A stretch of DNA of 64,000 nucleotides, from contig OY820579.1 in NCBI GenBank assembly GCA_963681965.1, positions 640,001-704,000 on the forward strand. Direction: 5' to 3'. The position numbers and the translations under genes were made by a program. A model generated the notes under the pieces. The model worked only from the letters and a program-made list of their open reading frames with translations. It was not told the DNA's origin and did no database searches. The first letter of the stretch is position 1, and every line of letters starts with the position of its first letter. The DNA is from a bacterium. GTDB lineage: Bacteria; Electryoneota; JAOADG01. Shown here piece after piece: positions 1-64,000 of this stretch.

Positions 1-152
1 AAATCGCGCGCGACGTTCAAATTGACGTCAGCTTCGAGCAGAATCTTGCGAATTTCACGCAGTGTTTCCCGGACCTGCTCTTCGCTCAGACGTCCGCCAC
101 CACGCAGTTTCTTGAAAAAGCCTTCCAGCCGATTCGACAGTTGCTCGAACAT
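1..152 (-). CDS. ffh: Signal recognition particle protein Ffh, N-terminal part (runs off window start)
   Basis: Manual minus-strand translation from ATG at 152: MFEQLSNRLEGFFKKLRGGGRLSEEQVRETLREIRKILLEADVNLNVARDF, the typical SRP54 N-domain (LLEADV). Not in the ORF track because it is truncated. Confidence 0.92.
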   Translation of the reverse strand, partial: MFEQLSNRLEGFFKKLRGGGRLSEEQVRETLREIRKILLEADVNLNVARD

Positions 153-213
153 AGCACCTTTTTATCGTAGCCGACAGCAATCGCACTGGAGCCAATCCAG
201 TGTCACCATCCGC

Positions 214-702
214 TTAGTGTTTTCCAAATCGATTGATAATCGTGTCAATGATATTCGTGGTCGAACGTTCCGGAACCAAATCCACCAACTCGACACAGCC
301 ACCAGCCGCCATAACCGCACTCGCACCGGCGATTTGCTCGACCGAGTAGTCGGCGCCTTTCACGAGTACATCCGGCAACAGCTTTTGATACAGCGCTTCC
401 GGGGTAGGTTCGTCGAACGGTATAACCGCTTCGACCACCTTCAACGACACCAATAATTTCGCACGGTCTTCCCAAGGCACCAACGGTCGCTTATCGCCTT
501 TAATGGCTCTTACCGATGCATCGCTATTCAGAGCGATCCACAATCTTCGCCCGTAGGAAGCGGCTTTTTCCAAATATTCGATGTGACCTCGATGTAAGAT
601 ATCGAACACACCATTGGTCATGACGAGGCGCATTCCAATTTTGCGGTACGACAACCGCAACGCCAGCGCTCGCTCCGGCGTAAAAATCCGGTCTTCAAAC
701 AT
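214..702 (-). CDS. rfaE2: D-glycero-beta-D-manno-heptose 1-phosphate adenylyltransferase (RfaE domain II / HldC)
   Basis: TNGVFDILHRGH (HIGH-like), LNSDASVRAIKGDKRP, LVKGADY, STTNII motifs. Confidence 0.92.
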   Translation of the reverse strand: MFEDRIFTPERALALRLSYRKIGMRLVMTNGVFDILHRGHIEYLEKAASYGRRLWIALNSDASVRAIKGDKRPLVPWEDRAKLLVSLKVVEAVIPFDEPTPEALYQKLLPDVLVKGADYSVEQIAGASAVMAAGGCVELVDLVPERSTTNIIDTIINRFGKH

Positions 703-798
703 GGTCTCTTTCAGGATCGGGATTCCGAACCCGGCAATCGGCGAAAATACTCGCTTCGCGCTGGATCGGCACCTCCGATACCCCTCTGAACGACAATT

Positions 799-819
799 AG
801 CCCGACGTTGTGCCGGGCT
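799..819 (-). terminator. Hairpin just downstream of tRNA-Val
   Basis: AGCCCG-N9-CGGGCT inverted repeat 3 nt from the tRNA CCA end; weak U-tract. Confidence 0.35.
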
Positions 820-821
820 TC

Positions 822-898
822 TGGTGGGCGCTACTAGACTTGAACTAGTGACCTCTGGTATGTGAGACCAGCGCTCTAACCAGCTGAGCTAAGCGCCC
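822..898 (-). tRNA. tRNA-Val (anticodon CAC)
   Basis: Reverse complement GGGCGCTTAGCTCAGCTGGTTAGAGCGCTGGTCTCACATACCAGAGGTCACTAGTTCAAGTCTAGTAGCGCCCACCA: 7-bp acceptor stem, D-loop, CTGGT/ACCAG anticodon stem with CT-CAC-AT loop, TTCAAGT T-loop, encoded CCA. Confidence 0.96.
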
Positions 899-944
899 AA
901 TATTATTTCGCTTCTGCGACCTTAAATTCCTCAAGCTTGGAAAA

Positions 945-1925
945 TTACAAATTTTTAACACTGTCGCGCAACAGCTCCAATTTGACCGGAACCGCCCCAA
1001 CTTCGCCAACCACAATCCCGGCGGCACAATTCGCGACCCGCGCCGCCGCCCGGACATCGCCGCCAGCCCCCATGATAGCCGCCATTGTAGCGATTACCGT
1101 ATCGCCGGCACCACTCACATCGGCAACTTTCCGGGCATCTGTCGCAATTGTTGTGATTCCGGCGTTTCCACCCAAAGTCATCCCTTTCGCTCCGCGAGTG
1201 AGCAGAATGTACTCGGCTTTCAATAACTCCCGGAGGTGATAGATTGCTTCGACAATCGATTCTTCGCCCTCGATCGGTCGATTGAGAGCCGTCCGTACTT
1301 CTCGAAGATTCGGTTTAAAAACGGTCACTCCGACATATTCGAAAAACCGGAGTTGCTTCGGATCGACCAGAATTGGAATCTGTTCGGCATTCGCCAACCG
1401 GATTACGGTGGTGATAATGTCGCTGCGCAGCACCCCTTTGTTATAGTCCTGCAAAATGATTCCGCGTATTTCGCCGCTGCGAATCCGATCGCGTAGCCGA
1501 TACAGAATCTGTTCGGCGACGGAATCGGAGACGTCGTCGCGGTGTTCGCGATCGAACCGCACGACATGGTGCGAATCTGCCAATACCCGTGTTTTCACTG
1601 TCGTCGGGCGGTCTTCAACGGAAAAAATGCCGGTACTGTCGCAACCAAAGTCTTCAAGCATCAACCGGAGGGTTTTACCGTCGTTGTCTTCGCCGATCAC
1701 ACCGAACGGTTCCGGTACGACACCGAGTGCGGAGAGATTCTGCAATACATTCGCCGCACCACCGGGCAACACAAATTCGTCGTGGATATCGACGACCGGC
1801 ACTGGTGCCTCGGGCGAGATCCGGTCGGCTTTGCCCATCAGGTAACGGTCGAGCATCAGGTCGCCCACCACCGCGATGTGGATGCCTTTACAAGAGTCGA
1901 GCAGTGATAAAAATGATTGTTCCAT
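945..1925 (-). CDS. rfaE1: D-glycero-beta-D-manno-heptose-7-phosphate kinase (RfaE domain I / HldA)
   Basis: VGDLMLDRY, RISPEAPVPV, GGAANV, DYNKG, DVSGAGDTV (PfkB motif). Confidence 0.93.
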   Translation of the reverse strand: MEQSFLSLLDSCKGIHIAVVGDLMLDRYLMGKADRISPEAPVPVVDIHDEFVLPGGAANVLQNLSALGVVPEPFGVIGEDNDGKTLRLMLEDFGCDSTGIFSVEDRPTTVKTRVLADSHHVVRFDREHRDDVSDSVAEQILYRLRDRIRSGEIRGIILQDYNKGVLRSDIITTVIRLANAEQIPILVDPKQLRFFEYVGVTVFKPNLREVRTALNRPIEGEESIVEAIYHLRELLKAEYILLTRGAKGMTLGGNAGITTIATDARKVADVSGAGDTVIATMAAIMGAGGDVRAAARVANCAAGIVVGEVGAVPVKLELLRDSVKNL

Positions 1926-1955
1926 TTACAGCTTCTTCGTCAATTTTTTTAAAAG

Positions 1956-2159
1956 GTAGGGGCGGTTCGCGAACCGCCCGTGTCCAATCAAACAAAAATA
2001 CACATGAGTAGATTGCTTCGTCCTTCCGCTTCGGAAGTCAGCCGTTCGGCTGACGTTCTTTCGCTGCAGTCCTCGCAACGACAAATCAAGATTCAAGATT
2101 TACAGATCACATGAATTGATTGCCACAGCCGCTGAGGGCGTATTGCCATACGCCCCTAC
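1956..2159. repeat. Inverted pair of GTAG-type REP-like palindromes enclosing further hairpins (REPIN-like)
   Basis: GTAGGGGCGGTTCGCGAACCGCCC (1956-1979, +) and GTAGGGGCGTATGGCAATACGCCC (2136-2159, -); internal hairpins at 2023-2037 and 2037-2054. Confidence 0.7.
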
Positions 2160-2174
2160 AGTAAAAAACAACAA

Positions 2175-3149
2175 TCAATCACCCAATCGCTTGCCCGGTG
2201 CGATGTAATCCACGACATATCGTTTCACATAGTCGGCAAATTTATCGGTGAATGACGCAAAACCGAGCGCTTGCAATCGCGACATTTCGGCGCAAGTATA
2301 ATACTGATACCGATCGCGCAAATCGTCCGGGGTGGGGAAATAAATAATGTGTGCCGGTTTCTGGATCGCGGCAAACACCGCTTCCGCCAATTGATTGAAC
2401 GAATGCGCTCGACCGGTTCCAAGATTGAAAATGCCATTCACCTTCGGATTGTCGTAGGCGAACATCAATCCTTCCAGCACTTCCCAGATCGAAACGAAAT
2501 CGCGACTCTGCCCGCCATCCTTGTAGTCTGGATGGTGTGATTCGAATAACCGAATCGTTCCAACATCCCGTGCCTGTGGATAGGTATGCAGAATCACGCT
2601 TGCCATGCGACCCTTGTGGTATTCGTTCGGTCCGAACACATTGAAGAACCGAAATCCGGCAACTTTATCGTACCAGTCGTGTTCGAGTACATACTTGTCG
2701 AACAACCATTTCGAAAAACCGTACGGATTCAACGGCTTCAGTTTGAATGTTAAATCCGGATCGTCGGAGAACCCCAGTGCGCCATCGCCATACACCGCCG
2801 CCGATGAAGCATAGATGAACCGCACACCGTGACCGAGCGACCAGTCGCACAACGCGCGCGTAAAATCGAAATTCCATGAATAGAAGAAGTCACCGTCGAG
2901 CAGTGTCGTGTCCGCATTCGCACCGATATGAAATACCGCTTCCAAGTCGTGTGCCCAATGGTCGACCGAGAGCCGCTCGAAAAATTCATCGCGATCGATA
3001 AATTCAGCGAATTTCAGACCGAGCAGATTCTTCCACTTCTCGCCATGTCCCAATTTGTCTACCAAAATCAAATCGGTACGCCCCCGGCGGTTCAGTTCCC
3101 ACACCACGGCACTGCCGATAAATCCTGTCGCTCCGGTTATCAGTATCAT
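2175..3149 (-). CDS. hldD: ADP-L-glycero-D-manno-heptose 6-epimerase
   Basis: GATGFIG, YASSAAVYG, PLNPYGFSK (YxxxK), FFNVFGPNEYHKGRMAS, IFNLGTG, YQYYTCA. Confidence 0.93.
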   Translation of the reverse strand: MILITGATGFIGSAVVWELNRRGRTDLILVDKLGHGEKWKNLLGLKFAEFIDRDEFFERLSVDHWAHDLEAVFHIGANADTTLLDGDFFYSWNFDFTRALCDWSLGHGVRFIYASSAAVYGDGALGFSDDPDLTFKLKPLNPYGFSKWLFDKYVLEHDWYDKVAGFRFFNVFGPNEYHKGRMASVILHTYPQARDVGTIRLFESHHPDYKDGGQSRDFVSIWEVLEGLMFAYDNPKVNGIFNLGTGRAHSFNQLAEAVFAAIQKPAHIIYFPTPDDLRDRYQYYTCAEMSRLQALGFASFTDKFADYVKRYVVDYIAPGKRLGD

Positions 3150-3241
3150 TTCTATATCCTATGAACGATGATAGGGGCAATTTCGATTGCCCCTTGCAAT
3201 GTACATCGATTAGACGGCACAATGTTACTCAAATCAAATTG

Positions 3242-4144
3242 TTATTTCGATTCCGGTTTTTTCGACCCGGTCGGTTCACCCAATTTGTACTCGATCAGAC
3301 TTCCCTTGATCGTACCAAATGGCAATTCCGTTGCCATCATCACTGGCATATGTTTTTCGTCGTCGGTCAGCCAGACCCAAATTCGACCTTTCCGCTTGAA
3401 AATACCTTCCGATTCCAATTTAGGTTCCACTTTCACACAATCGAACTTTCCTGCTGGAACCGAGACTCGCTCTTTCTTCTGAATTTCGACCATTAATGGA
3501 TATTTTTTGTCGACATCGTGCACGGGAATATGTACCGGCTTGCCCACTTCCAACGGCATCAGTCGAAGCATATACATCGATGAAAGAATATCTACGGCGA
3601 GTGTATCGAAATCGGTGATTTTGTTGTCCGATCCCGCTTGAATCATGGTTGCTTTTCGCGTGTTATGCTCGTAATCGACGAGTTTATCGTCTTTATAGTT
3701 ACCTTCGCGAAGTCGTTTGGTAAAGCGGTGCGAAACAAACATCACACTATCGACAAAGCTGTCGATCCGGTCGCGCACTTTGTAGATATAATCGAATCCC
3801 TTTGCCGATTTCGCTTCCGCCCGGAACTGATAACACTTGTGAGCATCAATTTTGGCAAACGGCAGGATCTCGAGAATTCCTGTACCGGCTGTTACGGCAC
3901 CAAATTCCAACGTAAAAACAAGTTTCTCGCCCGGACCAAACGCTCTATTCTCCAACGGTCGTGCCAAATCGGTTGCCCACAAGTCTTTTGTGATCGAAGT
4001 CGAATCGGCAAAGGCGGGTGCACCGATCGAAACCATCGCAATACAAACCACCGATAGTATAATTATTCCGATCGTCTTTCGACAGGACTTCATCGGTTTA
4101 CACTGGTTTGTTCGGTTAAATATTTTTTTAATATGCATCTTCAC
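3242..4144 (-). CDS. DUF3108-like exported protein (start uncertain, possibly ATG at 4138 or 4093)
   Basis: Hydrophobic signal segment, FGPGEKL, YKVRD, VPAGKFDC, VWLTDDEKHMPV pattern. Confidence 0.7.
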   Translation of the reverse strand: MKMHIKKIFNRTNQCKPMKSCRKTIGIIILSVVCIAMVSIGAPAFADSTSITKDLWATDLARPLENRAFGPGEKLVFTLEFGAVTAGTGILEILPFAKIDAHKCYQFRAEAKSAKGFDYIYKVRDRIDSFVDSVMFVSHRFTKRLREGNYKDDKLVDYEHNTRKATMIQAGSDNKITDFDTLAVDILSSMYMLRLMPLEVGKPVHIPVHDVDKKYPLMVEIQKKERVSVPAGKFDCVKVEPKLESEGIFKRKGRIWVWLTDDEKHMPVMMATELPFGTIKGSLIEYKLGEPTGSKKPESK

Positions 4145-5594
4145 CCCAAATCACCGCATAGAATGTCATAAGGATGATTTTTAGGTCGAGACCAAAGGTC
4201 CAATTTTCGACGTAATTGATATCCGCTTGCGTTCGAACCGCAATCGGTACTTGTCCGCGGAGCCCTGTCACTTGTGCCCAGCCGGTTAATCCAGCGCGAA
4301 CACGGTGACGGTCATTGTAACGCGGAACCTCTTTCGCAAACTGCTCGACGAATACCGGTCGTTCGGGACGCGGTCCGACAATCGACAAGTCCCCGACAAA
4401 AATATTCCACAACTGCGGTAGTTCATCTAACGAGCTGCGGCGTAAGAATTTACCGATTGGAGTTACCCGCGGATCACCCTTTACTGCCCAAACCGCACCC
4501 GATTTTTTTTCGGCGTCTTGCACCATCGAGCGATACTTCCAACATTTAAATATACGTCCGTGGAGCGTCACACGATCCTGTCCGTACAAAACCGGACCGG
4601 TACTCGATAGTTTTACCAATATTGCAAGTAGTGTCAAAAGGGGTGACAGTACAATCAGTGCCAAGCCCGACATCGCAATATCGAAAGACCGCTTCAATAC
4701 GGCATTCCAGCCCTTGAGCGGAACACCTTTCAATTCCAGAATCGGAACACCCTCGATGTCGCGTGCTTCGAGTCGCGAGGTCAATTTCGACAACTTCACT
4801 GGCACATAAGCGACTTCGATATTGCGTCCGGTAAGGCGCTCAATCACCTTGTCCAGCCGCTCCAGATCGGTATCCGGTACGGCAACGACCACCCGTTCGA
4901 TGTGGAATTCAGTCAATAAATCTTCGAGGTGATCCAGATCACCGATTCTTAGTTGTTCTGGCATTTTGTCATCGTTGGCATCGGAAATCCAACCAAGGAA
5001 TTGAATGCCGTTGAGATGTAAATGCTTCAGTCGTTCTATCAAGAGTTGTGCCGCATCGCCGTGTCCAACCAAGACGGTACGGAGCATTCCCAAACTGCGG
5101 TTATGCAATACCCGTTTGATTCGGAATTCGATCCAACGGGCAATCGTAATACACAACATCCAACTGATCAGCAGCACTGTGTACATCATCCGCGACCAGG
5201 TGGTATCGCGATAGAAGAAGTTCGCGGCAATCAGCAGTATCCACGCGACGCCGACTTGTTTGATCATCCGGATATAATCGTCGCGGAAACCGTGTCCGGG
5301 AACAAATCGGTAGAATCCCCGAAGGGCTAGTAGGGTTACCAGAAAGAGCGAACCGATCAAAGCGGCAAATAGAATCGTGCTCGCTTCAGGAATACCAAGT
5401 GTAACGGGAAACCACTTCGTCAGTGGGCTGTAAAACCGTAACCAATAAGCGAGTGAAAACGCGACCCATGTTCCCATTAGGTCGCCGAGTACCGCAATTG
5501 CCGGGACGGCAAACAGGCGTGTTGTTCCGTGACCACGACCGGGATTGTCGGAAGGATTAATCGACATCGATTCCCTCACCGATACTTCCGGCAT
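4128..5594 (-). CDS. Undecaprenyl-phosphate glucose phosphotransferase (WcaJ/WbaP-like priming transferase)
   Basis: N-terminal TM helices, KRSFDI, KYRSM, DPRVTPIGKFLRRSSLDELPQLWN, VGPRPERP, GLTGWAQV; start trimmed to ATG 5594 to limit overlap with the upstream GT4 gene. Confidence 0.88.
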   Translation of the reverse strand: MPEVSVRESMSINPSDNPGRGHGTTRLFAVPAIAVLGDLMGTWVAFSLAYWLRFYSPLTKWFPVTLGIPEASTILFAALIGSLFLVTLLALRGFYRFVPGHGFRDDYIRMIKQVGVAWILLIAANFFYRDTTWSRMMYTVLLISWMLCITIARWIEFRIKRVLHNRSLGMLRTVLVGHGDAAQLLIERLKHLHLNGIQFLGWISDANDDKMPEQLRIGDLDHLEDLLTEFHIERVVVAVPDTDLERLDKVIERLTGRNIEVAYVPVKLSKLTSRLEARDIEGVPILELKGVPLKGWNAVLKRSFDIAMSGLALIVLSPLLTLLAILVKLSSTGPVLYGQDRVTLHGRIFKCWKYRSMVQDAEKKSGAVWAVKGDPRVTPIGKFLRRSSLDELPQLWNIFVGDLSIVGPRPERPVFVEQFAKEVPRYNDRHRVRAGLTGWAQVTGLRGQVPIAVRTQADINYVENWTFGLDLKIILMTFYAVIWGEDAY

Positions 5595-6750
5595 GTTGTC
5601 GCATCGCTTCCGGCAGTTCGTGCACATCGCCACCGTGCAGGATCCAGCGACTCGCAATCGCGGAGGAATAGCGCTGGAGGAACCGATTGCGATCGAAGAA
5701 TTCGGCGGTGTGCCGGATGGCATGGCGATCCAGCGATAGTTGTTCCAATTCCCGGATGCCCTGCAACAACGAATCAACGGTCTGTTCGGCAAATCCGGTG
5801 CCGGTGATCGGCAGGTTATCGCGTTTTGCTCGCGCGGGTATCACGACCGTCTCCATCGCACCACCACGGGAATAAGCAACGACTGGCGTTCCGGTTGCCA
5901 TTGCTTCTACCGGAACGATACCAAAATCCTCTTCACCGGGGAACAGCAGTGCTGTCGCACCGCCATAGAGCCGATTTAATTCACTCCCCTCGACTGAGCC
6001 ACAGAATTCCACCGTTGGTCCGGCAAGGCGTTCCAAATTCTTTTTCTCGGGACCGTCGCCGACAATCTTCAAGTTGAAACCGGCGTGTTTTGCGGCTTCT
6101 ACCGCCAGATCGACACGTTTATACGGCACTAATGAAGTCACGACCAGAAAATAATTGCCCGATTGATCGCCCATGGTAAACTGTTTTGTTTCGACTGGCG
6201 GATAGACGACTTCCGCTTCCCGTCGCCAGTGGTGATTGATCCGACGCCGGACGTGGTGACTGTTCGCCAAGTAGTGGTCGGCACGCGAAGCACTGATGAC
6301 ATCCCATTCACGCAATCGGCGAGCCGATAGCGTCGCTGCCATTCGAAACAATGGACCGTGTTTGCGTTCGCCGAAATATTCCCAGAACAGTTCCCAGACG
6401 TAGCGCATCGGCGTGTGGATATAGGAAACGTGCAGCGCATCCGACCGCGACAGCACCCCTTTTGCGACCGCATGCGAGGTCGATAACACCAAATCGTATT
6501 GCGACAGATCGAAACTTTCGATTGCCGCCGGGAAGAACGGCAGGTAGTAGCGATACCGCTCTGCCGACATCGGTAGTCGTTGAATAAAACTGGTGTGGAT
6601 ATTGCACTCGGCGATGCGTCCGTGAATCTTTTCCGGCACATGCAACAACGTGTAGAGATCGCACGGACCGACGAGTTCGCAGATCGCGTCGAGCACTTTC
6701 TCGCCGCCGCGCATTCCGGTCAACCAGTCGTGTACTAAGGCTATTTTCAT
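5557..6750 (-). CDS. Glycosyltransferase family 4 (WbaZ/RfaB-like)
   Basis: MKIALVHDWLTGMRGGEKV, HTPMRY, EDFGIVPVEAMATGTPV. Confidence 0.9.
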   Translation of the reverse strand: MKIALVHDWLTGMRGGEKVLDAICELVGPCDLYTLLHVPEKIHGRIAECNIHTSFIQRLPMSAERYRYYLPFFPAAIESFDLSQYDLVLSTSHAVAKGVLSRSDALHVSYIHTPMRYVWELFWEYFGERKHGPLFRMAATLSARRLREWDVISASRADHYLANSHHVRRRINHHWRREAEVVYPPVETKQFTMGDQSGNYFLVVTSLVPYKRVDLAVEAAKHAGFNLKIVGDGPEKKNLERLAGPTVEFCGSVEGSELNRLYGGATALLFPGEEDFGIVPVEAMATGTPVVAYSRGGAMETVVIPARAKRDNLPITGTGFAEQTVDSLLQGIRELEQLSLDRHAIRHTAEFFDRNRFLQRYSSAIASRWILHGGDVHELPEAMRQHAGSIGEGIDVD

Positions 6751-6862
6751 AATTGAGACTTAAAATTCACAGTATTATTCCACTGTCGTTACATCTATCG
6801 ACAGAAAGAAAGATTGTCGCACCTTCAAGACCAGTTTAAAAAAAGAGTGTTAACCCTCTTTA

Positions 6863-7639
6863 TCACTCTTTCGGCGCCTTTTCCGGGTTTCGTGCCCATT
6901 CCACTAAATATAAGAAACGCATGATGAAGTTCATTATATCGAAGGCAGTCGAAGTGATCCCGGCAAAGCCATTCAAGAACCCTAGTTTCAGGAAATACCG
7001 TTCGAGCGTGCGTCCGAACGGTTTCCAAAACAACCACTTCCACGCCAGACCGGCACTCGGTCGCACCCCGTTCTTCCACGCGACTTCAGCTTCGAATTTC
7101 GAGAAGAAGTGCAATTTCCGGATCAACATATCCGCTTCGGGATATGATTCGTGGATCATCGGATGCTTGAGAATACCCATTTTCCCGGTACCGACCATCC
7201 GCTCGTGGACATGCTTCTCTTCAAAGCGATAGGTCCCGCGCCGGATCAATCGCAGTTGGTAGTCGGGGTAAACGCCACCAAATCGCATCCCGCGTCCGAG
7301 AATTCGATTCAGCCGGGGGAACAGATACGAGTCGTATTTGCTGTCCTGCATCACCCGTTCCATCTCGGCACGGCTTTCCGGTGTGATCCGCTCGTCAGCA
7401 TCGAGCACCAGCACCCAATCGCCATGACAGGCATCGATTGCGATATTTTTATTGGTGTTCAGTTGTGCCCGATTCGGTTGCGAGATCACGATGGCACCAT
7501 GTTGACGACAAATCTCGGCGGTGCGGTCGGTTGAGTCGGCATCCACCACGACGATCTCGTCGGCAAATGCGACCGACTCCAGTGTCTCGCCGATCAGTTT
7601 CTCCTCGTTGTGCGCCAACATCGCGATACTAAGCTTCAT
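6863..7639 (-). CDS. Glycosyltransferase family 2 (WaaE/KdtX-like LPS glucosyltransferase)
   Basis: AHNEE, VDADSTDRT, LDADE, PDYQLRL, VHE, GFLNG. Confidence 0.88.
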   Translation of the reverse strand: MKLSIAMLAHNEEKLIGETLESVAFADEIVVVDADSTDRTAEICRQHGAIVISQPNRAQLNTNKNIAIDACHGDWVLVLDADERITPESRAEMERVMQDSKYDSYLFPRLNRILGRGMRFGGVYPDYQLRLIRRGTYRFEEKHVHERMVGTGKMGILKHPMIHESYPEADMLIRKLHFFSKFEAEVAWKNGVRPSAGLAWKWLFWKPFGRTLERYFLKLGFLNGFAGITSTAFDIMNFIMRFLYLVEWARNPEKAPKE

Positions 7640-8703
7640 CCTTCATTCTCCGTCCGAATCATCGGGAAGCCGAGCCACTCGAATAACCGAGTTGCCTGAG
7701 CCGTCAATCCCCACCGCGCTTCGAAATCGTTCATCCGTTGCCGACGCCGCTCCCAACTCAAATCGGTACAGTTCGATAATGTCTGCTCGACCCATCGCGC
7801 CGGATACTCTTTCGAGATCGCCTCTTCGCCAAAACCGGCTGCTGTCCACTGCCGCGACACAATATCGTCGGTCATAAACGCAGGAACCCCCACTTCGCAG
7901 GAGCGGGTGAGCGATTCATTCAATTCTTCGGGGTCGAATCCGGGAAGCCAGACTGCTGAAGCTGCCGACCAGATCTTCTCTTCTTCATATTCGGATAAAT
8001 TGTAAACAATGCGCGAAACACCGAATCGATGCAATCGGTCGCAAATCGGTTCCATCGCACCGGGTGGAATAGCGCGTCCGAACACCAACACCACGTCGTT
8101 ATGTCCCGAAAGCAACATTTCACAAGTGATACTGCAATCGCCCCAATTCCGGGTACGAACTCTCGAACGACCGGGTAACCAAACGATCGGAGCGGAATCT
8201 TTTAAGTCGAATTCCCGTCGAAATTCTTTAGCGCGATCATCCGAAACAAATATCCGTCCCGGTTGCAGCGGTAACCAGAGATCGTCGGCACCACCCGACC
8301 CGACATTTGCCGGACTGGGGTATAACGCCGGCATCAATCGCCGGAAAAACCACCCTTGCTCCTGCGGCTCGCCATCGAGAATCACGCGTCGAATCTTGTC
8401 TTTCGGCAACCATGGGAGAGCTGCTCGCACCCCGTTTTTCGCCCGGGTTGAATCCACCAATGCGGCAGCGGTTGGTAATTCGCGTAGAATCTCTTTTACT
8501 TCACCACGACCGCTCTCAACCACCCGGAAACCTTCTTGCCCTGCCGGTCCAGATAGCGGATCTGATGCCGGCAACAGAAACAGCGGCGAATACCCGGCAT
8601 GATCCACCAGACGAGCAAGCCCAAGCCAGTAACGGTCGGCAATATGCGATCGTGCCGTCGTTAAGCAGAGGAGAATTCGCGGTGGTTTCTGATGAGTCGC
8701 CAT
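7636..8703 (-). CDS. Hypothetical protein in the LPS cluster, possibly a highly diverged GT-B-fold protein
   Basis: 355-aa ORF overlapping the GT2 start by 4 nt; faint GT4-like C-terminal pattern (VWLPGFDPEEL...CEVGVP). Confidence 0.55.
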   Translation of the reverse strand: MATHQKPPRILLCLTTARSHIADRYWLGLARLVDHAGYSPLFLLPASDPLSGPAGQEGFRVVESGRGEVKEILRELPTAAALVDSTRAKNGVRAALPWLPKDKIRRVILDGEPQEQGWFFRRLMPALYPSPANVGSGGADDLWLPLQPGRIFVSDDRAKEFRREFDLKDSAPIVWLPGRSRVRTRNWGDCSITCEMLLSGHNDVVLVFGRAIPPGAMEPICDRLHRFGVSRIVYNLSEYEEEKIWSAASAVWLPGFDPEELNESLTRSCEVGVPAFMTDDIVSRQWTAAGFGEEAISKEYPARWVEQTLSNCTDLSWERRRQRMNDFEARWGLTAQATRLFEWLGFPMIRTENEG

Positions 8704-8719
8704 TCGTTCAATAACTGTT

Positions 8720-9730
8720 TTATTGGTGTTTTACTTGTTCGATCATCGCTACGGCATTGGTTACAACCAATTCCGGATCGAGTGTTAACATACATTGAAA
8801 ATGTTTCTCTGGACACTGATTGCCGCCGTGAATCGCACACGGTCGACACGGCAATTCGCGCCCCAGAACACGATCATATTGTCCTTGCGGACCAAATCCG
8901 AATGCAGGAACCGTCGCGCCGAAAATTGCCAGTGTTGGCGTTCCGACTGCCTGTGCCAGATGTAATGGTGCCGAATCATTCGTGATCAATAGCCGGCAGT
9001 TGGCAATCGTCGCCGCCGATTCTCGCGGTGTCAATTCACCGGCAACCGAAACACCCTTCCCGGCGGTAGCTACCTGTTGACACAATTCGCGGTCGGCAGT
9101 TCCTCCAATCGCAACGATGCGATAACCTGATTGTACCAATCGTTCGGCAACAGCTATAAATCGATTGATCGGATATCGCTTCGTATGCCAGACTGCACCC
9201 GGCGCAATTGCAATAGAATTGTTCGCTTCACCGATGATTTTTTTTGCGCCTAAGCGATCGCTATCGGTTAACTGCATGACTGGAATTGTTGCACTACCCG
9301 GCTTTCCGGTAATGGGTTCCAGTAAATCGAGCAGTCGCGCCGTTTCGTGTGCTGTTTTCCGGTAAGCAACGCGTTTTGTCAATCCGGGAATATGCGCCGC
9401 GCGATCGTAGCCAATTCGCGTCTTCGCTCTGGAAAATCCTGCCAGTGCTACGCTACGTGCCGAACGGTGCGGTACTAACACTATCTCCGGATGAAAGTTG
9501 CGAATACGCTTTGCCATTCGCAACCATCCTGAAATTCCACTGTCACTGCCCCGTTTGTTATAGGCAACGGCATCGATCACACCCGCCGCGGTTTCGATTG
9601 CATTCACCGCTTCCGGTCGGGTAATAAATTGAATCTCACTGCTCGCATCGTATTCGCGGATTGCACGTAACAGTGGCAACGTTAAAATCACATCGCCGAG
9701 AAATGCCGTTTGGATCAGAGTCCAGCGCAT
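8720..9730 (-). CDS. Glycosyltransferase family 9 (LPS heptosyltransferase, WaaF-like)
   Basis: QTAFLGDVILTLP, IAPGAVWHTKRY, TNDSAPLHLA, FGAT, Cys-rich C-terminus; start at ATG 9730. Confidence 0.88.
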   Translation of the reverse strand: MRWTLIQTAFLGDVILTLPLLRAIREYDASSEIQFITRPEAVNAIETAAGVIDAVAYNKRGSDSGISGWLRMAKRIRNFHPEIVLVPHRSARSVALAGFSRAKTRIGYDRAAHIPGLTKRVAYRKTAHETARLLDLLEPITGKPGSATIPVMQLTDSDRLGAKKIIGEANNSIAIAPGAVWHTKRYPINRFIAVAERLVQSGYRIVAIGGTADRELCQQVATAGKGVSVAGELTPRESAATIANCRLLITNDSAPLHLAQAVGTPTLAIFGATVPAFGFGPQGQYDRVLGRELPCRPCAIHGGNQCPEKHFQCMLTLDPELVVTNAVAMIEQVKHQ

Positions 9731-10776
9731 CGTCGGACATATTCCTGATGCCATGAAACTGTGGCAGAATCGATGAAAGGCTCGGCAACATCCAACACTC
9801 GTTCCACCGACAACAAGCGCATACACTCCCCTTTCGGGCAGGTCTTTTCCTTGCAGAAGGGGCAATCCTCTTCGGGAAACTCCGGTACTAACGAGCGTTC
9901 CGGATGATCCAATACACCCCACCGTTCGGGACCACAGTCGATCAGCGGCGGAAACAGACCGAACGTTGGGCATCCCAACGCATTTGCGAGATGAAGCGGT
10001 CCGGTTGAGTTGGCGATCGTGATTCTAGCAAACGATAATAGCGACATTAATTCCGTTAGCGACGTCTCCCCGGCGAGCATCAATATTTTTTTGGGATTGG
10101 TTTTGGCAATTTGAATTGCCAGCTTCCGCTCGCGTTGATTGCCGGTAACGACTACAAACGTGTCGGACCGTTTCGACAGCGTCTCCGCGACCATTTCAAA
10201 GTGTTCCAACGGCCAATCGCGACTGGATCCACCCGAACCGGGATGAAGTACTGCAATCTTCATATTGTGCGCAACACCGGCAGATTCCAGTCGCTCCGCC
10301 ATCGTTTTTAAATTGTCGGGATCCAGTAGGAATGTGGGACGTACGGTTCGATCGGCGCGAAACACTTGATCCAATAAATCGAAATTCAATTCCGTCTCGT
10401 GCCGTCCACTGGCATGACGTCGCACCGCGACACGTTCGTTAAAGAAGATGCTATAACCGCGTCGCCCGGTTCCGATTCGTCGCGATACTCCGGCAAAAAA
10501 CAGTCTTCGCGCCAATTTCGGGTGAGGCCATAAAACCACCGCAACACTCCACTCGCGCAACAAATCTTTGTCCAATTTTGTTTCGGGTGAGACTTCCCAC
10601 ACGACATCGACTTCATTGCATGCCTGTACAACTTCGCCAATCCCGTCATTCACTAAAAATCCTACCTTGATTTCAGGATTGATTTTTTTCACGGCAGCAG
10701 CAAGCGGGAGTGACAGAACAACATCACCGAGACGATCTTGGCGACAAAAAAGAATTGAGTCCGTTAGTGGTTTCAT
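9715..10776 (-). CDS. Glycosyltransferase family 9 (heptosyltransferase-like)
   Basis: RQDRLGDVVLSLP, HPGSGGSSRDWP, NSTGPLHLANALG. Confidence 0.88.
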   Translation of the reverse strand: MKPLTDSILFCRQDRLGDVVLSLPLAAAVKKINPEIKVGFLVNDGIGEVVQACNEVDVVWEVSPETKLDKDLLREWSVAVVLWPHPKLARRLFFAGVSRRIGTGRRGYSIFFNERVAVRRHASGRHETELNFDLLDQVFRADRTVRPTFLLDPDNLKTMAERLESAGVAHNMKIAVLHPGSGGSSRDWPLEHFEMVAETLSKRSDTFVVVTGNQRERKLAIQIAKTNPKKILMLAGETSLTELMSLLSFARITIANSTGPLHLANALGCPTFGLFPPLIDCGPERWGVLDHPERSLVPEFPEEDCPFCKEKTCPKGECMRLLSVERVLDVAEPFIDSATVSWHQEYVRRCAGL

Positions 10777-10840
10777 AGAATGTCTATTATTCAATCCAAA
10801 AAGAGAGTGTCAGGTTATGCCACAACAAATTGTAAATTGA

Positions 10841-11332
10841 TTACTCGCTACGTATCGATTTAGCGCGTTCCCGAAGCATCGGAAAAATCCGATTGATTTC
10901 CGTTGCAATTCGGTCGCGATACAACCGATACCGGTTCATATTCTGTCCAAAGGGATCGTCGATATCGTGTTCCCGACTCGACGGCGGTTCCGGCCAACTT
11001 CCGAGCACCGAAACATCGACGCTATCCGGGGCGCGATAATTGACATCGTCGAAGTGCTCACGCGTCATTCCGAGTACAATGTCGAACTTCTCCAGCAACT
11101 TGCGAGTGACAGCTTGCGATCGATGCGGAGTGATATCGATTCCAAGTTCTTCCATCACCGTTACCGTTACAGCTAGTGCTCCGGAGCCACCCATTGTTTC
11201 CGTACCAGCCGATGCAACTTCAATTTCCCCGCTTGCTTCCTGTTCGACTATATTTCGCAACAGATATTCCGCCATTGCGCTTCGACAGATATTGCCACTG
11301 CATACGAATAACACGCGCAACGGTCGATTCAC
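10841..11332 (-). CDS. Low-molecular-weight protein tyrosine/arginine phosphatase
   Basis: VLFVCSGNICRSAMAE (CX5R P-loop), SAGT, DIDDPFG general-acid loop. Confidence 0.9.
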   Translation of the reverse strand: MNRPLRVLFVCSGNICRSAMAEYLLRNIVEQEASGEIEVASAGTETMGGSGALAVTVTVMEELGIDITPHRSQAVTRKLLEKFDIVLGMTREHFDDVNYRAPDSVDVSVLGSWPEPPSSREHDIDDPFGQNMNRYRLYRDRIATEINRIFPMLRERAKSIRSE

Positions 11333-11376
11333 AAATTCCCCCCATTTTCCTAATTCTTTTCGCTTGTGCCGATGAT

Positions 11377-12600
11377 TTATCGCTTGCGAAGTTGTTCCGC
11401 AATTGACTGGTTGTGTTGTTTCGTGGCTCGCAAAATTAATTCCGGTAGTATTCGATCGATCTCGGACGAGATTTGATCGCGAATTCGGCGATAACCCTCC
11501 ATACCACTATTAACCGGAGCAGCAATTCCAGTTGTCGATTCGCCTTTATCCCGAAGAAAACCGGTCAACACCGACACTTCCTGATTTTCGATTATGGGAT
11601 ATTCAGTCGTCAGTTTCAATCGATGATCTTCGCTCATTGTCAAGATCAAATCGAAACATGAATGATCAATTTCACTCACCGTAAACGGACGGTGACTCCG
11701 GACATCGATTCCCAGCTCCTGCATTGCCGAAATCGTCTGCGGCGACGGCAACCGTTTCGGATCGATCTGCAGTCCTGCCGATCGAATGGCAATTGGAACT
11801 TCCGGTGCTTCCTGATTCCAACGATGTCGCAACAGCGCTTCTGCCATCGCACTTCGACACACGTTTTCGGTACAAACAAATAAAATCCGATAGGGTACCG
11901 GCAGCGGTCGATCTTGCAAACTCCAGTCGAATCCGAATCCTTCACTTTCGCAGACTCGACGCAATTCCTCGAATGGATATGCACCCGAGCGCAGTAAAAG
12001 AAGACGATCGCCGGCAAACTCGATTACAGTCGAATGTTTTCCGATCGGTGTATCACCGCCATCCCAGATAAAATCGACTTTCTCCAACCAATCGCCGGGC
12101 AATTCCGACAATTTCCGCGAACCCAGCTCGGGATAAATTGCCGCCCTGGTAACTGCCAGCGGGCGCCCTATTTCTCTTGCCAATTGCAAAGCCAGAGGAT
12201 GCTGGGGAATCCGGATCCAAATTTTCCGCTCGTCGTCACACATCCACGATGGTATTTCATCATTGGCTTTCAGCACCACGGTCACCGGACCGGGCAACAG
12301 GTAACCGAGCAGCCGCAAAGCAGTCGGTTTCAACAGAACTGTCAACGCGACGATATCTTTCAGCGAGCTGACTAAAATGCTGAACGGGCGCCGATCGACC
12401 GCTGGTTGCTTATAGCGACGAAGCATCTGCATTCGTGCCTGAACCTCGAGGTTATCGGCAATTCCCGTAAGTACATATACCGTTTCCATCGGTAAAATGC
12501 CAATACCGAGGTGGCGCAAGCGCGACGCGACCGCTAAAATCCGGGGACGATTCAAAGCAAGCGGGTCGTCGTGAATATCCAGACGCTCGTCGAACGGCAT
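11377..12600 (-). CDS. Sua5/YrdC(TsaC)-like domain fused to an LMW phosphatase domain, both degenerate
   Basis: N-half: PMETVYVL, LPGPVTVVL, IRIPQHP, STVI, LRSGA; C-half: ILFVCTENVCRSAMAE, SAG; start ATG overlaps the lptE stop (TAATG). Confidence 0.82.
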   Translation of the reverse strand: MPFDERLDIHDDPLALNRPRILAVASRLRHLGIGILPMETVYVLTGIADNLEVQARMQMLRRYKQPAVDRRPFSILVSSLKDIVALTVLLKPTALRLLGYLLPGPVTVVLKANDEIPSWMCDDERKIWIRIPQHPLALQLAREIGRPLAVTRAAIYPELGSRKLSELPGDWLEKVDFIWDGGDTPIGKHSTVIEFAGDRLLLLRSGAYPFEELRRVCESEGFGFDWSLQDRPLPVPYRILFVCTENVCRSAMAEALLRHRWNQEAPEVPIAIRSAGLQIDPKRLPSPQTISAMQELGIDVRSHRPFTVSEIDHSCFDLILTMSEDHRLKLTTEYPIIENQEVSVLTGFLRDKGESTTGIAAPVNSGMEGYRRIRDQISSEIDRILPELILRATKQHNQSIAEQLRKR

Positions 12601-13112
12601 TACCACCCCGACAATGTTTTATTGACGACGTCGTCGGCTAGTTTTTTTACCGCGATATCGACAGCAGTCTGACGACCGGCAGTGCCTCCGTCCGCGGTTT
12701 TGAACGTGCCCCATCCCGTTAGTGTTCCCTCAAACAATACTTTGTTTTTTACCCGATCGTAGAGCTTGAATTCCGCAGTAATCGTTACCCGGGTATCGCT
12801 GACAATTTCGCTGGAATTATAGGTATACGGCGCTTCGGAGAGATTTAATATCGTACCGGTTAGGATTGCGTCAGCGCGTTGCTCGTCGCTTGGATTCAAC
12901 GTATTGTCGCGACGAAACGCTGCGATCAGGGCATCGGTAAGGTTTTCCCGTAGTCCGAATTCCGAAGTACGGTCTTCCATTGTCGGCACCGCGATTGTAT
13001 GCAAATGCGACGGGGCATTTCCGGTAAAACTGTATTTGAAACAACCGCTTAGCATCGATCCAATGATGAGCGCAGTCAAGACAAATAATAGGGTTCGGGT
13101 TTGAGTTCTCAC
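12600..13112 (-). CDS. lptE: LPS assembly lipoprotein LptE family
   Basis: Lipobox LSGC followed by YSFTG, ADAILTGTI, RVTIT, terminal W; typical of FCB-type LptE. Confidence 0.78.
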   Translation of the reverse strand: MRTQTRTLLFVLTALIIGSMLSGCFKYSFTGNAPSHLHTIAVPTMEDRTSEFGLRENLTDALIAAFRRDNTLNPSDEQRADAILTGTILNLSEAPYTYNSSEIVSDTRVTITAEFKLYDRVKNKVLFEGTLTGWGTFKTADGGTAGRQTAVDIAVKKLADDVVNKTLSGW

Positions 13113-13174
13113 GGCTCTAATTTGTTCAATTCTAGCCTAATTCGCAACAAAATGCGGTTCGGACTGGTTTATCG

Positions 13175-14653
13175 TCAAACTTTCGGTTCCGGAACATCAT
13201 TTTCGGTTAATCCGGAAGCCAGAATTGCTTTTCTAATTTGGAAAAATCTTTGGACTTGCGGGGTTTCCCGGATTAATTGCCGACGTTCAATCAAATTAAC
13301 GGCATTTTGATACGCCTCGCGCCATGACATTTCTGAAGATAGTGTATCTTGATGTTTGCTCGGTAATGCCATCTGGGTTCTTGCTAGCCGAAACTCCAAG
13401 TTGATTTTCGGCAACAAATAGTTGAGCATATTCAGTCGGAAAGAGGTATCATCCAGCTTGCGTTCAACCTCTTTGATCAATTTATATGCATCATCAAGCA
13501 AATTTTCCGCAAGCAGACAGTCGACCATACAACAGCGCGACAAAGCTAGATATTCTTGATCCGACAATTGTTGGAAAATGGCTGTTGCCTGTTTGATTAC
13601 CGCCATTGCTTCCAGCGATTCGCCTTTACCCAAATGCATTCGACCAATTTTGAGTAATATCTGCGCTTCCAAATGCTCCATTTTCAGATTACGATAGATA
13701 TCGAGAGCTTCCAGATACAGGTGATACGCTGCTTCAAAATCCTGAAGAAAGAGACATAAATCGGCTTTATTGACAATACCGTTACCTTCGCAACGTCGGT
13801 CACCATAATCGCGTGCCAAATCGATCGAAAGATCCAAACACTTCTGAGATTCTTCGAAGCGCCCCGAATACAAATAACTCTCGCCCAAGTTGCCGTAAAC
13901 CACAGAAAGGTAGCGTTTGTTACCCGTTTTATCAAAGTAATCGATCACTTTTTCCAACGATTCACAGGCGGCAGGATATTCTTCATTCATCATGTGGATG
14001 TAGCTCTTGCCCTCATATACCGCCATTAAATCGCTTTGAATGTTGTTCAGCTTGGCGAGTGTTATCGCTTCCTCAATTCTTGTCTTGGCAAGATCGGCTT
14101 GAAATGCCCGCTGCAATTCTTTTGCCGACATTGTCAATAACCAGATTTCATCGCTACGGTTACCCAGTTCTCGACTGAGTGCAATCGCTTCGTCCACATG
14201 GATTTGTGCTTCGCTAATTCGGTTGTTCTCAAATAAAAAGCCGGTATAATTACCCAATACATTAAGGAGGCGTGGTTTTTCGCCTATTTCACGAATGATC
14301 TTGAGTGCCGCTTGATATTCGGAATCGGCGAGTTCACTGTGACATTGGACCCGATGTAAATTACCAAGTACCCCGTGTGCTGCGGCGAAACCGCTTGGAT
14401 TGCCTAGTTTTTCAAATTCATCCAACGCTTGCTTTAAATACAGGTAAGATCGATCCGGATCGTGATAGATCAAATTTCGACCCAGATCAAGATGAGCATT
14501 TGCGATTTTATGTAAATCCTGGTGCGCTTCGGCGAGTGCTAAAATTCGATACAGCAACTTAACCGCATCTTCGCGATGCTCCTCAACTTGTAACCCCTGA
14601 AACTGCTCGATCAAGCGTTCTAATTCACTCATTTCTGTTTCGGATTGCGACAC
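13175..14653 (-). CDS. Tetratricopeptide repeat protein
   Basis: About 40-aa helical repeats (GNLG...G, A...Y..AL.I...G); no signal peptide. Confidence 0.8.
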   Translation of the reverse strand: MSQSETEMSELERLIEQFQGLQVEEHREDAVKLLYRILALAEAHQDLHKIANAHLDLGRNLIYHDPDRSYLYLKQALDEFEKLGNPSGFAAAHGVLGNLHRVQCHSELADSEYQAALKIIREIGEKPRLLNVLGNYTGFLFENNRISEAQIHVDEAIALSRELGNRSDEIWLLTMSAKELQRAFQADLAKTRIEEAITLAKLNNIQSDLMAVYEGKSYIHMMNEEYPAACESLEKVIDYFDKTGNKRYLSVVYGNLGESYLYSGRFEESQKCLDLSIDLARDYGDRRCEGNGIVNKADLCLFLQDFEAAYHLYLEALDIYRNLKMEHLEAQILLKIGRMHLGKGESLEAMAVIKQATAIFQQLSDQEYLALSRCCMVDCLLAENLLDDAYKLIKEVERKLDDTSFRLNMLNYLLPKINLEFRLARTQMALPSKHQDTLSSEMSWREAYQNAVNLIERRQLIRETPQVQRFFQIRKAILASGLTENDVPEPKV

Positions 14654-14674
14654 TTTTTTCCCGATTCGATTTTG

Positions 14675-16216
14675 TTATTCGACATGATTTTCTATTTGCC
14701 GTTGCAAGTACTCGGGGATTGGAATATCCGATTCCGGGATACGCAATTGCAATAAATCGGTTCGCAGATCAAGGAAATAGCTAACCTGATTGTGAGTGCT
14801 CGTTAGTTGAAATTGTGTGATGATTTCGAGCATTTTGTTGTATCGTTCGAATATTCGCGGCAACTTACTCCAGTCGATTACCCGATTGGACAGAAATTCG
14901 ACTCGACTACTCCCAAAAGCTTTTACCAATTCAAACCGGCATGCCGTCGCATAAAAATCGATAAAATCGGAGTGAGTTCGCAGATCCGGGAGAAATTGAT
15001 CGATTTTCGAAATATATATTTCCGCGTCACTCGTTTTACCGAGTTCGAGCAGATACTTGATTAATCTCGATCCGGATCGCAAGAAATCCGGCAGCAGGTG
15101 CTCTTCCTCGACAATTTCTAAGCTCTCTTTGAGCAATGCAATCGCTCGATCAGTATCCCCCTGTTGCCAAGGAATTTTAGCAATATCACGCAATACAAGT
15201 GCCTCTTGATTGCGATTGCCGTGGTGCCGATGAATTTCCAAGGCATCCTGAAAATACCGGTGTGCTCGCTCCAGATCGTTCATCTTGAAATACAAATCCG
15301 CCAAGCAGGATAAACTGAAACCGATGAAAGTAGCGTTCCCTTGTTTTCGATAGAGTTCGTTCGCACGTAGAAAATGTTGTTCCGATTCGGCAATCTCACC
15401 CACCCAGAACAACGATAACGCAAGCGAGGTTTCGATGGTCGCTTCCATTCTCTTCTCGTTCGCACTTTGAATTCTTGCCAGCGCTTCGCGATAATAGTTG
15501 ATTGATGCTAAGTAATTCCCTTGATGACGAAGGATAAATCCTTTGCATTCGGCTGATAGCGCAATCAATAAATTATTGTCGCATTCGGTAGCCATTTGTA
15601 TGGCTAAGTTAACAGTATTGATCGCATCTAATGTTTTCGCATTATTGTATTGAATCTTTGCGTAATTTATTAAGTGACGGGTCAACATTTCGAAATTTTT
15701 TGTTTGATGCGACACCAAAATTGCTTCTTGCATATACTGCTCGGCTTCTTTGGTGTAATTATTCTCGAACAAGAAACCGGAAAAATTTCCCAGTGCTTTC
15801 TGAAGATTGATTGAATCGCCGGTAGCGCGGTAACTGTCGATCGCTTTGCGGTAATTGTCGATGGCAAGATCGGCTTCAGCCTCCAGCCGGTAATGATTTC
15901 CGAGATACATATAGATATCGCCCAAGATCCCGGTATATCCGATCGATTGGCAGATTGTAAGACTTTGCGATAACGTTCGGAAGCCGCTTGTACGATCGAA
16001 TTCGAATTCGAAAATTCCCAATTCTCGTAGAATATCGGCGGCTTGTTGTCGATCTTCTTGCTGAATTGCGCTGGTTGCTGCTTGTCGAAAATGCTCTTGC
16101 GCGGCAATATTTTCGCCGTTATTCCGGTATTCTCGAGCGACGCGAAGCAATTCATCGGTTGAGTGAGTTTCACTCAAACCTGGCTGTAGCGTTTCTTCCA
16201 TATTCAACTCACTCAT
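14675..16216 (-). CDS. Tetratricopeptide repeat protein (paralogue of 13175-14653)
   Basis: Same repeat pattern; shared segments LGNHYR/LGNLHR and LGNFSGFLFENN/LGNYTGFLFENN; similar C-termini. Confidence 0.8.
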   Translation of the reverse strand: MSELNMEETLQPGLSETHSTDELLRVAREYRNNGENIAAQEHFRQAATSAIQQEDRQQAADILRELGIFEFEFDRTSGFRTLSQSLTICQSIGYTGILGDIYMYLGNHYRLEAEADLAIDNYRKAIDSYRATGDSINLQKALGNFSGFLFENNYTKEAEQYMQEAILVSHQTKNFEMLTRHLINYAKIQYNNAKTLDAINTVNLAIQMATECDNNLLIALSAECKGFILRHQGNYLASINYYREALARIQSANEKRMEATIETSLALSLFWVGEIAESEQHFLRANELYRKQGNATFIGFSLSCLADLYFKMNDLERAHRYFQDALEIHRHHGNRNQEALVLRDIAKIPWQQGDTDRAIALLKESLEIVEEEHLLPDFLRSGSRLIKYLLELGKTSDAEIYISKIDQFLPDLRTHSDFIDFYATACRFELVKAFGSSRVEFLSNRVIDWSKLPRIFERYNKMLEIITQFQLTSTHNQVSYFLDLRTDLLQLRIPESDIPIPEYLQRQIENHVE

Positions 16217-16231
16217 TGTTCCCCCATCTTT

Positions 16232-17413
16232 TTACGAGAACATTCGTAATTTGCGATACAGCGTTCGTTCGGAGATTCCAAGTCGTTGTGCCGCTTCGCG
16301 GCGATTTCCATTCGCCATCTTCAGCGCCTCGCGTACGGCTTCCTGTTCGCGCTCTTGCACTGTCGGAAAAATCGAAATCGCTTGATCGGCGGAGTTGATT
16401 TGGTTGCGCTGTTCTTCCTGACGCAACAGCGCGGTTGCCACCATTCCCTTTAATTCGCGCAAGTCGCGGCGGATTTCCTGCAGTTCATGAATCAACGGTG
16501 AATCGCCGCCAACCTTCTGCTCGATCCGATCGAATTCGGGAAATTCCGATCGCGACAACAGCACCGGCAAACGTCGCGAAGTGGGAACCAATTTCGCATA
16601 CACCGGTTGAACCCGTTCCAGCGTAATGGCACCACTGGCACGATCAAGTGAATGGAACCCTTCAACAAACCAGCGCAGTTCCCGTACGTTCCCTTCCCAG
16701 CGTTGTTCCGATAACCAGTGCAGTGCGGATGGGGTCCACTCGATTGCTTCGGTTCGATTCCGTTTGGCAAACTGCCGTGAGAACAACTGAATCAAGAGTG
16801 GAATATCTTCCGGACGCTCGCGTAATGGCGGTAATTCAATCTGCACGGCGCGAATCCGGTAGTATAAATCGAGCCGGAATTTTTCTTGCAATGTCGCATG
16901 CGACAAATCGCGATTGGTCGAAGAAATCAATCGAAAATTCACTTTAATCGGATCGGCTCCACCCAGCCGTGTAACCAGATTCGTTTCCAATACCCGTAGC
17001 AATTTTACTTGCATCGAAATCGGCATTTCACCGATCTCGTCGAGCAATAACGTTCCCTTATCGGCTTGTTCGAATAGTCCCGCACGACTGCGATCCGCAC
17101 CAGTGTAAGCGCCGCGGACGGTACCGAACATTTCCGACTCAAACAATCCTTCCGGGATCGCGCCGCAATTCACCGGCACAAACGGTTGCGACCGGCGCGG
17201 CGATTGCTCGTGGATTAATCGTGCTGCAACTTCCTTACCGGTACCGGATTCACCAATTACCAATACCGGTACATCGACTTGTGCAACTTGATCAATCAAT
17301 TGTCGAACCGCACGCATCGCATCGGATTCGCCCAGCAATCTCGGCGGATCTTCATCTCCGGAACCCGCCGGTAATGCTGCCAATCGCTTGATTTCCGGCA
17401 TTTCATTGCCCAT
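16232..17413 (-). CDS. Sigma54-dependent (Fis-family) transcriptional activator lacking an N-terminal sensory domain
   Basis: GESGTGKE (Walker A), ESEMFG..RGAYTGA, LLLDEIGEM, FRLDLYYR, WEGNVREL, C-terminal HTH LGISERTLYRKL. Confidence 0.92.
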   Translation of the reverse strand: MGNEMPEIKRLAALPAGSGDEDPPRLLGESDAMRAVRQLIDQVAQVDVPVLVIGESGTGKEVAARLIHEQSPRRSQPFVPVNCGAIPEGLFESEMFGTVRGAYTGADRSRAGLFEQADKGTLLLDEIGEMPISMQVKLLRVLETNLVTRLGGADPIKVNFRLISSTNRDLSHATLQEKFRLDLYYRIRAVQIELPPLRERPEDIPLLIQLFSRQFAKRNRTEAIEWTPSALHWLSEQRWEGNVRELRWFVEGFHSLDRASGAITLERVQPVYAKLVPTSRRLPVLLSRSEFPEFDRIEQKVGGDSPLIHELQEIRRDLRELKGMVATALLRQEEQRNQINSADQAISIFPTVQEREQEAVREALKMANGNRREAAQRLGISERTLYRKLRMFS

Positions 17414-17455
17414 ACTTATTTCTCGACTGCAAAATTGTGAGACTTAACCATCGAA

Positions 17456-19549
17456 TTACAGATTTACAACTAATCCATCGACTGCAACTTCGAATAATGG
17501 AATGGAACTTGTCATCGCGGCAGTATGCCATTCCAGAATATTTTTTTCTTTCGCTGCCGGAATATGTGTTAGAACGATTCTAGGAATCCGGTGTTTTGCC
17601 GCTAGATCGATTGTTGCCTGTGCCGGAATGTGAGTTGCTTCGATCAACAGTAGATCGGCATCGGAGAGATATTGCTCCACCTCGTCGAGATTCGGAATAT
17701 CCGATGGGTAGACGATGAGGCGATCGGCGATACGAATCCGGAAACCGTTACTGACACAGCCGATCTGCAGCGGATCGCACCACTCGCGATACTTTTCAAG
17801 GTGCGTCGTCGGAAAAGTATCCAATTTCATTGTTTCGTCGGAATATCCTTGCACACCCAGCGGGTGAAACGAAAATGGAAACGACAATCGTTGCTCATGC
17901 AGGTAAAGGTTGCGATAATAATTCCGGAATATCTCGATTTTGTCTTCAGGTAAATAAATTGCTAGCGGTGTCTTGCGCTTCGCGAGATGAAGCATCTGCA
18001 ACAACATCGGCAAGCCGGAAACATGGTCGGGATGGGTGTGCGACAGAAACAGTGCGCGCAGTTTCGAATGATCGATTCCGAGTCGTAAAATCGTTCGCGC
18101 CACATCTTCACCGGCATCTATTAGATAACTAGCGGTGTCAGTTTCTAACCAATATGCCGACGGGGTACGATCGACTGACGGCATCCCGGAACCACTGCCG
18201 AGAACGGTGAGTCGTACACCTTGAATGTTTCTCGGTTCACCATGAGTACCGAGCATGCGATGACCGATATCGTGACGATAATGTTTCCCGGCAAATTGAA
18301 TCGCTTGCGCCAATTCGAATGCTGCGCGTTGCGCTTCCAGCGTCGTTTTACCGGCACCGATCGCATTCAACACTCGTCCACCGGCAGTAACTAATTTACC
18401 GTCTTCACCGAGCTTCGTGCCGGCATGAAAGAGGATTTGCGAAGCTTTGCATTTCGGGAGCTGAATCGGGGTTCCCGAAACTGGTGAGCCGGGATAACCG
18501 CGTGCGGCGAGTACTACACAAAATTGAATCAGATTTGGTTTAGCGAGCATTTTCCAGTCGCCGGACTGCCAACCGTAGCGACCTTGCAATTCCGATAGTG
18601 TTCCGTTTGCGGTCGCGAGTAGCAGTTCCAACGTATCGCAATTCAGGAGTGGCAGTAACGATTGTGTTTCGGGATCGCCGAAGCGGACATTGTACTCCAA
18701 CACATACGGTTCATCGCCTACGAACATTAGTCCAATGAACAATACTCCGCGAAAAGGTATACCACGTTTTTTCATGGCATTCAACGTCGGCTCGACGATG
18801 CGTTTGATCGTTTGCTGCAACCGGGAATCAGTGATTGCCGGCGATGGTGTACAGCTTCCCATCCCGCCGGTATTCGGTCCGCGATCGTCCTCCAGCATCC
18901 GTTTATGATCCTGCGACGGTGGCAGTATTTGATAACTCTCCCCATCGGAGAGGACGAATAGCGATGCTTCTTCACCATCGAGATACTCTTCGATGACAAC
19001 GGTTTTACCGGAATCGCCGAGTTTCCCGTCGCGCAACCACGCGACTAGTGTCGCATCCGCTTCGGATTCGTCGCGGGCAATCACGACTCCTTTACCGGCA
19101 GCCAATCCCGAGGCTTTGATCACGACCGGGTAGTGCATCCAGTCTTCCAGATAATTTTTCGCCGAATTGTAATCGGTGAAGGTCACAAATTTCGCTGTGG
19201 GAATGTGGGCTTCGTGCATCAGCGCTTTGGAAAATGCTTTCGATCCTTCCAGTTGCGCGGCAGCGGCGGATGGTCCGAAACAGGCGATACCGCGGGCTTC
19301 CAGCCGGTCGACCAAACCGAGAATTAGTGGTACTTCGGGACCGATTGCTACCAATTCGATCCGATTTGCCAGGACGAATTGTTCGATTGCGTCAAGATTG
19401 TCCGCCTTGATGGCGACGCATTCCGCGACTTCGGCGATACCGGGATTGCCCGGTGTGCAATAGATTTTTGGATGTTGCGATGATTGTGCCAGCGACCATG
19501 CCAGCGCATGCTCGCGACCACCGGAACCGATTAAAAGGATGTTCTTCAT
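17456..19549 (-). CDS. purD: Phosphoribosylamine-glycine ligase fused to a C-terminal RNase Z/AtsA-like metallo-beta-lactamase domain
   Basis: GSGGREHAL, GLAAGKGV, QDHKR, GPNTGGMG, EYNVRFGDPE, HYRHDIG, then LGSGSG, IDAGE, SHTHPDH, PSD, LIEAT, LTH in one 697-aa frame. Confidence 0.9.
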   Translation of the reverse strand: MKNILLIGSGGREHALAWSLAQSSQHPKIYCTPGNPGIAEVAECVAIKADNLDAIEQFVLANRIELVAIGPEVPLILGLVDRLEARGIACFGPSAAAAQLEGSKAFSKALMHEAHIPTAKFVTFTDYNSAKNYLEDWMHYPVVIKASGLAAGKGVVIARDESEADATLVAWLRDGKLGDSGKTVVIEEYLDGEEASLFVLSDGESYQILPPSQDHKRMLEDDRGPNTGGMGSCTPSPAITDSRLQQTIKRIVEPTLNAMKKRGIPFRGVLFIGLMFVGDEPYVLEYNVRFGDPETQSLLPLLNCDTLELLLATANGTLSELQGRYGWQSGDWKMLAKPNLIQFCVVLAARGYPGSPVSGTPIQLPKCKASQILFHAGTKLGEDGKLVTAGGRVLNAIGAGKTTLEAQRAAFELAQAIQFAGKHYRHDIGHRMLGTHGEPRNIQGVRLTVLGSGSGMPSVDRTPSAYWLETDTASYLIDAGEDVARTILRLGIDHSKLRALFLSHTHPDHVSGLPMLLQMLHLAKRKTPLAIYLPEDKIEIFRNYYRNLYLHEQRLSFPFSFHPLGVQGYSDETMKLDTFPTTHLEKYREWCDPLQIGCVSNGFRIRIADRLIVYPSDIPNLDEVEQYLSDADLLLIEATHIPAQATIDLAAKHRIPRIVLTHIPAAKEKNILEWHTAAMTSSIPLFEVAVDGLVVNL

Positions 19550-19571
19550 GGATTAGTAACTCAATTTAATA

Positions 19572-19991
19572 TTATTTCTTCACCGCATTCACCGCCAACC
19601 AGGGGCTGACAAACAGCGACAGCAGTACCACCAACCACATTCGCCCTTGATCGATACGATAGTCCGCAAGCAATTCATCCCAGCTATGACCGATAGCGAA
19701 CCGGAAGAAAACCGTTTCAAATATGATTGTCAGCGTACACCACATTAACCCTAACATCCAACCAGTCGATTCTTCAACCTGCTCGCTGTGCGATTTCACG
19801 AACCGTACGATTATCCAGTAGTAGATTACAATCAAGATGCCACCTTCGACGACCTCAGCGGTAAGTGGACTCATGATGCGAATCATCATCCCTTGTCGAA
19901 GTGTACCTCCGACAATCGCTAGGATAAACATGACGATCCATACTTTGAACGCACCGGAAAAGATAGACCCCTGTTCCTCATTTGCTCCCAT
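19572..19991 (-). CDS. Small membrane protein (about 4 TM)
   Basis: Hydrophobic helices with G.MW..LT..FE and SWDELLADY...GR.W pattern. Confidence 0.7.
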   Translation of the reverse strand: MGANEEQGSIFSGAFKVWIVMFILAIVGGTLRQGMMIRIMSPLTAEVVEGGILIVIYYWIIVRFVKSHSEQVEESTGWMLGLMWCTLTIIFETVFFRFAIGHSWDELLADYRIDQGRMWLVVLLSLFVSPWLAVNAVKK

Positions 19992-20021
19992 GGTTGACTG
20001 CCTCCATTGTTGATGTTGATG

Positions 20022-22115
20022 TTAAGATGACCGCTTCTTCCGATTTACCGCACCTAATTTTACCCGATTCGTGGTACCCTGCTTGCCACGTTTCGTCAAT
20101 CCTTTTTGGTCGGGTTGAATACCCAGCACATCGATCGCCTCTCCGCGCAACAGCGCAATCCGGTCGCGTAGCGCGGCAGCGCGTTCAAATGAAAGTGTGC
20201 GTGCGGCTTCTTCCATTTCCGCTTCCAAGCGTTCGATCAACTCTTCCCGTTCCCATTCGGAGAGTTCAGTGCGAATCGATGTGGTCTTCTCCGGTTTGTC
20301 GATCCGGTCGGTGGCATCTTTCACGCCGATCATTATATCGGAGATCGATTTGCGGATCGTGGTTGGAATGATTCCGCGCTCGGTGTTGTACTGCACTTGT
20401 TTTTCGCGACGCCGATTGGTCTCGTCGATCACTTTCCGCATCGATTCGGTGACGGTATCGGCATAAAAAATCACTTTTCCGGCGCTGTTACGTGCCGCGC
20501 GTCCTGCCGTCTGCATTAGCGATCGCGCACTGCGGAGAAATCCTTCCTTATCCGCATCGAGAATTGCAACCAGCGCAACTTCCGGCAAATCGAGCCCTTC
20601 GCGCAAGAGGTTGACGCCGACCAGCACATCGAATTGACCGATCCGCAGATCGCGGATAATATCGATCCGTTTCAGCGATTCGATTTCACTGTGCAAATAC
20701 TCGACTCGGATACCGTTGTTCCGCAAAAAAGTCGTGAGATCTTCCGACATCCGCTTGGTCAGAGTAGTTACTAACACCCGCTCGCCACGCAACACGACCT
20801 GCTGAATTTCCGCCATCAAATCATCGATCTGATGTTCAGTCGGTTTCATTTCGATAATGGGATCGAGTAGTCCAGTCGGTCGCACCACCTGTTCGACCAC
20901 GACCCCTTCCGATTGGGTCAATTCGTAATCGCTTGGAGTCGCCGACACAAATATTCCCTGTTTGACAATCGCATTCCATTCATCGAATTGCAACGGTCGG
21001 TTGTCGAGTGCACTCGGCAGCCGGAAACCGTATTCGACCAACGTCTCCTTGCGGTGACGGTCGCCGTTGTACATCGCGCGGAGCTGCGGGATCGTGACAT
21101 GCGATTCGTCGATGAACACCAGCATGTCGTCCGGGAAGTAATCGAGCAGACAAGCGGGGCGCATTCCCTCATCGCGTAGCGACAGGTGTCGCGAATAATT
21201 TTCGATCCCACTGCAGAATCCGACTTCGCGCAGCATTTCGAGATCGAATTTACAGCGTTGTTCGATACGTTGCGCTTCGATTAATTTTCCGGCACTCTTA
21301 AATTCTGCAATCCGGTCATCCAGCTCTTTGTTGATGCGACCCAGCGCCTCTTTCATGGTCGCAGGAGACGTCACGAAGTGCTTTGCCGGGAACACCACCA
21401 ATACCGGCAATTCGGACAACACTTCGCCAGTGAGTGGATCGATGCGCCGGATTTTTTCGACGACGTCGTCATTCAATTGAATCCGGTAGATCTCCTGTTC
21501 GTATGCTGGATGAATCTCGATCACATCGCCGCGCACCCGAAATTCACCGCGTGCCAACTCGAGATTGTTGCGCGAATAATAAATATTCACCAGATGCTGC
21601 ACGATTTGATCGCGGGTAATCGTCGCACCGAGATCGACTTGGAGATATTGCGTGGCAAACTCTTCCGGACTACCGAGACCGTAAATACACGACACCGACG
21701 CGACAATCAGTACATCCCTTCGAGAAAGCAGCGAAGCGGTGGCTTTCAGTCGCAACCTGTCGATTTCGTCGTTGACGTCGGTCTCTTTCTCGATGTAGAT
21801 GTCTTTCGAAGGAACGTATGCTTCCGGCTGATAATAGTCGTAATAGGAGATGAAATATTCGACGGCATTGTCCGGAAAGAACTGACGGAACTCGCCGTAA
21901 AGCTGAGCGGCAAGTGTTTTATTATGACTGAGAATCAACGTCGGTCGCTGGAGTTGGGCAATGATATTCGCCATCGTGAAGGTTTTGCCGGAACCGGTGA
22001 CACCAAGCAACGTCTGCCACGGCAACCCTTGCTGGATACCGGTGACGAGCGCAGCGATCGCTTCCGGTTGGTCGCCTTGCGGAACCAAGTCGGTTTTGAG
22101 TTCGAACTGAGGCAT
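20022..22115 (-). CDS. uvrB: Excinuclease ABC subunit B
   Basis: GDQPEAI, LLGVTGSGKTFT, YYDYYQPEAY, DESH, LLREGLDLPEV, C-terminal UVR domain FERAAALRD. Confidence 0.97.
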   Translation of the reverse strand: MPQFELKTDLVPQGDQPEAIAALVTGIQQGLPWQTLLGVTGSGKTFTMANIIAQLQRPTLILSHNKTLAAQLYGEFRQFFPDNAVEYFISYYDYYQPEAYVPSKDIYIEKETDVNDEIDRLRLKATASLLSRRDVLIVASVSCIYGLGSPEEFATQYLQVDLGATITRDQIVQHLVNIYYSRNNLELARGEFRVRGDVIEIHPAYEQEIYRIQLNDDVVEKIRRIDPLTGEVLSELPVLVVFPAKHFVTSPATMKEALGRINKELDDRIAEFKSAGKLIEAQRIEQRCKFDLEMLREVGFCSGIENYSRHLSLRDEGMRPACLLDYFPDDMLVFIDESHVTIPQLRAMYNGDRHRKETLVEYGFRLPSALDNRPLQFDEWNAIVKQGIFVSATPSDYELTQSEGVVVEQVVRPTGLLDPIIEMKPTEHQIDDLMAEIQQVVLRGERVLVTTLTKRMSEDLTTFLRNNGIRVEYLHSEIESLKRIDIIRDLRIGQFDVLVGVNLLREGLDLPEVALVAILDADKEGFLRSARSLMQTAGRAARNSAGKVIFYADTVTESMRKVIDETNRRREKQVQYNTERGIIPTTIRKSISDIMIGVKDATDRIDKPEKTTSIRTELSEWEREELIERLEAEMEEAARTLSFERAAALRDRIALLRGEAIDVLGIQPDQKGLTKRGKQGTTNRVKLGAVNRKKRSS

Positions 22116-22140
22116 TGATACTATCCTAGTGATCTACTTC

Positions 22141-22169
22141 AAGGTAGGAGTCTGACACGAACCTGTCAA
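22141..22169 (-). promoter_or_regulatory. Sigma70-type promoter of uvrB with overlapping palindrome
   Basis: Minus strand TTGACA-17 bp-TACCTT; TGACA-N6-TGTCA at 22153-22168. Confidence 0.6.
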
Positions 22170-22224
22170 GTTGTCGTTAGAAAAAATGAGAGCAGGGACG
22201 CTTTATCGGTTAGTAAGGGGGCGT

Positions 22225-23742
22225 CTATTCGTTCCACTCGTCGTTGCGGTGGCGAGGCACAAACTGCCACGAACAGAGCCGCCAGGAAATTCGCCCTGAC
22301 GCGGTTGCGTCCATCACAAATGGGGGGGGAACATACTTGAAGCGCTCGTCGTAGAGGTAGCCTTTGTTATAGCCCGTTCCAAAATTGTAATAGTGGTGAA
22401 CAATTCCGCGACGGCGTTGTGCCAGCGCGCCACGAATATAAATATTCCCGCGCTCGTCCGGGGCGTAATTGGTCGGAACGGTTCCGGGGATGTTTTGATC
22501 TTCAAAGGTGAAACTCGCATTGAGGGCGATAATCTGTGCGCAAACTGCAATATCGCGCTGACCTTGTTGCGATGGCGACCATTGTGCCCCATTTCCGCGA
22601 CCATTTGCCGGGACATCTGCCACGAGGATACCGGTCTCGGGTTGAGTCGAGTCGCCCGTTGGCTCGGCGGCTTCGCTTAAGATGGTCATCATCGAAAAGA
22701 ATCGGGTCGTATCTGGCATATAGGGAGGAGACTGACAGTCCTCATACACCATATTGTCCATTAATCGGATCGAATTTTTCGCTCCGATTGCGACCCGCCC
22801 GGCGACATAACCACTAATCCAGAGCGTACCATCGCAGAAGATCGGATAATCCACTGCAGGATTCCATGACAAATTGAAATCGGATGCGCCTCTCCGATAA
22901 GTCGATGGAGTACCGGTTTGCCACGACCAGCCATCGGCGGAAGTACCATGAAAATACAATCCGAACGTCCGATCGGAGTGATTATTTCCCATTAGCCACG
23001 CGCCACTACCGGCTGCCGCCGAACGTAAATATTCCGCCCGATACGGAAAGTCGATTCTCGAGGTATTTAACCGAAAACCCTTCCGGAAAATGGCATTTCC
23101 CGGATTACCCATAAACGATTGTGCGGTTGAAGAGACCACGTCGTAGAAATTGCCGCCAATCATCGCGATTTGCGAGTTGGAATGCACCCGACCGCGCAAA
23201 GTGTCGCGCTCCCAAAAATAGATAAAGTCGCCAAACCGGGTCTGTTCGATATCGGTTAGATAAAAATAATTGCTGAAAAATTGACGCTGAATAATCAGAC
23301 GCGCTTTGCGTCTCACTTCGTGTTTGTGTCCCAGAAAATCGTTGTACTCCACCGCACCGGTGGCGGTGAGCACGAATTCAGTAGCGAAATTGGAAAGCGT
23401 CGTCGAATGAAGAGTGGAAAACCGCTGCGTTGCTTTCACCATAGGACGATAATAGCGCCCCATCCCTTCGATGATGCCATCGTTGAAAGTGGTGATCGAA
23501 TAGGCGGATAAATCGGTCGGGCGGGCATTGCGCATGTATCCCAGCGGAACTTGAATCACCGCGGCTTGTGCTACGTAATATGCTTGGGTTATGGCGATTT
23601 GTCGGCGCGCATTTAACTGCGCTGCCACTTGCCACTTCAGATATGCCAGCGATGTCAGCAACAATAGTGTCGACATTGCCACAGCAAACAGAAGCGAGTG
23701 ACCTCGGGAACGATGTGGGATATAGGGATGCCGTGTCATCAC
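22225..23742 (-). CDS. PilX-like minor pilin / pilus assembly protein with a large C-terminal globular domain
   Basis: RSRG|HSLLFAVAMSTLLLLTSLAYL class-III-like leader and helix, QAYYVAQA (PilX_N-like), LTATG; later GRVHSN, DERG..G, GTGYNKGYLYDERF...PPPF, terminal W-containing strand. Confidence 0.72.
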   Translation of the reverse strand: MMTRHPYIPHRSRGHSLLFAVAMSTLLLLTSLAYLKWQVAAQLNARRQIAITQAYYVAQAAVIQVPLGYMRNARPTDLSAYSITTFNDGIIEGMGRYYRPMVKATQRFSTLHSTTLSNFATEFVLTATGAVEYNDFLGHKHEVRRKARLIIQRQFFSNYFYLTDIEQTRFGDFIYFWERDTLRGRVHSNSQIAMIGGNFYDVVSSTAQSFMGNPGNAIFRKGFRLNTSRIDFPYRAEYLRSAAAGSGAWLMGNNHSDRTFGLYFHGTSADGWSWQTGTPSTYRRGASDFNLSWNPAVDYPIFCDGTLWISGYVAGRVAIGAKNSIRLMDNMVYEDCQSPPYMPDTTRFFSMMTILSEAAEPTGDSTQPETGILVADVPANGRGNGAQWSPSQQGQRDIAVCAQIIALNASFTFEDQNIPGTVPTNYAPDERGNIYIRGALAQRRRGIVHHYYNFGTGYNKGYLYDERFKYVPPPFVMDATASGRISWRLCSWQFVPRHRNDEWNE

Positions 23743-23875
23743 GTTCTCCGATATTTTCTCAATGTCTTGGAAATCCGGTGGAGAACACTATCAAATGAAA
23801 CAATATTTATACTTAAAATTCAATTATGCAAGCGGAAAATCGAAACTTCCAATTTTTCTTGAGACCTCCTCGCAA

Positions 23876-25012
23876 CTACCATTCAACAATCGGGATCGAA
23901 AACGGCGCTCGCTGATTGGTAAATCGAGTGTCGTAAGTCATGACTTTCCCATAGCCCGTGCCCTGATGGACAGTCGAATGCAAACAACCCCGCTTTTTCT
24001 GCATAATACTACCAGTTACATAAATCGTTCCCCGCTCATCGGGTCGCGACTGGCTGCGGTAAGCATCAACCGAATCGTTCTGATCTTCGAACGTAAAACT
24101 ACCGTTTAATGCAATGATCTGTCCGTGAATGGCGATATCCCGGTGATCTTGACTGGAAGCGGAATTTCCTCCTCCATTTTCCCGACCATTCACAGTATTG
24201 TTCGCGATCAGTACACCGCATGGTGGTACATACGTAACGCCATCGTAGGAGTATTCGTAGGCTTCGCTGATAAGAGTGATCGAACTACTGGTGTTAATTG
24301 GCACTTGATAAGGATATTCAGAGCATTGTCCATCTTGATAAGTAAGATTATCCATCAGACGGATATTGCCCACAGCACCGATTCCAACTTTACCAAATAT
24401 TTGTCCGTCAATCCACAACTCGCCTTCGCAAAAAATCCCGAACGGGGTACTTGGATTCCAGGTAATTGCACCGGCTGCTTGCGACATATCATGCATCGGA
24501 GAAGGGGTTCCGGTCCGCCATCGCCACATCGTTGCGGTAGTACCATTGAACCATAAGCCATAGGAATACCGCCGCGAAGACAACCACCGTCCACCACTAC
24601 TGGCAGCCCGCCGCAGCTCGGTCGCTTGCGTCGGAAACACGACTTGAGGCGCATTGATTCGAACGCCCGCCGGAAGCGTCATCCGAACGGGTTGTAACGA
24701 TCCGCCGATGATCATCGAGTCGCAAATTCGATTTAAGGTCGGCGGCATACTGTATAAATCGTGGTTCGTCCGAATCCAGCCGACAATGCCGGTACGCGTC
24801 CACATCGAAGTATAATCGCGCTGATGCATGAGTTCGTCGTCACTGATATAGAGATAGCTGCTGGAATAATCGGGACGCGCCAGTACAAACGTCGGAAACA
24901 GCAGTACAATCAATGTCAAGGTATAGAATGATAACATTACCCACTGTTGTCGCAAGCAATGAGTGTTCACTAAAATCGCGGAATATGTTCGAGAGAACAT
25001 GTCTGCCTCCAT
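23876..25012 (-). CDS. Secreted paralogue of the PilX globular domain (copy A3)
   Basis: Signal peptide ...FVLA|RPDYSSSY; FCEGELW, IRLMD, ITLISEA, FTFEDQND, DERG, GTGYGK..YDTRF, RAPFSIP. Confidence 0.75.
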   Translation of the reverse strand: MEADMFSRTYSAILVNTHCLRQQWVMLSFYTLTLIVLLFPTFVLARPDYSSSYLYISDDELMHQRDYTSMWTRTGIVGWIRTNHDLYSMPPTLNRICDSMIIGGSLQPVRMTLPAGVRINAPQVVFPTQATELRRAASSGGRWLSSRRYSYGLWFNGTTATMWRWRTGTPSPMHDMSQAAGAITWNPSTPFGIFCEGELWIDGQIFGKVGIGAVGNIRLMDNLTYQDGQCSEYPYQVPINTSSSITLISEAYEYSYDGVTYVPPCGVLIANNTVNGRENGGGNSASSQDHRDIAIHGQIIALNGSFTFEDQNDSVDAYRSQSRPDERGTIYVTGSIMQKKRGCLHSTVHQGTGYGKVMTYDTRFTNQRAPFSIPIVEW

Positions 25013-25025
25013 TTTCCCAAATGGG

Positions 25026-26159
25026 TCAGTTGGTTATTGGAATTGCAAATGGCGCCGGACGATTGCGCCACCGTTGATCGTACCGCATTACTTTGATATA
25101 ACCGGTTCCACCGTGAGTCGAGCGATGAAGATACCCCTTGCGATACTGCATGATGCTGCCGTGAAAATAAATATTGCCACGCTCATCCGATCTTTGCAGG
25201 GATTGATAAGCGTCAGCGGTGTCGTTCTGATCTTCGAATGTTACGCTCGACCTTAGTGCTATGAGTTGTGCCGTGATTACAACATCGCGACGGTTTGTGC
25301 TGTCGAGTGGATAGGTACTACCGTTATCGCGACCATTTTCCCAAGTATTCGCAATCAAGATACCCGTATTCGGGGTGTTCCTATAATAGTAGTAAGGTTC
25401 GTTAACTTCGCTGATGAGTGTAATCGAGTTCGATGAAAACGGCGGTATCAACCAATTGGTAGCTGCAGTGGCATCGATACACCGCAAATCATCCATGATC
25501 CGGATCGATCCTGATGCGGCAATTCCCAATCTACCGCAAACAACCCCTTTGATCCATAATCTGCCATCACAGTAGATCGGATAGGTATCGATCCATCGCC
25601 ACGAAAAACTACCCATCGCTTCGGATTCGATTCCCATCGTCGACGGGGTTCCCGTGCGCCACCGCCAGTAGGTGGCGGTACAGCTATCGATAATCAATCC
25701 GTAAGTATATCTGTCCGATTCCGTGTTAAGATATCGTCCATAATATCGGACGAGGCGTCGAATCGAATCGGCGCGCGGTGAAAAACTGTAGTAGAGGGCG
25801 TGCTCGGCATAACCCGGATGGGGTAATCCTGCAAAGGTGGATCCTGTGCGAGAAGTAATTACACCACTAGTCGTCACGAATCCATTGAATATTGCGCCGG
25901 AGTGTACACCAATATCATGGTTGGAGCGAACCGGTCCATTTACTGTATCGCGACCCCTATACCAGACATATTCAAAATATCGGGTTTGTTCATTCTGCGT
26001 CAGGTACAGGTAACTACTAGAATAGTTTGGATCGGCAAGGAGTGGGAGCGCGAAAACACAAGTGAATAGTGTTGTAAAGAGTATGATCGCTCGATACCGG
26101 AGTAATTTTTGTCTGATCACAACCAAAGTCTCTTCTATTGTTATCATCATCACACACAC
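25026..26159 (-). CDS. Secreted paralogue of the PilX globular domain (copy B2)
   Basis: Signal peptide ...PLLA|DPNYSSSY; same conserved blocks; ends RNRPAPFAIP. Confidence 0.75.
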   Translation of the reverse strand: MCVMMITIEETLVVIRQKLLRYRAIILFTTLFTCVFALPLLADPNYSSSYLYLTQNEQTRYFEYVWYRGRDTVNGPVRSNHDIGVHSGAIFNGFVTTSGVITSRTGSTFAGLPHPGYAEHALYYSFSPRADSIRRLVRYYGRYLNTESDRYTYGLIIDSCTATYWRWRTGTPSTMGIESEAMGSFSWRWIDTYPIYCDGRLWIKGVVCGRLGIAASGSIRIMDDLRCIDATAATNWLIPPFSSNSITLISEVNEPYYYYRNTPNTGILIANTWENGRDNGSTYPLDSTNRRDVVITAQLIALRSSVTFEDQNDTADAYQSLQRSDERGNIYFHGSIMQYRKGYLHRSTHGGTGYIKVMRYDQRWRNRPAPFAIPITN

Positions 26160-26369
26160 TCACTGTTTTCATCATTTTTTTTCATTCGTTGAGCGTTGAT
26201 TTTATCGTCTAGTCAATGAAAGATCGAAATTGCATACGGTGCGGATTGATTCTGCCAACCGCTCGCGATCACGAATTCGCTGCGATAGTACTTCGTTCAA
26301 TCCTGCGACGATTTCTTGATCCATTTTCGATACAGCTTATTGGTATCCGACATCCGTTTCACCTAAACG

Positions 26370-27482
26370 TCAGCGTTCGACGATCGGAATCGAAAATGGT
26401 GCGCGGACATCGCGAAATCGCACATCCCAGATCCAATCCTTGTCATAACCCGTACCCGCATGTGTCGCGCGATGAAGGTAGTTTCGTTGTTTTTGCATGA
26501 TACTCCCGTGGAAATGTAACGCTCCCCGCTCGTCGCTTGTTATTATCGTACACTGGTATGCATCGTTCGTATCGTTCTGATCCTCAATTGTAAAACTCCC
26601 GTTCAGCGCAATTAGTTGTGCAGTAATAACTACATCATTCCGTTCCGGGTGATTCACGCCAATAAATCTTCCATTTTCGCGACCATTTTCCCAAGTATTC
26701 GCAATCAATATCCCCTGCCATGGAATCGGTCGATCGGTTGTGTAGGGAATTTCCCCTGCTTCGCTGATCAGCGTGATCGAATTCGGAGAGTTGACCGGTA
26801 TTCGCCAACCGGTCTCCGAGGTCGCGTCTTCACACCGAAGATCGCCCATTATCCGGATACTTCCCGCGGCGCCAATTCCCAACTTCCCGCGAGTTATCGC
26901 TTTCACCCACAACTCACCATCGCAGAAAATCGGAAAAGCCCGCGTCGTATCCCAATGCAGGGTGGTAATCGCTTGCGATGGGTCGCCATAGTGTGAGGGA
27001 GTACCGGTAGCCCATCGCCATGCTATTGCAGATTGACCTTCGAGCAACAGTCCATAAGTATAATGGTGTTGATAAGAGTTCAACCAGTAACCATTTCTGG
27101 CGGCAGCGTCACGCAGCTCGGTTGCCTGTTGTGGAAAGATGACTTGCCGGGCGTGCTCGACAAGCCCGACCGGATGAATTCCTCCCGAAATCACAACACC
27201 ACCGACAAAGAGTGAATCGGTAAAGTATTCCCACGCATTTATTATACTTAAATCATGATTGGTTCGAATTCGCCGTGGGAGTGTGTCCCTCATCCAAAAA
27301 GTCTGATAATCGCCATAGCGACACTGTTCTTCGTCGGTGATATAAAAATAACTACTCGAGTATGGTGGTCGCGCACACACTGAGTTCGATAAAAGCGAAC
27401 CAACCAAGCAACTCAGTACCATCCAGCAAATCGCAATGGATCTCATTTGATCTTTTTTCATCATCGCATTTGTCCTCGTCAA
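26370..27482 (-). CDS. Secreted paralogue of the PilX globular domain (copy A2)
   Basis: Signal peptide ...SVCA|RPPYSSSY; same conserved blocks; ends RAPFSIPIVER. Confidence 0.75.
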   Translation of the reverse strand: MTRTNAMMKKDQMRSIAICWMVLSCLVGSLLSNSVCARPPYSSSYFYITDEEQCRYGDYQTFWMRDTLPRRIRTNHDLSIINAWEYFTDSLFVGGVVISGGIHPVGLVEHARQVIFPQQATELRDAAARNGYWLNSYQHHYTYGLLLEGQSAIAWRWATGTPSHYGDPSQAITTLHWDTTRAFPIFCDGELWVKAITRGKLGIGAAGSIRIMGDLRCEDATSETGWRIPVNSPNSITLISEAGEIPYTTDRPIPWQGILIANTWENGRENGRFIGVNHPERNDVVITAQLIALNGSFTIEDQNDTNDAYQCTIITSDERGALHFHGSIMQKQRNYLHRATHAGTGYDKDWIWDVRFRDVRAPFSIPIVER

Positions 27483-27533
27483 TCGTCACCACAAAATCAT
27501 CAAATACATTCAGCAATTCGAACCGGGTAAGTA

Positions 27534-28664
27534 TTAGCGTTCGACGATCGGAATCGAAAATGGTGCCCGTTGTGTTAAAAATCGGGTATCGTACACCCAT
27601 TTTACATCGTAACCGGTTCCACCATGGGTCGAGCGATGAAGATAACCCGCCCGGTTCTGCATGACACTACCATGAAAATAGAGATGACCGCGCTCATCGG
27701 ATTGAGTAATACTTTGATAAGCGTCGGTTGAATCGTTCTGATCTTCAAAAGTGAAATTTCCGTTGAGTGCGACAATTTGTGCCGTAATTACTACATCGTT
27801 GCGTTCCGGGTGTTCCCAACCGAATTGCGATCCATTTTCGCGACCATTTTCCCAAGTATTGGCAATGATCACTCCTTGCCACGGAACCGCGCTACCGGTT
27901 GAATTGGACATCTCGCACGCTTCACTGATTACTGTGATCGAATTAGGCGAGGTTGCAGGTACTAGCCAATTGCTTGACATAGTCGCGTCTTCGCATCGAA
28001 GATCGCCCATAATGCGGATGTTTCCTGCAGCCCCAATACCCAGCTTACCACGCGCGATACCCTTCACCCATAATTCACCATCGCAGAATATTCCGAAGGT
28101 CCGAGAAGTATCCCAATTTAACATTCCTATTACTTGCGTCCGATCACCCATCGGCGACGGCGTCCCCGTGTGCCATCGCCAAATACTGCCAACTTGACCA
28201 TCGATCGTCAAGCCGTACACATACTGTTTTCGATACGAACTCAGCCAGCGACCATGAGATGTCGCGCTATCCCTCAATTCGGAAGCCATGATTGGAAATT
28301 CGATTTGACGAGCATGCTCGATTAACCTTGGAACATGGGGAAATGGCGGGTTATCGCCAAGCGCGACTCCACCGACAAAAAACGAATCGTTAAAATCGTG
28401 CCATAAATTTCGACTGGTGATAAAGAATTGAAAATTATGGTTGGTGCGCATCCGACGGGGTAATGTATCTCCGGTATAATAGAACAAGTAGTCCCCATCG
28501 CGTCGCTGCTCTTCGTCGGTCACCATGAAATAGCTGCTTGAGTAGGGTGGTCGTGCCAAGATTAAATTCGGCATCGGTACACCGATCAAACAGATTGCCG
28601 TGACGACAAAACCAATCGCACACCTGATTCGTAGATATCGTTTCATCATAGTATCACTCGTCAT
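27534..28664 (-). CDS. Secreted paralogue of the PilX globular domain (copy A1)
   Basis: Signal peptide ...LILA|RPPYSSSY; same conserved blocks; ends RAPFSIPIVER. Confidence 0.75.
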   Translation of the reverse strand: MTSDTMMKRYLRIRCAIGFVVTAICLIGVPMPNLILARPPYSSSYFMVTDEEQRRDGDYLFYYTGDTLPRRMRTNHNFQFFITSRNLWHDFNDSFFVGGVALGDNPPFPHVPRLIEHARQIEFPIMASELRDSATSHGRWLSSYRKQYVYGLTIDGQVGSIWRWHTGTPSPMGDRTQVIGMLNWDTSRTFGIFCDGELWVKGIARGKLGIGAAGNIRIMGDLRCEDATMSSNWLVPATSPNSITVISEACEMSNSTGSAVPWQGVIIANTWENGRENGSQFGWEHPERNDVVITAQIVALNGNFTFEDQNDSTDAYQSITQSDERGHLYFHGSVMQNRAGYLHRSTHGGTGYDVKWVYDTRFLTQRAPFSIPIVER

Positions 28665-28676
28665 CTCTTCGTATTC

Positions 28677-29810
28677 TCATCGATTAAACAGAAAAATTGC
28701 ATAGGGAGCAGGTCGATTACGCCACCGTTCATCATACCGATAAATTTTATTGTATCCCGTACCACCTTGTGTATTGCGATGAACGTAGCCTCTGCGATAT
28801 TGCATGATGCTACCATGGAGAAAAATGTTTCCGCGTTCGTCGGGACCGGGAACACAGATACCGGCATCGTTTGTATCGTTCTGATTCTCGAATGTAAAAC
28901 TGCTTCTTAATGCAATAATTTGAGCGGTAATGACAACGTCTCGACGCTGACTATTATCCGATGGAAAAAGGCGACCATTCTGGTGACCGTTCTCCCAGCT
29001 ATCGGCAATGAGGATTCCCGTATTGGGCGCTTTTCGATCATTGTCAGGTGGCTCATCAGCCTCGCTGATAAGGGTGATTGAGTTGATTGAATTGGCTGGA
29101 ACAAGCCACTGTGTCTCGACCGTTGCATCTTCGCAGCGCAAGTCTCCGACGATACGAATCGATCCCTCCGCGCCAATACCAATTCGCCCTCGCACAACCC
29201 CTTTTACCCACAGACACCCGTCGCAAAAGATCGGAAATGGTGATCCATACCACCATGAAAAACTACCTAGCGCTTCCGATTCAATTCCCATTGTAGAAGG
29301 TGTACCGGTATGCCATCGCCAGTATGTAGCAACCGTCCTATTTATCTCCAATCCATAGGTATACTGATAATGATTCGTCGAAAACCACCGCCCACCCCGA
29401 GATGCAACGAGTCGCAAACTATCCGCATTCATGGGAAATGGAACTCGACCGGTTTGTTCGCGATAGCCCGGACGAGGTAAACCGGCAAACGTCGATCCCT
29501 GCATTGAGTTGATATGACCGCCAGTCGAGACGAACCCGCTGAAGTATGCACCCTGATGAACGGGAATATCGGAATTGGAATGGATTGGATACATGACGGA
29601 ATCGCGACTCCAATAATAGAGGTAATCGGTAAATCGCGTTAGTTCCTGATCGGTGAGTAGACAGAAGTTGCTGGAATAAACCGGTTCTGCATAAATGGTG
29701 AGACAAACCGGGAAGAGAGTGATTAACAGAGTGTATATTAATAGGTTCCAACAATGAACCCGGTTGAAACTCTCTGAGTACATCATCATACTATCCTCAT
29801 CCATCTTCAA
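28677..29810 (-). CDS. Secreted paralogue of the PilX globular domain (copy B1)
   Basis: Signal peptide ...TIYA|EPVYSSNF; same conserved blocks; ends RNRPAPYAIF. Confidence 0.75.
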   Translation of the reverse strand: MKMDEDSMMMYSESFNRVHCWNLLIYTLLITLFPVCLTIYAEPVYSSNFCLLTDQELTRFTDYLYYWSRDSVMYPIHSNSDIPVHQGAYFSGFVSTGGHINSMQGSTFAGLPRPGYREQTGRVPFPMNADSLRLVASRGGRWFSTNHYQYTYGLEINRTVATYWRWHTGTPSTMGIESEALGSFSWWYGSPFPIFCDGCLWVKGVVRGRIGIGAEGSIRIVGDLRCEDATVETQWLVPANSINSITLISEADEPPDNDRKAPNTGILIADSWENGHQNGRLFPSDNSQRRDVVITAQIIALRSSFTFENQNDTNDAGICVPGPDERGNIFLHGSIMQYRRGYVHRNTQGGTGYNKIYRYDERWRNRPAPYAIFLFNR

Positions 29811-29990
29811 ATCATCACATTACGATCAGGAAAATCTACCGTCTCTCAATTTTTATTCTCATATACCATGTAATTTTTGCGCAATCATTCACAATTTTGC
29901 GTTCTCGTCGTCGATTTGGTGGTTTATTGACCGCCCTTCCAATAACTTACCGATATAACCCGTAGAATCTGTATTACCAAAGGAAATTCA

Positions 29991-30410
29991 ATGAAAACGA
30001 TTACTAAGTGGGTCGATGGTCTGCAAATGGTGTCCAATTCCGAAGCAGGACACGGATTACCGCTTGCATCGCGCCTTTCCGACAGCGAACCGTTAAATGG
30101 GATCCGTCCAGTCGAACTGTTACTCCACGCCCTTGCCGGGTGCAGTGGCATGGACGTGATATCGATATTGCAAAAGATGCGCCAACCGATCCGGAAATTC
30201 TCGATCGAGACGGATGGCGAGCGTTCCGAAACGCACCCGAAGGTCTTCACCAAAATCGCAGTCGTCTACAAATTCACTGGAAAAGGGATTGATCCGGCAG
30301 CCTGCGAAAAGGCAATCAAACTGAGCGAAGAGAAGTACTGTTCGGTGAGTGCGATGTTGCGAAAATCGTGTGAGATCACTACGCGATTCGAAATCATCGA
30401 GGAAGAATAG
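29991..30410 (+). CDS. OsmC/YhfA family protein
   Basis: RPVELLLHALAGCSGMDV, HPKVFTKI, LSEEKYCSV (two conserved Cys). Confidence 0.9.
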   Translation: MKTITKWVDGLQMVSNSEAGHGLPLASRLSDSEPLNGIRPVELLLHALAGCSGMDVISILQKMRQPIRKFSIETDGERSETHPKVFTKIAVVYKFTGKGIDPAACEKAIKLSEEKYCSVSAMLRKSCEITTRFEIIEEE

Positions 30411-30427
30411 CGGTTCCGGAAATCAGG

Positions 30428-32299
30428 CTACCGAACAACCAGCACTGGAATCTGCAGTTGGTGACGAACGGTATCGATCGTTTCACCGCGGAAGAGATCG
30501 CCGAATAGACGGTGTCCGTGCGCGCCCATCACGAGCAGATCGTTGCCGTTTTTTAAGACGAACCGCACCAGTGCGACCGAGGGCTCGCCGTGGAGTAACT
30601 GGATCTCCACCGGTATTTCCATTGCGCGAATTTCTTCAGCAATTTCTTCGAGATACACCATATCACCGCGGGCATGTTCATCGTCGGCATCGCCGTATAC
30701 CTGTGCCGACGCGGTATCAACCACGTGGATCAGCGTTACAGTTGCCTCTTCCGCTTTCGCCATCCGGACGGCATAGCTGATCACTTTCGCATCGGCATGG
30801 CTCCGGTCAAGTGCCACGGCTATATTATTCATCCGGTACGACTGAATATTCGCAATCACGTGCGTGGCGCGGGTTTCCGGTTGTGCTTTCCAGCCGTGAT
30901 GCTTTCTAAAAAACGGAACCAGCACGATATATCCGAGTCCGCCAAACAGTAGCGCGACGAATATCAGCAATCCCAATGACAACGGCAAAGAAAGTCCATC
31001 ACTTATCCAACCGGCAATGGAATCGTAAACCAATTTTCCGTTCAATGCCGTAATCAATAATCCGCTGATCCACGCCGCGACTTTCACCCACTGAGCGTTG
31101 ACGAATGTTCCCATTTTTACGCGATTGCTGGTAAAATGGATCAACGGGAAGATCGCAAATGGTAATTGCAAACTTAACACGACCTGACTAAGCAGCATTA
31201 ATTTGTAAGTACCACTATTACCCATTAAAGCGATCACCGCGACTGCCGGAACGATCGCCAGCGAGCGCGTAATCAGTCGCCGGAGCCACGGACGCAATCG
31301 AACCTCGACAAACCCTTCCATCACAATCTGACCTGCCAGTGTTCCGGTTAGTGTCGAACTCTGACCCGCAGCAAGCAGCGCCAAACCAAACAGCTTCGGT
31401 GCCAATTGACTGCCAATCAACGATTCCAGCAACTTATTCGCTTGCTGAATTTCAGTGACGACAACTCCATTTTTGTAGAATACCGTCGCGGCAACGATCA
31501 GAATTGCGACATTCACAAAAAATGCCGCATTCAGCGCAATGGTTGTATCGATCAAATTGTATTTGCAGGCATCGGCTTTACTCTCGACGTAGTGCGAGAT
31601 TTTCCGCGTCTGCACCAGCGCCGAGTGAAGATACAGATTGTGCGGCATCACCGTCGCGCCGATCATACCCAGTGCAATGAAAAGTGCGCCGGTTGGAAGC
31701 GTTGGCAGAAAACCGGTTGCGATTTCCGGGAGGGGTGGTTTAATCAAAAATAACTGAATCAGGAAACTGATTCCGATGGTGGAGACCATCAATAAAATGA
31801 AGCCTTCAATCTTGCGAATACCCAATCGCTGAATTGCAAACAACAGGAACGTATCGAACAGCGTGACGAGACATCCCCACAACAGCGGCAATCCAAACAA
31901 CAGATTTAATCCGAGAACGGTACCTAGTACTTCGGCAAGATCGCAGGCGATAATCGCTATTTCACAGATGATCCACAAAAAAATCGCAATCGGTTTGGGA
32001 TATTCGGAGCGGCATGCTTGTGCCAAATCTTTTCCGGTCGCAATTCCAAGTCGCGCCGCCAATGTTTGCAGCAACACCGCCATCAAATTCGAAAGCAGCA
32101 ACACCCAAATCAGTGCAAATCCGAACCGCGAGCCGCCCTCCAAATCGGTCGCCCAATTGCCGGGATCCATATAGCCGACGCTGACCAGATACGCTGGTCC
32201 GAAAAACGCAAAGAGACGATGAAACGTCCGTTTCCGGTCGGTGGAAACGGATGCATTCACTTCGGACAAGGATTTTGATGATGGTGCTGACATAATCAA
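30428..32299 (-). CDS. mntH: NRAMP divalent metal transporter MntH with C-terminal universal stress protein domain
   Basis: GYMDPGNW, GATVMPHNLYLHS, GQSST, then IAVALD...HVV...G.P...LLVMGAHGH...G (USP). Confidence 0.92.
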   Translation of the reverse strand: MIMSAPSSKSLSEVNASVSTDRKRTFHRLFAFFGPAYLVSVGYMDPGNWATDLEGGSRFGFALIWVLLLSNLMAVLLQTLAARLGIATGKDLAQACRSEYPKPIAIFLWIICEIAIIACDLAEVLGTVLGLNLLFGLPLLWGCLVTLFDTFLLFAIQRLGIRKIEGFILLMVSTIGISFLIQLFLIKPPLPEIATGFLPTLPTGALFIALGMIGATVMPHNLYLHSALVQTRKISHYVESKADACKYNLIDTTIALNAAFFVNVAILIVAATVFYKNGVVVTEIQQANKLLESLIGSQLAPKLFGLALLAAGQSSTLTGTLAGQIVMEGFVEVRLRPWLRRLITRSLAIVPAVAVIALMGNSGTYKLMLLSQVVLSLQLPFAIFPLIHFTSNRVKMGTFVNAQWVKVAAWISGLLITALNGKLVYDSIAGWISDGLSLPLSLGLLIFVALLFGGLGYIVLVPFFRKHHGWKAQPETRATHVIANIQSYRMNNIAVALDRSHADAKVISYAVRMAKAEEATVTLIHVVDTASAQVYGDADDEHARGDMVYLEEIAEEIRAMEIPVEIQLLHGEPSVALVRFVLKNGNDLLVMGAHGHRLFGDLFRGETIDTVRHQLQIPVLVVR

Positions 32300-32336
32300 A
32301 AAGTATTACGAACCGATCTGGTCAATCTATGGAAAT

Positions 32337-32362
32337 CAGGGCAGACTGTTCAGCCTGCCCTG
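32337..32362. terminator. GC-rich hairpin downstream of the LVIVD-repeat gene
   Basis: CAGGGCAG-N10-CTGCCCTG. Confidence 0.45.
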
Positions 32363-32395
32363 CGGATAATGCATTAGTAGTCGACTGAATAATTG

Positions 32396-34231
32396 CTACT
32401 TGAGCAATACGACTTTCATCACTTCGCTATAGCGTCCCGCCGTAAATCTTACGAGATACACGCCGGAAGCGAGATTCTCGCCGTTGATCCGGAACTCGTA
32501 TGCTCCCGGTCCTGCCAATTTGCGCGTTTGCTCCAAAACAGATTTACCCAACAGATCGTACATTGCCAAATGCGATTCACATGCCGACGGCACATGACAG
32601 CGAATTACCGTCGATGCATTGAATGGATTGGGATATGCCGGTTCCAACTTAAATTCGGTTGGTAGTACCGGATCGTCGACGCCATTTAATCGAATTGCGA
32701 CTGAAATCGCCGCAGAATAGAACGAATCGGGGTATTGTGCAATCATCAACAAAGCAGAAGATGCGGTATCTCCAGTAACGGTCCAGCGCAAAGAATCGTC
32801 TGTCGTAAATCCGATTCGCGTAGTACGACTGTTGCGAATCACCTTCACGATTACATTGACGCCTTCACTGTTTGCCCACCGGATCGTGTGGAGTGTATTC
32901 ATGTCCCATGACTCGCCGCGTGCCGGACTGATGATCGCCAGCGGTGTGAGCGGACCCTTGATAATGAAGGTCGGCGAAACACCGAAGATCGTCGAATCGG
33001 TTAGCGATATCACGCGAATGACACAAGGCGAATTGACGAGATTGAACGGATTGTATACTCGCCAGGTATATTGTCCATCGGATACCGCAGCACGACCGAT
33101 GGTTGTCCACGATTGCGGGGTCGCTCGCGAAATTTGGATTTTTACGCTGTCTTCGACGTTAATGCTATTCCATCCAATTGTGGTGTAATCGCGCGAGCGT
33201 AAGGTATCGCCGGTAGTCGGCGAGATCGTCCAAATGTGCTGTTGGAAATAGACTCGTCCAAAATTATAAATTACCAAGCCGCTTGAATCTGCCGCCAGAT
33301 AAGCAAAGCTGTCGCGAACCGCGATACCGCGAGCTACGCCGCGTGTTGTGTTACCCATCTTCCGGTGATAGGCTTGTAGCGATGGGTGTGATCCCGTATA
33401 GCTGGCAATATTCAATCCCGAGTCGGCTGATGCCCAGCAAACGAGCGTATCGATTTTTGTCACGCCGCGCGCATTGGGGATGGCAATCGAATCGACATAG
33501 CGCATTGAACTTGGACTGGCAATATTGACGATGTGCTGATAGGTTCCGGTAATGCTGGCAAGAAAGGCACGATTGCCGTCCACACAGACATCGATTACCC
33601 GCTCTCCGCCACCCGGAGCCAATGTTTGAAGAATCGTCATCGACCCAATACTGGTGACATCCACTGCCGTAAAACCGCTTGTGAATGACGCCACGTAAGC
33701 TGTTGTGCCAACCACTTTCACAGCATAGGCATTGCCGGGTGTGGTGATCGATCCCAACAACGACGGTGCCGCCGGATTGGCAACGCTGTATACATACAAC
33801 CCACCGACATCGGCGGCGACATATGCAATCGTGTCGATTACGCATACCCCTCGTACCGATCCGGTTGCCGGGACAATACTCCCGCGCGCTACCGGATTGG
33901 CTGGATCCGCGACACTGACAATCTGCAACCCACTAGCGCGCGTTGCCAGATATACCAGCGAATCGACCACATTCAAACCTTGAACCCAACCGGGACAATT
34001 GTAATGTCCAGTGATAATCGGAGTGGTCGGGTCGGTAATGTCGATCACCCGAAGTCCGCTGTCGTCGTTCGCGACATAAGCATAATTGCCCAGCACTTTT
34101 ACATCGTAAGCCTGTTCACCCGTTGTGCGCATCCCTACGCGCGACACAAACAGACTATCGACCGACCAGCAGGTAGAGGTCATAAGCAGAAGTACAGCAG
34201 AAATCATCAAACAATATTTCATCATTTTCAT
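32396..34231 (-). CDS. Secreted LVIVD-repeat beta-propeller protein with Ig-like domains and Por-secretion-tail-like CTD
   Basis: Signal peptide; repeats YAYVA..DSGL.VIDI.DP; C-terminal AYPNPFNAST...YDLLG...ASGVYLVR...VLLK. Confidence 0.85.
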   Translation of the reverse strand: MKMMKYCLMISAVLLLMTSTCWSVDSLFVSRVGMRTTGEQAYDVKVLGNYAYVANDDSGLRVIDITDPTTPIITGHYNCPGWVQGLNVVDSLVYLATRASGLQIVSVADPANPVARGSIVPATGSVRGVCVIDTIAYVAADVGGLYVYSVANPAAPSLLGSITTPGNAYAVKVVGTTAYVASFTSGFTAVDVTSIGSMTILQTLAPGGGERVIDVCVDGNRAFLASITGTYQHIVNIASPSSMRYVDSIAIPNARGVTKIDTLVCWASADSGLNIASYTGSHPSLQAYHRKMGNTTRGVARGIAVRDSFAYLAADSSGLVIYNFGRVYFQQHIWTISPTTGDTLRSRDYTTIGWNSINVEDSVKIQISRATPQSWTTIGRAAVSDGQYTWRVYNPFNLVNSPCVIRVISLTDSTIFGVSPTFIIKGPLTPLAIISPARGESWDMNTLHTIRWANSEGVNVIVKVIRNSRTTRIGFTTDDSLRWTVTGDTASSALLMIAQYPDSFYSAAISVAIRLNGVDDPVLPTEFKLEPAYPNPFNASTVIRCHVPSACESHLAMYDLLGKSVLEQTRKLAGPGAYEFRINGENLASGVYLVRFTAGRYSEVMKVVLLK

Positions 34232-34477
34232 CGGAAGTCCTCTTGGTTGGTTGTACAGAGGTAGGATCGCCGGCATCGGATATGCCGAATACGAGAAAGT
34301 AATAAGGATCCGATCGATATAAAAGACAAAAACAGTCAGTTGACAATATTTTTACTAACTGACGCCGGCAAAACGAAAACAATCGGATTTTCCGGATGGG
34401 GAGAGGGTATCGATTAACCGAGGAAAGTGTTTAAATCAAGCATTCTGTCATAATACTGTAACGAATTGACACATTCG

Positions 34478-35023
34478 TTACTTAATCTTGATCATTTTAT
34501 CCACGGCGAAGCCCATCGTTTTCGCACGATCGAGCACTTTGTTGTAGGTAGAATCGGGTAACTGGGGTGTGCGACTGAGTATCCAGAGGTACTTGCGGCT
34601 TGGTTCGCCAACAAGTGAATAGGAATAATTATCCGGTAAATCTAGGATCCAGTAGGTACCCCAGACCATCGGCAGAAAACTGAGCCATTTAGGCGCGAAC
34701 CGGACCTCTAATTTCGAGTTCGGTCCCGTTGCAGAATGTAATCGTGCTTCACCAATTGCCTCTTTGAGGCTACCATCCGATTTCTGGCACCGATTGACGA
34801 CACTTATTATTCCATCGGACTGTTTAGTATAAGTCGCAGTAATTTCTCCATCGCACCCACGCTCAAACCAATTCGGCAAGCGTGCAACTTCATACCAAAC
34901 TCCGCAATAGCGATCCAGATCGACTTGAGGAACAGCAGTTACCGGTTGTACCGGTTTGTTTGCCGATGCCAATGAAATAAACCCAGACGCAGCAATGATG
35001 ATAACACTTAAAAGACGTTTCAT
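34478..35023 (-). CDS. Bacterial lipocalin (Blc-like)
   Basis: VDLDRYCGVWYEVAR, YWILDL, YLWILSRTP. Confidence 0.88.
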   Translation of the reverse strand: MKRLLSVIIIAASGFISLASANKPVQPVTAVPQVDLDRYCGVWYEVARLPNWFERGCDGEITATYTKQSDGIISVVNRCQKSDGSLKEAIGEARLHSATGPNSKLEVRFAPKWLSFLPMVWGTYWILDLPDNYSYSLVGEPSRKYLWILSRTPQLPDSTYNKVLDRAKTMGFAVDKMIKIK

Positions 35024-35868
35024 TCCATATATTCCGTTAATAATTTCACTGCGATCGTTTCGACAAGCTCAATATCTTGTACGAAAACCCCCTCTTTGGA
35101 ACAGTGATACGGAAAGATCGCCGGTTCGATAGCAATCGATGGAATGGCGCTGCCGGGCGCTTCATTTAATAATTTGCCGAATTCGAGATAATCGTTGGTG
35201 TTGTTGCGGTGCACAACTTCCGGGAAGTTGGTGGTAAACCACGCTTCCAATCGTATGGTTTTGTCCGTCAATTCGGGACTTGGATCCAGATTATTCAATT
35301 CCCAATGCCGACTATACAACGCTACACCGGGTGTCCCTTTAAAAAATGGAGTGGTATCAATGGTAACGACCATTGCGGGAACACGATTCGTCGCCAGCAA
35401 GTGTCGCGACAGTCGTTGTGCACCAATCCCGTGATACAGCCCTTCACCGCCATTTCGGAGCAATGGCACAAGTGCTGGATTGGCAATATTCTCTTCGATT
35501 TCCGAAAACAGAAATTGCAGTGGGGGGAAATTCTGCTCGGAGCAGTGCTCGAGAATATGCAACAGAATTCCAACGCCAGTGGCGTCGTCGAGTTGACCGG
35601 TTAGGTGAGCTTCGTCGAGAACGATCGGCAAATCGGTCGTTAGATTCTCGCCATAATGATTGATTTTATCCAGATGAGCCGCTAATGCGATCGGTGCACA
35701 TTTTCGCTTGCCCGGTACCGTAACGATCAAATTGTTGTCCGCGACAATTTCAATTTTAGCATCCGGAACCTTCAATGCGGCGTCGCGAACCAATGGGTGA
35801 ATCCGCTCCTCATAGCTACTGAATGAAGGCACTTTCGCGGCTGCCATGACCCAATCGATAACGTTCAT
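35020..35868 (-). CDS. Zn-dependent peptidase/aminoacylase-like protein (M20/M28/M42 clan)
   Basis: AHLD, GQLDDATGV, SEIEE, IDT, YH metal-ligand pattern; start at ATG 35868 after GGAG. Confidence 0.7.
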   Translation of the reverse strand: MNVIDWVMAAAKVPSFSSYEERIHPLVRDAALKVPDAKIEIVADNNLIVTVPGKRKCAPIALAAHLDKINHYGENLTTDLPIVLDEAHLTGQLDDATGVGILLHILEHCSEQNFPPLQFLFSEIEENIANPALVPLLRNGGEGLYHGIGAQRLSRHLLATNRVPAMVVTIDTTPFFKGTPGVALYSRHWELNNLDPSPELTDKTIRLEAWFTTNFPEVVHRNNTNDYLEFGKLLNEAPGSAIPSIAIEPAIFPYHCSKEGVFVQDIELVETIAVKLLTEYME

Positions 35869-36275
35869 CTTGATCTCCTGAAACTGATCCAATATACATG
35901 AACCGATATACCGAACACTATCATTCCTCGCAGTCCGATCAATAATATTCGATCGTTTCAAAACTCTTTTGTCTGAAAAATTCCGACCGAAGATTCGCGT
36001 ACGTTTCCCTAATTCGAAAACTCATCGGTAATTGTGACGAAGCGATCGAGTGATTTACGATTAAACTGGTGAAACCCTTCACGTTCGATTAATAATCAAC
36101 CGCATAGCTACTCCGATTCAAAACCGGCAATCAATAATCTTGAGAAATACTTCAAAACCGTTACAATTTCTATTAATAGCAACGTATTACTGACATATTC
36201 ACGAAACCGGCGCAGTCCGGCACTCATTTCAAGTACTTTGTCCAATATTTTATGCACTTTTCCGGGGGGAATCGT

Positions 36276-38237
<1,962 letters not shown>

Positions 38238-38258
38238 TCCACGATTATTCTCTGTATA

Positions 38259-38479
38259 GTAGAGGCGGACTTCTATGTCCGCCCGTTTTTTTATTCTGTT
38301 CTCTTCGCGGTGGCGCAGGCATCCGAGCCTGCATAAATATTCTTTTCCGTAGGTCAGAATTTATTCTGACCACATCTTGAATTTTTTTGTTTGGCGAGTT
38401 ACAAACCGCCCTTCGGTTCGTTCGTAAACTGACTCAAAATGACAAAAAAGCGGATGAAAGGCGGCCCTGAAGGGCCACC
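38259..38479. repeat. Cluster of REP-like hairpins downstream of acs; the first also resembles an intrinsic terminator
   Basis: GTAGAGGCGGACTTCTATGTCCGCCCG+T-tract (38259-38292), GCAGGC..GCCTGC (~38315-38332), GTAGGTCAGAATTTATTCTGACC (38349-38371), GGCGGCCCTGAAGGGCCACC (38460-38479). Confidence 0.6.
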
Positions 38480-38502
38480 TCCGATTAATCATATCGTGGT
38501 TA

Positions 38503-38614
38503 TTGAAAAAAAAGTTGTCATGATTCTGTGTCAGGCTTCGCCTGACCTGCGGGAGGCCGCGGTGGGCCTCCCATACTATCCGATGACAAGTTATTTTCAA
38601 GAGATACTATATAA
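38503..38614. mobile_element. Non-autonomous MITE/REPIN-like element, copy A
   Basis: Imperfect TIRs TTGAAAAAAAAGTTGTCAT...ATGACAAGTTATTTTCAA; internal GTCAGGCTTCGCCTGAC hairpin; close match to 52513-52624. Confidence 0.7.
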
Positions 38615-38615
38615 C

Positions 38616-38642
38616 AAAAGGGCGGACATCTGCTGTCCGCCC
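38616..38642 (-). terminator. Intrinsic terminator of the 38669-39904 gene
   Basis: AAAA-GGGCGGAC-N7-GTCCGCCC (U-tract on minus strand). Confidence 0.6.
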
Positions 38643-38668
38643 AATTTCACTGAGAAGATTAGATGAGT

Positions 38669-39904
38669 CTACTTCAAATAGATCAGCTTTTTCGCTGTCG
38701 AAAATCCGTTGGCATCCATCCGGTACATATATACACCGGCTGCCAATCCATTTGCATCGAGCGTCACCCGGTAGTGATTCGCCTGATGGAAACTATTCAC
38801 AATTGTCCGAATTTCGCGTCCCTGCAAATCGTACAGCGCAATACGAACATTTCCGGCGCGTGCGACGGCATACGAGATTTCCGTCGAGTGGTTGAATGGA
38901 TTCGGGAAATTCTGCTTGAGTGCATATTTCCCGGGAATGACGGCAATCTGTTCCGCTGTCGGAGTTGCCATCACGACATTCGGATGAATCTGTTCGATAC
39001 CATCGAGACTGACATCGCTCAACCGGTAATAGTAGGTGGCACCATTTTCCACCCGGGTATCGGTAAAGCTGTAATCCATCGGTGTCGCAACGGTGCCGCG
39101 TCCCGGAACAACTGTAAGCACATTGCCCACAGCACTCGGATCGGTTGAACGGTACAAATTGAATTGCCGGTTATTGACTTCCGATTCGACCCGCCACTGC
39201 AGTGTCACTTCACTATTTCCCGTCACGGCGCTAAATGAAGCCAGCGTTACCGGTAAAATGTCGTTCATCACGATCTGAATATTCGGGGCATAAAATCGAC
39301 GTTGTCCGACTAAAGTATTTGCCGATGCTTCGGTATTTTTCTCCGTCATGAAGAATCGCGCCAATGCACTGGGTGTATTGCGATATTGACCGCCCAAATC
39401 GCTTGCACCCGCCGCGCTTACATCAATCACGGTAAAGACCATCAGATTGTCGACGCCATTGTAATCGAACGGAGCAATGGCAAAATCCTGCCATGCCATC
39501 CCAATACCAACTCCGGAGTAATTGGCATCGACATAAACGAGCGTCGCGCCAGCCACCAAATCGTTGTACACCGGCATTACCGGAATTTCATTGTAAGCGA
39601 CATGCTTCAGATAAATCAATAAATGCCGGGAAGCCTGATTCATGGCATAAGCCTGTGCGGGATACCAGCGCAGATTCGTTATCGTGCCGGCACGACCAAT
39701 TTCGGCTGCCATGTATATCCCAGCCGTTCGGTAATTCTTGTACACATCCCCGAATGGATGCCGGACTTGATCCGCACCCATTCCGATGGTGACGGTGGAA
39801 TTCAGCTCATCGGTACTCGATAGCGCAAGATTGGACAGAAGAAAGAGCGGAAATAGAACAAACAGCAGACTGAAAACAGTGTTAAACTTTGACAATTTCG
39901 TCAT
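38669..39904 (-). CDS. Secreted protein with 'LPVTL' Fn3-like module and Por-secretion-tail-like CTD
   Basis: Signal peptide; LPVTLASFSA...LQW..ESE.NN..F..YRS; QNFPNPFNHST...YDLQGR...AGVYMYR...IYLK; RBS GGAGG before ATG 39904. Confidence 0.82.
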   Translation of the reverse strand: MTKLSKFNTVFSLLFVLFPLFLLSNLALSSTDELNSTVTIGMGADQVRHPFGDVYKNYRTAGIYMAAEIGRAGTITNLRWYPAQAYAMNQASRHLLIYLKHVAYNEIPVMPVYNDLVAGATLVYVDANYSGVGIGMAWQDFAIAPFDYNGVDNLMVFTVIDVSAAGASDLGGQYRNTPSALARFFMTEKNTEASANTLVGQRRFYAPNIQIVMNDILPVTLASFSAVTGNSEVTLQWRVESEVNNRQFNLYRSTDPSAVGNVLTVVPGRGTVATPMDYSFTDTRVENGATYYYRLSDVSLDGIEQIHPNVVMATPTAEQIAVIPGKYALKQNFPNPFNHSTEISYAVARAGNVRIALYDLQGREIRTIVNSFHQANHYRVTLDANGLAAGVYMYRMDANGFSTAKKLIYLK

Positions 39905-39999
39905 AATTACCTCCAAAATCGGTGATTGAAGATGAATGAGTAAGTGCGATGGATAAAACCAATTTCATTATATCAATTCAGGGCTTTCAAATACACAAC

Positions 40000-40050
40000 T
40001 ACTACCGTATAATAGTAATAGTGATTCTATGATACTACCGTATTGTAGTA
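40000..40050. promoter_or_regulatory. Two palindromic operator-like boxes between the divergent secreted-protein and trmB-like genes
   Basis: TACTACCGTATAATAGTA (40000-40017) and TACTACCGTATTGTAGTA (40033-40050). Confidence 0.7.
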
Positions 40051-40134
40051 ATTCAAAATCGATTGTATCTTTTTTCGCGGCTAGAGTTGACTGAAATCAC
40101 ATAATTCTCTGTTTTTGGTCCGGTTGGAGGCAAT

Positions 40135-40992
40135 ATGACGTCAATAGATGCCCAAAATTCAATGATTGAACTCGGTTTCACTCCGATGGAGGCATCCGTT
40201 TATCTCCTTCTCCTCGGATCTCCCCCCCTTACCGGTTACGGTATTGCCAAACAGCTCGGAAAACCTGCCCCTTATGTCTATCGCGCGATCGATGCGCTAG
40301 TCCAAAAGAATGCGCTGTTTCTGGATAAGAGCGAAACGAAGAAATACCGCGCTGTTCCCTTTGCAGAGTTGCTTGAGCGGCTTAAGCTGTCGTTCCAGAA
40401 TCGATGCGATACCGCCAAAGAGCGTATGACACAAATCCAAACCGCGATCTTCGATGACCGGGTCTATCACCTGAATTCAGTCGATCAGGTGTTCGAGCGG
40501 GCACAGACCATGATTGCCGATGCTCGGGAACTGCTGTACATCGACGCGTTTCCCAAGGCGCTGACGCGAATCGCGTCTTTACTGGAAACGGCACAGAGTC
40601 GTGGGGTGACTGTTGGCGCCGTGGTATATGAGCCGATAAAATTGAATATCGCCAGTGTCATGCAGTTCCGAACCGAACGGTTAGTGTGGGATTGGCCGAC
40701 CCGACAGTGGCTGCTGGTTGCCGTCGATAACACACAGTACCTCATCGCGCTGCTTTCGGGTAATTGCGAACGGGTACATCAGGCAATTTGGACGGCGAGT
40801 CCGGTTCTGGCATACGTCCAACAATTCATGATGGGTTCGGAGCTATTGCTCGGGCAAATGCTCGAAACACTATATTCGGGTGGGGGTAATGCAGAATTAC
40901 TCGACACTTACCACCGGTGGCAGGAAACCTTCGGCAAAGTCAAACCGTCCGGGGTCGATCGCTTCGAGCAACTGTTCGGGAAGGTGGAATAA
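40135..40992 (+). CDS. TrmB-family transcriptional regulator
   Basis: LGFTPMEASVYLLLL..PLTGYGIAKQLGKP...VYRA...L..K, YRAVP; C-terminal effector-binding region; RBS GGAGG. Confidence 0.85.
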   Translation: MTSIDAQNSMIELGFTPMEASVYLLLLGSPPLTGYGIAKQLGKPAPYVYRAIDALVQKNALFLDKSETKKYRAVPFAELLERLKLSFQNRCDTAKERMTQIQTAIFDDRVYHLNSVDQVFERAQTMIADARELLYIDAFPKALTRIASLLETAQSRGVTVGAVVYEPIKLNIASVMQFRTERLVWDWPTRQWLLVAVDNTQYLIALLSGNCERVHQAIWTASPVLAYVQQFMMGSELLLGQMLETLYSGGGNAELLDTYHRWQETFGKVKPSGVDRFEQLFGKVE

Positions 40993-41058
40993 ATCGGGTC
41001 AGCGCAAGGACGGAGTTCGCCGACTGCGAATGAAGAACATAGCGATCGATCGTTTCGC

Positions 41059-41110
41059 TTGAAAAACTGTTGTTATCGATAGTAGGGGCAGATTCTCGCG
41101 TCCGCCCGCA
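41059..41110 (-). repeat. Partial inverted copy (C) of the MITE/REPIN-like element
   Basis: Reverse complement TGCGGGCGGACGCGAGAATCTGCCCCTACTATCGATAACAACAGTTTTTCAA matches the right half of copy B. Confidence 0.65.
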
Positions 41111-41337
41111 TTCATTTTTCCCCATCCCCACGACCTATCTCCTATCACCCATTTATTCGGAGAGGCGTATGGCAACGCCCAAATCTTGTGTCCAAAAATT
41201 AGGCACGGTTAATTTTGTTCCGTCTCCTTTCTCAGCTAGATCGTAGACGGAAAATTTTCTAAAATCCCAAATTTTATTCGCACCGATAATATTTCCATTA
41301 TAAATTGATCTCATCCACTTGGGAAACAACTTTACCC

Positions 41338-43173
41338 ATGAACTGCTGCCACCGATACCTCCTCTTCCGAATCGCCGTCGCGCTGCTGTGGCTGCTAACG
41401 ATATGCAGTGTGGCGATGGCGCAGCCGCTGCCTTGGCCAGCACCGATTACATGGAATCGACCCGATACGGTCTATCGAACCCGAAGCGATATCGTCTGGA
41501 ATTTCATGTCCAAAGGGGACACATTTGCAGTCGTATGCGAATACAACAATCGTTTCCGTCAAGCATTCGCTAAAGTTATCGTAAGCTCAAATCGTGGTCG
41601 AAGTTGGACACCTGCACACTGCTTTATCGATACCAATTCCAGTCATCATGGCAGTCGACCAGTGCTTGGAATTATTACTTCGCAAGGGGTATTCGTTAAC
41701 GAATACAATGAAACTTCCGACACCTTAAGGCTATACTATTCAACCAATAATGGCATTAGCTGGCAGCGATCTCAGAATCAGTCGGGATATGGTTTCGGTG
41801 TACGATGTTCGCAAGGAGATACCTTAGCAGGGAGTAATTTTTTCAATCGAATTCAAACGCCAGTTTGGACCGTGGATCGTGGGGAAACATACTTTCCACC
41901 TTTCCCTACCGATACCCTTGACGCCGGTGATGAATTTTCGCTCAATGCCGGACAAATGCTGATTGCAGGTCGAAGCACATCCAATCAAGTAAAAGTATAT
42001 TACAAACCGGTTTCTTCGACAACTTTCCAACGGGCAATTATTCCTCACGATACTTATCCGGATTTAGATAATGCATTAATTAAACACAATCATGACGGTT
42101 ATGGGGTATTAGCAATCGACGCATCAAACAGTGTTTTATCATCTTTGACAATCTTAGTGAGTCACACAACCGATTTCGGACGAAGTTGGTCGGATTTCGA
42201 TACGATAAGTCATATAAATATGTCTTCACTTGCTGGCGGTAGACCAAGCTATCTAGGTAATCAAGGAAAATTATTTGCACTTTGTTGGTATGATCGTCAT
42301 CCTTATCTACCGGAATCGCTTGAAGGCGGATATATGGTATCGAGCATCACAGCCAATAACGGTCGGTCATGGTATTTTCCGCAGGATATGTTAATCGAAG
42401 TAGATTCTGCAGGATCAGAACTTACCCAAATTGAATTTCGTGGTGACTCGATCTTTTACAATTATATGGTATCTGTCAACGTAAACATGGTGAACACTTA
42501 CGGTTTTCGAAGTGCTTGCGTGAGAATTTCTGGGTGTATCAATCGCGACACCATCGTCCCGGTTATCAACGAACCAATGGTTTTACCACTAACAATTTCC
42601 CGTCTACAACCAATTTCACTTGCAGCTAGATTCAGCGATAACGACAGCGTATGGCAAACGCAATGTATCATCCGGCGCTCCGGCGATCTTGATTCGGCGA
42701 TCATTGCGCTAACTCGCAACAATACCGATAATTTATATCATGGCAATTGGACACCCTCCGATACCGGCAACTACCAATATTATTATCGCTGCGAAGATAT
42801 GTGGGAGAATGTGAGTCGATTACCCACGAATGCAATGTATCAGACGCGGGTTTTGCCGGTCGAAAATGTCGATCATACTGTTCCGATGGTTCTCACCGAA
42901 GCGATGTTGCGCGTCTTCCCCAATCCGGTGAATGGGATGATTACTTTCACCGGACAGTTGCCTGCGCATTCATCAAACACGCAACTCAAAATCTACAATC
43001 TTACCGGTGCACTGGTCGCATCGCTGCCGATCAAACCCAATGCTATTGGTAGTTATCGCGCATCGTGGGATTGCCGCAATGCGCAAGGGAGTACAGTAGC
43101 ATCGGGAGTGTATTTTGCACAACTCAATACAAGCATGAAAGCAAGTTTGGTGCGGTTTTCTGTGATAAAGTAA
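41338..43173 (+). CDS. Secreted BNR/Asp-box beta-propeller protein with FlgD-Ig/Por-tail-like CTD
   Basis: SSNRGRSW, STNNGISW, TTDFGRSW, ANNGRSW repeats; FPNPVN...IYNLTG...WD....G..VASGVYF; start uncertain (41305/41338). Confidence 0.78.
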   Translation: MNCCHRYLLFRIAVALLWLLTICSVAMAQPLPWPAPITWNRPDTVYRTRSDIVWNFMSKGDTFAVVCEYNNRFRQAFAKVIVSSNRGRSWTPAHCFIDTNSSHHGSRPVLGIITSQGVFVNEYNETSDTLRLYYSTNNGISWQRSQNQSGYGFGVRCSQGDTLAGSNFFNRIQTPVWTVDRGETYFPPFPTDTLDAGDEFSLNAGQMLIAGRSTSNQVKVYYKPVSSTTFQRAIIPHDTYPDLDNALIKHNHDGYGVLAIDASNSVLSSLTILVSHTTDFGRSWSDFDTISHINMSSLAGGRPSYLGNQGKLFALCWYDRHPYLPESLEGGYMVSSITANNGRSWYFPQDMLIEVDSAGSELTQIEFRGDSIFYNYMVSVNVNMVNTYGFRSACVRISGCINRDTIVPVINEPMVLPLTISRLQPISLAARFSDNDSVWQTQCIIRRSGDLDSAIIALTRNNTDNLYHGNWTPSDTGNYQYYYRCEDMWENVSRLPTNAMYQTRVLPVENVDHTVPMVLTEAMLRVFPNPVNGMITFTGQLPAHSSNTQLKIYNLTGALVASLPIKPNAIGSYRASWDCRNAQGSTVASGVYFAQLNTSMKASLVRFSVIK

Positions 43174-43192
43174 CTTGAATGGGAGTGGCAAA

Positions 43193-45031
43193 ATGAATCG
43201 CTTTAATCTTGTTCTAATCGCAGCACTTTTGCTGATTATTGTAGGAATGGCGCAGCCTCGGGAGCTACCGGTCTCGTGGGGTCCGTTCCGTATGCTTTCG
43301 GAGGGAATGCCTAACGGTAGTTATCCTAAATCGGTAGCGGCAAAAGGGGATACGATCGTACTAGTCAAACTTGATATGATTGCCCATCTGCAATATACCT
43401 CCGTTCGCGTTTCGGGAGACAATGGTCGCACTTGGAGTCCTTGGCAGTACTTGAACGATACCACTATTCATCACTTCTCCGAATATCCTGCGCCGATTAT
43501 TACGAACAATAACATCATGGTAATGAATACGAACGCTGAGCTTCCGGAACGGTACGGTTTCTTTCGCACGACCGACCTTGGTCAAAGTTGGATTCGACCG
43601 AGAACAACCTATCATGCAGGTTACTACATGGACGGAACTTCCGGCGATACGATCATCATGAGTAATCCAAATCCGACGATACTGTCGGACTCGGTGACTT
43701 GGGTAACGTCCAATAGCCTGGTACTACAACCCCGGAAGAACTTGTTTTTCGATGTTCCCAATGTTAACTCTCAGTTTCTTTCTTACGGATCGTATTGTGC
43801 CAATCGTCAGTGGATGTTCGGAGTGTGTGGATTCTGCGATTTGGGACCATACTCTGCGACGCTATTGGCATTTCGGCGGATCTCGTACAATGGGCAGATC
43901 GTTGGACCCCTTCACATGCTCATGAACCACATTACCTACCATTTCTATGAAGGTATTGATTTCGATGACGATGGGAATGGTGTGATCTTCGTTGCTTCCG
44001 ACACCATGGGTCCTATTATCGACTATTTTGCAATTACCCGGATTGTTACTCACGATTATGGCGAATCGTGGTCGATTCCGGTCACGATGACACCGGTACT
44101 CTCAGCCGGTCGTTGGAATTATGTGAGTCATTACGGTCATTATTGGGCGATTTGCTGGCAAGACTCTTCGCACGCACCCGACCTCGATCCACTCTATAAC
44201 AGTATGGTAAAAATCTCCTTCTCACCCAATCGCGGACATTATTGGTATCCACCCGTCGAAGCCCCGCTCGGAGATACATCCCTTCTATATCGACGAAATC
44301 TGGCGATAACGATGGGACCGAATTACGTTCGAGTATTCGGTTTTTGTCCACCAGCCGGCGGTTATAGGTTCTATGAAAAGGAGATGATTTTCAATCGCGA
44401 TGCGCGCGCACCGGTGCTCAGCAATGGTACGATCATCCCCTTGTCGGTGTCGACCGACACCACACTGAATCTCGCGCTAACTGCCGTCGACAACGATTCG
44501 ATTTGGAATGCTATCCTCGTCGTAAAACGCATCGGATCGCGAGATTCCCTGATGGATACACTGCGGTACGACTCGCTGAATCGATACACAACTCACTTCA
44601 CCGTACCTACTGACAGTGGCGAATATGCCTACTATTATTTCGCCGAAGATCTTTGGGAAAACCGCGGTTACTATCCCGATAGTGCGCGCACGAATCCACC
44701 ACATTTCCGTGTTGGTGGTGTGAATGTTGTAAAAGAATCGGAGTTGTTACCTCAACAACCGTTACTTTGCGCCTTCCCCAATCCGGTAAACGGTATGATC
44801 ACCTTTACCGGTCAGTTGCCGGCACGCTCATCGACTACGCAACTCCAGATCTACAATCTTACCGGTGCACTGGTCGCATCGCTGCCGATCAAACCCAACA
44901 CTTCCGGTAGTTACCGCGCGATGTGGAATTGTCGAAATCGTTCCGGAACTACTATTGCTTCCGGTGTGTATTATGCCACGTTCGGATCAACCGCAGCACA
45001 CCAGACGCTGAAGTTTGTTGTTATGCGCTAA
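43193..45031 (+). CDS. Secreted BNR/Asp-box protein with FlgD-Ig/Por-tail-like CTD (paralogue of the previous gene)
   Basis: SGDNGRTW, TTDLGQSW, THDYGESW; DNDSIW, EDLWEN, FPNPVNGMITFTGQLPA. Confidence 0.8.
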   Translation: MNRFNLVLIAALLLIIVGMAQPRELPVSWGPFRMLSEGMPNGSYPKSVAAKGDTIVLVKLDMIAHLQYTSVRVSGDNGRTWSPWQYLNDTTIHHFSEYPAPIITNNNIMVMNTNAELPERYGFFRTTDLGQSWIRPRTTYHAGYYMDGTSGDTIIMSNPNPTILSDSVTWVTSNSLVLQPRKNLFFDVPNVNSQFLSYGSYCANRQWMFGVCGFCDLGPYSATLLAFRRISYNGQIVGPLHMLMNHITYHFYEGIDFDDDGNGVIFVASDTMGPIIDYFAITRIVTHDYGESWSIPVTMTPVLSAGRWNYVSHYGHYWAICWQDSSHAPDLDPLYNSMVKISFSPNRGHYWYPPVEAPLGDTSLLYRRNLAITMGPNYVRVFGFCPPAGGYRFYEKEMIFNRDARAPVLSNGTIIPLSVSTDTTLNLALTAVDNDSIWNAILVVKRIGSRDSLMDTLRYDSLNRYTTHFTVPTDSGEYAYYYFAEDLWENRGYYPDSARTNPPHFRVGGVNVVKESELLPQQPLLCAFPNPVNGMITFTGQLPARSSTTQLQIYNLTGALVASLPIKPNTSGSYRAMWNCRNRSGTTIASGVYYATFGSTAAHQTLKFVVMR

Positions 45032-45155
45032 TTTTACAAGATCTTACATATCGTTTGCAATCCCAACTCGAATTTCCCGTCGACTCGGTTTTCCTGCGAT
45101 TGCCGCGCGTATTACATTATCCCGTTTCCAATTTTGATCTTAGGTCCGGGATACT

Positions 45156-46064
45156 ATGGTACAGAATCGCATTACCAATTTCGCTTATTCGCTCATCCTG
45201 ATGCTCTGCTCGCTGCTCTCGCTCGCATCCGGACTCGCCGCCGCCGAGACCGAGACCGGGAAATCGGCACTGATCGCCGCCGAAACCCGTCTTGCGGATG
45301 CGGTGAAACAGAATGGCGCAAAATCCGCATTTCTCGCAGTTTTGCACGACTCCTCAATCGTCTATCAACCGATTCCGATCAATGGCAAAGTCTGGGCATC
45401 GCAACTTCCCGATACCGAACGATTGTTGCAATGGGAACCCGCCCTCGTCGAGCTATCCAGTACACCCGATTTCGGCTATACAATTGGGCAATGGTGGAAA
45501 AGTCTTACCGATTCCACTCCGCCCACTGCTTCGGGTGCATATCTTTCAATCTGGAAACAGACCGACTCCGGCAAGTGGCGCATCGTACTCTACGCCCGAA
45601 TGCCCCATGCCTTCGCCGACACCAATGTCGACTATCTGCCCGAACGGCGCAGCGACCGGATTGCCAAGAGTAAATTGCCGAAACGCTCAGTCGACGAAGC
45701 AATTCGCTCGATGTGTATCGCCGACAATGTGTATAGCACACTGGCAAACAAAAAAGATTTGTTCGATGCCTTTCGAAACTCTGCCGCGACCGATATTCGC
45801 TTATTGCGCCCCGACCACCTCCCGGTGACTGGCGCTAATGCCGCATTGGCATGGTTATCCGTACACCCGACAAAAGAAAACTGGACGATTGCCGGCGCCG
45901 ATATGGCATCCACCGGCGATATTGGCTATACCTGCGGATTGATTATTCCCCCGGATGGAAATAAGAATGGCAACAATACCGGTTGTTATGTCAGAATTTG
46001 GCGACTCGACAACGAGGAAGTGTGGCGATTGGCGGTCGATTACGCCTATTTTCCGGTGAAATAA
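45156..46064 (+). CDS. Exported protein with two NTF2/DUF4440-like domains
   Basis: Signal peptide; duplicated DFGYT.G...G.YLSIWK...GKWR and DIGYT.G...G.YVRIWR...VWR. Confidence 0.72.
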   Translation: MVQNRITNFAYSLILMLCSLLSLASGLAAAETETGKSALIAAETRLADAVKQNGAKSAFLAVLHDSSIVYQPIPINGKVWASQLPDTERLLQWEPALVELSSTPDFGYTIGQWWKSLTDSTPPTASGAYLSIWKQTDSGKWRIVLYARMPHAFADTNVDYLPERRSDRIAKSKLPKRSVDEAIRSMCIADNVYSTLANKKDLFDAFRNSAATDIRLLRPDHLPVTGANAALAWLSVHPTKENWTIAGADMASTGDIGYTCGLIIPPDGNKNGNNTGCYVRIWRLDNEEVWRLAVDYAYFPVK

Positions 46065-46164
46065 GCGTTTTGACCGGTGGTGTGGCGTGTACGATTTATC
46101 TTGAGTATGTTCTTATTCACCCACGGAACCTGATGCAAACCGATTTAACCAAGCGAGCCGCATT

Positions 46165-46668
46165 ATGAACGCAATCTTCACCCGCCGCAGTATTCGGCAC
46201 TACACCAAACAGCCGGTTACCGACGAACAGCTCGAATATCTTCTGCGCGCCGCGATGTGCGCCCCTTCCGCCGGCAACGAACAGGCGTGGGAATTCATCG
46301 TTATCCGGCAGCACGAATTGCTCGCTGCCGTTCCCGAATTTCATGCCAATGCTTGGATGGCACCGGACGCCCCGGTCGCGATTCTGGTTTGTGGCAATCA
46401 GGCACGCGAAAAATACCCCGGTTTTTGGGTACAGGATTGCGCAGCAGCCACCCAAAACATTCTACTTGCCGCCACCGAACTTGGTCTCGGTACTGTGTGG
46501 GTGGGATTGCACCCCCGCACCGAACGGGAAGTGGAGTTTCGCAAGCTCTGTTCCATTACCGACGAAAAAATCGTTCCATTTTCACTGATCCCGATTGGAT
46601 ATCCCGACGAAGTTCGACCCGAGCGCGACAACTACGACCCACTGCGCATCCATTACAATACGTGGTAA
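46165..46668 (+). CDS. Nitroreductase family protein
   Basis: TRRSIR, AAMCAPSAGNEQAWEF, DCAAATQNILLAA..LGLGTVW, IGYP. Confidence 0.92.
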   Translation: MNAIFTRRSIRHYTKQPVTDEQLEYLLRAAMCAPSAGNEQAWEFIVIRQHELLAAVPEFHANAWMAPDAPVAILVCGNQAREKYPGFWVQDCAAATQNILLAATELGLGTVWVGLHPRTEREVEFRKLCSITDEKIVPFSLIPIGYPDEVRPERDNYDPLRIHYNTW

Positions 46669-46819
46669 TGTGACGCGCGAATTGGGCTATTATTGAATTT
46701 TTGCGATTTATACCGGAACCAATTGACAATTTTCGTTGTAGAAGATATTTTGTAACACGGTGAAGGCACCGCTTTTCTCTAGATGTGACGATTCGATGTT
46801 GATGATGAGTGAGGAAAAG

Positions 46820-48874
46820 ATGAAACAACTGCTTGCAGTATGGTTCGGCTGTACACTTTGGCTCGCAACCGCCCTGAATACCGGAGCACAACCGGTTTGG
46901 CTGCCGACCAACGGTCCCGATGGCGGCACGGCAAATTCACTGCTGAGTTGCCGCAATGGCGATCTATTTGCGGTAATGAATCACAACCTGATCGTGAAAG
47001 TCACCGATCACGAACCCACCCTCCAACGTGCCATTTTACCCAGTTACGAAAATATTGCGCAATTGGCGGAAGCGCCGAACGGACACCTGTATGCCTTAGG
47101 TTCCAACTTCTACCGTTCGACCGATCGCGGTGTCAGTTGGACGCGGCTATCGAGTTTTCAGGGTTATGCCGTTTGCGTCGACGACTCCGGTGCCGTGATT
47201 GTCTCAGCCGACACGAATATCTACCGCTCGACCAACGAAGGGGATACGTGGTTGCGAAGAAATCAACGTGGTGCCGTGGCGCTGTTCCGTGCTCCTCACC
47301 GTTCCGTGATCGCGATCACCAACAATACCGCCTCGTCGCAGTTATTGAAAACGACGGATGGCGGAATCACTTGGAATCAGGTGTTTAGCTATAATTCACG
47401 GATCCTCGGGTTTACCATGGCGGATTCGGTCACTTGGTATCTTTCGATCGAAAGCCCGTCGATGATTTTCCGGACGCAGAATGCCGGTCTTGGCTGGTCG
47501 CCGTTTGGTCCATCGCGCCGCGCATGGGAACTGGCGGCGGCATCAAACGGATATTTGTATGCGAAAACCAGCGGGATAGAACGCATCTCACCTGCCGGTA
47601 CGGCGTGGGAAGATTTACAATTTCCCGAACAATTCAATCTCCGCAACGCGACTCTATTGAAGAATCAGGCGACCGGAAATGTGCTTGCCAGCGGGATCAA
47701 TAACGGATTGTACGAATACACCGGCAGTCAATGGCAGTCGCTGATGACGGGAATTCGCACCACAGCAGTGCAGTCCATTGCGTCATACGGTAGAAACATC
47801 TACGCTTCGGTACCCGGAAGAATCGTTCAATCGACCGATAACGGAACCTCATGGAATACAATTTCTACTTTTTTATATTCTTCGCCGATCATCGCGACAA
47901 CACATACCGGAGCGCTCCTGTACGGAAATATCGGTACTAACGAAAACGCAATTCAACGATCCATTAACAACGGCGCTCATTGGGATACGGTTGCGACATC
48001 GCGCGATAAAGTAAAATTTCTCACAGCACCCGATGGAAATATGTATATCAACCGCGGTGTGCCAAACACAGTACGGTTTTCGCAAATCATCCGGTCTACA
48101 GACGACGGTCTGACGTGGTATCCGGTTTTCGCGATCGACAATACGATCAATGCGTTTACCGTTTCGTCGCACGGTGTGGTGTTTGCTGCGGTGGGAATTT
48201 CGCTCTATCGTTACACTCCGAGCACCTCTACCACCCAAGAGTTTCCACTGTCGACTCAAATCAGTGATATGTCAATTAGCGATTCCGGAACAGCAATCTG
48301 CGTCGCGAACCGTCAACTGGTGAGATTAAGTGAAACGGGATATTCATTTACGACAATTGCAGCGCCGTTCGCCAATAAAATTGTCCGCAATCGCGACGGT
48401 CGAATCTACTTAGCCTCCGGTAGCGATTATTACACGACTGACAGTGCGGGTTGGATCACGATCGATTCCGGTGCGACAGCATCCGCTTGTTTATCGTTTG
48501 CATTCGATCCGGTCTCAGGTTACATCTTTTCCGGAACCGATGGCGATGGTGTATACCGCACGGCACTGCCGACGGTTGGCGTAGCATCGTCATCAATCGA
48601 TCCGCTGCCGACAGCGATCGAACTTTTACCGGTTTATCCCAACCCGTTCAATTCATCAACCGTTATTTCGATTGCGTTACCGTCGACATCGCCGATTTCG
48701 CTCGATATTTACGATAACAATGGTCGATTCGTACAACAGATATGGCGGGGAAACTCACCGGCAGGCGTACACCGGTTTATCTGGAATGCCGGAAACAGCG
48801 CCAGTGGAACCTATTATGCCCGGCTCGCGTCCGGAAGACGCGTTTCGACCAAAGCGATACAGTTAATTAAATAG
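46820..48874 (+). CDS. Secreted Asp-box (Ycf48/BNR-like) beta-propeller protein with Por-secretion-tail-like CTD
   Basis: Many RSTD.G.SW repeats; VYPNPFNSST...YD..G...ASGTYY...QLIK; start trimmed to MKQLL. Confidence 0.82.
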   Translation: MKQLLAVWFGCTLWLATALNTGAQPVWLPTNGPDGGTANSLLSCRNGDLFAVMNHNLIVKVTDHEPTLQRAILPSYENIAQLAEAPNGHLYALGSNFYRSTDRGVSWTRLSSFQGYAVCVDDSGAVIVSADTNIYRSTNEGDTWLRRNQRGAVALFRAPHRSVIAITNNTASSQLLKTTDGGITWNQVFSYNSRILGFTMADSVTWYLSIESPSMIFRTQNAGLGWSPFGPSRRAWELAAASNGYLYAKTSGIERISPAGTAWEDLQFPEQFNLRNATLLKNQATGNVLASGINNGLYEYTGSQWQSLMTGIRTTAVQSIASYGRNIYASVPGRIVQSTDNGTSWNTISTFLYSSPIIATTHTGALLYGNIGTNENAIQRSINNGAHWDTVATSRDKVKFLTAPDGNMYINRGVPNTVRFSQIIRSTDDGLTWYPVFAIDNTINAFTVSSHGVVFAAVGISLYRYTPSTSTTQEFPLSTQISDMSISDSGTAICVANRQLVRLSETGYSFTTIAAPFANKIVRNRDGRIYLASGSDYYTTDSAGWITIDSGATASACLSFAFDPVSGYIFSGTDGDGVYRTALPTVGVASSSIDPLPTAIELLPVYPNPFNSSTVISIALPSTSPISLDIYDNNGRFVQQIWRGNSPAGVHRFIWNAGNSASGTYYARLASGRRVSTKAIQLIK

Positions 48875-48910
48875 CTCGACATGTTTACAATTATCGTTCG
48901 ATGGAGCCAG

Positions 48911-50314
48911 ATGATGCGTTGGAATAAATCAGTTTCGATCACTTGCTTGCTTTTGTTGTTTGCAATTTCAGCATACGCGCAATACAGTAGTCCGGAAAGC
49001 GTCGTATACGATCCGGTCCGGAGTCGGTATTTAATCTCGAATGCCGGTGCCGGTTCGATCGTCCAGCGGGATTCGCTGGGATATCTCACGAACTACATCA
49101 CTGGCTTGAATTCGCCCAAGGGGATGTGTATTGTTCGCGATACGCTTTATTTCACCGATGTATCGGTCGTGCACGCCTATCGCCTCAGCACCGCTACGCT
49201 TTTGTATAACATTACGCCAGCGACGACAACCGGTCTCAACGATATCGACGGCGATACTACCGCAGTTTACTTTACCGATATGTCGGTCGGTCGAATTTAT
49301 CGCTATAACATTCGAACGCACACACTCACGACGTTTGTCGGCAGCTCGCTCAATACTCCGAATGGGGTTTTGCTCGATCATCCCCACAACCGGTTGCTGA
49401 TTGTATCGTATCGGACGAATTCACCAATTCAAGCGGCGAACTTAACGACTGGTGCGGTAACGACAATTACCACCACCCGTTACTCCGATCTGGATGGCAT
49501 TACCCGCGATTGGCGCGGTTATATTTACGTCTCCAGTTGGGCATCCAATAATGTCATTATGTTCACCCACGATTTTTCGACAAGCACGATTTTTTCTTCC
49601 GGATATTCCGGTCCTGCCGACATCTATTACAACGTCTATCGCAACGAATTTGCAATACCCTCTTTCAGCGATAACCGCGTGCTCTTTGTCGACGGCGCGC
49701 TACTTCCCAACGCTTCCATTTCGGATACGGCACACAATTGGGGTACGATTGCCCAAAACAGTGCCCAAGTGAGTTGGAATATGTCGATCTACAACACCGG
49801 ACCCGGCGATTTAACGGTCGATTCCATCTTGTTTAACAGTATGGTGTATTCGGTTGTCCCGAGTTCCGGCGTGATCAATAGTAACGATTCGGTGCCACTA
49901 ACCGTATATCTGAATCCGATTTTTCCGAATGGAAACGATCTCATGCAGATTTACACCAACGATCCGTTTCACCCATTGCTTACCGTTCGACACACGGCGA
50001 ATATCACAACCGGTTCAACGCCGGAAAGTGGCGAGAGACTGCCGGCAGGATTTGCAATCGGCACACCATACCCGGCACCCTTCAATCCAACCGTAACGGT
50101 GGATATTTCAATTCCAAGAGTATCGAATCTATCATTGAAACTCTACAATACAATGGGTGCTCTGCTTCGCGCAGAGTCGTTGACGGCACTAAATCCCGGT
50201 AATCATAAAATCAGTGTCAATGCATCCGATCTTCCCAGTGGGATGTATTTCATTCAGATAACTGGAATACCCGGAGCCAGTCCGGTGCTGCGTAAAGCAA
50301 TTTTAGTGAAATAG
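48911..50314 (+). CDS. Secreted SMP-30/gluconolactonase-like beta-propeller with Ig (ASH-like) domain and Por-tail-like CTD
   Basis: SPESV, SPKGM, LNDI, PNG, DLDGI, GPADI; NTG.GDL.V..I...L.IYTNDP; YPAPFNP...PSGMYF..ILVK. Confidence 0.8.
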   Translation: MMRWNKSVSITCLLLLFAISAYAQYSSPESVVYDPVRSRYLISNAGAGSIVQRDSLGYLTNYITGLNSPKGMCIVRDTLYFTDVSVVHAYRLSTATLLYNITPATTTGLNDIDGDTTAVYFTDMSVGRIYRYNIRTHTLTTFVGSSLNTPNGVLLDHPHNRLLIVSYRTNSPIQAANLTTGAVTTITTTRYSDLDGITRDWRGYIYVSSWASNNVIMFTHDFSTSTIFSSGYSGPADIYYNVYRNEFAIPSFSDNRVLFVDGALLPNASISDTAHNWGTIAQNSAQVSWNMSIYNTGPGDLTVDSILFNSMVYSVVPSSGVINSNDSVPLTVYLNPIFPNGNDLMQIYTNDPFHPLLTVRHTANITTGSTPESGERLPAGFAIGTPYPAPFNPTVTVDISIPRVSNLSLKLYNTMGALLRAESLTALNPGNHKISVNASDLPSGMYFIQITGIPGASPVLRKAILVK

Positions 50315-50335
50315 GATCGCTTCAATTTGTTGTAA

Positions 50336-50361
50336 GGGGCGCGAAACCGTGCCCCTTTTTT
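50336..50361 (+). terminator. Intrinsic terminator
   Basis: GGGGCGCG-AAAC-CGTGCCCC followed by TTTTTT. Confidence 0.7.
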
Positions 50362-50391
50362 GTATCTTGCTCTCAACGATCCAGTGGAACC

Positions 50392-51465
50392 ATGAATACC
50401 GAACAGCAACCGTCATCAGAATTAGGCAAAATCTCAGCCGATATCTTCGACCGGGTCATATATCCGAAACTTGGACGCTCGAGAAATTCCGAGGTTTTGG
50501 TTGGACCACATACCGGTGTCGATGTTGGTATCGTCGCACTTGGCAATGGACAAGTGATGGCACTGACGACGGACCCGCTTTGGGTATTACCGGAATTCGG
50601 CTGGGCACGCGCCGGTTGGTTCGCAATCCATATCATCGCCTCCGATGCCGCCACTTCCGGACTAGAACTGAAGTATATCACACTCGACTTAAATCTTCCT
50701 CCATCGCTGCCGGCAGACGATTTTTCCGAATTGTGGGAGGTAACTCACCGCACATGCGATGATATCGGACTCGCTATCGTCACGGGTCATACCGGTCGGT
50801 ACGACGGCTGCAATTTTCCCACGATCGGTAGTGGCACCGTCATCGCTATCGGCAACGAATACGATTACATCACACCAACCATGGCACAGCCGGGTGATAT
50901 TGTTGTCATGACCAAAGGCGCTGCGATTGAAACTACTGCTCATTTCGGGGTTGCGTTTCCGGATCGTATTCGTGCCGCTTGCGGCGAGGCGATTGCAACA
51001 GCAGCACAAGATTTGTATTGGCAGTTATCGGTCGTGAAAGAAGCACGGTTAGCGGCAAGTATCGGTGTGCGCGAGCGCGGTGTCACTGCGATGCACGACG
51101 CAACCGAACGTGGTGTGTGGGGCGGGTTGTATGAGATCGCGCAGGCTTCCGGCAATGGATTATTGATTCACAAGGACGCGATTTTAATTCCGCCGGTGGT
51201 TGAAGCGGTCTGCGGTTTATTCAATATCGACCCTTACCCTGCCAGCAGCGAGGGAACACTACTCCTGACCTGCCGACCACGACGCGTGATGGATTTGATC
51301 GCAATATTATCTGATAACGGAATCGATTGTACGATGATCGGCGAGATCCTTCCTCGAGAAAAGGGAATTAAATATATCGAGAACGGACAAATCAAAGATT
51401 TGATTTATCCCGAACACGATCCATTTTGGGACGTATTCACTGCCGAACGCGAGAGGTCGGTATGA
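50392..51465 (+). CDS. AIR synthase/PurM-superfamily protein (HypE-like fold, not a true HypE)
   Basis: LGKI, GP..GVD, TTDP, ASDAATSG, GHTG, TKGAAIE, AMHDATERG, SEGTLL, DPFW; no C-terminal PRIC. Confidence 0.8.
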   Translation: MNTEQQPSSELGKISADIFDRVIYPKLGRSRNSEVLVGPHTGVDVGIVALGNGQVMALTTDPLWVLPEFGWARAGWFAIHIIASDAATSGLELKYITLDLNLPPSLPADDFSELWEVTHRTCDDIGLAIVTGHTGRYDGCNFPTIGSGTVIAIGNEYDYITPTMAQPGDIVVMTKGAAIETTAHFGVAFPDRIRAACGEAIATAAQDLYWQLSVVKEARLAASIGVRERGVTAMHDATERGVWGGLYEIAQASGNGLLIHKDAILIPPVVEAVCGLFNIDPYPASSEGTLLLTCRPRRVMDLIAILSDNGIDCTMIGEILPREKGIKYIENGQIKDLIYPEHDPFWDVFTAERERSV

Positions 51466-52508
51466 CTCACAAAACACTAGCGGACATCGGTGAATTTGGG
51501 TTAATCGAACGGCTCAAGCGGTTTCTACCCGGTTCACTTCCTGAAGATGTGGTGCTTGGCATCGGCGACGATTGTGCAATCATCCGTATTTCCGACGACC
51601 GGGTATTTGTGGTCACCTGTGATATGCAGGTTGACACTGTCCATTTTCGCAGCGACCACACTGAACCCTACGTGATTGGCAGACGAGCAATGTCAGTCAA
51701 TCTGTCGGATATCGCTGCCATGGGCGCAACACCCCGATTTGCGCTAGTATCACTTGGCTTGCCGGAAGCATTGTCATCCGATTTCTTCGACCGTATGTAT
51801 CAGGGATTGGTCGATCGGCTTACCGAATTCGGTGGTGTTGTCATTGGTGGAAATTTTTCCCGCACCGATAAAATCATTATTGATCTTTTTATAATTGGTG
51901 AAGCGCATCCCGACCACATCCTCACCCGTTCCGGTGCGCAACCCGGTGACCGGTTGTTCGTCACTGGTTGTCTCGGCAGCTCTGCCGCAGGACAACTTCT
52001 TCTATCGCAGTTCGATCGATCCGCACTTCCATCGACCTTCGCTTCACTTATCAACGCACATCTTAATCCCACCCCTCGTGTAGCATTTGCCAAAAAGCTT
52101 GCCGAAGCCGACATCGCAACTGCGGCAATCGATATCAGCGATGGACTTGCTGCCGATCTGGGGCATCTCTGCGACCGCAGTCAGTGCGATGTACTCGTGC
52201 GATACGGCGCATTGCCATTTCTCCTTGAACTTGATGCTGCTATCGAATGGATCAACCAGAATAATTCGATTACATCGCGTGAATCGCTGATCCTTCAAGG
52301 CGGCGAAGATTACGAGTTGCTATTTACCATACCCGCTTCCGTTTCGCTGGACACGCTCCGCAAAATTGCGAATCAAACGAAAACGCTTATCACGGAAATC
52401 GGTCGCATCGCGCCACGTGATGCCGGAAGATTCTTAGAATTGACCGATGGCAGCAATAAAACCCTCTCTGGTTCCGGGTGGGATCACTATTCTCCGAATC
52501 GAGCATAG
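51462..52508 (+). CDS. thiL: Thiamine-monophosphate kinase
   Basis: GEFGLI, GIGDDCA, D..V..VHF, VNLSDIAAMGATP, RSGA.PGD, IDISDGL..DL.H, GGEDYELLFT, GWDHY; ATGA overlap with the upstream gene. Confidence 0.92.
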   Translation: MTHKTLADIGEFGLIERLKRFLPGSLPEDVVLGIGDDCAIIRISDDRVFVVTCDMQVDTVHFRSDHTEPYVIGRRAMSVNLSDIAAMGATPRFALVSLGLPEALSSDFFDRMYQGLVDRLTEFGGVVIGGNFSRTDKIIIDLFIIGEAHPDHILTRSGAQPGDRLFVTGCLGSSAAGQLLLSQFDRSALPSTFASLINAHLNPTPRVAFAKKLAEADIATAAIDISDGLAADLGHLCDRSQCDVLVRYGALPFLLELDAAIEWINQNNSITSRESLILQGGEDYELLFTIPASVSLDTLRKIANQTKTLITEIGRIAPRDAGRFLELTDGSNKTLSGSGWDHYSPNRA

Positions 52509-52512
52509 TGAT

Positions 52513-52624
52513 TCTTGAAAATAAGTTGTCATGATTCGGTGTCAGGCTTCGCCTGACCTGCGGGCGGACGCGGGGGTCTGCCCCTACTACCGATAACAAC
52601 TTATTTTCAAGAGATACTATATAA
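52513..52624. mobile_element. Non-autonomous MITE/REPIN-like element, copy B
   Basis: TIRs TCTTGAAAATAAGTTGTCAT...ATAACAACTTATTTTCAAGA; internal GTCAGGCTTCGCCTGAC hairpin and a GTAG-REP on the minus strand (GGGCGGAC..GTCTGCCCCTAC). Confidence 0.72.
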
Positions 52625-52650
52625 AAAAAGGCGCACTCGCGTGCGCCTTT
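52623..52650 (-). terminator. Intrinsic terminator of the FadL-type gene
   Basis: AAAAAAAGGCGCAC-TCGC-GTGCGCCTTT. Confidence 0.65.
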
Positions 52651-52672
52651 CTAGAATTCTGTCCAACTGATT

Positions 52673-54163
52673 CTACAATTTCCAAGCAAAGCCTAAGTTG
52701 ACAAAGCTGCCGCTCAAGCTATTGCTACTGCCGGAGTATTCACTCGCCATAATGCTCGGATTGTCGGCAGTCAAATCTTTCTTCAATGCCATTTCGTACG
52801 CTAAGTGCGCTGAGAATGTCTTGCAGATATTGTAGCTGCACCCAACCGTAAGGTGGTGCTCGATGATTGCCGGGAAAACGGCAATCAAGGTCGAACTCGG
52901 TACCGGATTGCTTCCATAAGCATAGCCACCACGAACCGTCCAAGCCTGATTGATCATATATTCCGCACCGAGGCGAAGCATTACGGCGTCTTTCCAGTCC
53001 ATTGGGAAATCGACCGCGAAGTTGCCGTAATTGCCCATCATCCGGTTGATGTTGGGGTTGTCGCCATGCTTCAGTGTCAATTTGATCTTATCGTAGGCAT
53101 TCTTCCAATTGATCCACTCCACATCCATTGCCAGCAGCAACTTCGGATTCGCCTGATAGGAAATGCCGATTCCCACAGATTGCGGGTTGGTCAATTCGGC
53201 TTCGAGATCGTAATCGCCAACAAAACCACGCGCGGTATCGATACCCAATCCGGTATATTGCATCATCACGGCGTGACGAGCTGCAGCATCCGATAAACCG
53301 TATTGACGCTTCACGACAGCGACCTGTCTGCCAATCATATCGTCAGCTTGCCGCGTCATATCGATATGCGCCTTGCCGCCAGTATGCTTAAATGTCGTCG
53401 GGGAGGTGTAGTTAAATCCGAACGAAAGATCTTTGGTGGGCTTGTAAGCAAATCCGATTTTCCCGCCAAGACCCGAACCAGCCAAATCACTCATTTTCGA
53501 TGCGGCGGTTGTTTCCTGATATCCGTATATGCTGAAAATCTTGCCAAATGTCGTATCCGGTTTAGCAATACCAGCTAATGCAGACGGGGACATCGAAAAC
53601 GGCATTTCGAATTCAAGCGTACTGTACATCAGGTGCAGCGACATTCCGACAGATAACTTTTCGTTAATTTGATAAGCGACGCTCGGTCCGATCTGAATTA
53701 CGCCCAATTTCGAGTGATATTTCTGAGGATCGTAGACGTTATGTCCACCAGCAGTGTCAACCCAAAGGGCATGATTCAATTTGTAGTCTGCGCCCATTCC
53801 GCCGAGTGTAAACGCGCCAACACCCCAGGTAATGCGGTGTTTTTCTTGCAGTTTCGTGTTCACATAACCGATACCGCCTAACGGGTAAGTGTTGCGGTCA
53901 CCATCTTTATCGTTCAGATTATTTTTGAAGTGCGTTGTTGGCATCAATGCGGCAAAGTTGGCACCAATTCCAACTTCATCTAGAAAAGTCAATCCGGCTG
54001 GATTCGTCATCATGAGCGATGGACTATCAAACACGCCGATACCGGTTCCACCACGACCGTTCATTTTCGGACCAAAACCGATTAAGCGCGTTCCATTTGT
54101 GGCAAATGCTGAGGAAACAACCAGTAAGGTTAACAGTAGAATAGCAAGTAGTCTTCGCTTCAT
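52673..54163 (-). CDS. OmpP1/FadL/TodX family outer-membrane transporter
   Basis: Signal peptide SAFA|TNG, G.G.G...NPAGL, PQSVGIG, DVEWINW, R.G.EY, RGGYAYGSNP, aromatic terminal strand. Confidence 0.85.
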   Translation of the reverse strand: MKRRLLAILLLTLLVVSSAFATNGTRLIGFGPKMNGRGGTGIGVFDSPSLMMTNPAGLTFLDEVGIGANFAALMPTTHFKNNLNDKDGDRNTYPLGGIGYVNTKLQEKHRITWGVGAFTLGGMGADYKLNHALWVDTAGGHNVYDPQKYHSKLGVIQIGPSVAYQINEKLSVGMSLHLMYSTLEFEMPFSMSPSALAGIAKPDTTFGKIFSIYGYQETTAASKMSDLAGSGLGGKIGFAYKPTKDLSFGFNYTSPTTFKHTGGKAHIDMTRQADDMIGRQVAVVKRQYGLSDAAARHAVMMQYTGLGIDTARGFVGDYDLEAELTNPQSVGIGISYQANPKLLLAMDVEWINWKNAYDKIKLTLKHGDNPNINRMMGNYGNFAVDFPMDWKDAVMLRLGAEYMINQAWTVRGGYAYGSNPVPSSTLIAVFPAIIEHHLTVGCSYNICKTFSAHLAYEMALKKDLTADNPSIMASEYSGSSNSLSGSFVNLGFAWKL

Positions 54164-54526
54164 TTGCGTCCCTTCCTATTGATATTGGTAAAAAACATCG
54201 TATAAACAACAAAATCTGCTAATGATTGGCGAGAAAAGTGTCGAATTTCATGGGATAATCCCCACTCATTGAACATCCCGATGATACAATTTTTTATTCA
54301 CGGAACCAAACTATTTTAGCAAATTAGTCGAAATTCTGACTTGGGTGAATTCGATCTAGAATCGAACGATTATTCTGTTTTTCCTGTTTCTTGCTCGAAA
54401 AGTGCCGAATTTCGTCAGATTGCTTGCAGTAGTCGGTTACCCTCTGTACCTTTGGGATCGAATCGACTTATTCCTGCGTTTCATCTGTATTCCATAATTG
54501 TTTTCTCAATGCTAGAGGAGCTCCTA

Positions 54527-55075
54527 ATGAAAAAACTCGGATTAATTTTAATCGTAGCACTGTTCACAACGGTAGCATTTGCCGCCGAGTTGACCGAACC
54601 GATTTTATTAACCTCGATCGGACAATCGGCAGACCTGTCCATGGCAAAAGCAATGCTGAAGAAAGCTGGTTGTGACTCTGCCAAGCTCGTCGTCGATAAA
54701 TTGGCAACCGCTGCCAAAGTTCCCGAGGGCGGTACGGTAGCAATGGTGGTGGGCGCATCCAACAAGGGTCTCGGCGAGGCACGCATTTCCGTCGATACCG
54801 AAATTGCCCGCGCGAAAACCTTAATCGAAGCGGCTAAAAAAGCCAAAGCGAAAATTTTATTGATCCACGTTGGTGGTAAAGAGCGTCGCGGTGGTCAATC
54901 CGAGGCGATTTGCAAAGCGGTTGCCGACGCTGCCGATGTGCTGGTCGTCAAGAAAGATGGCGACACTGATAGTTTCTTCGCCAATATCGCCAAAGCGAAC
55001 AAGAAACCGTATCACGGTTTCGTCAAGATTCCCGAAGGCACCAAAGAATTGGCGACAGCATTCGGTAAAAAATAA
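54527..55075 (+). CDS. Exported DUF6305-like protein
   Basis: Signal peptide VAFA; LTSIGQSAD, VGASNKGLG, HVGG..RRG, DGD.D.FF; RBS GAGGAG. Confidence 0.68.
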   Translation: MKKLGLILIVALFTTVAFAAELTEPILLTSIGQSADLSMAKAMLKKAGCDSAKLVVDKLATAAKVPEGGTVAMVVGASNKGLGEARISVDTEIARAKTLIEAAKKAKAKILLIHVGGKERRGGQSEAICKAVADAADVLVVKKDGDTDSFFANIAKANKKPYHGFVKIPEGTKELATAFGKK

Positions 55076-55130
55076 TTTTCGTCAATTCTCGGTTGAGAAT
55101 TAATCGCTCAACGTGAATGACATTTTCAGT

Positions 55131-55158
55131 AGAAGGGTGTATTTCAATACACCCTTCT
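55131..55158. terminator. Palindromic hairpin (terminator or REP-like)
   Basis: AGAAGGGTGTATT-TC-AATACACCCTTCT. Confidence 0.5.
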
Positions 55159-55313
55159 TGCTTTATCACATCGATATTAGTATTGCGGATTTCGTTTATC
55201 TTTTTTTTGTTATCACTGGACTCGCGAAATAATCGGTGTTTATGTAGTATTCAACCGACTTCGCTGTTTGAAATCACGGCGTATACTTGCCATCTCATCG
55301 CGTTGGGGGTAGT

Positions 55314-57842
55314 ATGATGTTCTTTTTGATCTTCATCGTCCTGTTTGCGATCGCTATTACTTTTTACCGCTCGTTACAAGATCGGTACCGGAAACTGGAA
55401 GAAGCATTCCGCGCGCTTGTAATAAAACACAAGTTGCTCGACGGTCGTCTCGACACCGTCGAAAAAGAGTTAGCACAGCTAAAGAACAAGCCACTTGCGA
55501 CATCGCCGCTACCGAAAACCGAATTAATCTCCGAAATTTTCGAAGCGGCGCCAATTACTTCAACTCCACTGGAAGCACCGGAAATGGCACCCGTCGTCAA
55601 GACGGAGGCACCGCTACCGTTCACACCACCTCCACAAGAGACAATAACGCCACAAGAAATACCGATAGTACCGACACCGGTTCAACCCGAACCAGTGCCA
55701 TCACCGGTGGCTGCACACCCCGAAAAGAAATCGGAAGGGTGGGAATCGTTTGTCGGTGGTAAATTGTTCAACCGGATTGGTGCCGTCGCCCTTATCCTCT
55801 TCGCGGTATATTTCTTAAAGTATGCCTTCGAAAACAACCTGATTTCCGAGACGATGCGGATTGTTTTGGGTATATTTGCAGGTGCCGGTCTGATTGCCGG
55901 AGCGGAATTATCCCGAAAATCCGGTTACAATATCTTTGCTCAGGGGATATTGAGTGCGGGTATTGCAATCGAGTATCTATCGGTTTATGTCGGTACCGGA
56001 TTGTATCATTTGGTCTCAGTTGAAGCCGGGTTTGCTGGAATGTGTCTGGTTTCGCTCGTCGCACTCCTGTTTTCTTATCGCCTCAATTCACTTCCGGCAG
56101 TAATTTTGGCGTGGGCAGGTGGCTTTGCGACCCCCTTTTTACTACCCATTCATACCGATTATCCGATGGCGATGTTCATCTATTTACTCGTCCTCAATGC
56201 CAGTTTACTCTTCGTCATTCGATTAAAACCGCACTGGTTCATCCTCGAAGCGATCGGTTTTATCGCCACAACCATTTGTTACATCGCTTGGTATGCGCTG
56301 TCACCCGACTTAAATAAAATATCGATCTTTACTTCGTTTGCTATTCTTGCATGGTGCTTGTTCCATCTGATGGATCTCATTCGACCGGAACCCGATGATG
56401 AAATGGCGCAATACCTCCGGAATACCGTTCAAGTTTGTGTCGGAGTGGCAGTACTGCTGATTTCGATTGGTCTACTGCATTCGCATTACAAGTGGGAATT
56501 GATGACGATTATCGGTAGTATTTCTGGCTGCTATATCCTCTCTGGTTGGTTTCAATTTCGTCAGAATGGATTCAACAATATTCAATGGAATCGGCTATCG
56601 ATCACGGCGCTGGCATTTCTCGCGGTTGCCGCATTGTTGGCTCCGACGCTGCTCTGGAGTTGCATTCTTTTATTCCTGTTAAATGTCGGTCTGCTTGCCG
56701 GTCAACTGATGAAACGATCCTGGAATGCTGCCGAATTAGTGGGTATCATTTTTAGCTCATTTTCGGTATTTCTATTATATCATTCCACCCTCCCGCTCTT
56801 GGATCGGAATCTGTTCCTCGTTTTCATCGCCGCCATCTGGCTGCTTTACCATTTGAACGATCTCTTCCGGAAAACCGCTTTCGACTTATCGCTTCGACCG
56901 TTACGATTCGCCGCTCAGTGTGTCACGACCTATTTTATCTTCGCATCGCCCGCGGTTGTGTTATACACCGGTCATCCCACTCTTCTTGCCGTGATCTACT
57001 TACTTGTCGCTGCCGGTTATGCCATTTCAGCCGGGAATTGGTGGTATCGTACCGCAAATCTCGATCTGCAGTGGAATCGCTTGGTTGGATCCGCAATCGT
57101 GATGCTCATGGCGGGCACACTGGTATATTTCGAAGGGTTCGTCGTCGTTGTCTTCTGGTCGATCGAAGCGATTTTAATCGCATGGTGGGGGGCATATAAG
57201 GGATATCAGATTATCGGGAAATTTTCCTTTGCGATGATCGCGATTACTTTCCTGAAATATCTGAGTATAACGGGAGCTTTGTCGTGGCATCCCATCCTGG
57301 AATTTGAGTTACTCTTCAATCTCAGGTTCCTTGCCGCATTCTTGTTAGTCGGAGCTATGTCTACGATCCTCTTTCTCGCCACAACCCTCGATGAGTTTCT
57401 GTCGCAAATACTGAAATTGTTGTTGGGTATTGGAATCGCCGCACTGGTCTTCCTACTCATTACATCCGAAACGGTCGATAACTACAATCAGCAAATTGCC
57501 ATGCTGAGCGGTCGCATCGAGTCCGATCGACTGGCAGTCGCCTCGATGCAAAATATGAAACAGTTGGTGCTTTCGGGTGCGTGGCTGGCTTATTCTGTGA
57601 TCGCAATGGTGTTGGGTTTGTGGATGCGGAAACGGGGCATTCGGCTGGCGGCAATTATCGTATTCGGTATGACGATATTTAAGATTTTCGCGATCGATTT
57701 ATCGTTCCTCGACGCTTGGTATCGAATGTTGTCGTTCCTTGCGCTGGGCGTCATTCTGATTTCGGTATCGTTCCTGTATCAGAAATACAAAGCGGTAATT
57801 CTTCCTCCCGAAAAAGAGGGCGTAGAGCAAGATCTGAATTAG
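55314..57842 (+). CDS. DUF2339-like polytopic membrane protein
   Basis: Coiled coil and Pro-rich linker, WE.FVGG..FNRIG, FLKYA, GGFATP, many TM helices, K.F..DL..L...YRMLSF..LG...SF.YQ. Confidence 0.82.
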   Translation: MMFFLIFIVLFAIAITFYRSLQDRYRKLEEAFRALVIKHKLLDGRLDTVEKELAQLKNKPLATSPLPKTELISEIFEAAPITSTPLEAPEMAPVVKTEAPLPFTPPPQETITPQEIPIVPTPVQPEPVPSPVAAHPEKKSEGWESFVGGKLFNRIGAVALILFAVYFLKYAFENNLISETMRIVLGIFAGAGLIAGAELSRKSGYNIFAQGILSAGIAIEYLSVYVGTGLYHLVSVEAGFAGMCLVSLVALLFSYRLNSLPAVILAWAGGFATPFLLPIHTDYPMAMFIYLLVLNASLLFVIRLKPHWFILEAIGFIATTICYIAWYALSPDLNKISIFTSFAILAWCLFHLMDLIRPEPDDEMAQYLRNTVQVCVGVAVLLISIGLLHSHYKWELMTIIGSISGCYILSGWFQFRQNGFNNIQWNRLSITALAFLAVAALLAPTLLWSCILLFLLNVGLLAGQLMKRSWNAAELVGIIFSSFSVFLLYHSTLPLLDRNLFLVFIAAIWLLYHLNDLFRKTAFDLSLRPLRFAAQCVTTYFIFASPAVVLYTGHPTLLAVIYLLVAAGYAISAGNWWYRTANLDLQWNRLVGSAIVMLMAGTLVYFEGFVVVVFWSIEAILIAWWGAYKGYQIIGKFSFAMIAITFLKYLSITGALSWHPILEFELLFNLRFLAAFLLVGAMSTILFLATTLDEFLSQILKLLLGIGIAALVFLLITSETVDNYNQQIAMLSGRIESDRLAVASMQNMKQLVLSGAWLAYSVIAMVLGLWMRKRGIRLAAIIVFGMTIFKIFAIDLSFLDAWYRMLSFLALGVILISVSFLYQKYKAVILPPEKEGVEQDLN

Positions 57843-57864
57843 TTCTGTGGCAAGTATGATTCTG

Positions 57865-57901
57865 AAAACCGGTTGAGCGACTTTTCCGCTCAACCGGTTT
57901 T
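57865..57901. terminator. Bidirectional intrinsic terminator between convergent genes
   Basis: AAAACCGGTTGAGCG-N7-CGCTCAACCGGTTTT. Confidence 0.8.
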
Positions 57902-57906
57902 ATTTC

Positions 57907-60900
57907 CTAGTCAAGTACTTCGCGTAGCTTTCTCGAAATCGATTCGATCGAGAACGGCTTCTGAATAAAATGAATTCCTTCTTCGAGAATTCCCTGATGA
58001 GCGATGACATCGGAGGTGTATCCCGACATAAATAGTACTTTCATATCGGGTTTAATCTGTCTTATTGTCTCGAATAGCTTCTTTCCATTCATTTCCGGCA
58101 TAATCACATCCGACAGCATTAAGTCGACCACTTCTTCGGAAGAATGAATAAATTCTACACATTTTGCCGGACTATTCATCCCATACACTTTGTAACCCAA
58201 AAATTCCAACATCTGGCATGTCATCTCGCGCACATTATCATTGTCTTCAACGACTAATAGTTTTTCAGTACCCCGCTTATATCCATCCGAGATGGCAGAT
58301 TTTTTCTCGGTAATAATTGCTTCGTTCGATTTGATAAAATAGAGTCGAAAAGTTGTACCCTTACCCAATTTACTCTCTACCGAGATGTGTCCGCTGTGCT
58401 GCTTGACAATGCCAAATACTGTCGACAAGCCTAATCCAGTACCCTTTCCCTGCTCCTTGGTCGTGAAAAACGGTTCGAATATTTTCGATAAATTCTCGGT
58501 AGAAATCCCGCTGCCGGTATCGCTGACCGTCAATTGCGCATACCGACCCGGTTTGACGTCCGGATAATTTTTACAGTAATCCGGAGTCAGTTCGACTGAG
58601 GAAACTTTAAATGATAGCTCGCCGCCGTGCGTCATCGCATCTTGCGCATTGATTGCAAGATTCATCAAGATTTGTTCAATTTGCCCGATATCGGCGACAA
58701 TCGGAATCGGTTTGGCGGGCAAAGAGAATGTAATTGAAATATCCTCGCGAATCGTTCGACGCAGAATTTTCTGAAAATCCGAGATGATTTGATCCAACGC
58801 TACTGGTTTTAATTCCAAAACCTGTTTTCGACTAAACGCCAGCAATTGACGTGTTAATCCCGAAGCGCGGTCGGCGGCGTTGTAGATCTCGCGAACATCG
58901 TTGTGACGTGGATCGTTCTCGTGGATGTTGTTCATCAACATTTCCGAATATCCGAGAATCGGTGACAGCAAGTTATTGAAGTCGTGTGCGACACCACCTG
59001 CCAGTTGTCCGATCGCCTCCAATTTCTGCGATTGACGCAACATGGCTTCCAAACGCTTTCTCGCCTCTTCCTCTTGTTTCCGATCGGAAATATCGACCGC
59101 TAATCCGCGAACTCCGACAACTTTCCCCTCGCTGTAGATCGGACTTGAATAGATTAAAGCGGGAAAAGTAGAGCGATCTGTGCGTCGAATGGTGTACTCG
59201 ACACCCTGCAACGAATGCCCATTGAGCACCTGTCGCATATCCTCATACGCCTTCTCCTGCGATTCCTCAGCAACGACGTCGGTAATATTAATCGTAGTAA
59301 CATCTTTGGATTCGTCAAACCCCAGTTCTTTGAAACCACGAATATTGGAATATGTAAAGGAGCCCAATACGTCGATTTCAAATACGATTTGCGGCAACAA
59401 ATTCGATAGATCGCGGTACCGTTGCTCGCTATCTTTCAGCGCGACATCGGCAGTTAGACGCTCCAACTCGGCACCGGCTCGTGTAGCAAACAGCGACAAG
59501 ATCGACAATAGGTGTTCGAATTGTAAAATCGGTTTATTGTCGAAGATCGCCAGAATTCCAAGCAGTTCGCCAGTACTGGAAATTAGTGGAATGCCTAAAT
59601 ATGACGTAATTCCTAGTTCTTGTAACTCTCGACAATTGGGATATAACTCTTGCACTTTGTCGGAAATATACTTTGTTTCGCGCGTCAGAATTGTCGAACA
59701 GGGTGAATCCGCGAGATCATATAACCTGTTTTCAATCAACTCGACATCTTGACATCGACCAATCGATTCCAGTTGATTGCGATTGTCATGCGGAAATCGA
59801 TCGATCGTAACCATGCGCACTCGGAGTGTTTTTGCGATCGATTGTGCAAACGACTGGAAGTACTTCATTCCCGTCACGGATACGGTTTCCCGAAGAATCG
59901 TGTCGAGCATGATTTCTAGGCTTTTACGCTCGGAAATATTGTGGACGATCATCAAAAAGCAGGGATCGCCATTGAGAACGATTGGTCGCACCGAAACTAA
60001 TCCGTGAATTAATTTTCCCGATTTCGATTTAAATTCGCCTTCAAAGTTGTCGACATAACCATTTGCTTTTATGATTTCAACTAATCTTTTTCGGTCTTCA
60101 ATATTCCGCCAGGTACCAATTTGATTGACTGGCTTTCCGATTACCTCTTCGCGCGTATATTCGGTTTCCTTACAGAATGCGTCGTTTACCGCCATGTGTA
60201 GACCATCGGAAATTCGGGAAATCGCTATGACATCCGGACTGGTCTGAAAAATCATTTCAAATTTCTCGACGGAAACTAGTAATTCGTCCTCTGTCTTTTT
60301 TCGCTCGGTAATATCACGCGCGATAATCAACAAACACTCGTTTCCACGATACTCCATTGAACTGATCGACAGCAGGGCAGTTATGATACTTCCATCTTTC
60401 CTGCGAATGCCCATTTCAAAATCGCGAACCACCCCATCGTTTTTTAATAATTCGATTACCCGATTACGCTCCTCCGGTTTCTCCCAAATGTGTAAATCAA
60501 AAGATGTTTTCCCGACCACTTCGTCGCGAGTATACCCAATCATCGATAAAAAATGCTCATTGACCTCGATAAAAGTGCCGTCGTTAAGGTTGGTCAAAGA
60601 TATCGAATCGGGACCGGTCTGAAATACTTTCGCGAATTTCTGTTCCGATTCTTCCAATTCTTGAACTAGTTTCTTTTGACCGGTTATATCAGTAAGAATA
60701 AAGGTCAATCCGGTAATTTTATCGTCGACTTTCGATGGTCCAATTCGCACTAAATACCACGTGCCGTGCTGATCGATCGTTTCAATACTAATCGGTTTTC
60801 CGGTTTGTAAAATGGTGTCGATGTGGTTTCGAAGATCACTAGCACGATCTGGTTTTACAAACTCTTCGATATTTTTGCCGACCGGATTCAGGTTCGGATC

Positions 60901-61404
60901 ACTGATTTCAACATTGATAAATTGAACGACTCCGTTGATATCGGTGTTGAATATTACATTCGGTGCGTATTTGGCGAGTGAACGCCATTTCGCTTCACTT
61001 TCGCGCAATTTCTTTTCGGTCGATTTCATCGCAGTGATGTCGCGGGCAACGCCGACAATAGAATCGACATCACCGTTGTCGTTAAACACTGGCGATAGAA
61101 TGACCATCAGTGTTCGAATCTCGCTACCGAGCTGCATCGGTGCTTCAATACGGAGAGATTCTTTCGATGCGATTACTGCTTGGATCACTTGCTGTTGGTA
61201 AGCGACAAATTCCGGTGGAAAAAAATCGGAAATCGACCGACCAAGTATTTCATTCGGTGACATCTGGAAGGGTTTGGCACCGGCAGAATTCATCATTACG
61301 TATTTCCCGGTCAAATCAAGCTGGAAAATAATATCATCGGTCGCTTCGACAATGGCGCGATAAGGGTTGTTTTTCGTCGATTGAAAAGCGGCTTCACCGG
61401 TCAT
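57907..61404 (-). CDS. Cytoplasmic hybrid sensor histidine kinase/response regulator (about 5 PAS + GAF + HisKA + HATPase + REC)
   Basis: Repeated RDIT/DIS PAS ends, [48 protein letters not shown], VVED...SDVIMP..SGY..FIQKPF. Confidence 0.93.
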   Translation of the reverse strand: [1165 protein letters not shown]

Positions 61405-61725
61405 GCGATATTCCTTTTACAACTACTGGACAACTAAGAGTAAAACAAGACATACAGGTGACTTATTACACTTGTTCGAATAAATCGAAACCACTGCTTT
61501 ATAGTGCTCACAACTCTCGGTTAGATTTGTTTATATAGCGAAATCACAGTACTAATTCAATGCCTCAGTGTTCCTTTTCACTTTTTTTTTTATTGTTCTA
61601 CTACTAATTACGAAACCACAATGTCCTGTAACATCAATAGTAACGTTAATTATATAAAACCAAGACATTACGCCTTTTAGCAGAAATCACTTATCTTATC
61701 CTCATTCAACTGGATGGACAATTGT

Positions 61726-64000
61726 ATGAGTACGAAACGCGAAATGCGTGAACATGCCGACGAAGTCAGCCGACTGCTTCCCATGATGCCAGTACGGGAT
61801 CTTGCGATTTTTCCGCAAACAATCGCACCGTTGCTGGTTAATCGTGATTTATCGCATAACGCGATCGAACAAGCACAGAAACAAAGCGGGCAAGTGTTGC
61901 TGTTGCTCGAACCGGAAAATGTCACCGACGATATGCTCCCCGGCGATTACCCCAAAATCGGTATCGTTGCACGGGTCCTGCAGGTACTCACGCTTCCGAA
62001 TAATATGACCAAAGTGCTGGTCGAAGGTCTTTTTCGCGCCGAGGTTGAGGAGTTTTTTGTCTCGAACACGCTTTGGCAAGCACAGTTCCATCCCATCATC
62101 ATTCGCGACAGCGATCCACAACAGCTTGAGGCTGCCCAACGGCACACACTCGATTTGTTTCGCCATTACGCCAGCTCGCAGCGTATCAACGTCGAAGAAG
62201 TGATTGCAGCATGCGATACATTTAAAGATTCCGTGCGCGTTGCCGATTTCCTCGCTTCGCACATCCAATGCCCCGCATTCCGCAAACAACCGTTATTAGA
62301 TGCCCCCACACAAATCGATGCACTGATTGCCGTTGCCACATTGATTACCAACGAAACTGAAATGGTGGTACTCGAAAAGCAGATCGAAGGGCAGGTTCGC
62401 GAACGGATCAATAAATCGCAACGACAATATTTTCTGCAAGAGCAACTCCGGCAAATCAAGCGCGAATTGGGCGAGACTGAAGATGCCGACGATTTCGGCG
62501 ATGTGATTCAGTATCGCAAATTGATCAAAAAAGCCAAGATGCCGAAAGAGGTTCGCGCGAAAGCCGAAGAAGAGTTGGAACGACTGAAACAGATGCCAAT
62601 GCTATCGCCAGAAGCGACGGTCGTTCGCGGTTATGTCGATTGGTTGATCTCGCTCCCGTGGCATCACCGCACCACCGATCGCGACAATATCGATGCCGCC
62701 CATGCCATCTTGGAAGAAGATCACTACGGTTTATTGAAGCCGAAAGAGCGGATTCTGGAATATTTAAGTGTCATCAAACTGGTCGGGAAGGTGCGCGGTC
62801 CCATTCTTTGCTTTGTTGGTCCTCCCGGTGTCGGCAAAACATCGCTCGGTCGATCCATCGCGCGGGCGCTGGATCGAAAATTCGTTCGGATGTCGCTCGG
62901 TGGAATTCGCGACGAGGCGGAAATTCGAGGACATCGACGTACTTATATCGGTTCCATGCCAGGTCGAATTATCCAAGGCATGAAAAAAGCCGGATCGAAA
63001 AATCCCGTATTCTTACTCGACGAAATCGATAAAATGTCGGTCGATTTCCGTGGCGATCCCGCCAGTGCATTGCTCGAAGTACTGGATCCGGAACAGAATA
63101 AAACATTCTCCGATCACTATCTCGAAGTCGATTTCGATCTATCCGAAGTTTTGTTCATTACCACCGCCAATTATCGCTCGGCGATTCCGGAACCGCTCTT
63201 GGATCGTATGGAGATAATCGAATTACTCGGTTATCTCCCTCCTGAAAAACTTCAGATTGCTCGACGTTTTCTAGTACCGCGCCAACTTACCGAACACGGA
63301 CTGACCGGCGATCGGCTGACGATCCCCGACAGCTCGCTGAAACGCATCATCGAAGAGTATACCCGCGAAGCCGGTGTCCGCGAGTTGGAACGCTCGATTG
63401 CAAACGTCTGCCGCAAGAGTGCCCGCCGAATTGCCGAAGGAAAAACCCAAGCGGTCGTCGCAACACCACGTTTGCTGCCACAACTGCTCGGTGTGCCGAA
63501 ATTCGTCGATAAACCGCTCGATGGAAAAGACCGTGTCGGTGTCGCAATTGGTCTGGCGTGGACACCGGTCGGTGGTGATGTTTTAAAAGTCCAAGTTGCG
63601 ATCACTCCCGGAAAAGGCAAGTTGGTGCTCACCGGACGATTGGGCGAAGTGATGAAGGAATCTGGAATGGCGGCGCTCACACTGCTGAAAGCTCGCCACA
63701 AAGAACTTGGATTGAGCTGGGAGCCGTTCGAAAAAAATGATCTTCACGTCCACGTACCGGAAGGGGCTGTTCCCAAAGACGGACCGAGTGCCGGCATCAC
63801 TTTGGCTACCGCGCTATATTCTGCACTTTCCGGTCGCAAAGTCCGGGGTGATATCGCGATGACTGGCGAGGTAACGCTTCAGGGTGAAGTCCTGCCAATC
63901 GGCGGGTTACCCGAAAAACTTATGGCAGCCAAACGCGCCGGGCTATCGCTTGTCATTATTCCCGAACAAAATGTCAAAGATTTGAAAGAAGTGCCGCCAC
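61726..64000 (+). CDS. lon: ATP-dependent Lon protease (runs off window end)
   Basis: Manual translation: [65 protein letters not shown] (catalytic Ser), IGGLPEK; absent from ORF track because no stop lies in the window. Confidence 0.96.

Follow-up and report, generated by a model that had tools for sequence, protein, structure and literature searches.

A predicted beta-solenoid tip minor pilin and five signal-peptide-bearing copies of its head domain in a six-gene bacterial array

Gene content of the array

The window (the whole 64,000-nucleotide stretch of contig OY820579.1 analyzed here) carries six paralogous ORFs on its minus strand at 22225–29810, all in one orientation, and the ORF list agreed exactly with the six co-oriented genes of the initial annotation. 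One, long505, encodes a predicted minor pilin with an inserted beta-solenoid, and the other five, c2 to c6, encode the solenoid alone. Domain borders within long505 are approximate.

20022..22115, minus strand: uvrB, flank downstream of the array (Pfam UvrB domains)
22225..23742, minus strand: long505, 505 aa, predicted orphan tip minor pilin with solenoid (ORF, AF2, VIA-align)
22225..22302, minus strand: long505 last pilin strand and tail, plus stop (aa ~481–505; approximate)
22303..23283, minus strand: long505 beta-solenoid head (aa 154–~480; approximate)
23284..23742, minus strand: long505 leader, alpha-1 helix, and sheet (aa 1–153; approximate)
23876..25012, minus strand: c2, free solenoid copy, 378 aa, N-terminus ...TFVLA/RPDYSSSY (ORF, alignment, tree)
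25026..26159, minus strand: c3, free solenoid copy, 377 aa, N-terminus ...LPLLA/DPNYSSSY (ORF, alignment, tree)
26370..27482, minus strand: c4, free solenoid copy, 370 aa, ...NSVCA/RPPYSSSY (AF2, VIA-align; the only free copy modelled)
27534..28664, minus strand: c5, free solenoid copy, 376 aa, ...NLILA/RPPYSSSY (ORF, alignment, tree)
28677..29810, minus strand: c6, free solenoid copy, 377 aa, ...LTIYA/EPVYSSNF, opens the array (ORF, alignment, tree)
29991..30410, plus strand: osmC-like gene, divergent from the array, syntenic marker (Pfam OsmC, E 8e-20)

Gaps of 133, 13, 210, 51, and 12 bp separate the six genes. A pilin body of ~150 aa cannot be hidden in intergenic gaps of 12–210 bp, and no relic of a pilin body or tail was found within the array. 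The long505 gene adjoins the five free-head genes on one side and uvrB on the other, with no pilus genes as neighbors, and a Pfam scan of 46 (12 + 34) window ORFs found no other pilus genes, as the initial annotation had stated. The gene call for c2 in another assembly (P0108) departs after residue 134; the intact version in the window was matched by contigs of runs X1 and X3. In G001, a genome of the same genus, a divergent osmC with 68% identity lies beside one 392-aa free solenoid gene.

The same genome encodes a type IV pilus operon at a distance of 290 kb from the array, in the order pilin, PilT, two minor pilins, a 522-aa protein, a 511-aa protein, and PilMNOPQ. The 522- and 511-aa proteins are two further pilin-fused paralogues encoded with the pilus machinery; the equivalent operon in G002 contained one such paralogue only.

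Fold and borders of the anchored and free solenoids

The N-terminus of long505 reads ...RSRG/HSLLFAVAM... and includes QAYYVAQA: a prepilin-like leader ending in Gly (...RSRG/HSLLFAVAMSTLLLLTSLAYL...) is followed by a hydrophobic stretch of ~20 residues and a long alpha-1 helix. The +5 position is without Glu, as in GspK/PilX-type pilins. The helix claimed from the sequence was borne out by the AF2 model (pLDDT 91.1), which has a helix at 15–72, a sheet at 83–153, the solenoid, and a last strand at 487–494. The best structural match to long505 by VIA-align was ComZ (6qvi; Z 14.3, 329 aligned, model 46..505), which together with the model upheld the claim of a globular domain inserted in a pilin fold. 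Ice-binding proteins matched at Z ~13 and minor pilins at Z 6.8–9.4, among them a Streptococcus sanguinis minor pilin (7o5y; Z 9.4, rmsd 2.6, 111 aligned, model 43..502). On its model, then, long505 is a tip minor pilin of the ComZ/cyanobacterial PilX type, in which a predicted triangular beta-solenoid of the ice-binding-protein type precedes the final strand of the pilin.

The PilX_N domain expected for the 505-aa protein was not found, as neither PilX_N nor N_methyl in Pfam matched at E ≤ 1, and NCBIfam ComGG_2 matched weakly (17 bits; cut-off 40). The DUF4900-like assignment also failed: against a gathering cut-off of 29.4 bits for PF16241, long505 scored 18.4 and c3 18.9, the match was confined to the initial ~50 solenoid residues, and c2, c4, c5, and c6 had no match. 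Relatives scored 20–28 bits, and the precomputed Pfam annotation of the collection gives PF16241 for pilin-fused relatives. Neisseria_PilC, the beta-propeller of PilY1/PilC tip adhesins, had no Pfam match in the six proteins, and the models were solenoids. Profiles A1 and A2 searched against all PDB sequences did not match ComZ at E ≤ 10; the similarity to ComZ is one of fold and architecture.

The five free copies share 41–61% pairwise identity with each other (61% for c5 and c4, 57% for c6 and c3), 31–39% with long505, and 38–45% with the operon pilin heads. The alignment of the six proteins has 64 invariant columns, and the blocks named in the initial annotation were present with a few single-residue variants (W.W.TGTPS, IFC[DE]G.LW, IG..G.IR, ITLISE, FTFEDQN, DERG, GTGY.K..YD.R). 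Past a hydrophobic N-terminus, the free copies open at the equivalent of FFSNYFYLTD in long505, which is the first solenoid strand, and they end 4–5 residues past the (A/P)PF motif, without the last strand and tail. Each free copy is therefore the solenoid alone, cut at both domain borders and placed behind a Sec-type signal peptide, as had been claimed. The signal peptides were assigned by visual inspection (n-region, 15–20 hydrophobic residues, small residues at –3/–1), so they may be uncleaved anchors; cleavage, and a location of the free copies beyond the inner membrane, would be the expected outcome. The six proteins had no Pfam match to Por_Secre_tail, the sorting domain of the type IX secretion system (T9SS). 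With no sorting domain and no evident outer-membrane route, the free copies may stay periplasmic.

The AF2 model of c4 (pLDDT 92.6, pTM 0.87) again had ComZ as its best match among 48,161 chains (VIA-align; Z 13.1, 267 aligned), and ice-binding proteins matched it at Z 10.8–12.3 (rmsd 3.4–3.8, 181–194 residues aligned). Ice-binding proteins of the DUF3494/IBP-1 fold (3wp9, 4nu2, 6bg8) have the same core triangular right-handed beta-solenoid as the window proteins (overall Z 10.8–13.2, rmsd 3.2–3.8, about 180–194 residues) and, like the free copies, are secreted and stand-alone. The window solenoid differs from them in its ~330 residues and long loops, none of the six proteins matched Pfam DUF3494 at E ≤ 1, and nothing suggests ice binding.

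The initial annotation had taken the whole arrangement to be undescribed. For the anchored copy this did not hold, as its architecture is already known from the ComZ and cyanobacterial PilX beta-solenoid tip pilins: ComZ has a similar pilin-like N-terminal helix and sheet (available portions of PMC6561018), and the insertion point and closest fold of both are identical to those of long505 (portions of PMC6561018 and PMC13759059). The same portions of PMC6561018 describe ComZ of Thermus thermophilus (6qvi) as binding a neighboring minor pilin between its two domains, with its solenoid surface contacting PilA2. Unlike the window array, the competence pilin locus has just one ComZ gene, and those portions report no free-standing version of the ComZ head; the ComZ-like paralogues in the window's genome also neighbor minor pilins, in the pilus operon. 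In the available portions of PMC13759059 (2026), the cyanobacterial PilX is proposed to cap the pilus where PilY1 is absent and occurs as two or more paralogues per genome serving different pili; all are pilin-fused, some with extra distal domains, and head copies with only a signal peptide or coupled to the T9SS are not mentioned. Conceptually, the closest known parallel for a soluble adhesin paired with a pilus is the Caldicellulosiruptor tapirins (4wa0, 6n2b), free signal-peptide-bearing beta-helix binders that adjoin a type IV pilus locus (available portion of bioRxiv 10.1101/359786). The fold match of tapirins is weak (Z 4.7–6.6), and they are cellulose-binding proteins of Gram-positive hosts and not paralogues of a pilin head.

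Descent of the copies and the wider family

All pairs tested had a pS of 0.70–0.79, which is saturated, and a pN of 0.26–0.45. Saturated synonymous sites and a pN far below pS indicate that the free copies are old and have been kept by purifying selection. The copies were 60–80% identical in DNA, their identity to the anchored copy was about 60–79% and only across stretches of 34–48 nt, and the longest near-identical tract anywhere was 34 nt, between c4 and c5.

The five free copies formed one clade (98/97) with the topology ((c6,c3),(c2,(c5,c4))), in which the sister pairs c6+c3 and c5+c4 were each supported at 100/96. The clade around them otherwise consists of pilin-fused forms from the same bacterial family, and one pilin-fused protein, P0018, falls inside the group with the free copies (85/94), so that a direction from pilin to free form is a matter of parsimony, not proof. 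This placement fits the proposal of the initial annotation that a tip-pilin head was excised and then amplified locally, and the probable direction of descent would be the same.

The head also occurs far beyond this locus. The profile of the six proteins matched 935 representatives at E ≤ 1e-3, with independent relatives reaching E values down to 1e-117, more than expected by chance, and a family match was found in 39 of the 41 genomes of the phylum. Among 171 classified sequences (including 5 duplicates of own-genome proteins), 101 had a C-terminal extension, 33 were pilin-fused, 19 were head-only, and 18 were partial. Por_Secre_tail was detected at E ≤ 1e-3 in 39 of 64 relatives scanned, with 36 reaching the cut-off. 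Most non-pilin members carry this T9SS sorting domain and follow the T9SS cargo layout (N-terminal functional domain, Ig-like spacer, Por_Secre_tail), unlike the six window proteins, and they often form tandem arrays: at least 8/41 genomes had at least three copies within about 15 kb, and five-gene T9SS-type arrays were present in named MAG records. Head-only forms occurred in 5/41 genomes.

On the tree, non-pilin forms repeatedly group with the tip pilin of their own lineage. The C-extended forms of G014 and G023 were each sister to the pilin form of the same genome (100/100), the head-only form of G008 was sister to a G008 C-extended form (100/100), and all eight copies of G000 made up one clade (100/100). 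The architecture labels require at least 8–11 changes, even counting starred branches only. The solenoid head thus belongs to a large, widespread, and unstudied family that has been reused repeatedly outside the pilus, and the window array is a variant of this recurrent theme without the sorting domain.

Proposed function and alternatives

We favor, at a probability of roughly 0.6, the reading that the array pairs an orphan tip pilin with five old, Sec-exported copies of its head, likely binding modules that share the ligand class of the pilus tip. One head would have shed both flanking pilin pieces and acquired an ordinary signal peptide, and that free head would then have duplicated on the spot to give five copies which, being old and kept by selection, are presumably produced as independent proteins. 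Across the phylum-level group, extracytoplasmic paralogues without a pilin part, often arranged in tandem, would have arisen repeatedly from the pilus-tip head. Those of most lineages end in Ig-like domains and a T9SS sorting domain that would put the solenoid on the cell surface; those of the window's bacterial family lack any C-terminal extension. The free solenoids may be soluble or loosely surface-associated, and we infer a binding function in which their ligands would be of the class bound by the pilus tip, with variable loops diversifying the binding of each copy. For the pilus machine 290 kb away, long505 could be an alternative tip.

Type IV pili secrete soluble proteins that bind tip minor pilins (TcpF, CofJ), and the free heads might likewise be partners or cargo of type IV filament machines, after Sec export either docking non-covalently at the minor-pilin tip complex (PilY1-like, CofJ/TcpF-like) or being pushed out through a secretin by a solenoid-tipped filament. 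Their genes lie directly upstream of the orphan tip pilin gene and are co-oriented with it, and a solenoid pilin accompanies each of the two secretin-bearing type IV filament systems in the genome. Unlike their cousins elsewhere the free heads have no T9SS signal and would need another outer-membrane route if exported from the cell, and the binding of a minor pilin between the two domains of ComZ (portions of PMC6561018) also agrees with docking. We nevertheless consider this reading unlikely: the genome contains no headless PilX-type body for a free head to complement, no constant pilus-gene neighbor was found for the free-head genes of relatives, and a head docked sideways on a fiber-wide tip would be hard to fit through a secretin, an argument drawn from portions of PMC6561018.

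That the solenoid is an enzyme, such as a beta-helix cleaving polysaccharides at the pilus tip, on a T9SS-decorated surface, or free, is improbable. Many polar residues (E166, D180, R240, D429, R431, Q442, H449, R450, Y458, and D465 in long505 numbering) are invariant or nearly so in all three architectures and could mark a catalytic rather than a binding site, and beta-solenoids are usually hydrolytic enzymes according to portions of PMC6561018. Most of the conserved residues, however, lie in the C-terminal third and at turns, where their role may be structural. Lyases, tailspike depolymerases, and epimerases gave weaker fold matches to c4 (Z 4–5), but the strong matches, ComZ and ice-binding proteins at Z 11–14, are non-enzymes, with enzymes at Z ≤ 5, and neither Pfam nor NCBIfam matched an enzyme family at E ≤ 1 in the six proteins.

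We give little credence to the free heads as periplasmic competitors or regulators of tip-complex assembly that titrate the minor pilin packing on the tip-pilin head. A Sec signal without an outer-membrane export signal suits such a role, and the free heads retain the solenoid surface that contacts PilA2 in ComZ (portions of PMC6561018), but five diverged and long-kept copies exceed the needs of titration, and the T9SS clearly directs the cousins of other lineages to the surface. Decoys that soak up phages or predators binding the pilus tip are slightly harder still to credit: copies of an exposed tip domain with variable loops are the sole point in their favor, the array has no phage- or defense-related neighbors among the window ORFs scanned against Pfam, no viral structure matched at E ≤ 1e-3, and identities of only 31–37% to the adjacent anchored head and 38–45% to the operon heads make them poor mimics. 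The donor repertoire suggested in the initial annotation, with silent cassettes recombining into the anchored gene (pilS-like antigenic variation), has a negligible probability and was rejected, for although the copies are tandem, co-oriented, and next to an expressed-type gene, every one of them starts with a start codon and signal peptide of its own, their pN is much lower than pS, and the copies lack long DNA identity to one another or, beyond 34–48 nt, to the anchored gene.

Beyond the favored reading of shared-ligand binding modules, a more speculative extension, to which we assign a low probability, is that the tip head is matched with its exported paralogues and co-diversifies with them in each lineage. 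This would explain why non-pilin copies are repeatedly born from, or track, the resident tip pilin, and why the arrays are diversified. If so, the pilus-tip solenoid of one cell would recognize solenoids on the surface of its kin or in their matrix, or the ligand that both share, and pilus-driven aggregation or social movement would thereby have a lineage-specific 'handshake'. In the window's family, where the T9SS anchor was dropped, the solenoid-tipped type IV filament machine would then act as a secretion piston that releases the free heads.

Fold and domain borders of the six-gene array

Six co-oriented minus-strand paralogues occupied the interval proposed in the initial annotation (ORF list, MAFFT alignment). 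By Pfam, uvrB is the downstream neighbour, and an osmC-like gene diverges from the array on its upstream side. Spacers between the genes were 133, 13, 210, 51, and 12 bp, and a promoter/terminator scan gave matches near or under shuffled expectation.

22225–23742 (−), long505, 505-aa pilin-fused solenoid protein
23876–25012 (−), c2, free solenoid (head-only) copy, 378 aa
25026–26159 (−), c3, free copy, 377 aa
26370–27482 (−), c4, free copy, 370 aa
27534–28664 (−), c5, free copy, 376 aa
28677–29810 (−), c6, free copy, 377 aa

Long505 shared 31–39% identity with the five short proteins, which were 41–61% identical among themselves, and 64 columns were invariant in the MAFFT alignment of all six. 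The motif blocks first read from the DNA were present bar a few single-residue variants. After a hydrophobic N-terminus, the short proteins started at the counterpart of the long505 segment FFSNYFYLTD and stopped 4–5 residues past the (A/P)PF motif, without the last strand and tail of long505. A Pfam scan of 46 window ORFs found several T9SS cargo proteins and no other pilus genes, in agreement with the initial annotation, whose observation is real and whose structural reading was largely right.

Domain fusions were also found elsewhere in the window. A stand-alone 163-aa phosphatase lies directly downstream of the Sua5/YciO/YrdC fusion and belongs to the same family as its phosphatase domain; both adjoin LptE and an LPS/heptosyltransferase gene block.

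10841–12606 (−), 409-aa fusion of a Sua5/YciO/YrdC domain and a low-molecular-weight phosphotyrosine phosphatase domain, together with the stand-alone phosphatase
17456–19549 (−), 697 aa, complete PurD (phosphoribosylglycinamide synthetase, GARS_N/A/C) with a C-terminal metallo-beta-lactamase-fold domain (Lactamase_B_2)
30428–32299 (−), 623 aa, Nramp metal transporter with a C-terminal universal stress protein domain

The AlphaFold2 model of long505, built from an 87-sequence alignment (mean pLDDT 91.1, pTM 0.86), runs from a long helix (15–72) through a sheet (83–153) and a large all-beta domain to a last strand (487–494). Its sole Foldseek matches in the PDB at E ≤ 1e-3 were the three chains of ComZ, a Thermus thermophilus pilin associated with competence, to which VIA-align aligned 329 residues across model positions 46–505 at Z 14.3. 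VIA-align also matched ice-binding proteins (Z ~12–13, rmsd ~3.2, ~190 aligned) and the minor pilins S. sanguinis PilA (Z 9.4 over 43–502), TT_C0855 (Z 7.3), and XcpV/W (Z 6.8). Because the small pilin matches residues from 43 to 502, the last strand of long505 comes back to close the pilin sheet, and the solenoid is thus an insertion ahead of that strand. The model and the ComZ and minor-pilin matches bear out the earlier proposal of a pilin fold with an inserted globular domain. In the available text on ComZ, the solenoid is an insertion between the final two strands and its closest fold is the ice-binding protein FfIBP (PMC6561018); the available portions of a 2026 study give all cyanobacterial PilX subunits the same architecture and propose that they cap the pilus instead of PilY1 (PMC13759059). 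As far as those texts describe them, both share with long505 the insertion point and the ice-binding-like fold, and the anchored long505 is a member of this already published architecture.

At the sequence level, the ties of long505 to known families are weak. Of the Pfam domains anticipated for it, PilX_N gave no match and DUF4900 was seen but below its cut-off (18.4 vs 29.4 bits); ComGG_2 scored 17 bits against a cut-off of 40. ComZ was not matched among PDB sequences by either family profile, A1 or A2. There, A1 returned nothing meaningful, and A2 matched only HYDIN-like Ig and T9SS-tail entries, through columns that come from the C-terminal parts of extended relatives.

The model of c4 (pLDDT 92.6, pTM 0.87) contained an N-terminal helix, a putative signal peptide, followed by the same solenoid as long505. 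Together with the alignment borders, it upholds the view that the five shorter proteins are the long505 head alone. Against 48,161 chains in VIA-align, ComZ was the top match (Z 13.1, 267 aligned), followed by four ice-binding proteins at Z 10.8–12.3 and then by rows at Z ≤ 6.0. Foldseek returned nothing for c4 at E ≤ 1e-3 against either the PDB or viral models, and the free-copy fold was identified by VIA-align alone. Tapirins, free beta-helix proteins that bind cellulose and whose genes lie close to a pilus locus, matched c4 weakly (Z 4.7–5.9). A protein atlas gave only unnamed clusters, one of which had DUF4900 on 16% of its members.

The N-termini of c2–c6 carry charged residues and 15–20 hydrophobic residues, then VLA/RP, LLA/DP, VCA/RP, ILA/RP, or IYA/EP, and by eye read as Sec signal peptides with no evident lipobox. 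A T9SS sorting domain was absent from all five. Variation among the free copies clusters in c4 residues ~78–107, 248–257, 268–277, and 308–317, and strands were somewhat more conserved than loops.

Pilus-operon home of two pilin-fused paralogues and an old expansion in place

The window lies at 640–704 kb on a single 4.24-Mb contig. A six-protein profile gave eight strong matches in this genome (G000): the six array proteins and two pilin-fused paralogues at 370–373 kb (522 and 511 aa, 85% mutual identity). These two lie in a canonical pilus operon in the order pilin, PilT, minor pilins (192 and 243 aa), the 522- and 511-aa proteins, PilM, N, O, P, secretin, and a Wza-like exporter, with PilB and PilC immediately upstream; in G002, a related genome, this operon has only one solenoid pilin. 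Long505 thus makes a third tip pilin, an orphan. A search of the 27,351 open frames of G000 for a headless PilX-type body gene came back empty, which means that the free heads do not represent the halves of a split pilin.

At 3.78–3.80 Mb (G000:C1:3777066–3798201; L052, L053) lies a second secretin-bearing locus, of the type IV filament or a type II secretion-like kind. Besides a secretin of its own it holds two T2SSE ATPases, one T2SSF protein, a long PilM/N-like protein, and a pair of small pseudopilin-like genes. Its solenoid pilin has a head that is a distant member of the same family. A 766-aa protein elsewhere in the genome, with a weak solenoid-profile match and no T9SS tail found, may be a distant extra member.

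L052 7066–8292 (−), compact 408-aa solenoid pilin of the second filament locus, DUF4900 23.4 bits
G000:C1:1505712–1508012 (L011 514–2814, +), 766-aa protein, sub-threshold DUF4900 26.3 bits

Synonymous differences were saturated in every pair tested (pS 0.70–0.79), and pN among the free copies was 0.26–0.45. DNA identity between array copies was 60–80%, the longest near-identical tract, shared by c4 and c5 at their 3′ ends, was 34 nt, and no relics of a pilin body or tail were found within or between the free-copy genes. Saturated pS with lower pN, the divergence of the DNA, and the missing relics indicate that the free copies are old, intact, and under constraint. The same values led us to reject recent amplicons, pseudogenes, and silent cassettes, and they speak against the suggestion that the free copies are a donor repertoire for the anchored one.

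None of eight sequencing runs was RNA. Contigs of four runs were aligned to the window. Those of runs X1 and X3 matched the array without differences but were broken where short words recur, and stretches of the array lacked coverage in X4 and X5. A low-depth X4 contig (340 nt, depth 7) links 26371, the base after the c4 stop, to 27536 at the c5 3′ end through a 31-nt shared stretch and so skips c4; it may be a real one-copy-deletion (four-copy) variant or an assembly-graph artefact, and was left uncounted. In another assembly of the same organism (4,339,467-base contig), the 214-aa call P0108 is identical to c2 up to residue 130, beyond which it departs in the manner of a frameshift; the X1 and X3 contigs agree with the intact 378-aa c2.

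Copy number beside osmC varies, as the initial annotation had suggested checking: in the same-genus genome G001, an osmC gene (68% identical) is divergent beside a single 392-aa free-head gene, against five in the window array. A second G001 free-head gene (394 aa) lies elsewhere, and the G001 counterpart of long505 (60% identical) lies by itself on a 9.3-kb contig that has neither free heads nor uvrB. The osmC-adjacent free-head gene is followed directly downstream by two ~590-aa paralogues with CxxCH-like motifs near the N-terminus (L044 2714–6520, +), which have no counterpart in the window.

Solenoid copies per genome. The G001 counts are minima because its assembly is fragmented (720 contigs). 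ORF-checked copies are the G001 and G003 free copies, 3/5 G001 and 1/3 G003 pilin-fused copies, and the single G002 copy; the rest are frames of 507–537 aa.
G000: 3 pilin-fused, 5 free
G001: 5 pilin-fused, 2 free
G003: 3 pilin-fused, 1 free
G002: 1 pilin-fused, 0 free

Three intermixed architectures in the wider family

HMMER, run against 1.84 billion representatives, matched 935 proteins at E ≤ 1e-3, of which 140 also passed E ≤ 1e-30. We classified 171 sequences, comprising the best 150 matches, earlier matches, and eight own proteins, with five own-genome duplicates included.

Architectures among the 171 sequences.
Solenoid after a ~22-residue N-terminus, with a C-terminal extension (median 269 aa): 101/171
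Pilin-fused, all with a G-hydrophobic-...QAY(Y/F).AQ N-terminus: 33/171
Head-only, several of which may be fragments: 19/171
Partial: 18/171

Por_Secre_tail was found at E ≤ 1e-3 in 39 of 64 relatives scanned, 36 of which reached the cut-off; Ig-like (HYDIN/ASH) or Beta_helix domains often lay between it and the solenoid. Among 41 related genomes, 39 had a family match at E ≤ 1e-20, at least eight had three or more copies within ~15 kb, and five (G000, G001, G003, G008, G022) had head-only-size frames. MAG records named candidate division KSB1, Caldithrix, or 'bacterium' have four to five T9SS-type copies in tandem, and tandem arrays of four to six such proteins were seen in other lineages (G015:C1:1512500–1531000, L082; L059 1129–9038; L066 2457–8901); in L067, several array members are split into shorter frames.

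Four window ORFs also carry Por_Secre_tail, so T9SS is in use in this organism, even though the signal is missing from its solenoid paralogues. One is an LVIVD-repeat protein, and one forms a tandem pair with a second protein, both ~620 aa and FlgD_ig-like at their ends; the second has a FlgD_ig match only.

32396–34276 (−), Por_Secre_tail ORF
38669–39916 (−), Por_Secre_tail ORF
41305–45031 (+) region, Por_Secre_tail ORF
48881–50314 (+), Por_Secre_tail ORF

A quick tree of 79 solenoid segments left out the five own-genome duplicates, two weak outliers, and two-thirds of the C-extended proteins. The window's bacterial family formed one clade (support 100) of 14 pilin-fused and 10 head-only proteins with zero of the T9SS type. 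Architectures were interspersed, each label needing at least 8–11 changes counting starred branches alone. In a careful tree of 37 rows, c2–c6 were one clade (98/97), ((c6,c3),(c2,(c5,c4))), within a moderately supported group (85/94) that added two relatives' head-only proteins and one pilin-fused protein; the outgroup pairs were picked from the quick tree, so their pairing is not independent evidence.

A genome-labelled careful tree (43 rows from ten genomes, two partial rows dropped) placed all eight G000 proteins in one clade (100/100). In G014 and G023, the C-extended copies were sister to the pilin form of the same genome (100/100), the pilin branch being short and the derived branches longer, and the G008 head-only copy was sister to a G008 C-extended copy (100/100). 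Hence non-pilin copies either were born near the resident tip pilin several times or follow it through concerted evolution, and head-only forms have more than one route of origin. The trees are unrooted on the direction of change, for which descent from pilin to non-pilin forms is more parsimonious because repeated re-creation of an insertion between two pilin strands is unlikely.

Our literature search, in which subscription journals were thinly covered, found no account of free or T9SS-coupled pilin-solenoid copies, and for DUF4900 it returned one unrelated preprint. DUF4900 covers the solenoid family partly and weakly, and the family deserves proper definition.

Possible roles of the free heads

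We consider the free copies one variant of a widespread, undescribed habit of this bacterial group, in which a pilus-tip head is reused outside the pilus. The c2–c6 proteins would be cleaved Sec substrates that work beyond the cytoplasm as pilus-tip-related binding modules. Three points suggest this role: in their cousins the same solenoid forms the distal end of T9SS surface proteins, ComZ and PilX are regarded as tip receptors or caps, and non-enzymes account for the strong fold matches. A conserved polar set (E166, D180, R240, D429, R431, Q442, H449, R450, Y458, and D465 in long505 numbering) may form a catalytic site. A complex prediction of long505 (30–505) with c4 (38–370) from their own alignments scored 0.00 and, run without controls, is neutral on binding.

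Only recently have solenoid-headed tip pilins such as ComZ and cyanobacterial PilX been recognised as capping type IV pili, and serving as their adhesin, in bacteria without PilY1. The solenoid head is not restricted to the pilus and has been redeployed repeatedly across a phylum-level group, as T9SS surface cargo and, in the window, as multi-copy arrays of free proteins predicted to be exported. If the free or surface copies bind the pilus-tip ligand, they would give a direct handle on the ligand of these tips, as soluble 35-kDa heads are easily expressed and suited to pull-downs, glycan arrays, and DNA-binding assays, and they would be a natural case of one binding module common to two unrelated export systems. 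Should the free heads instead be pilus partners or cargo, they would represent a new kind of type IV pilus accessory.
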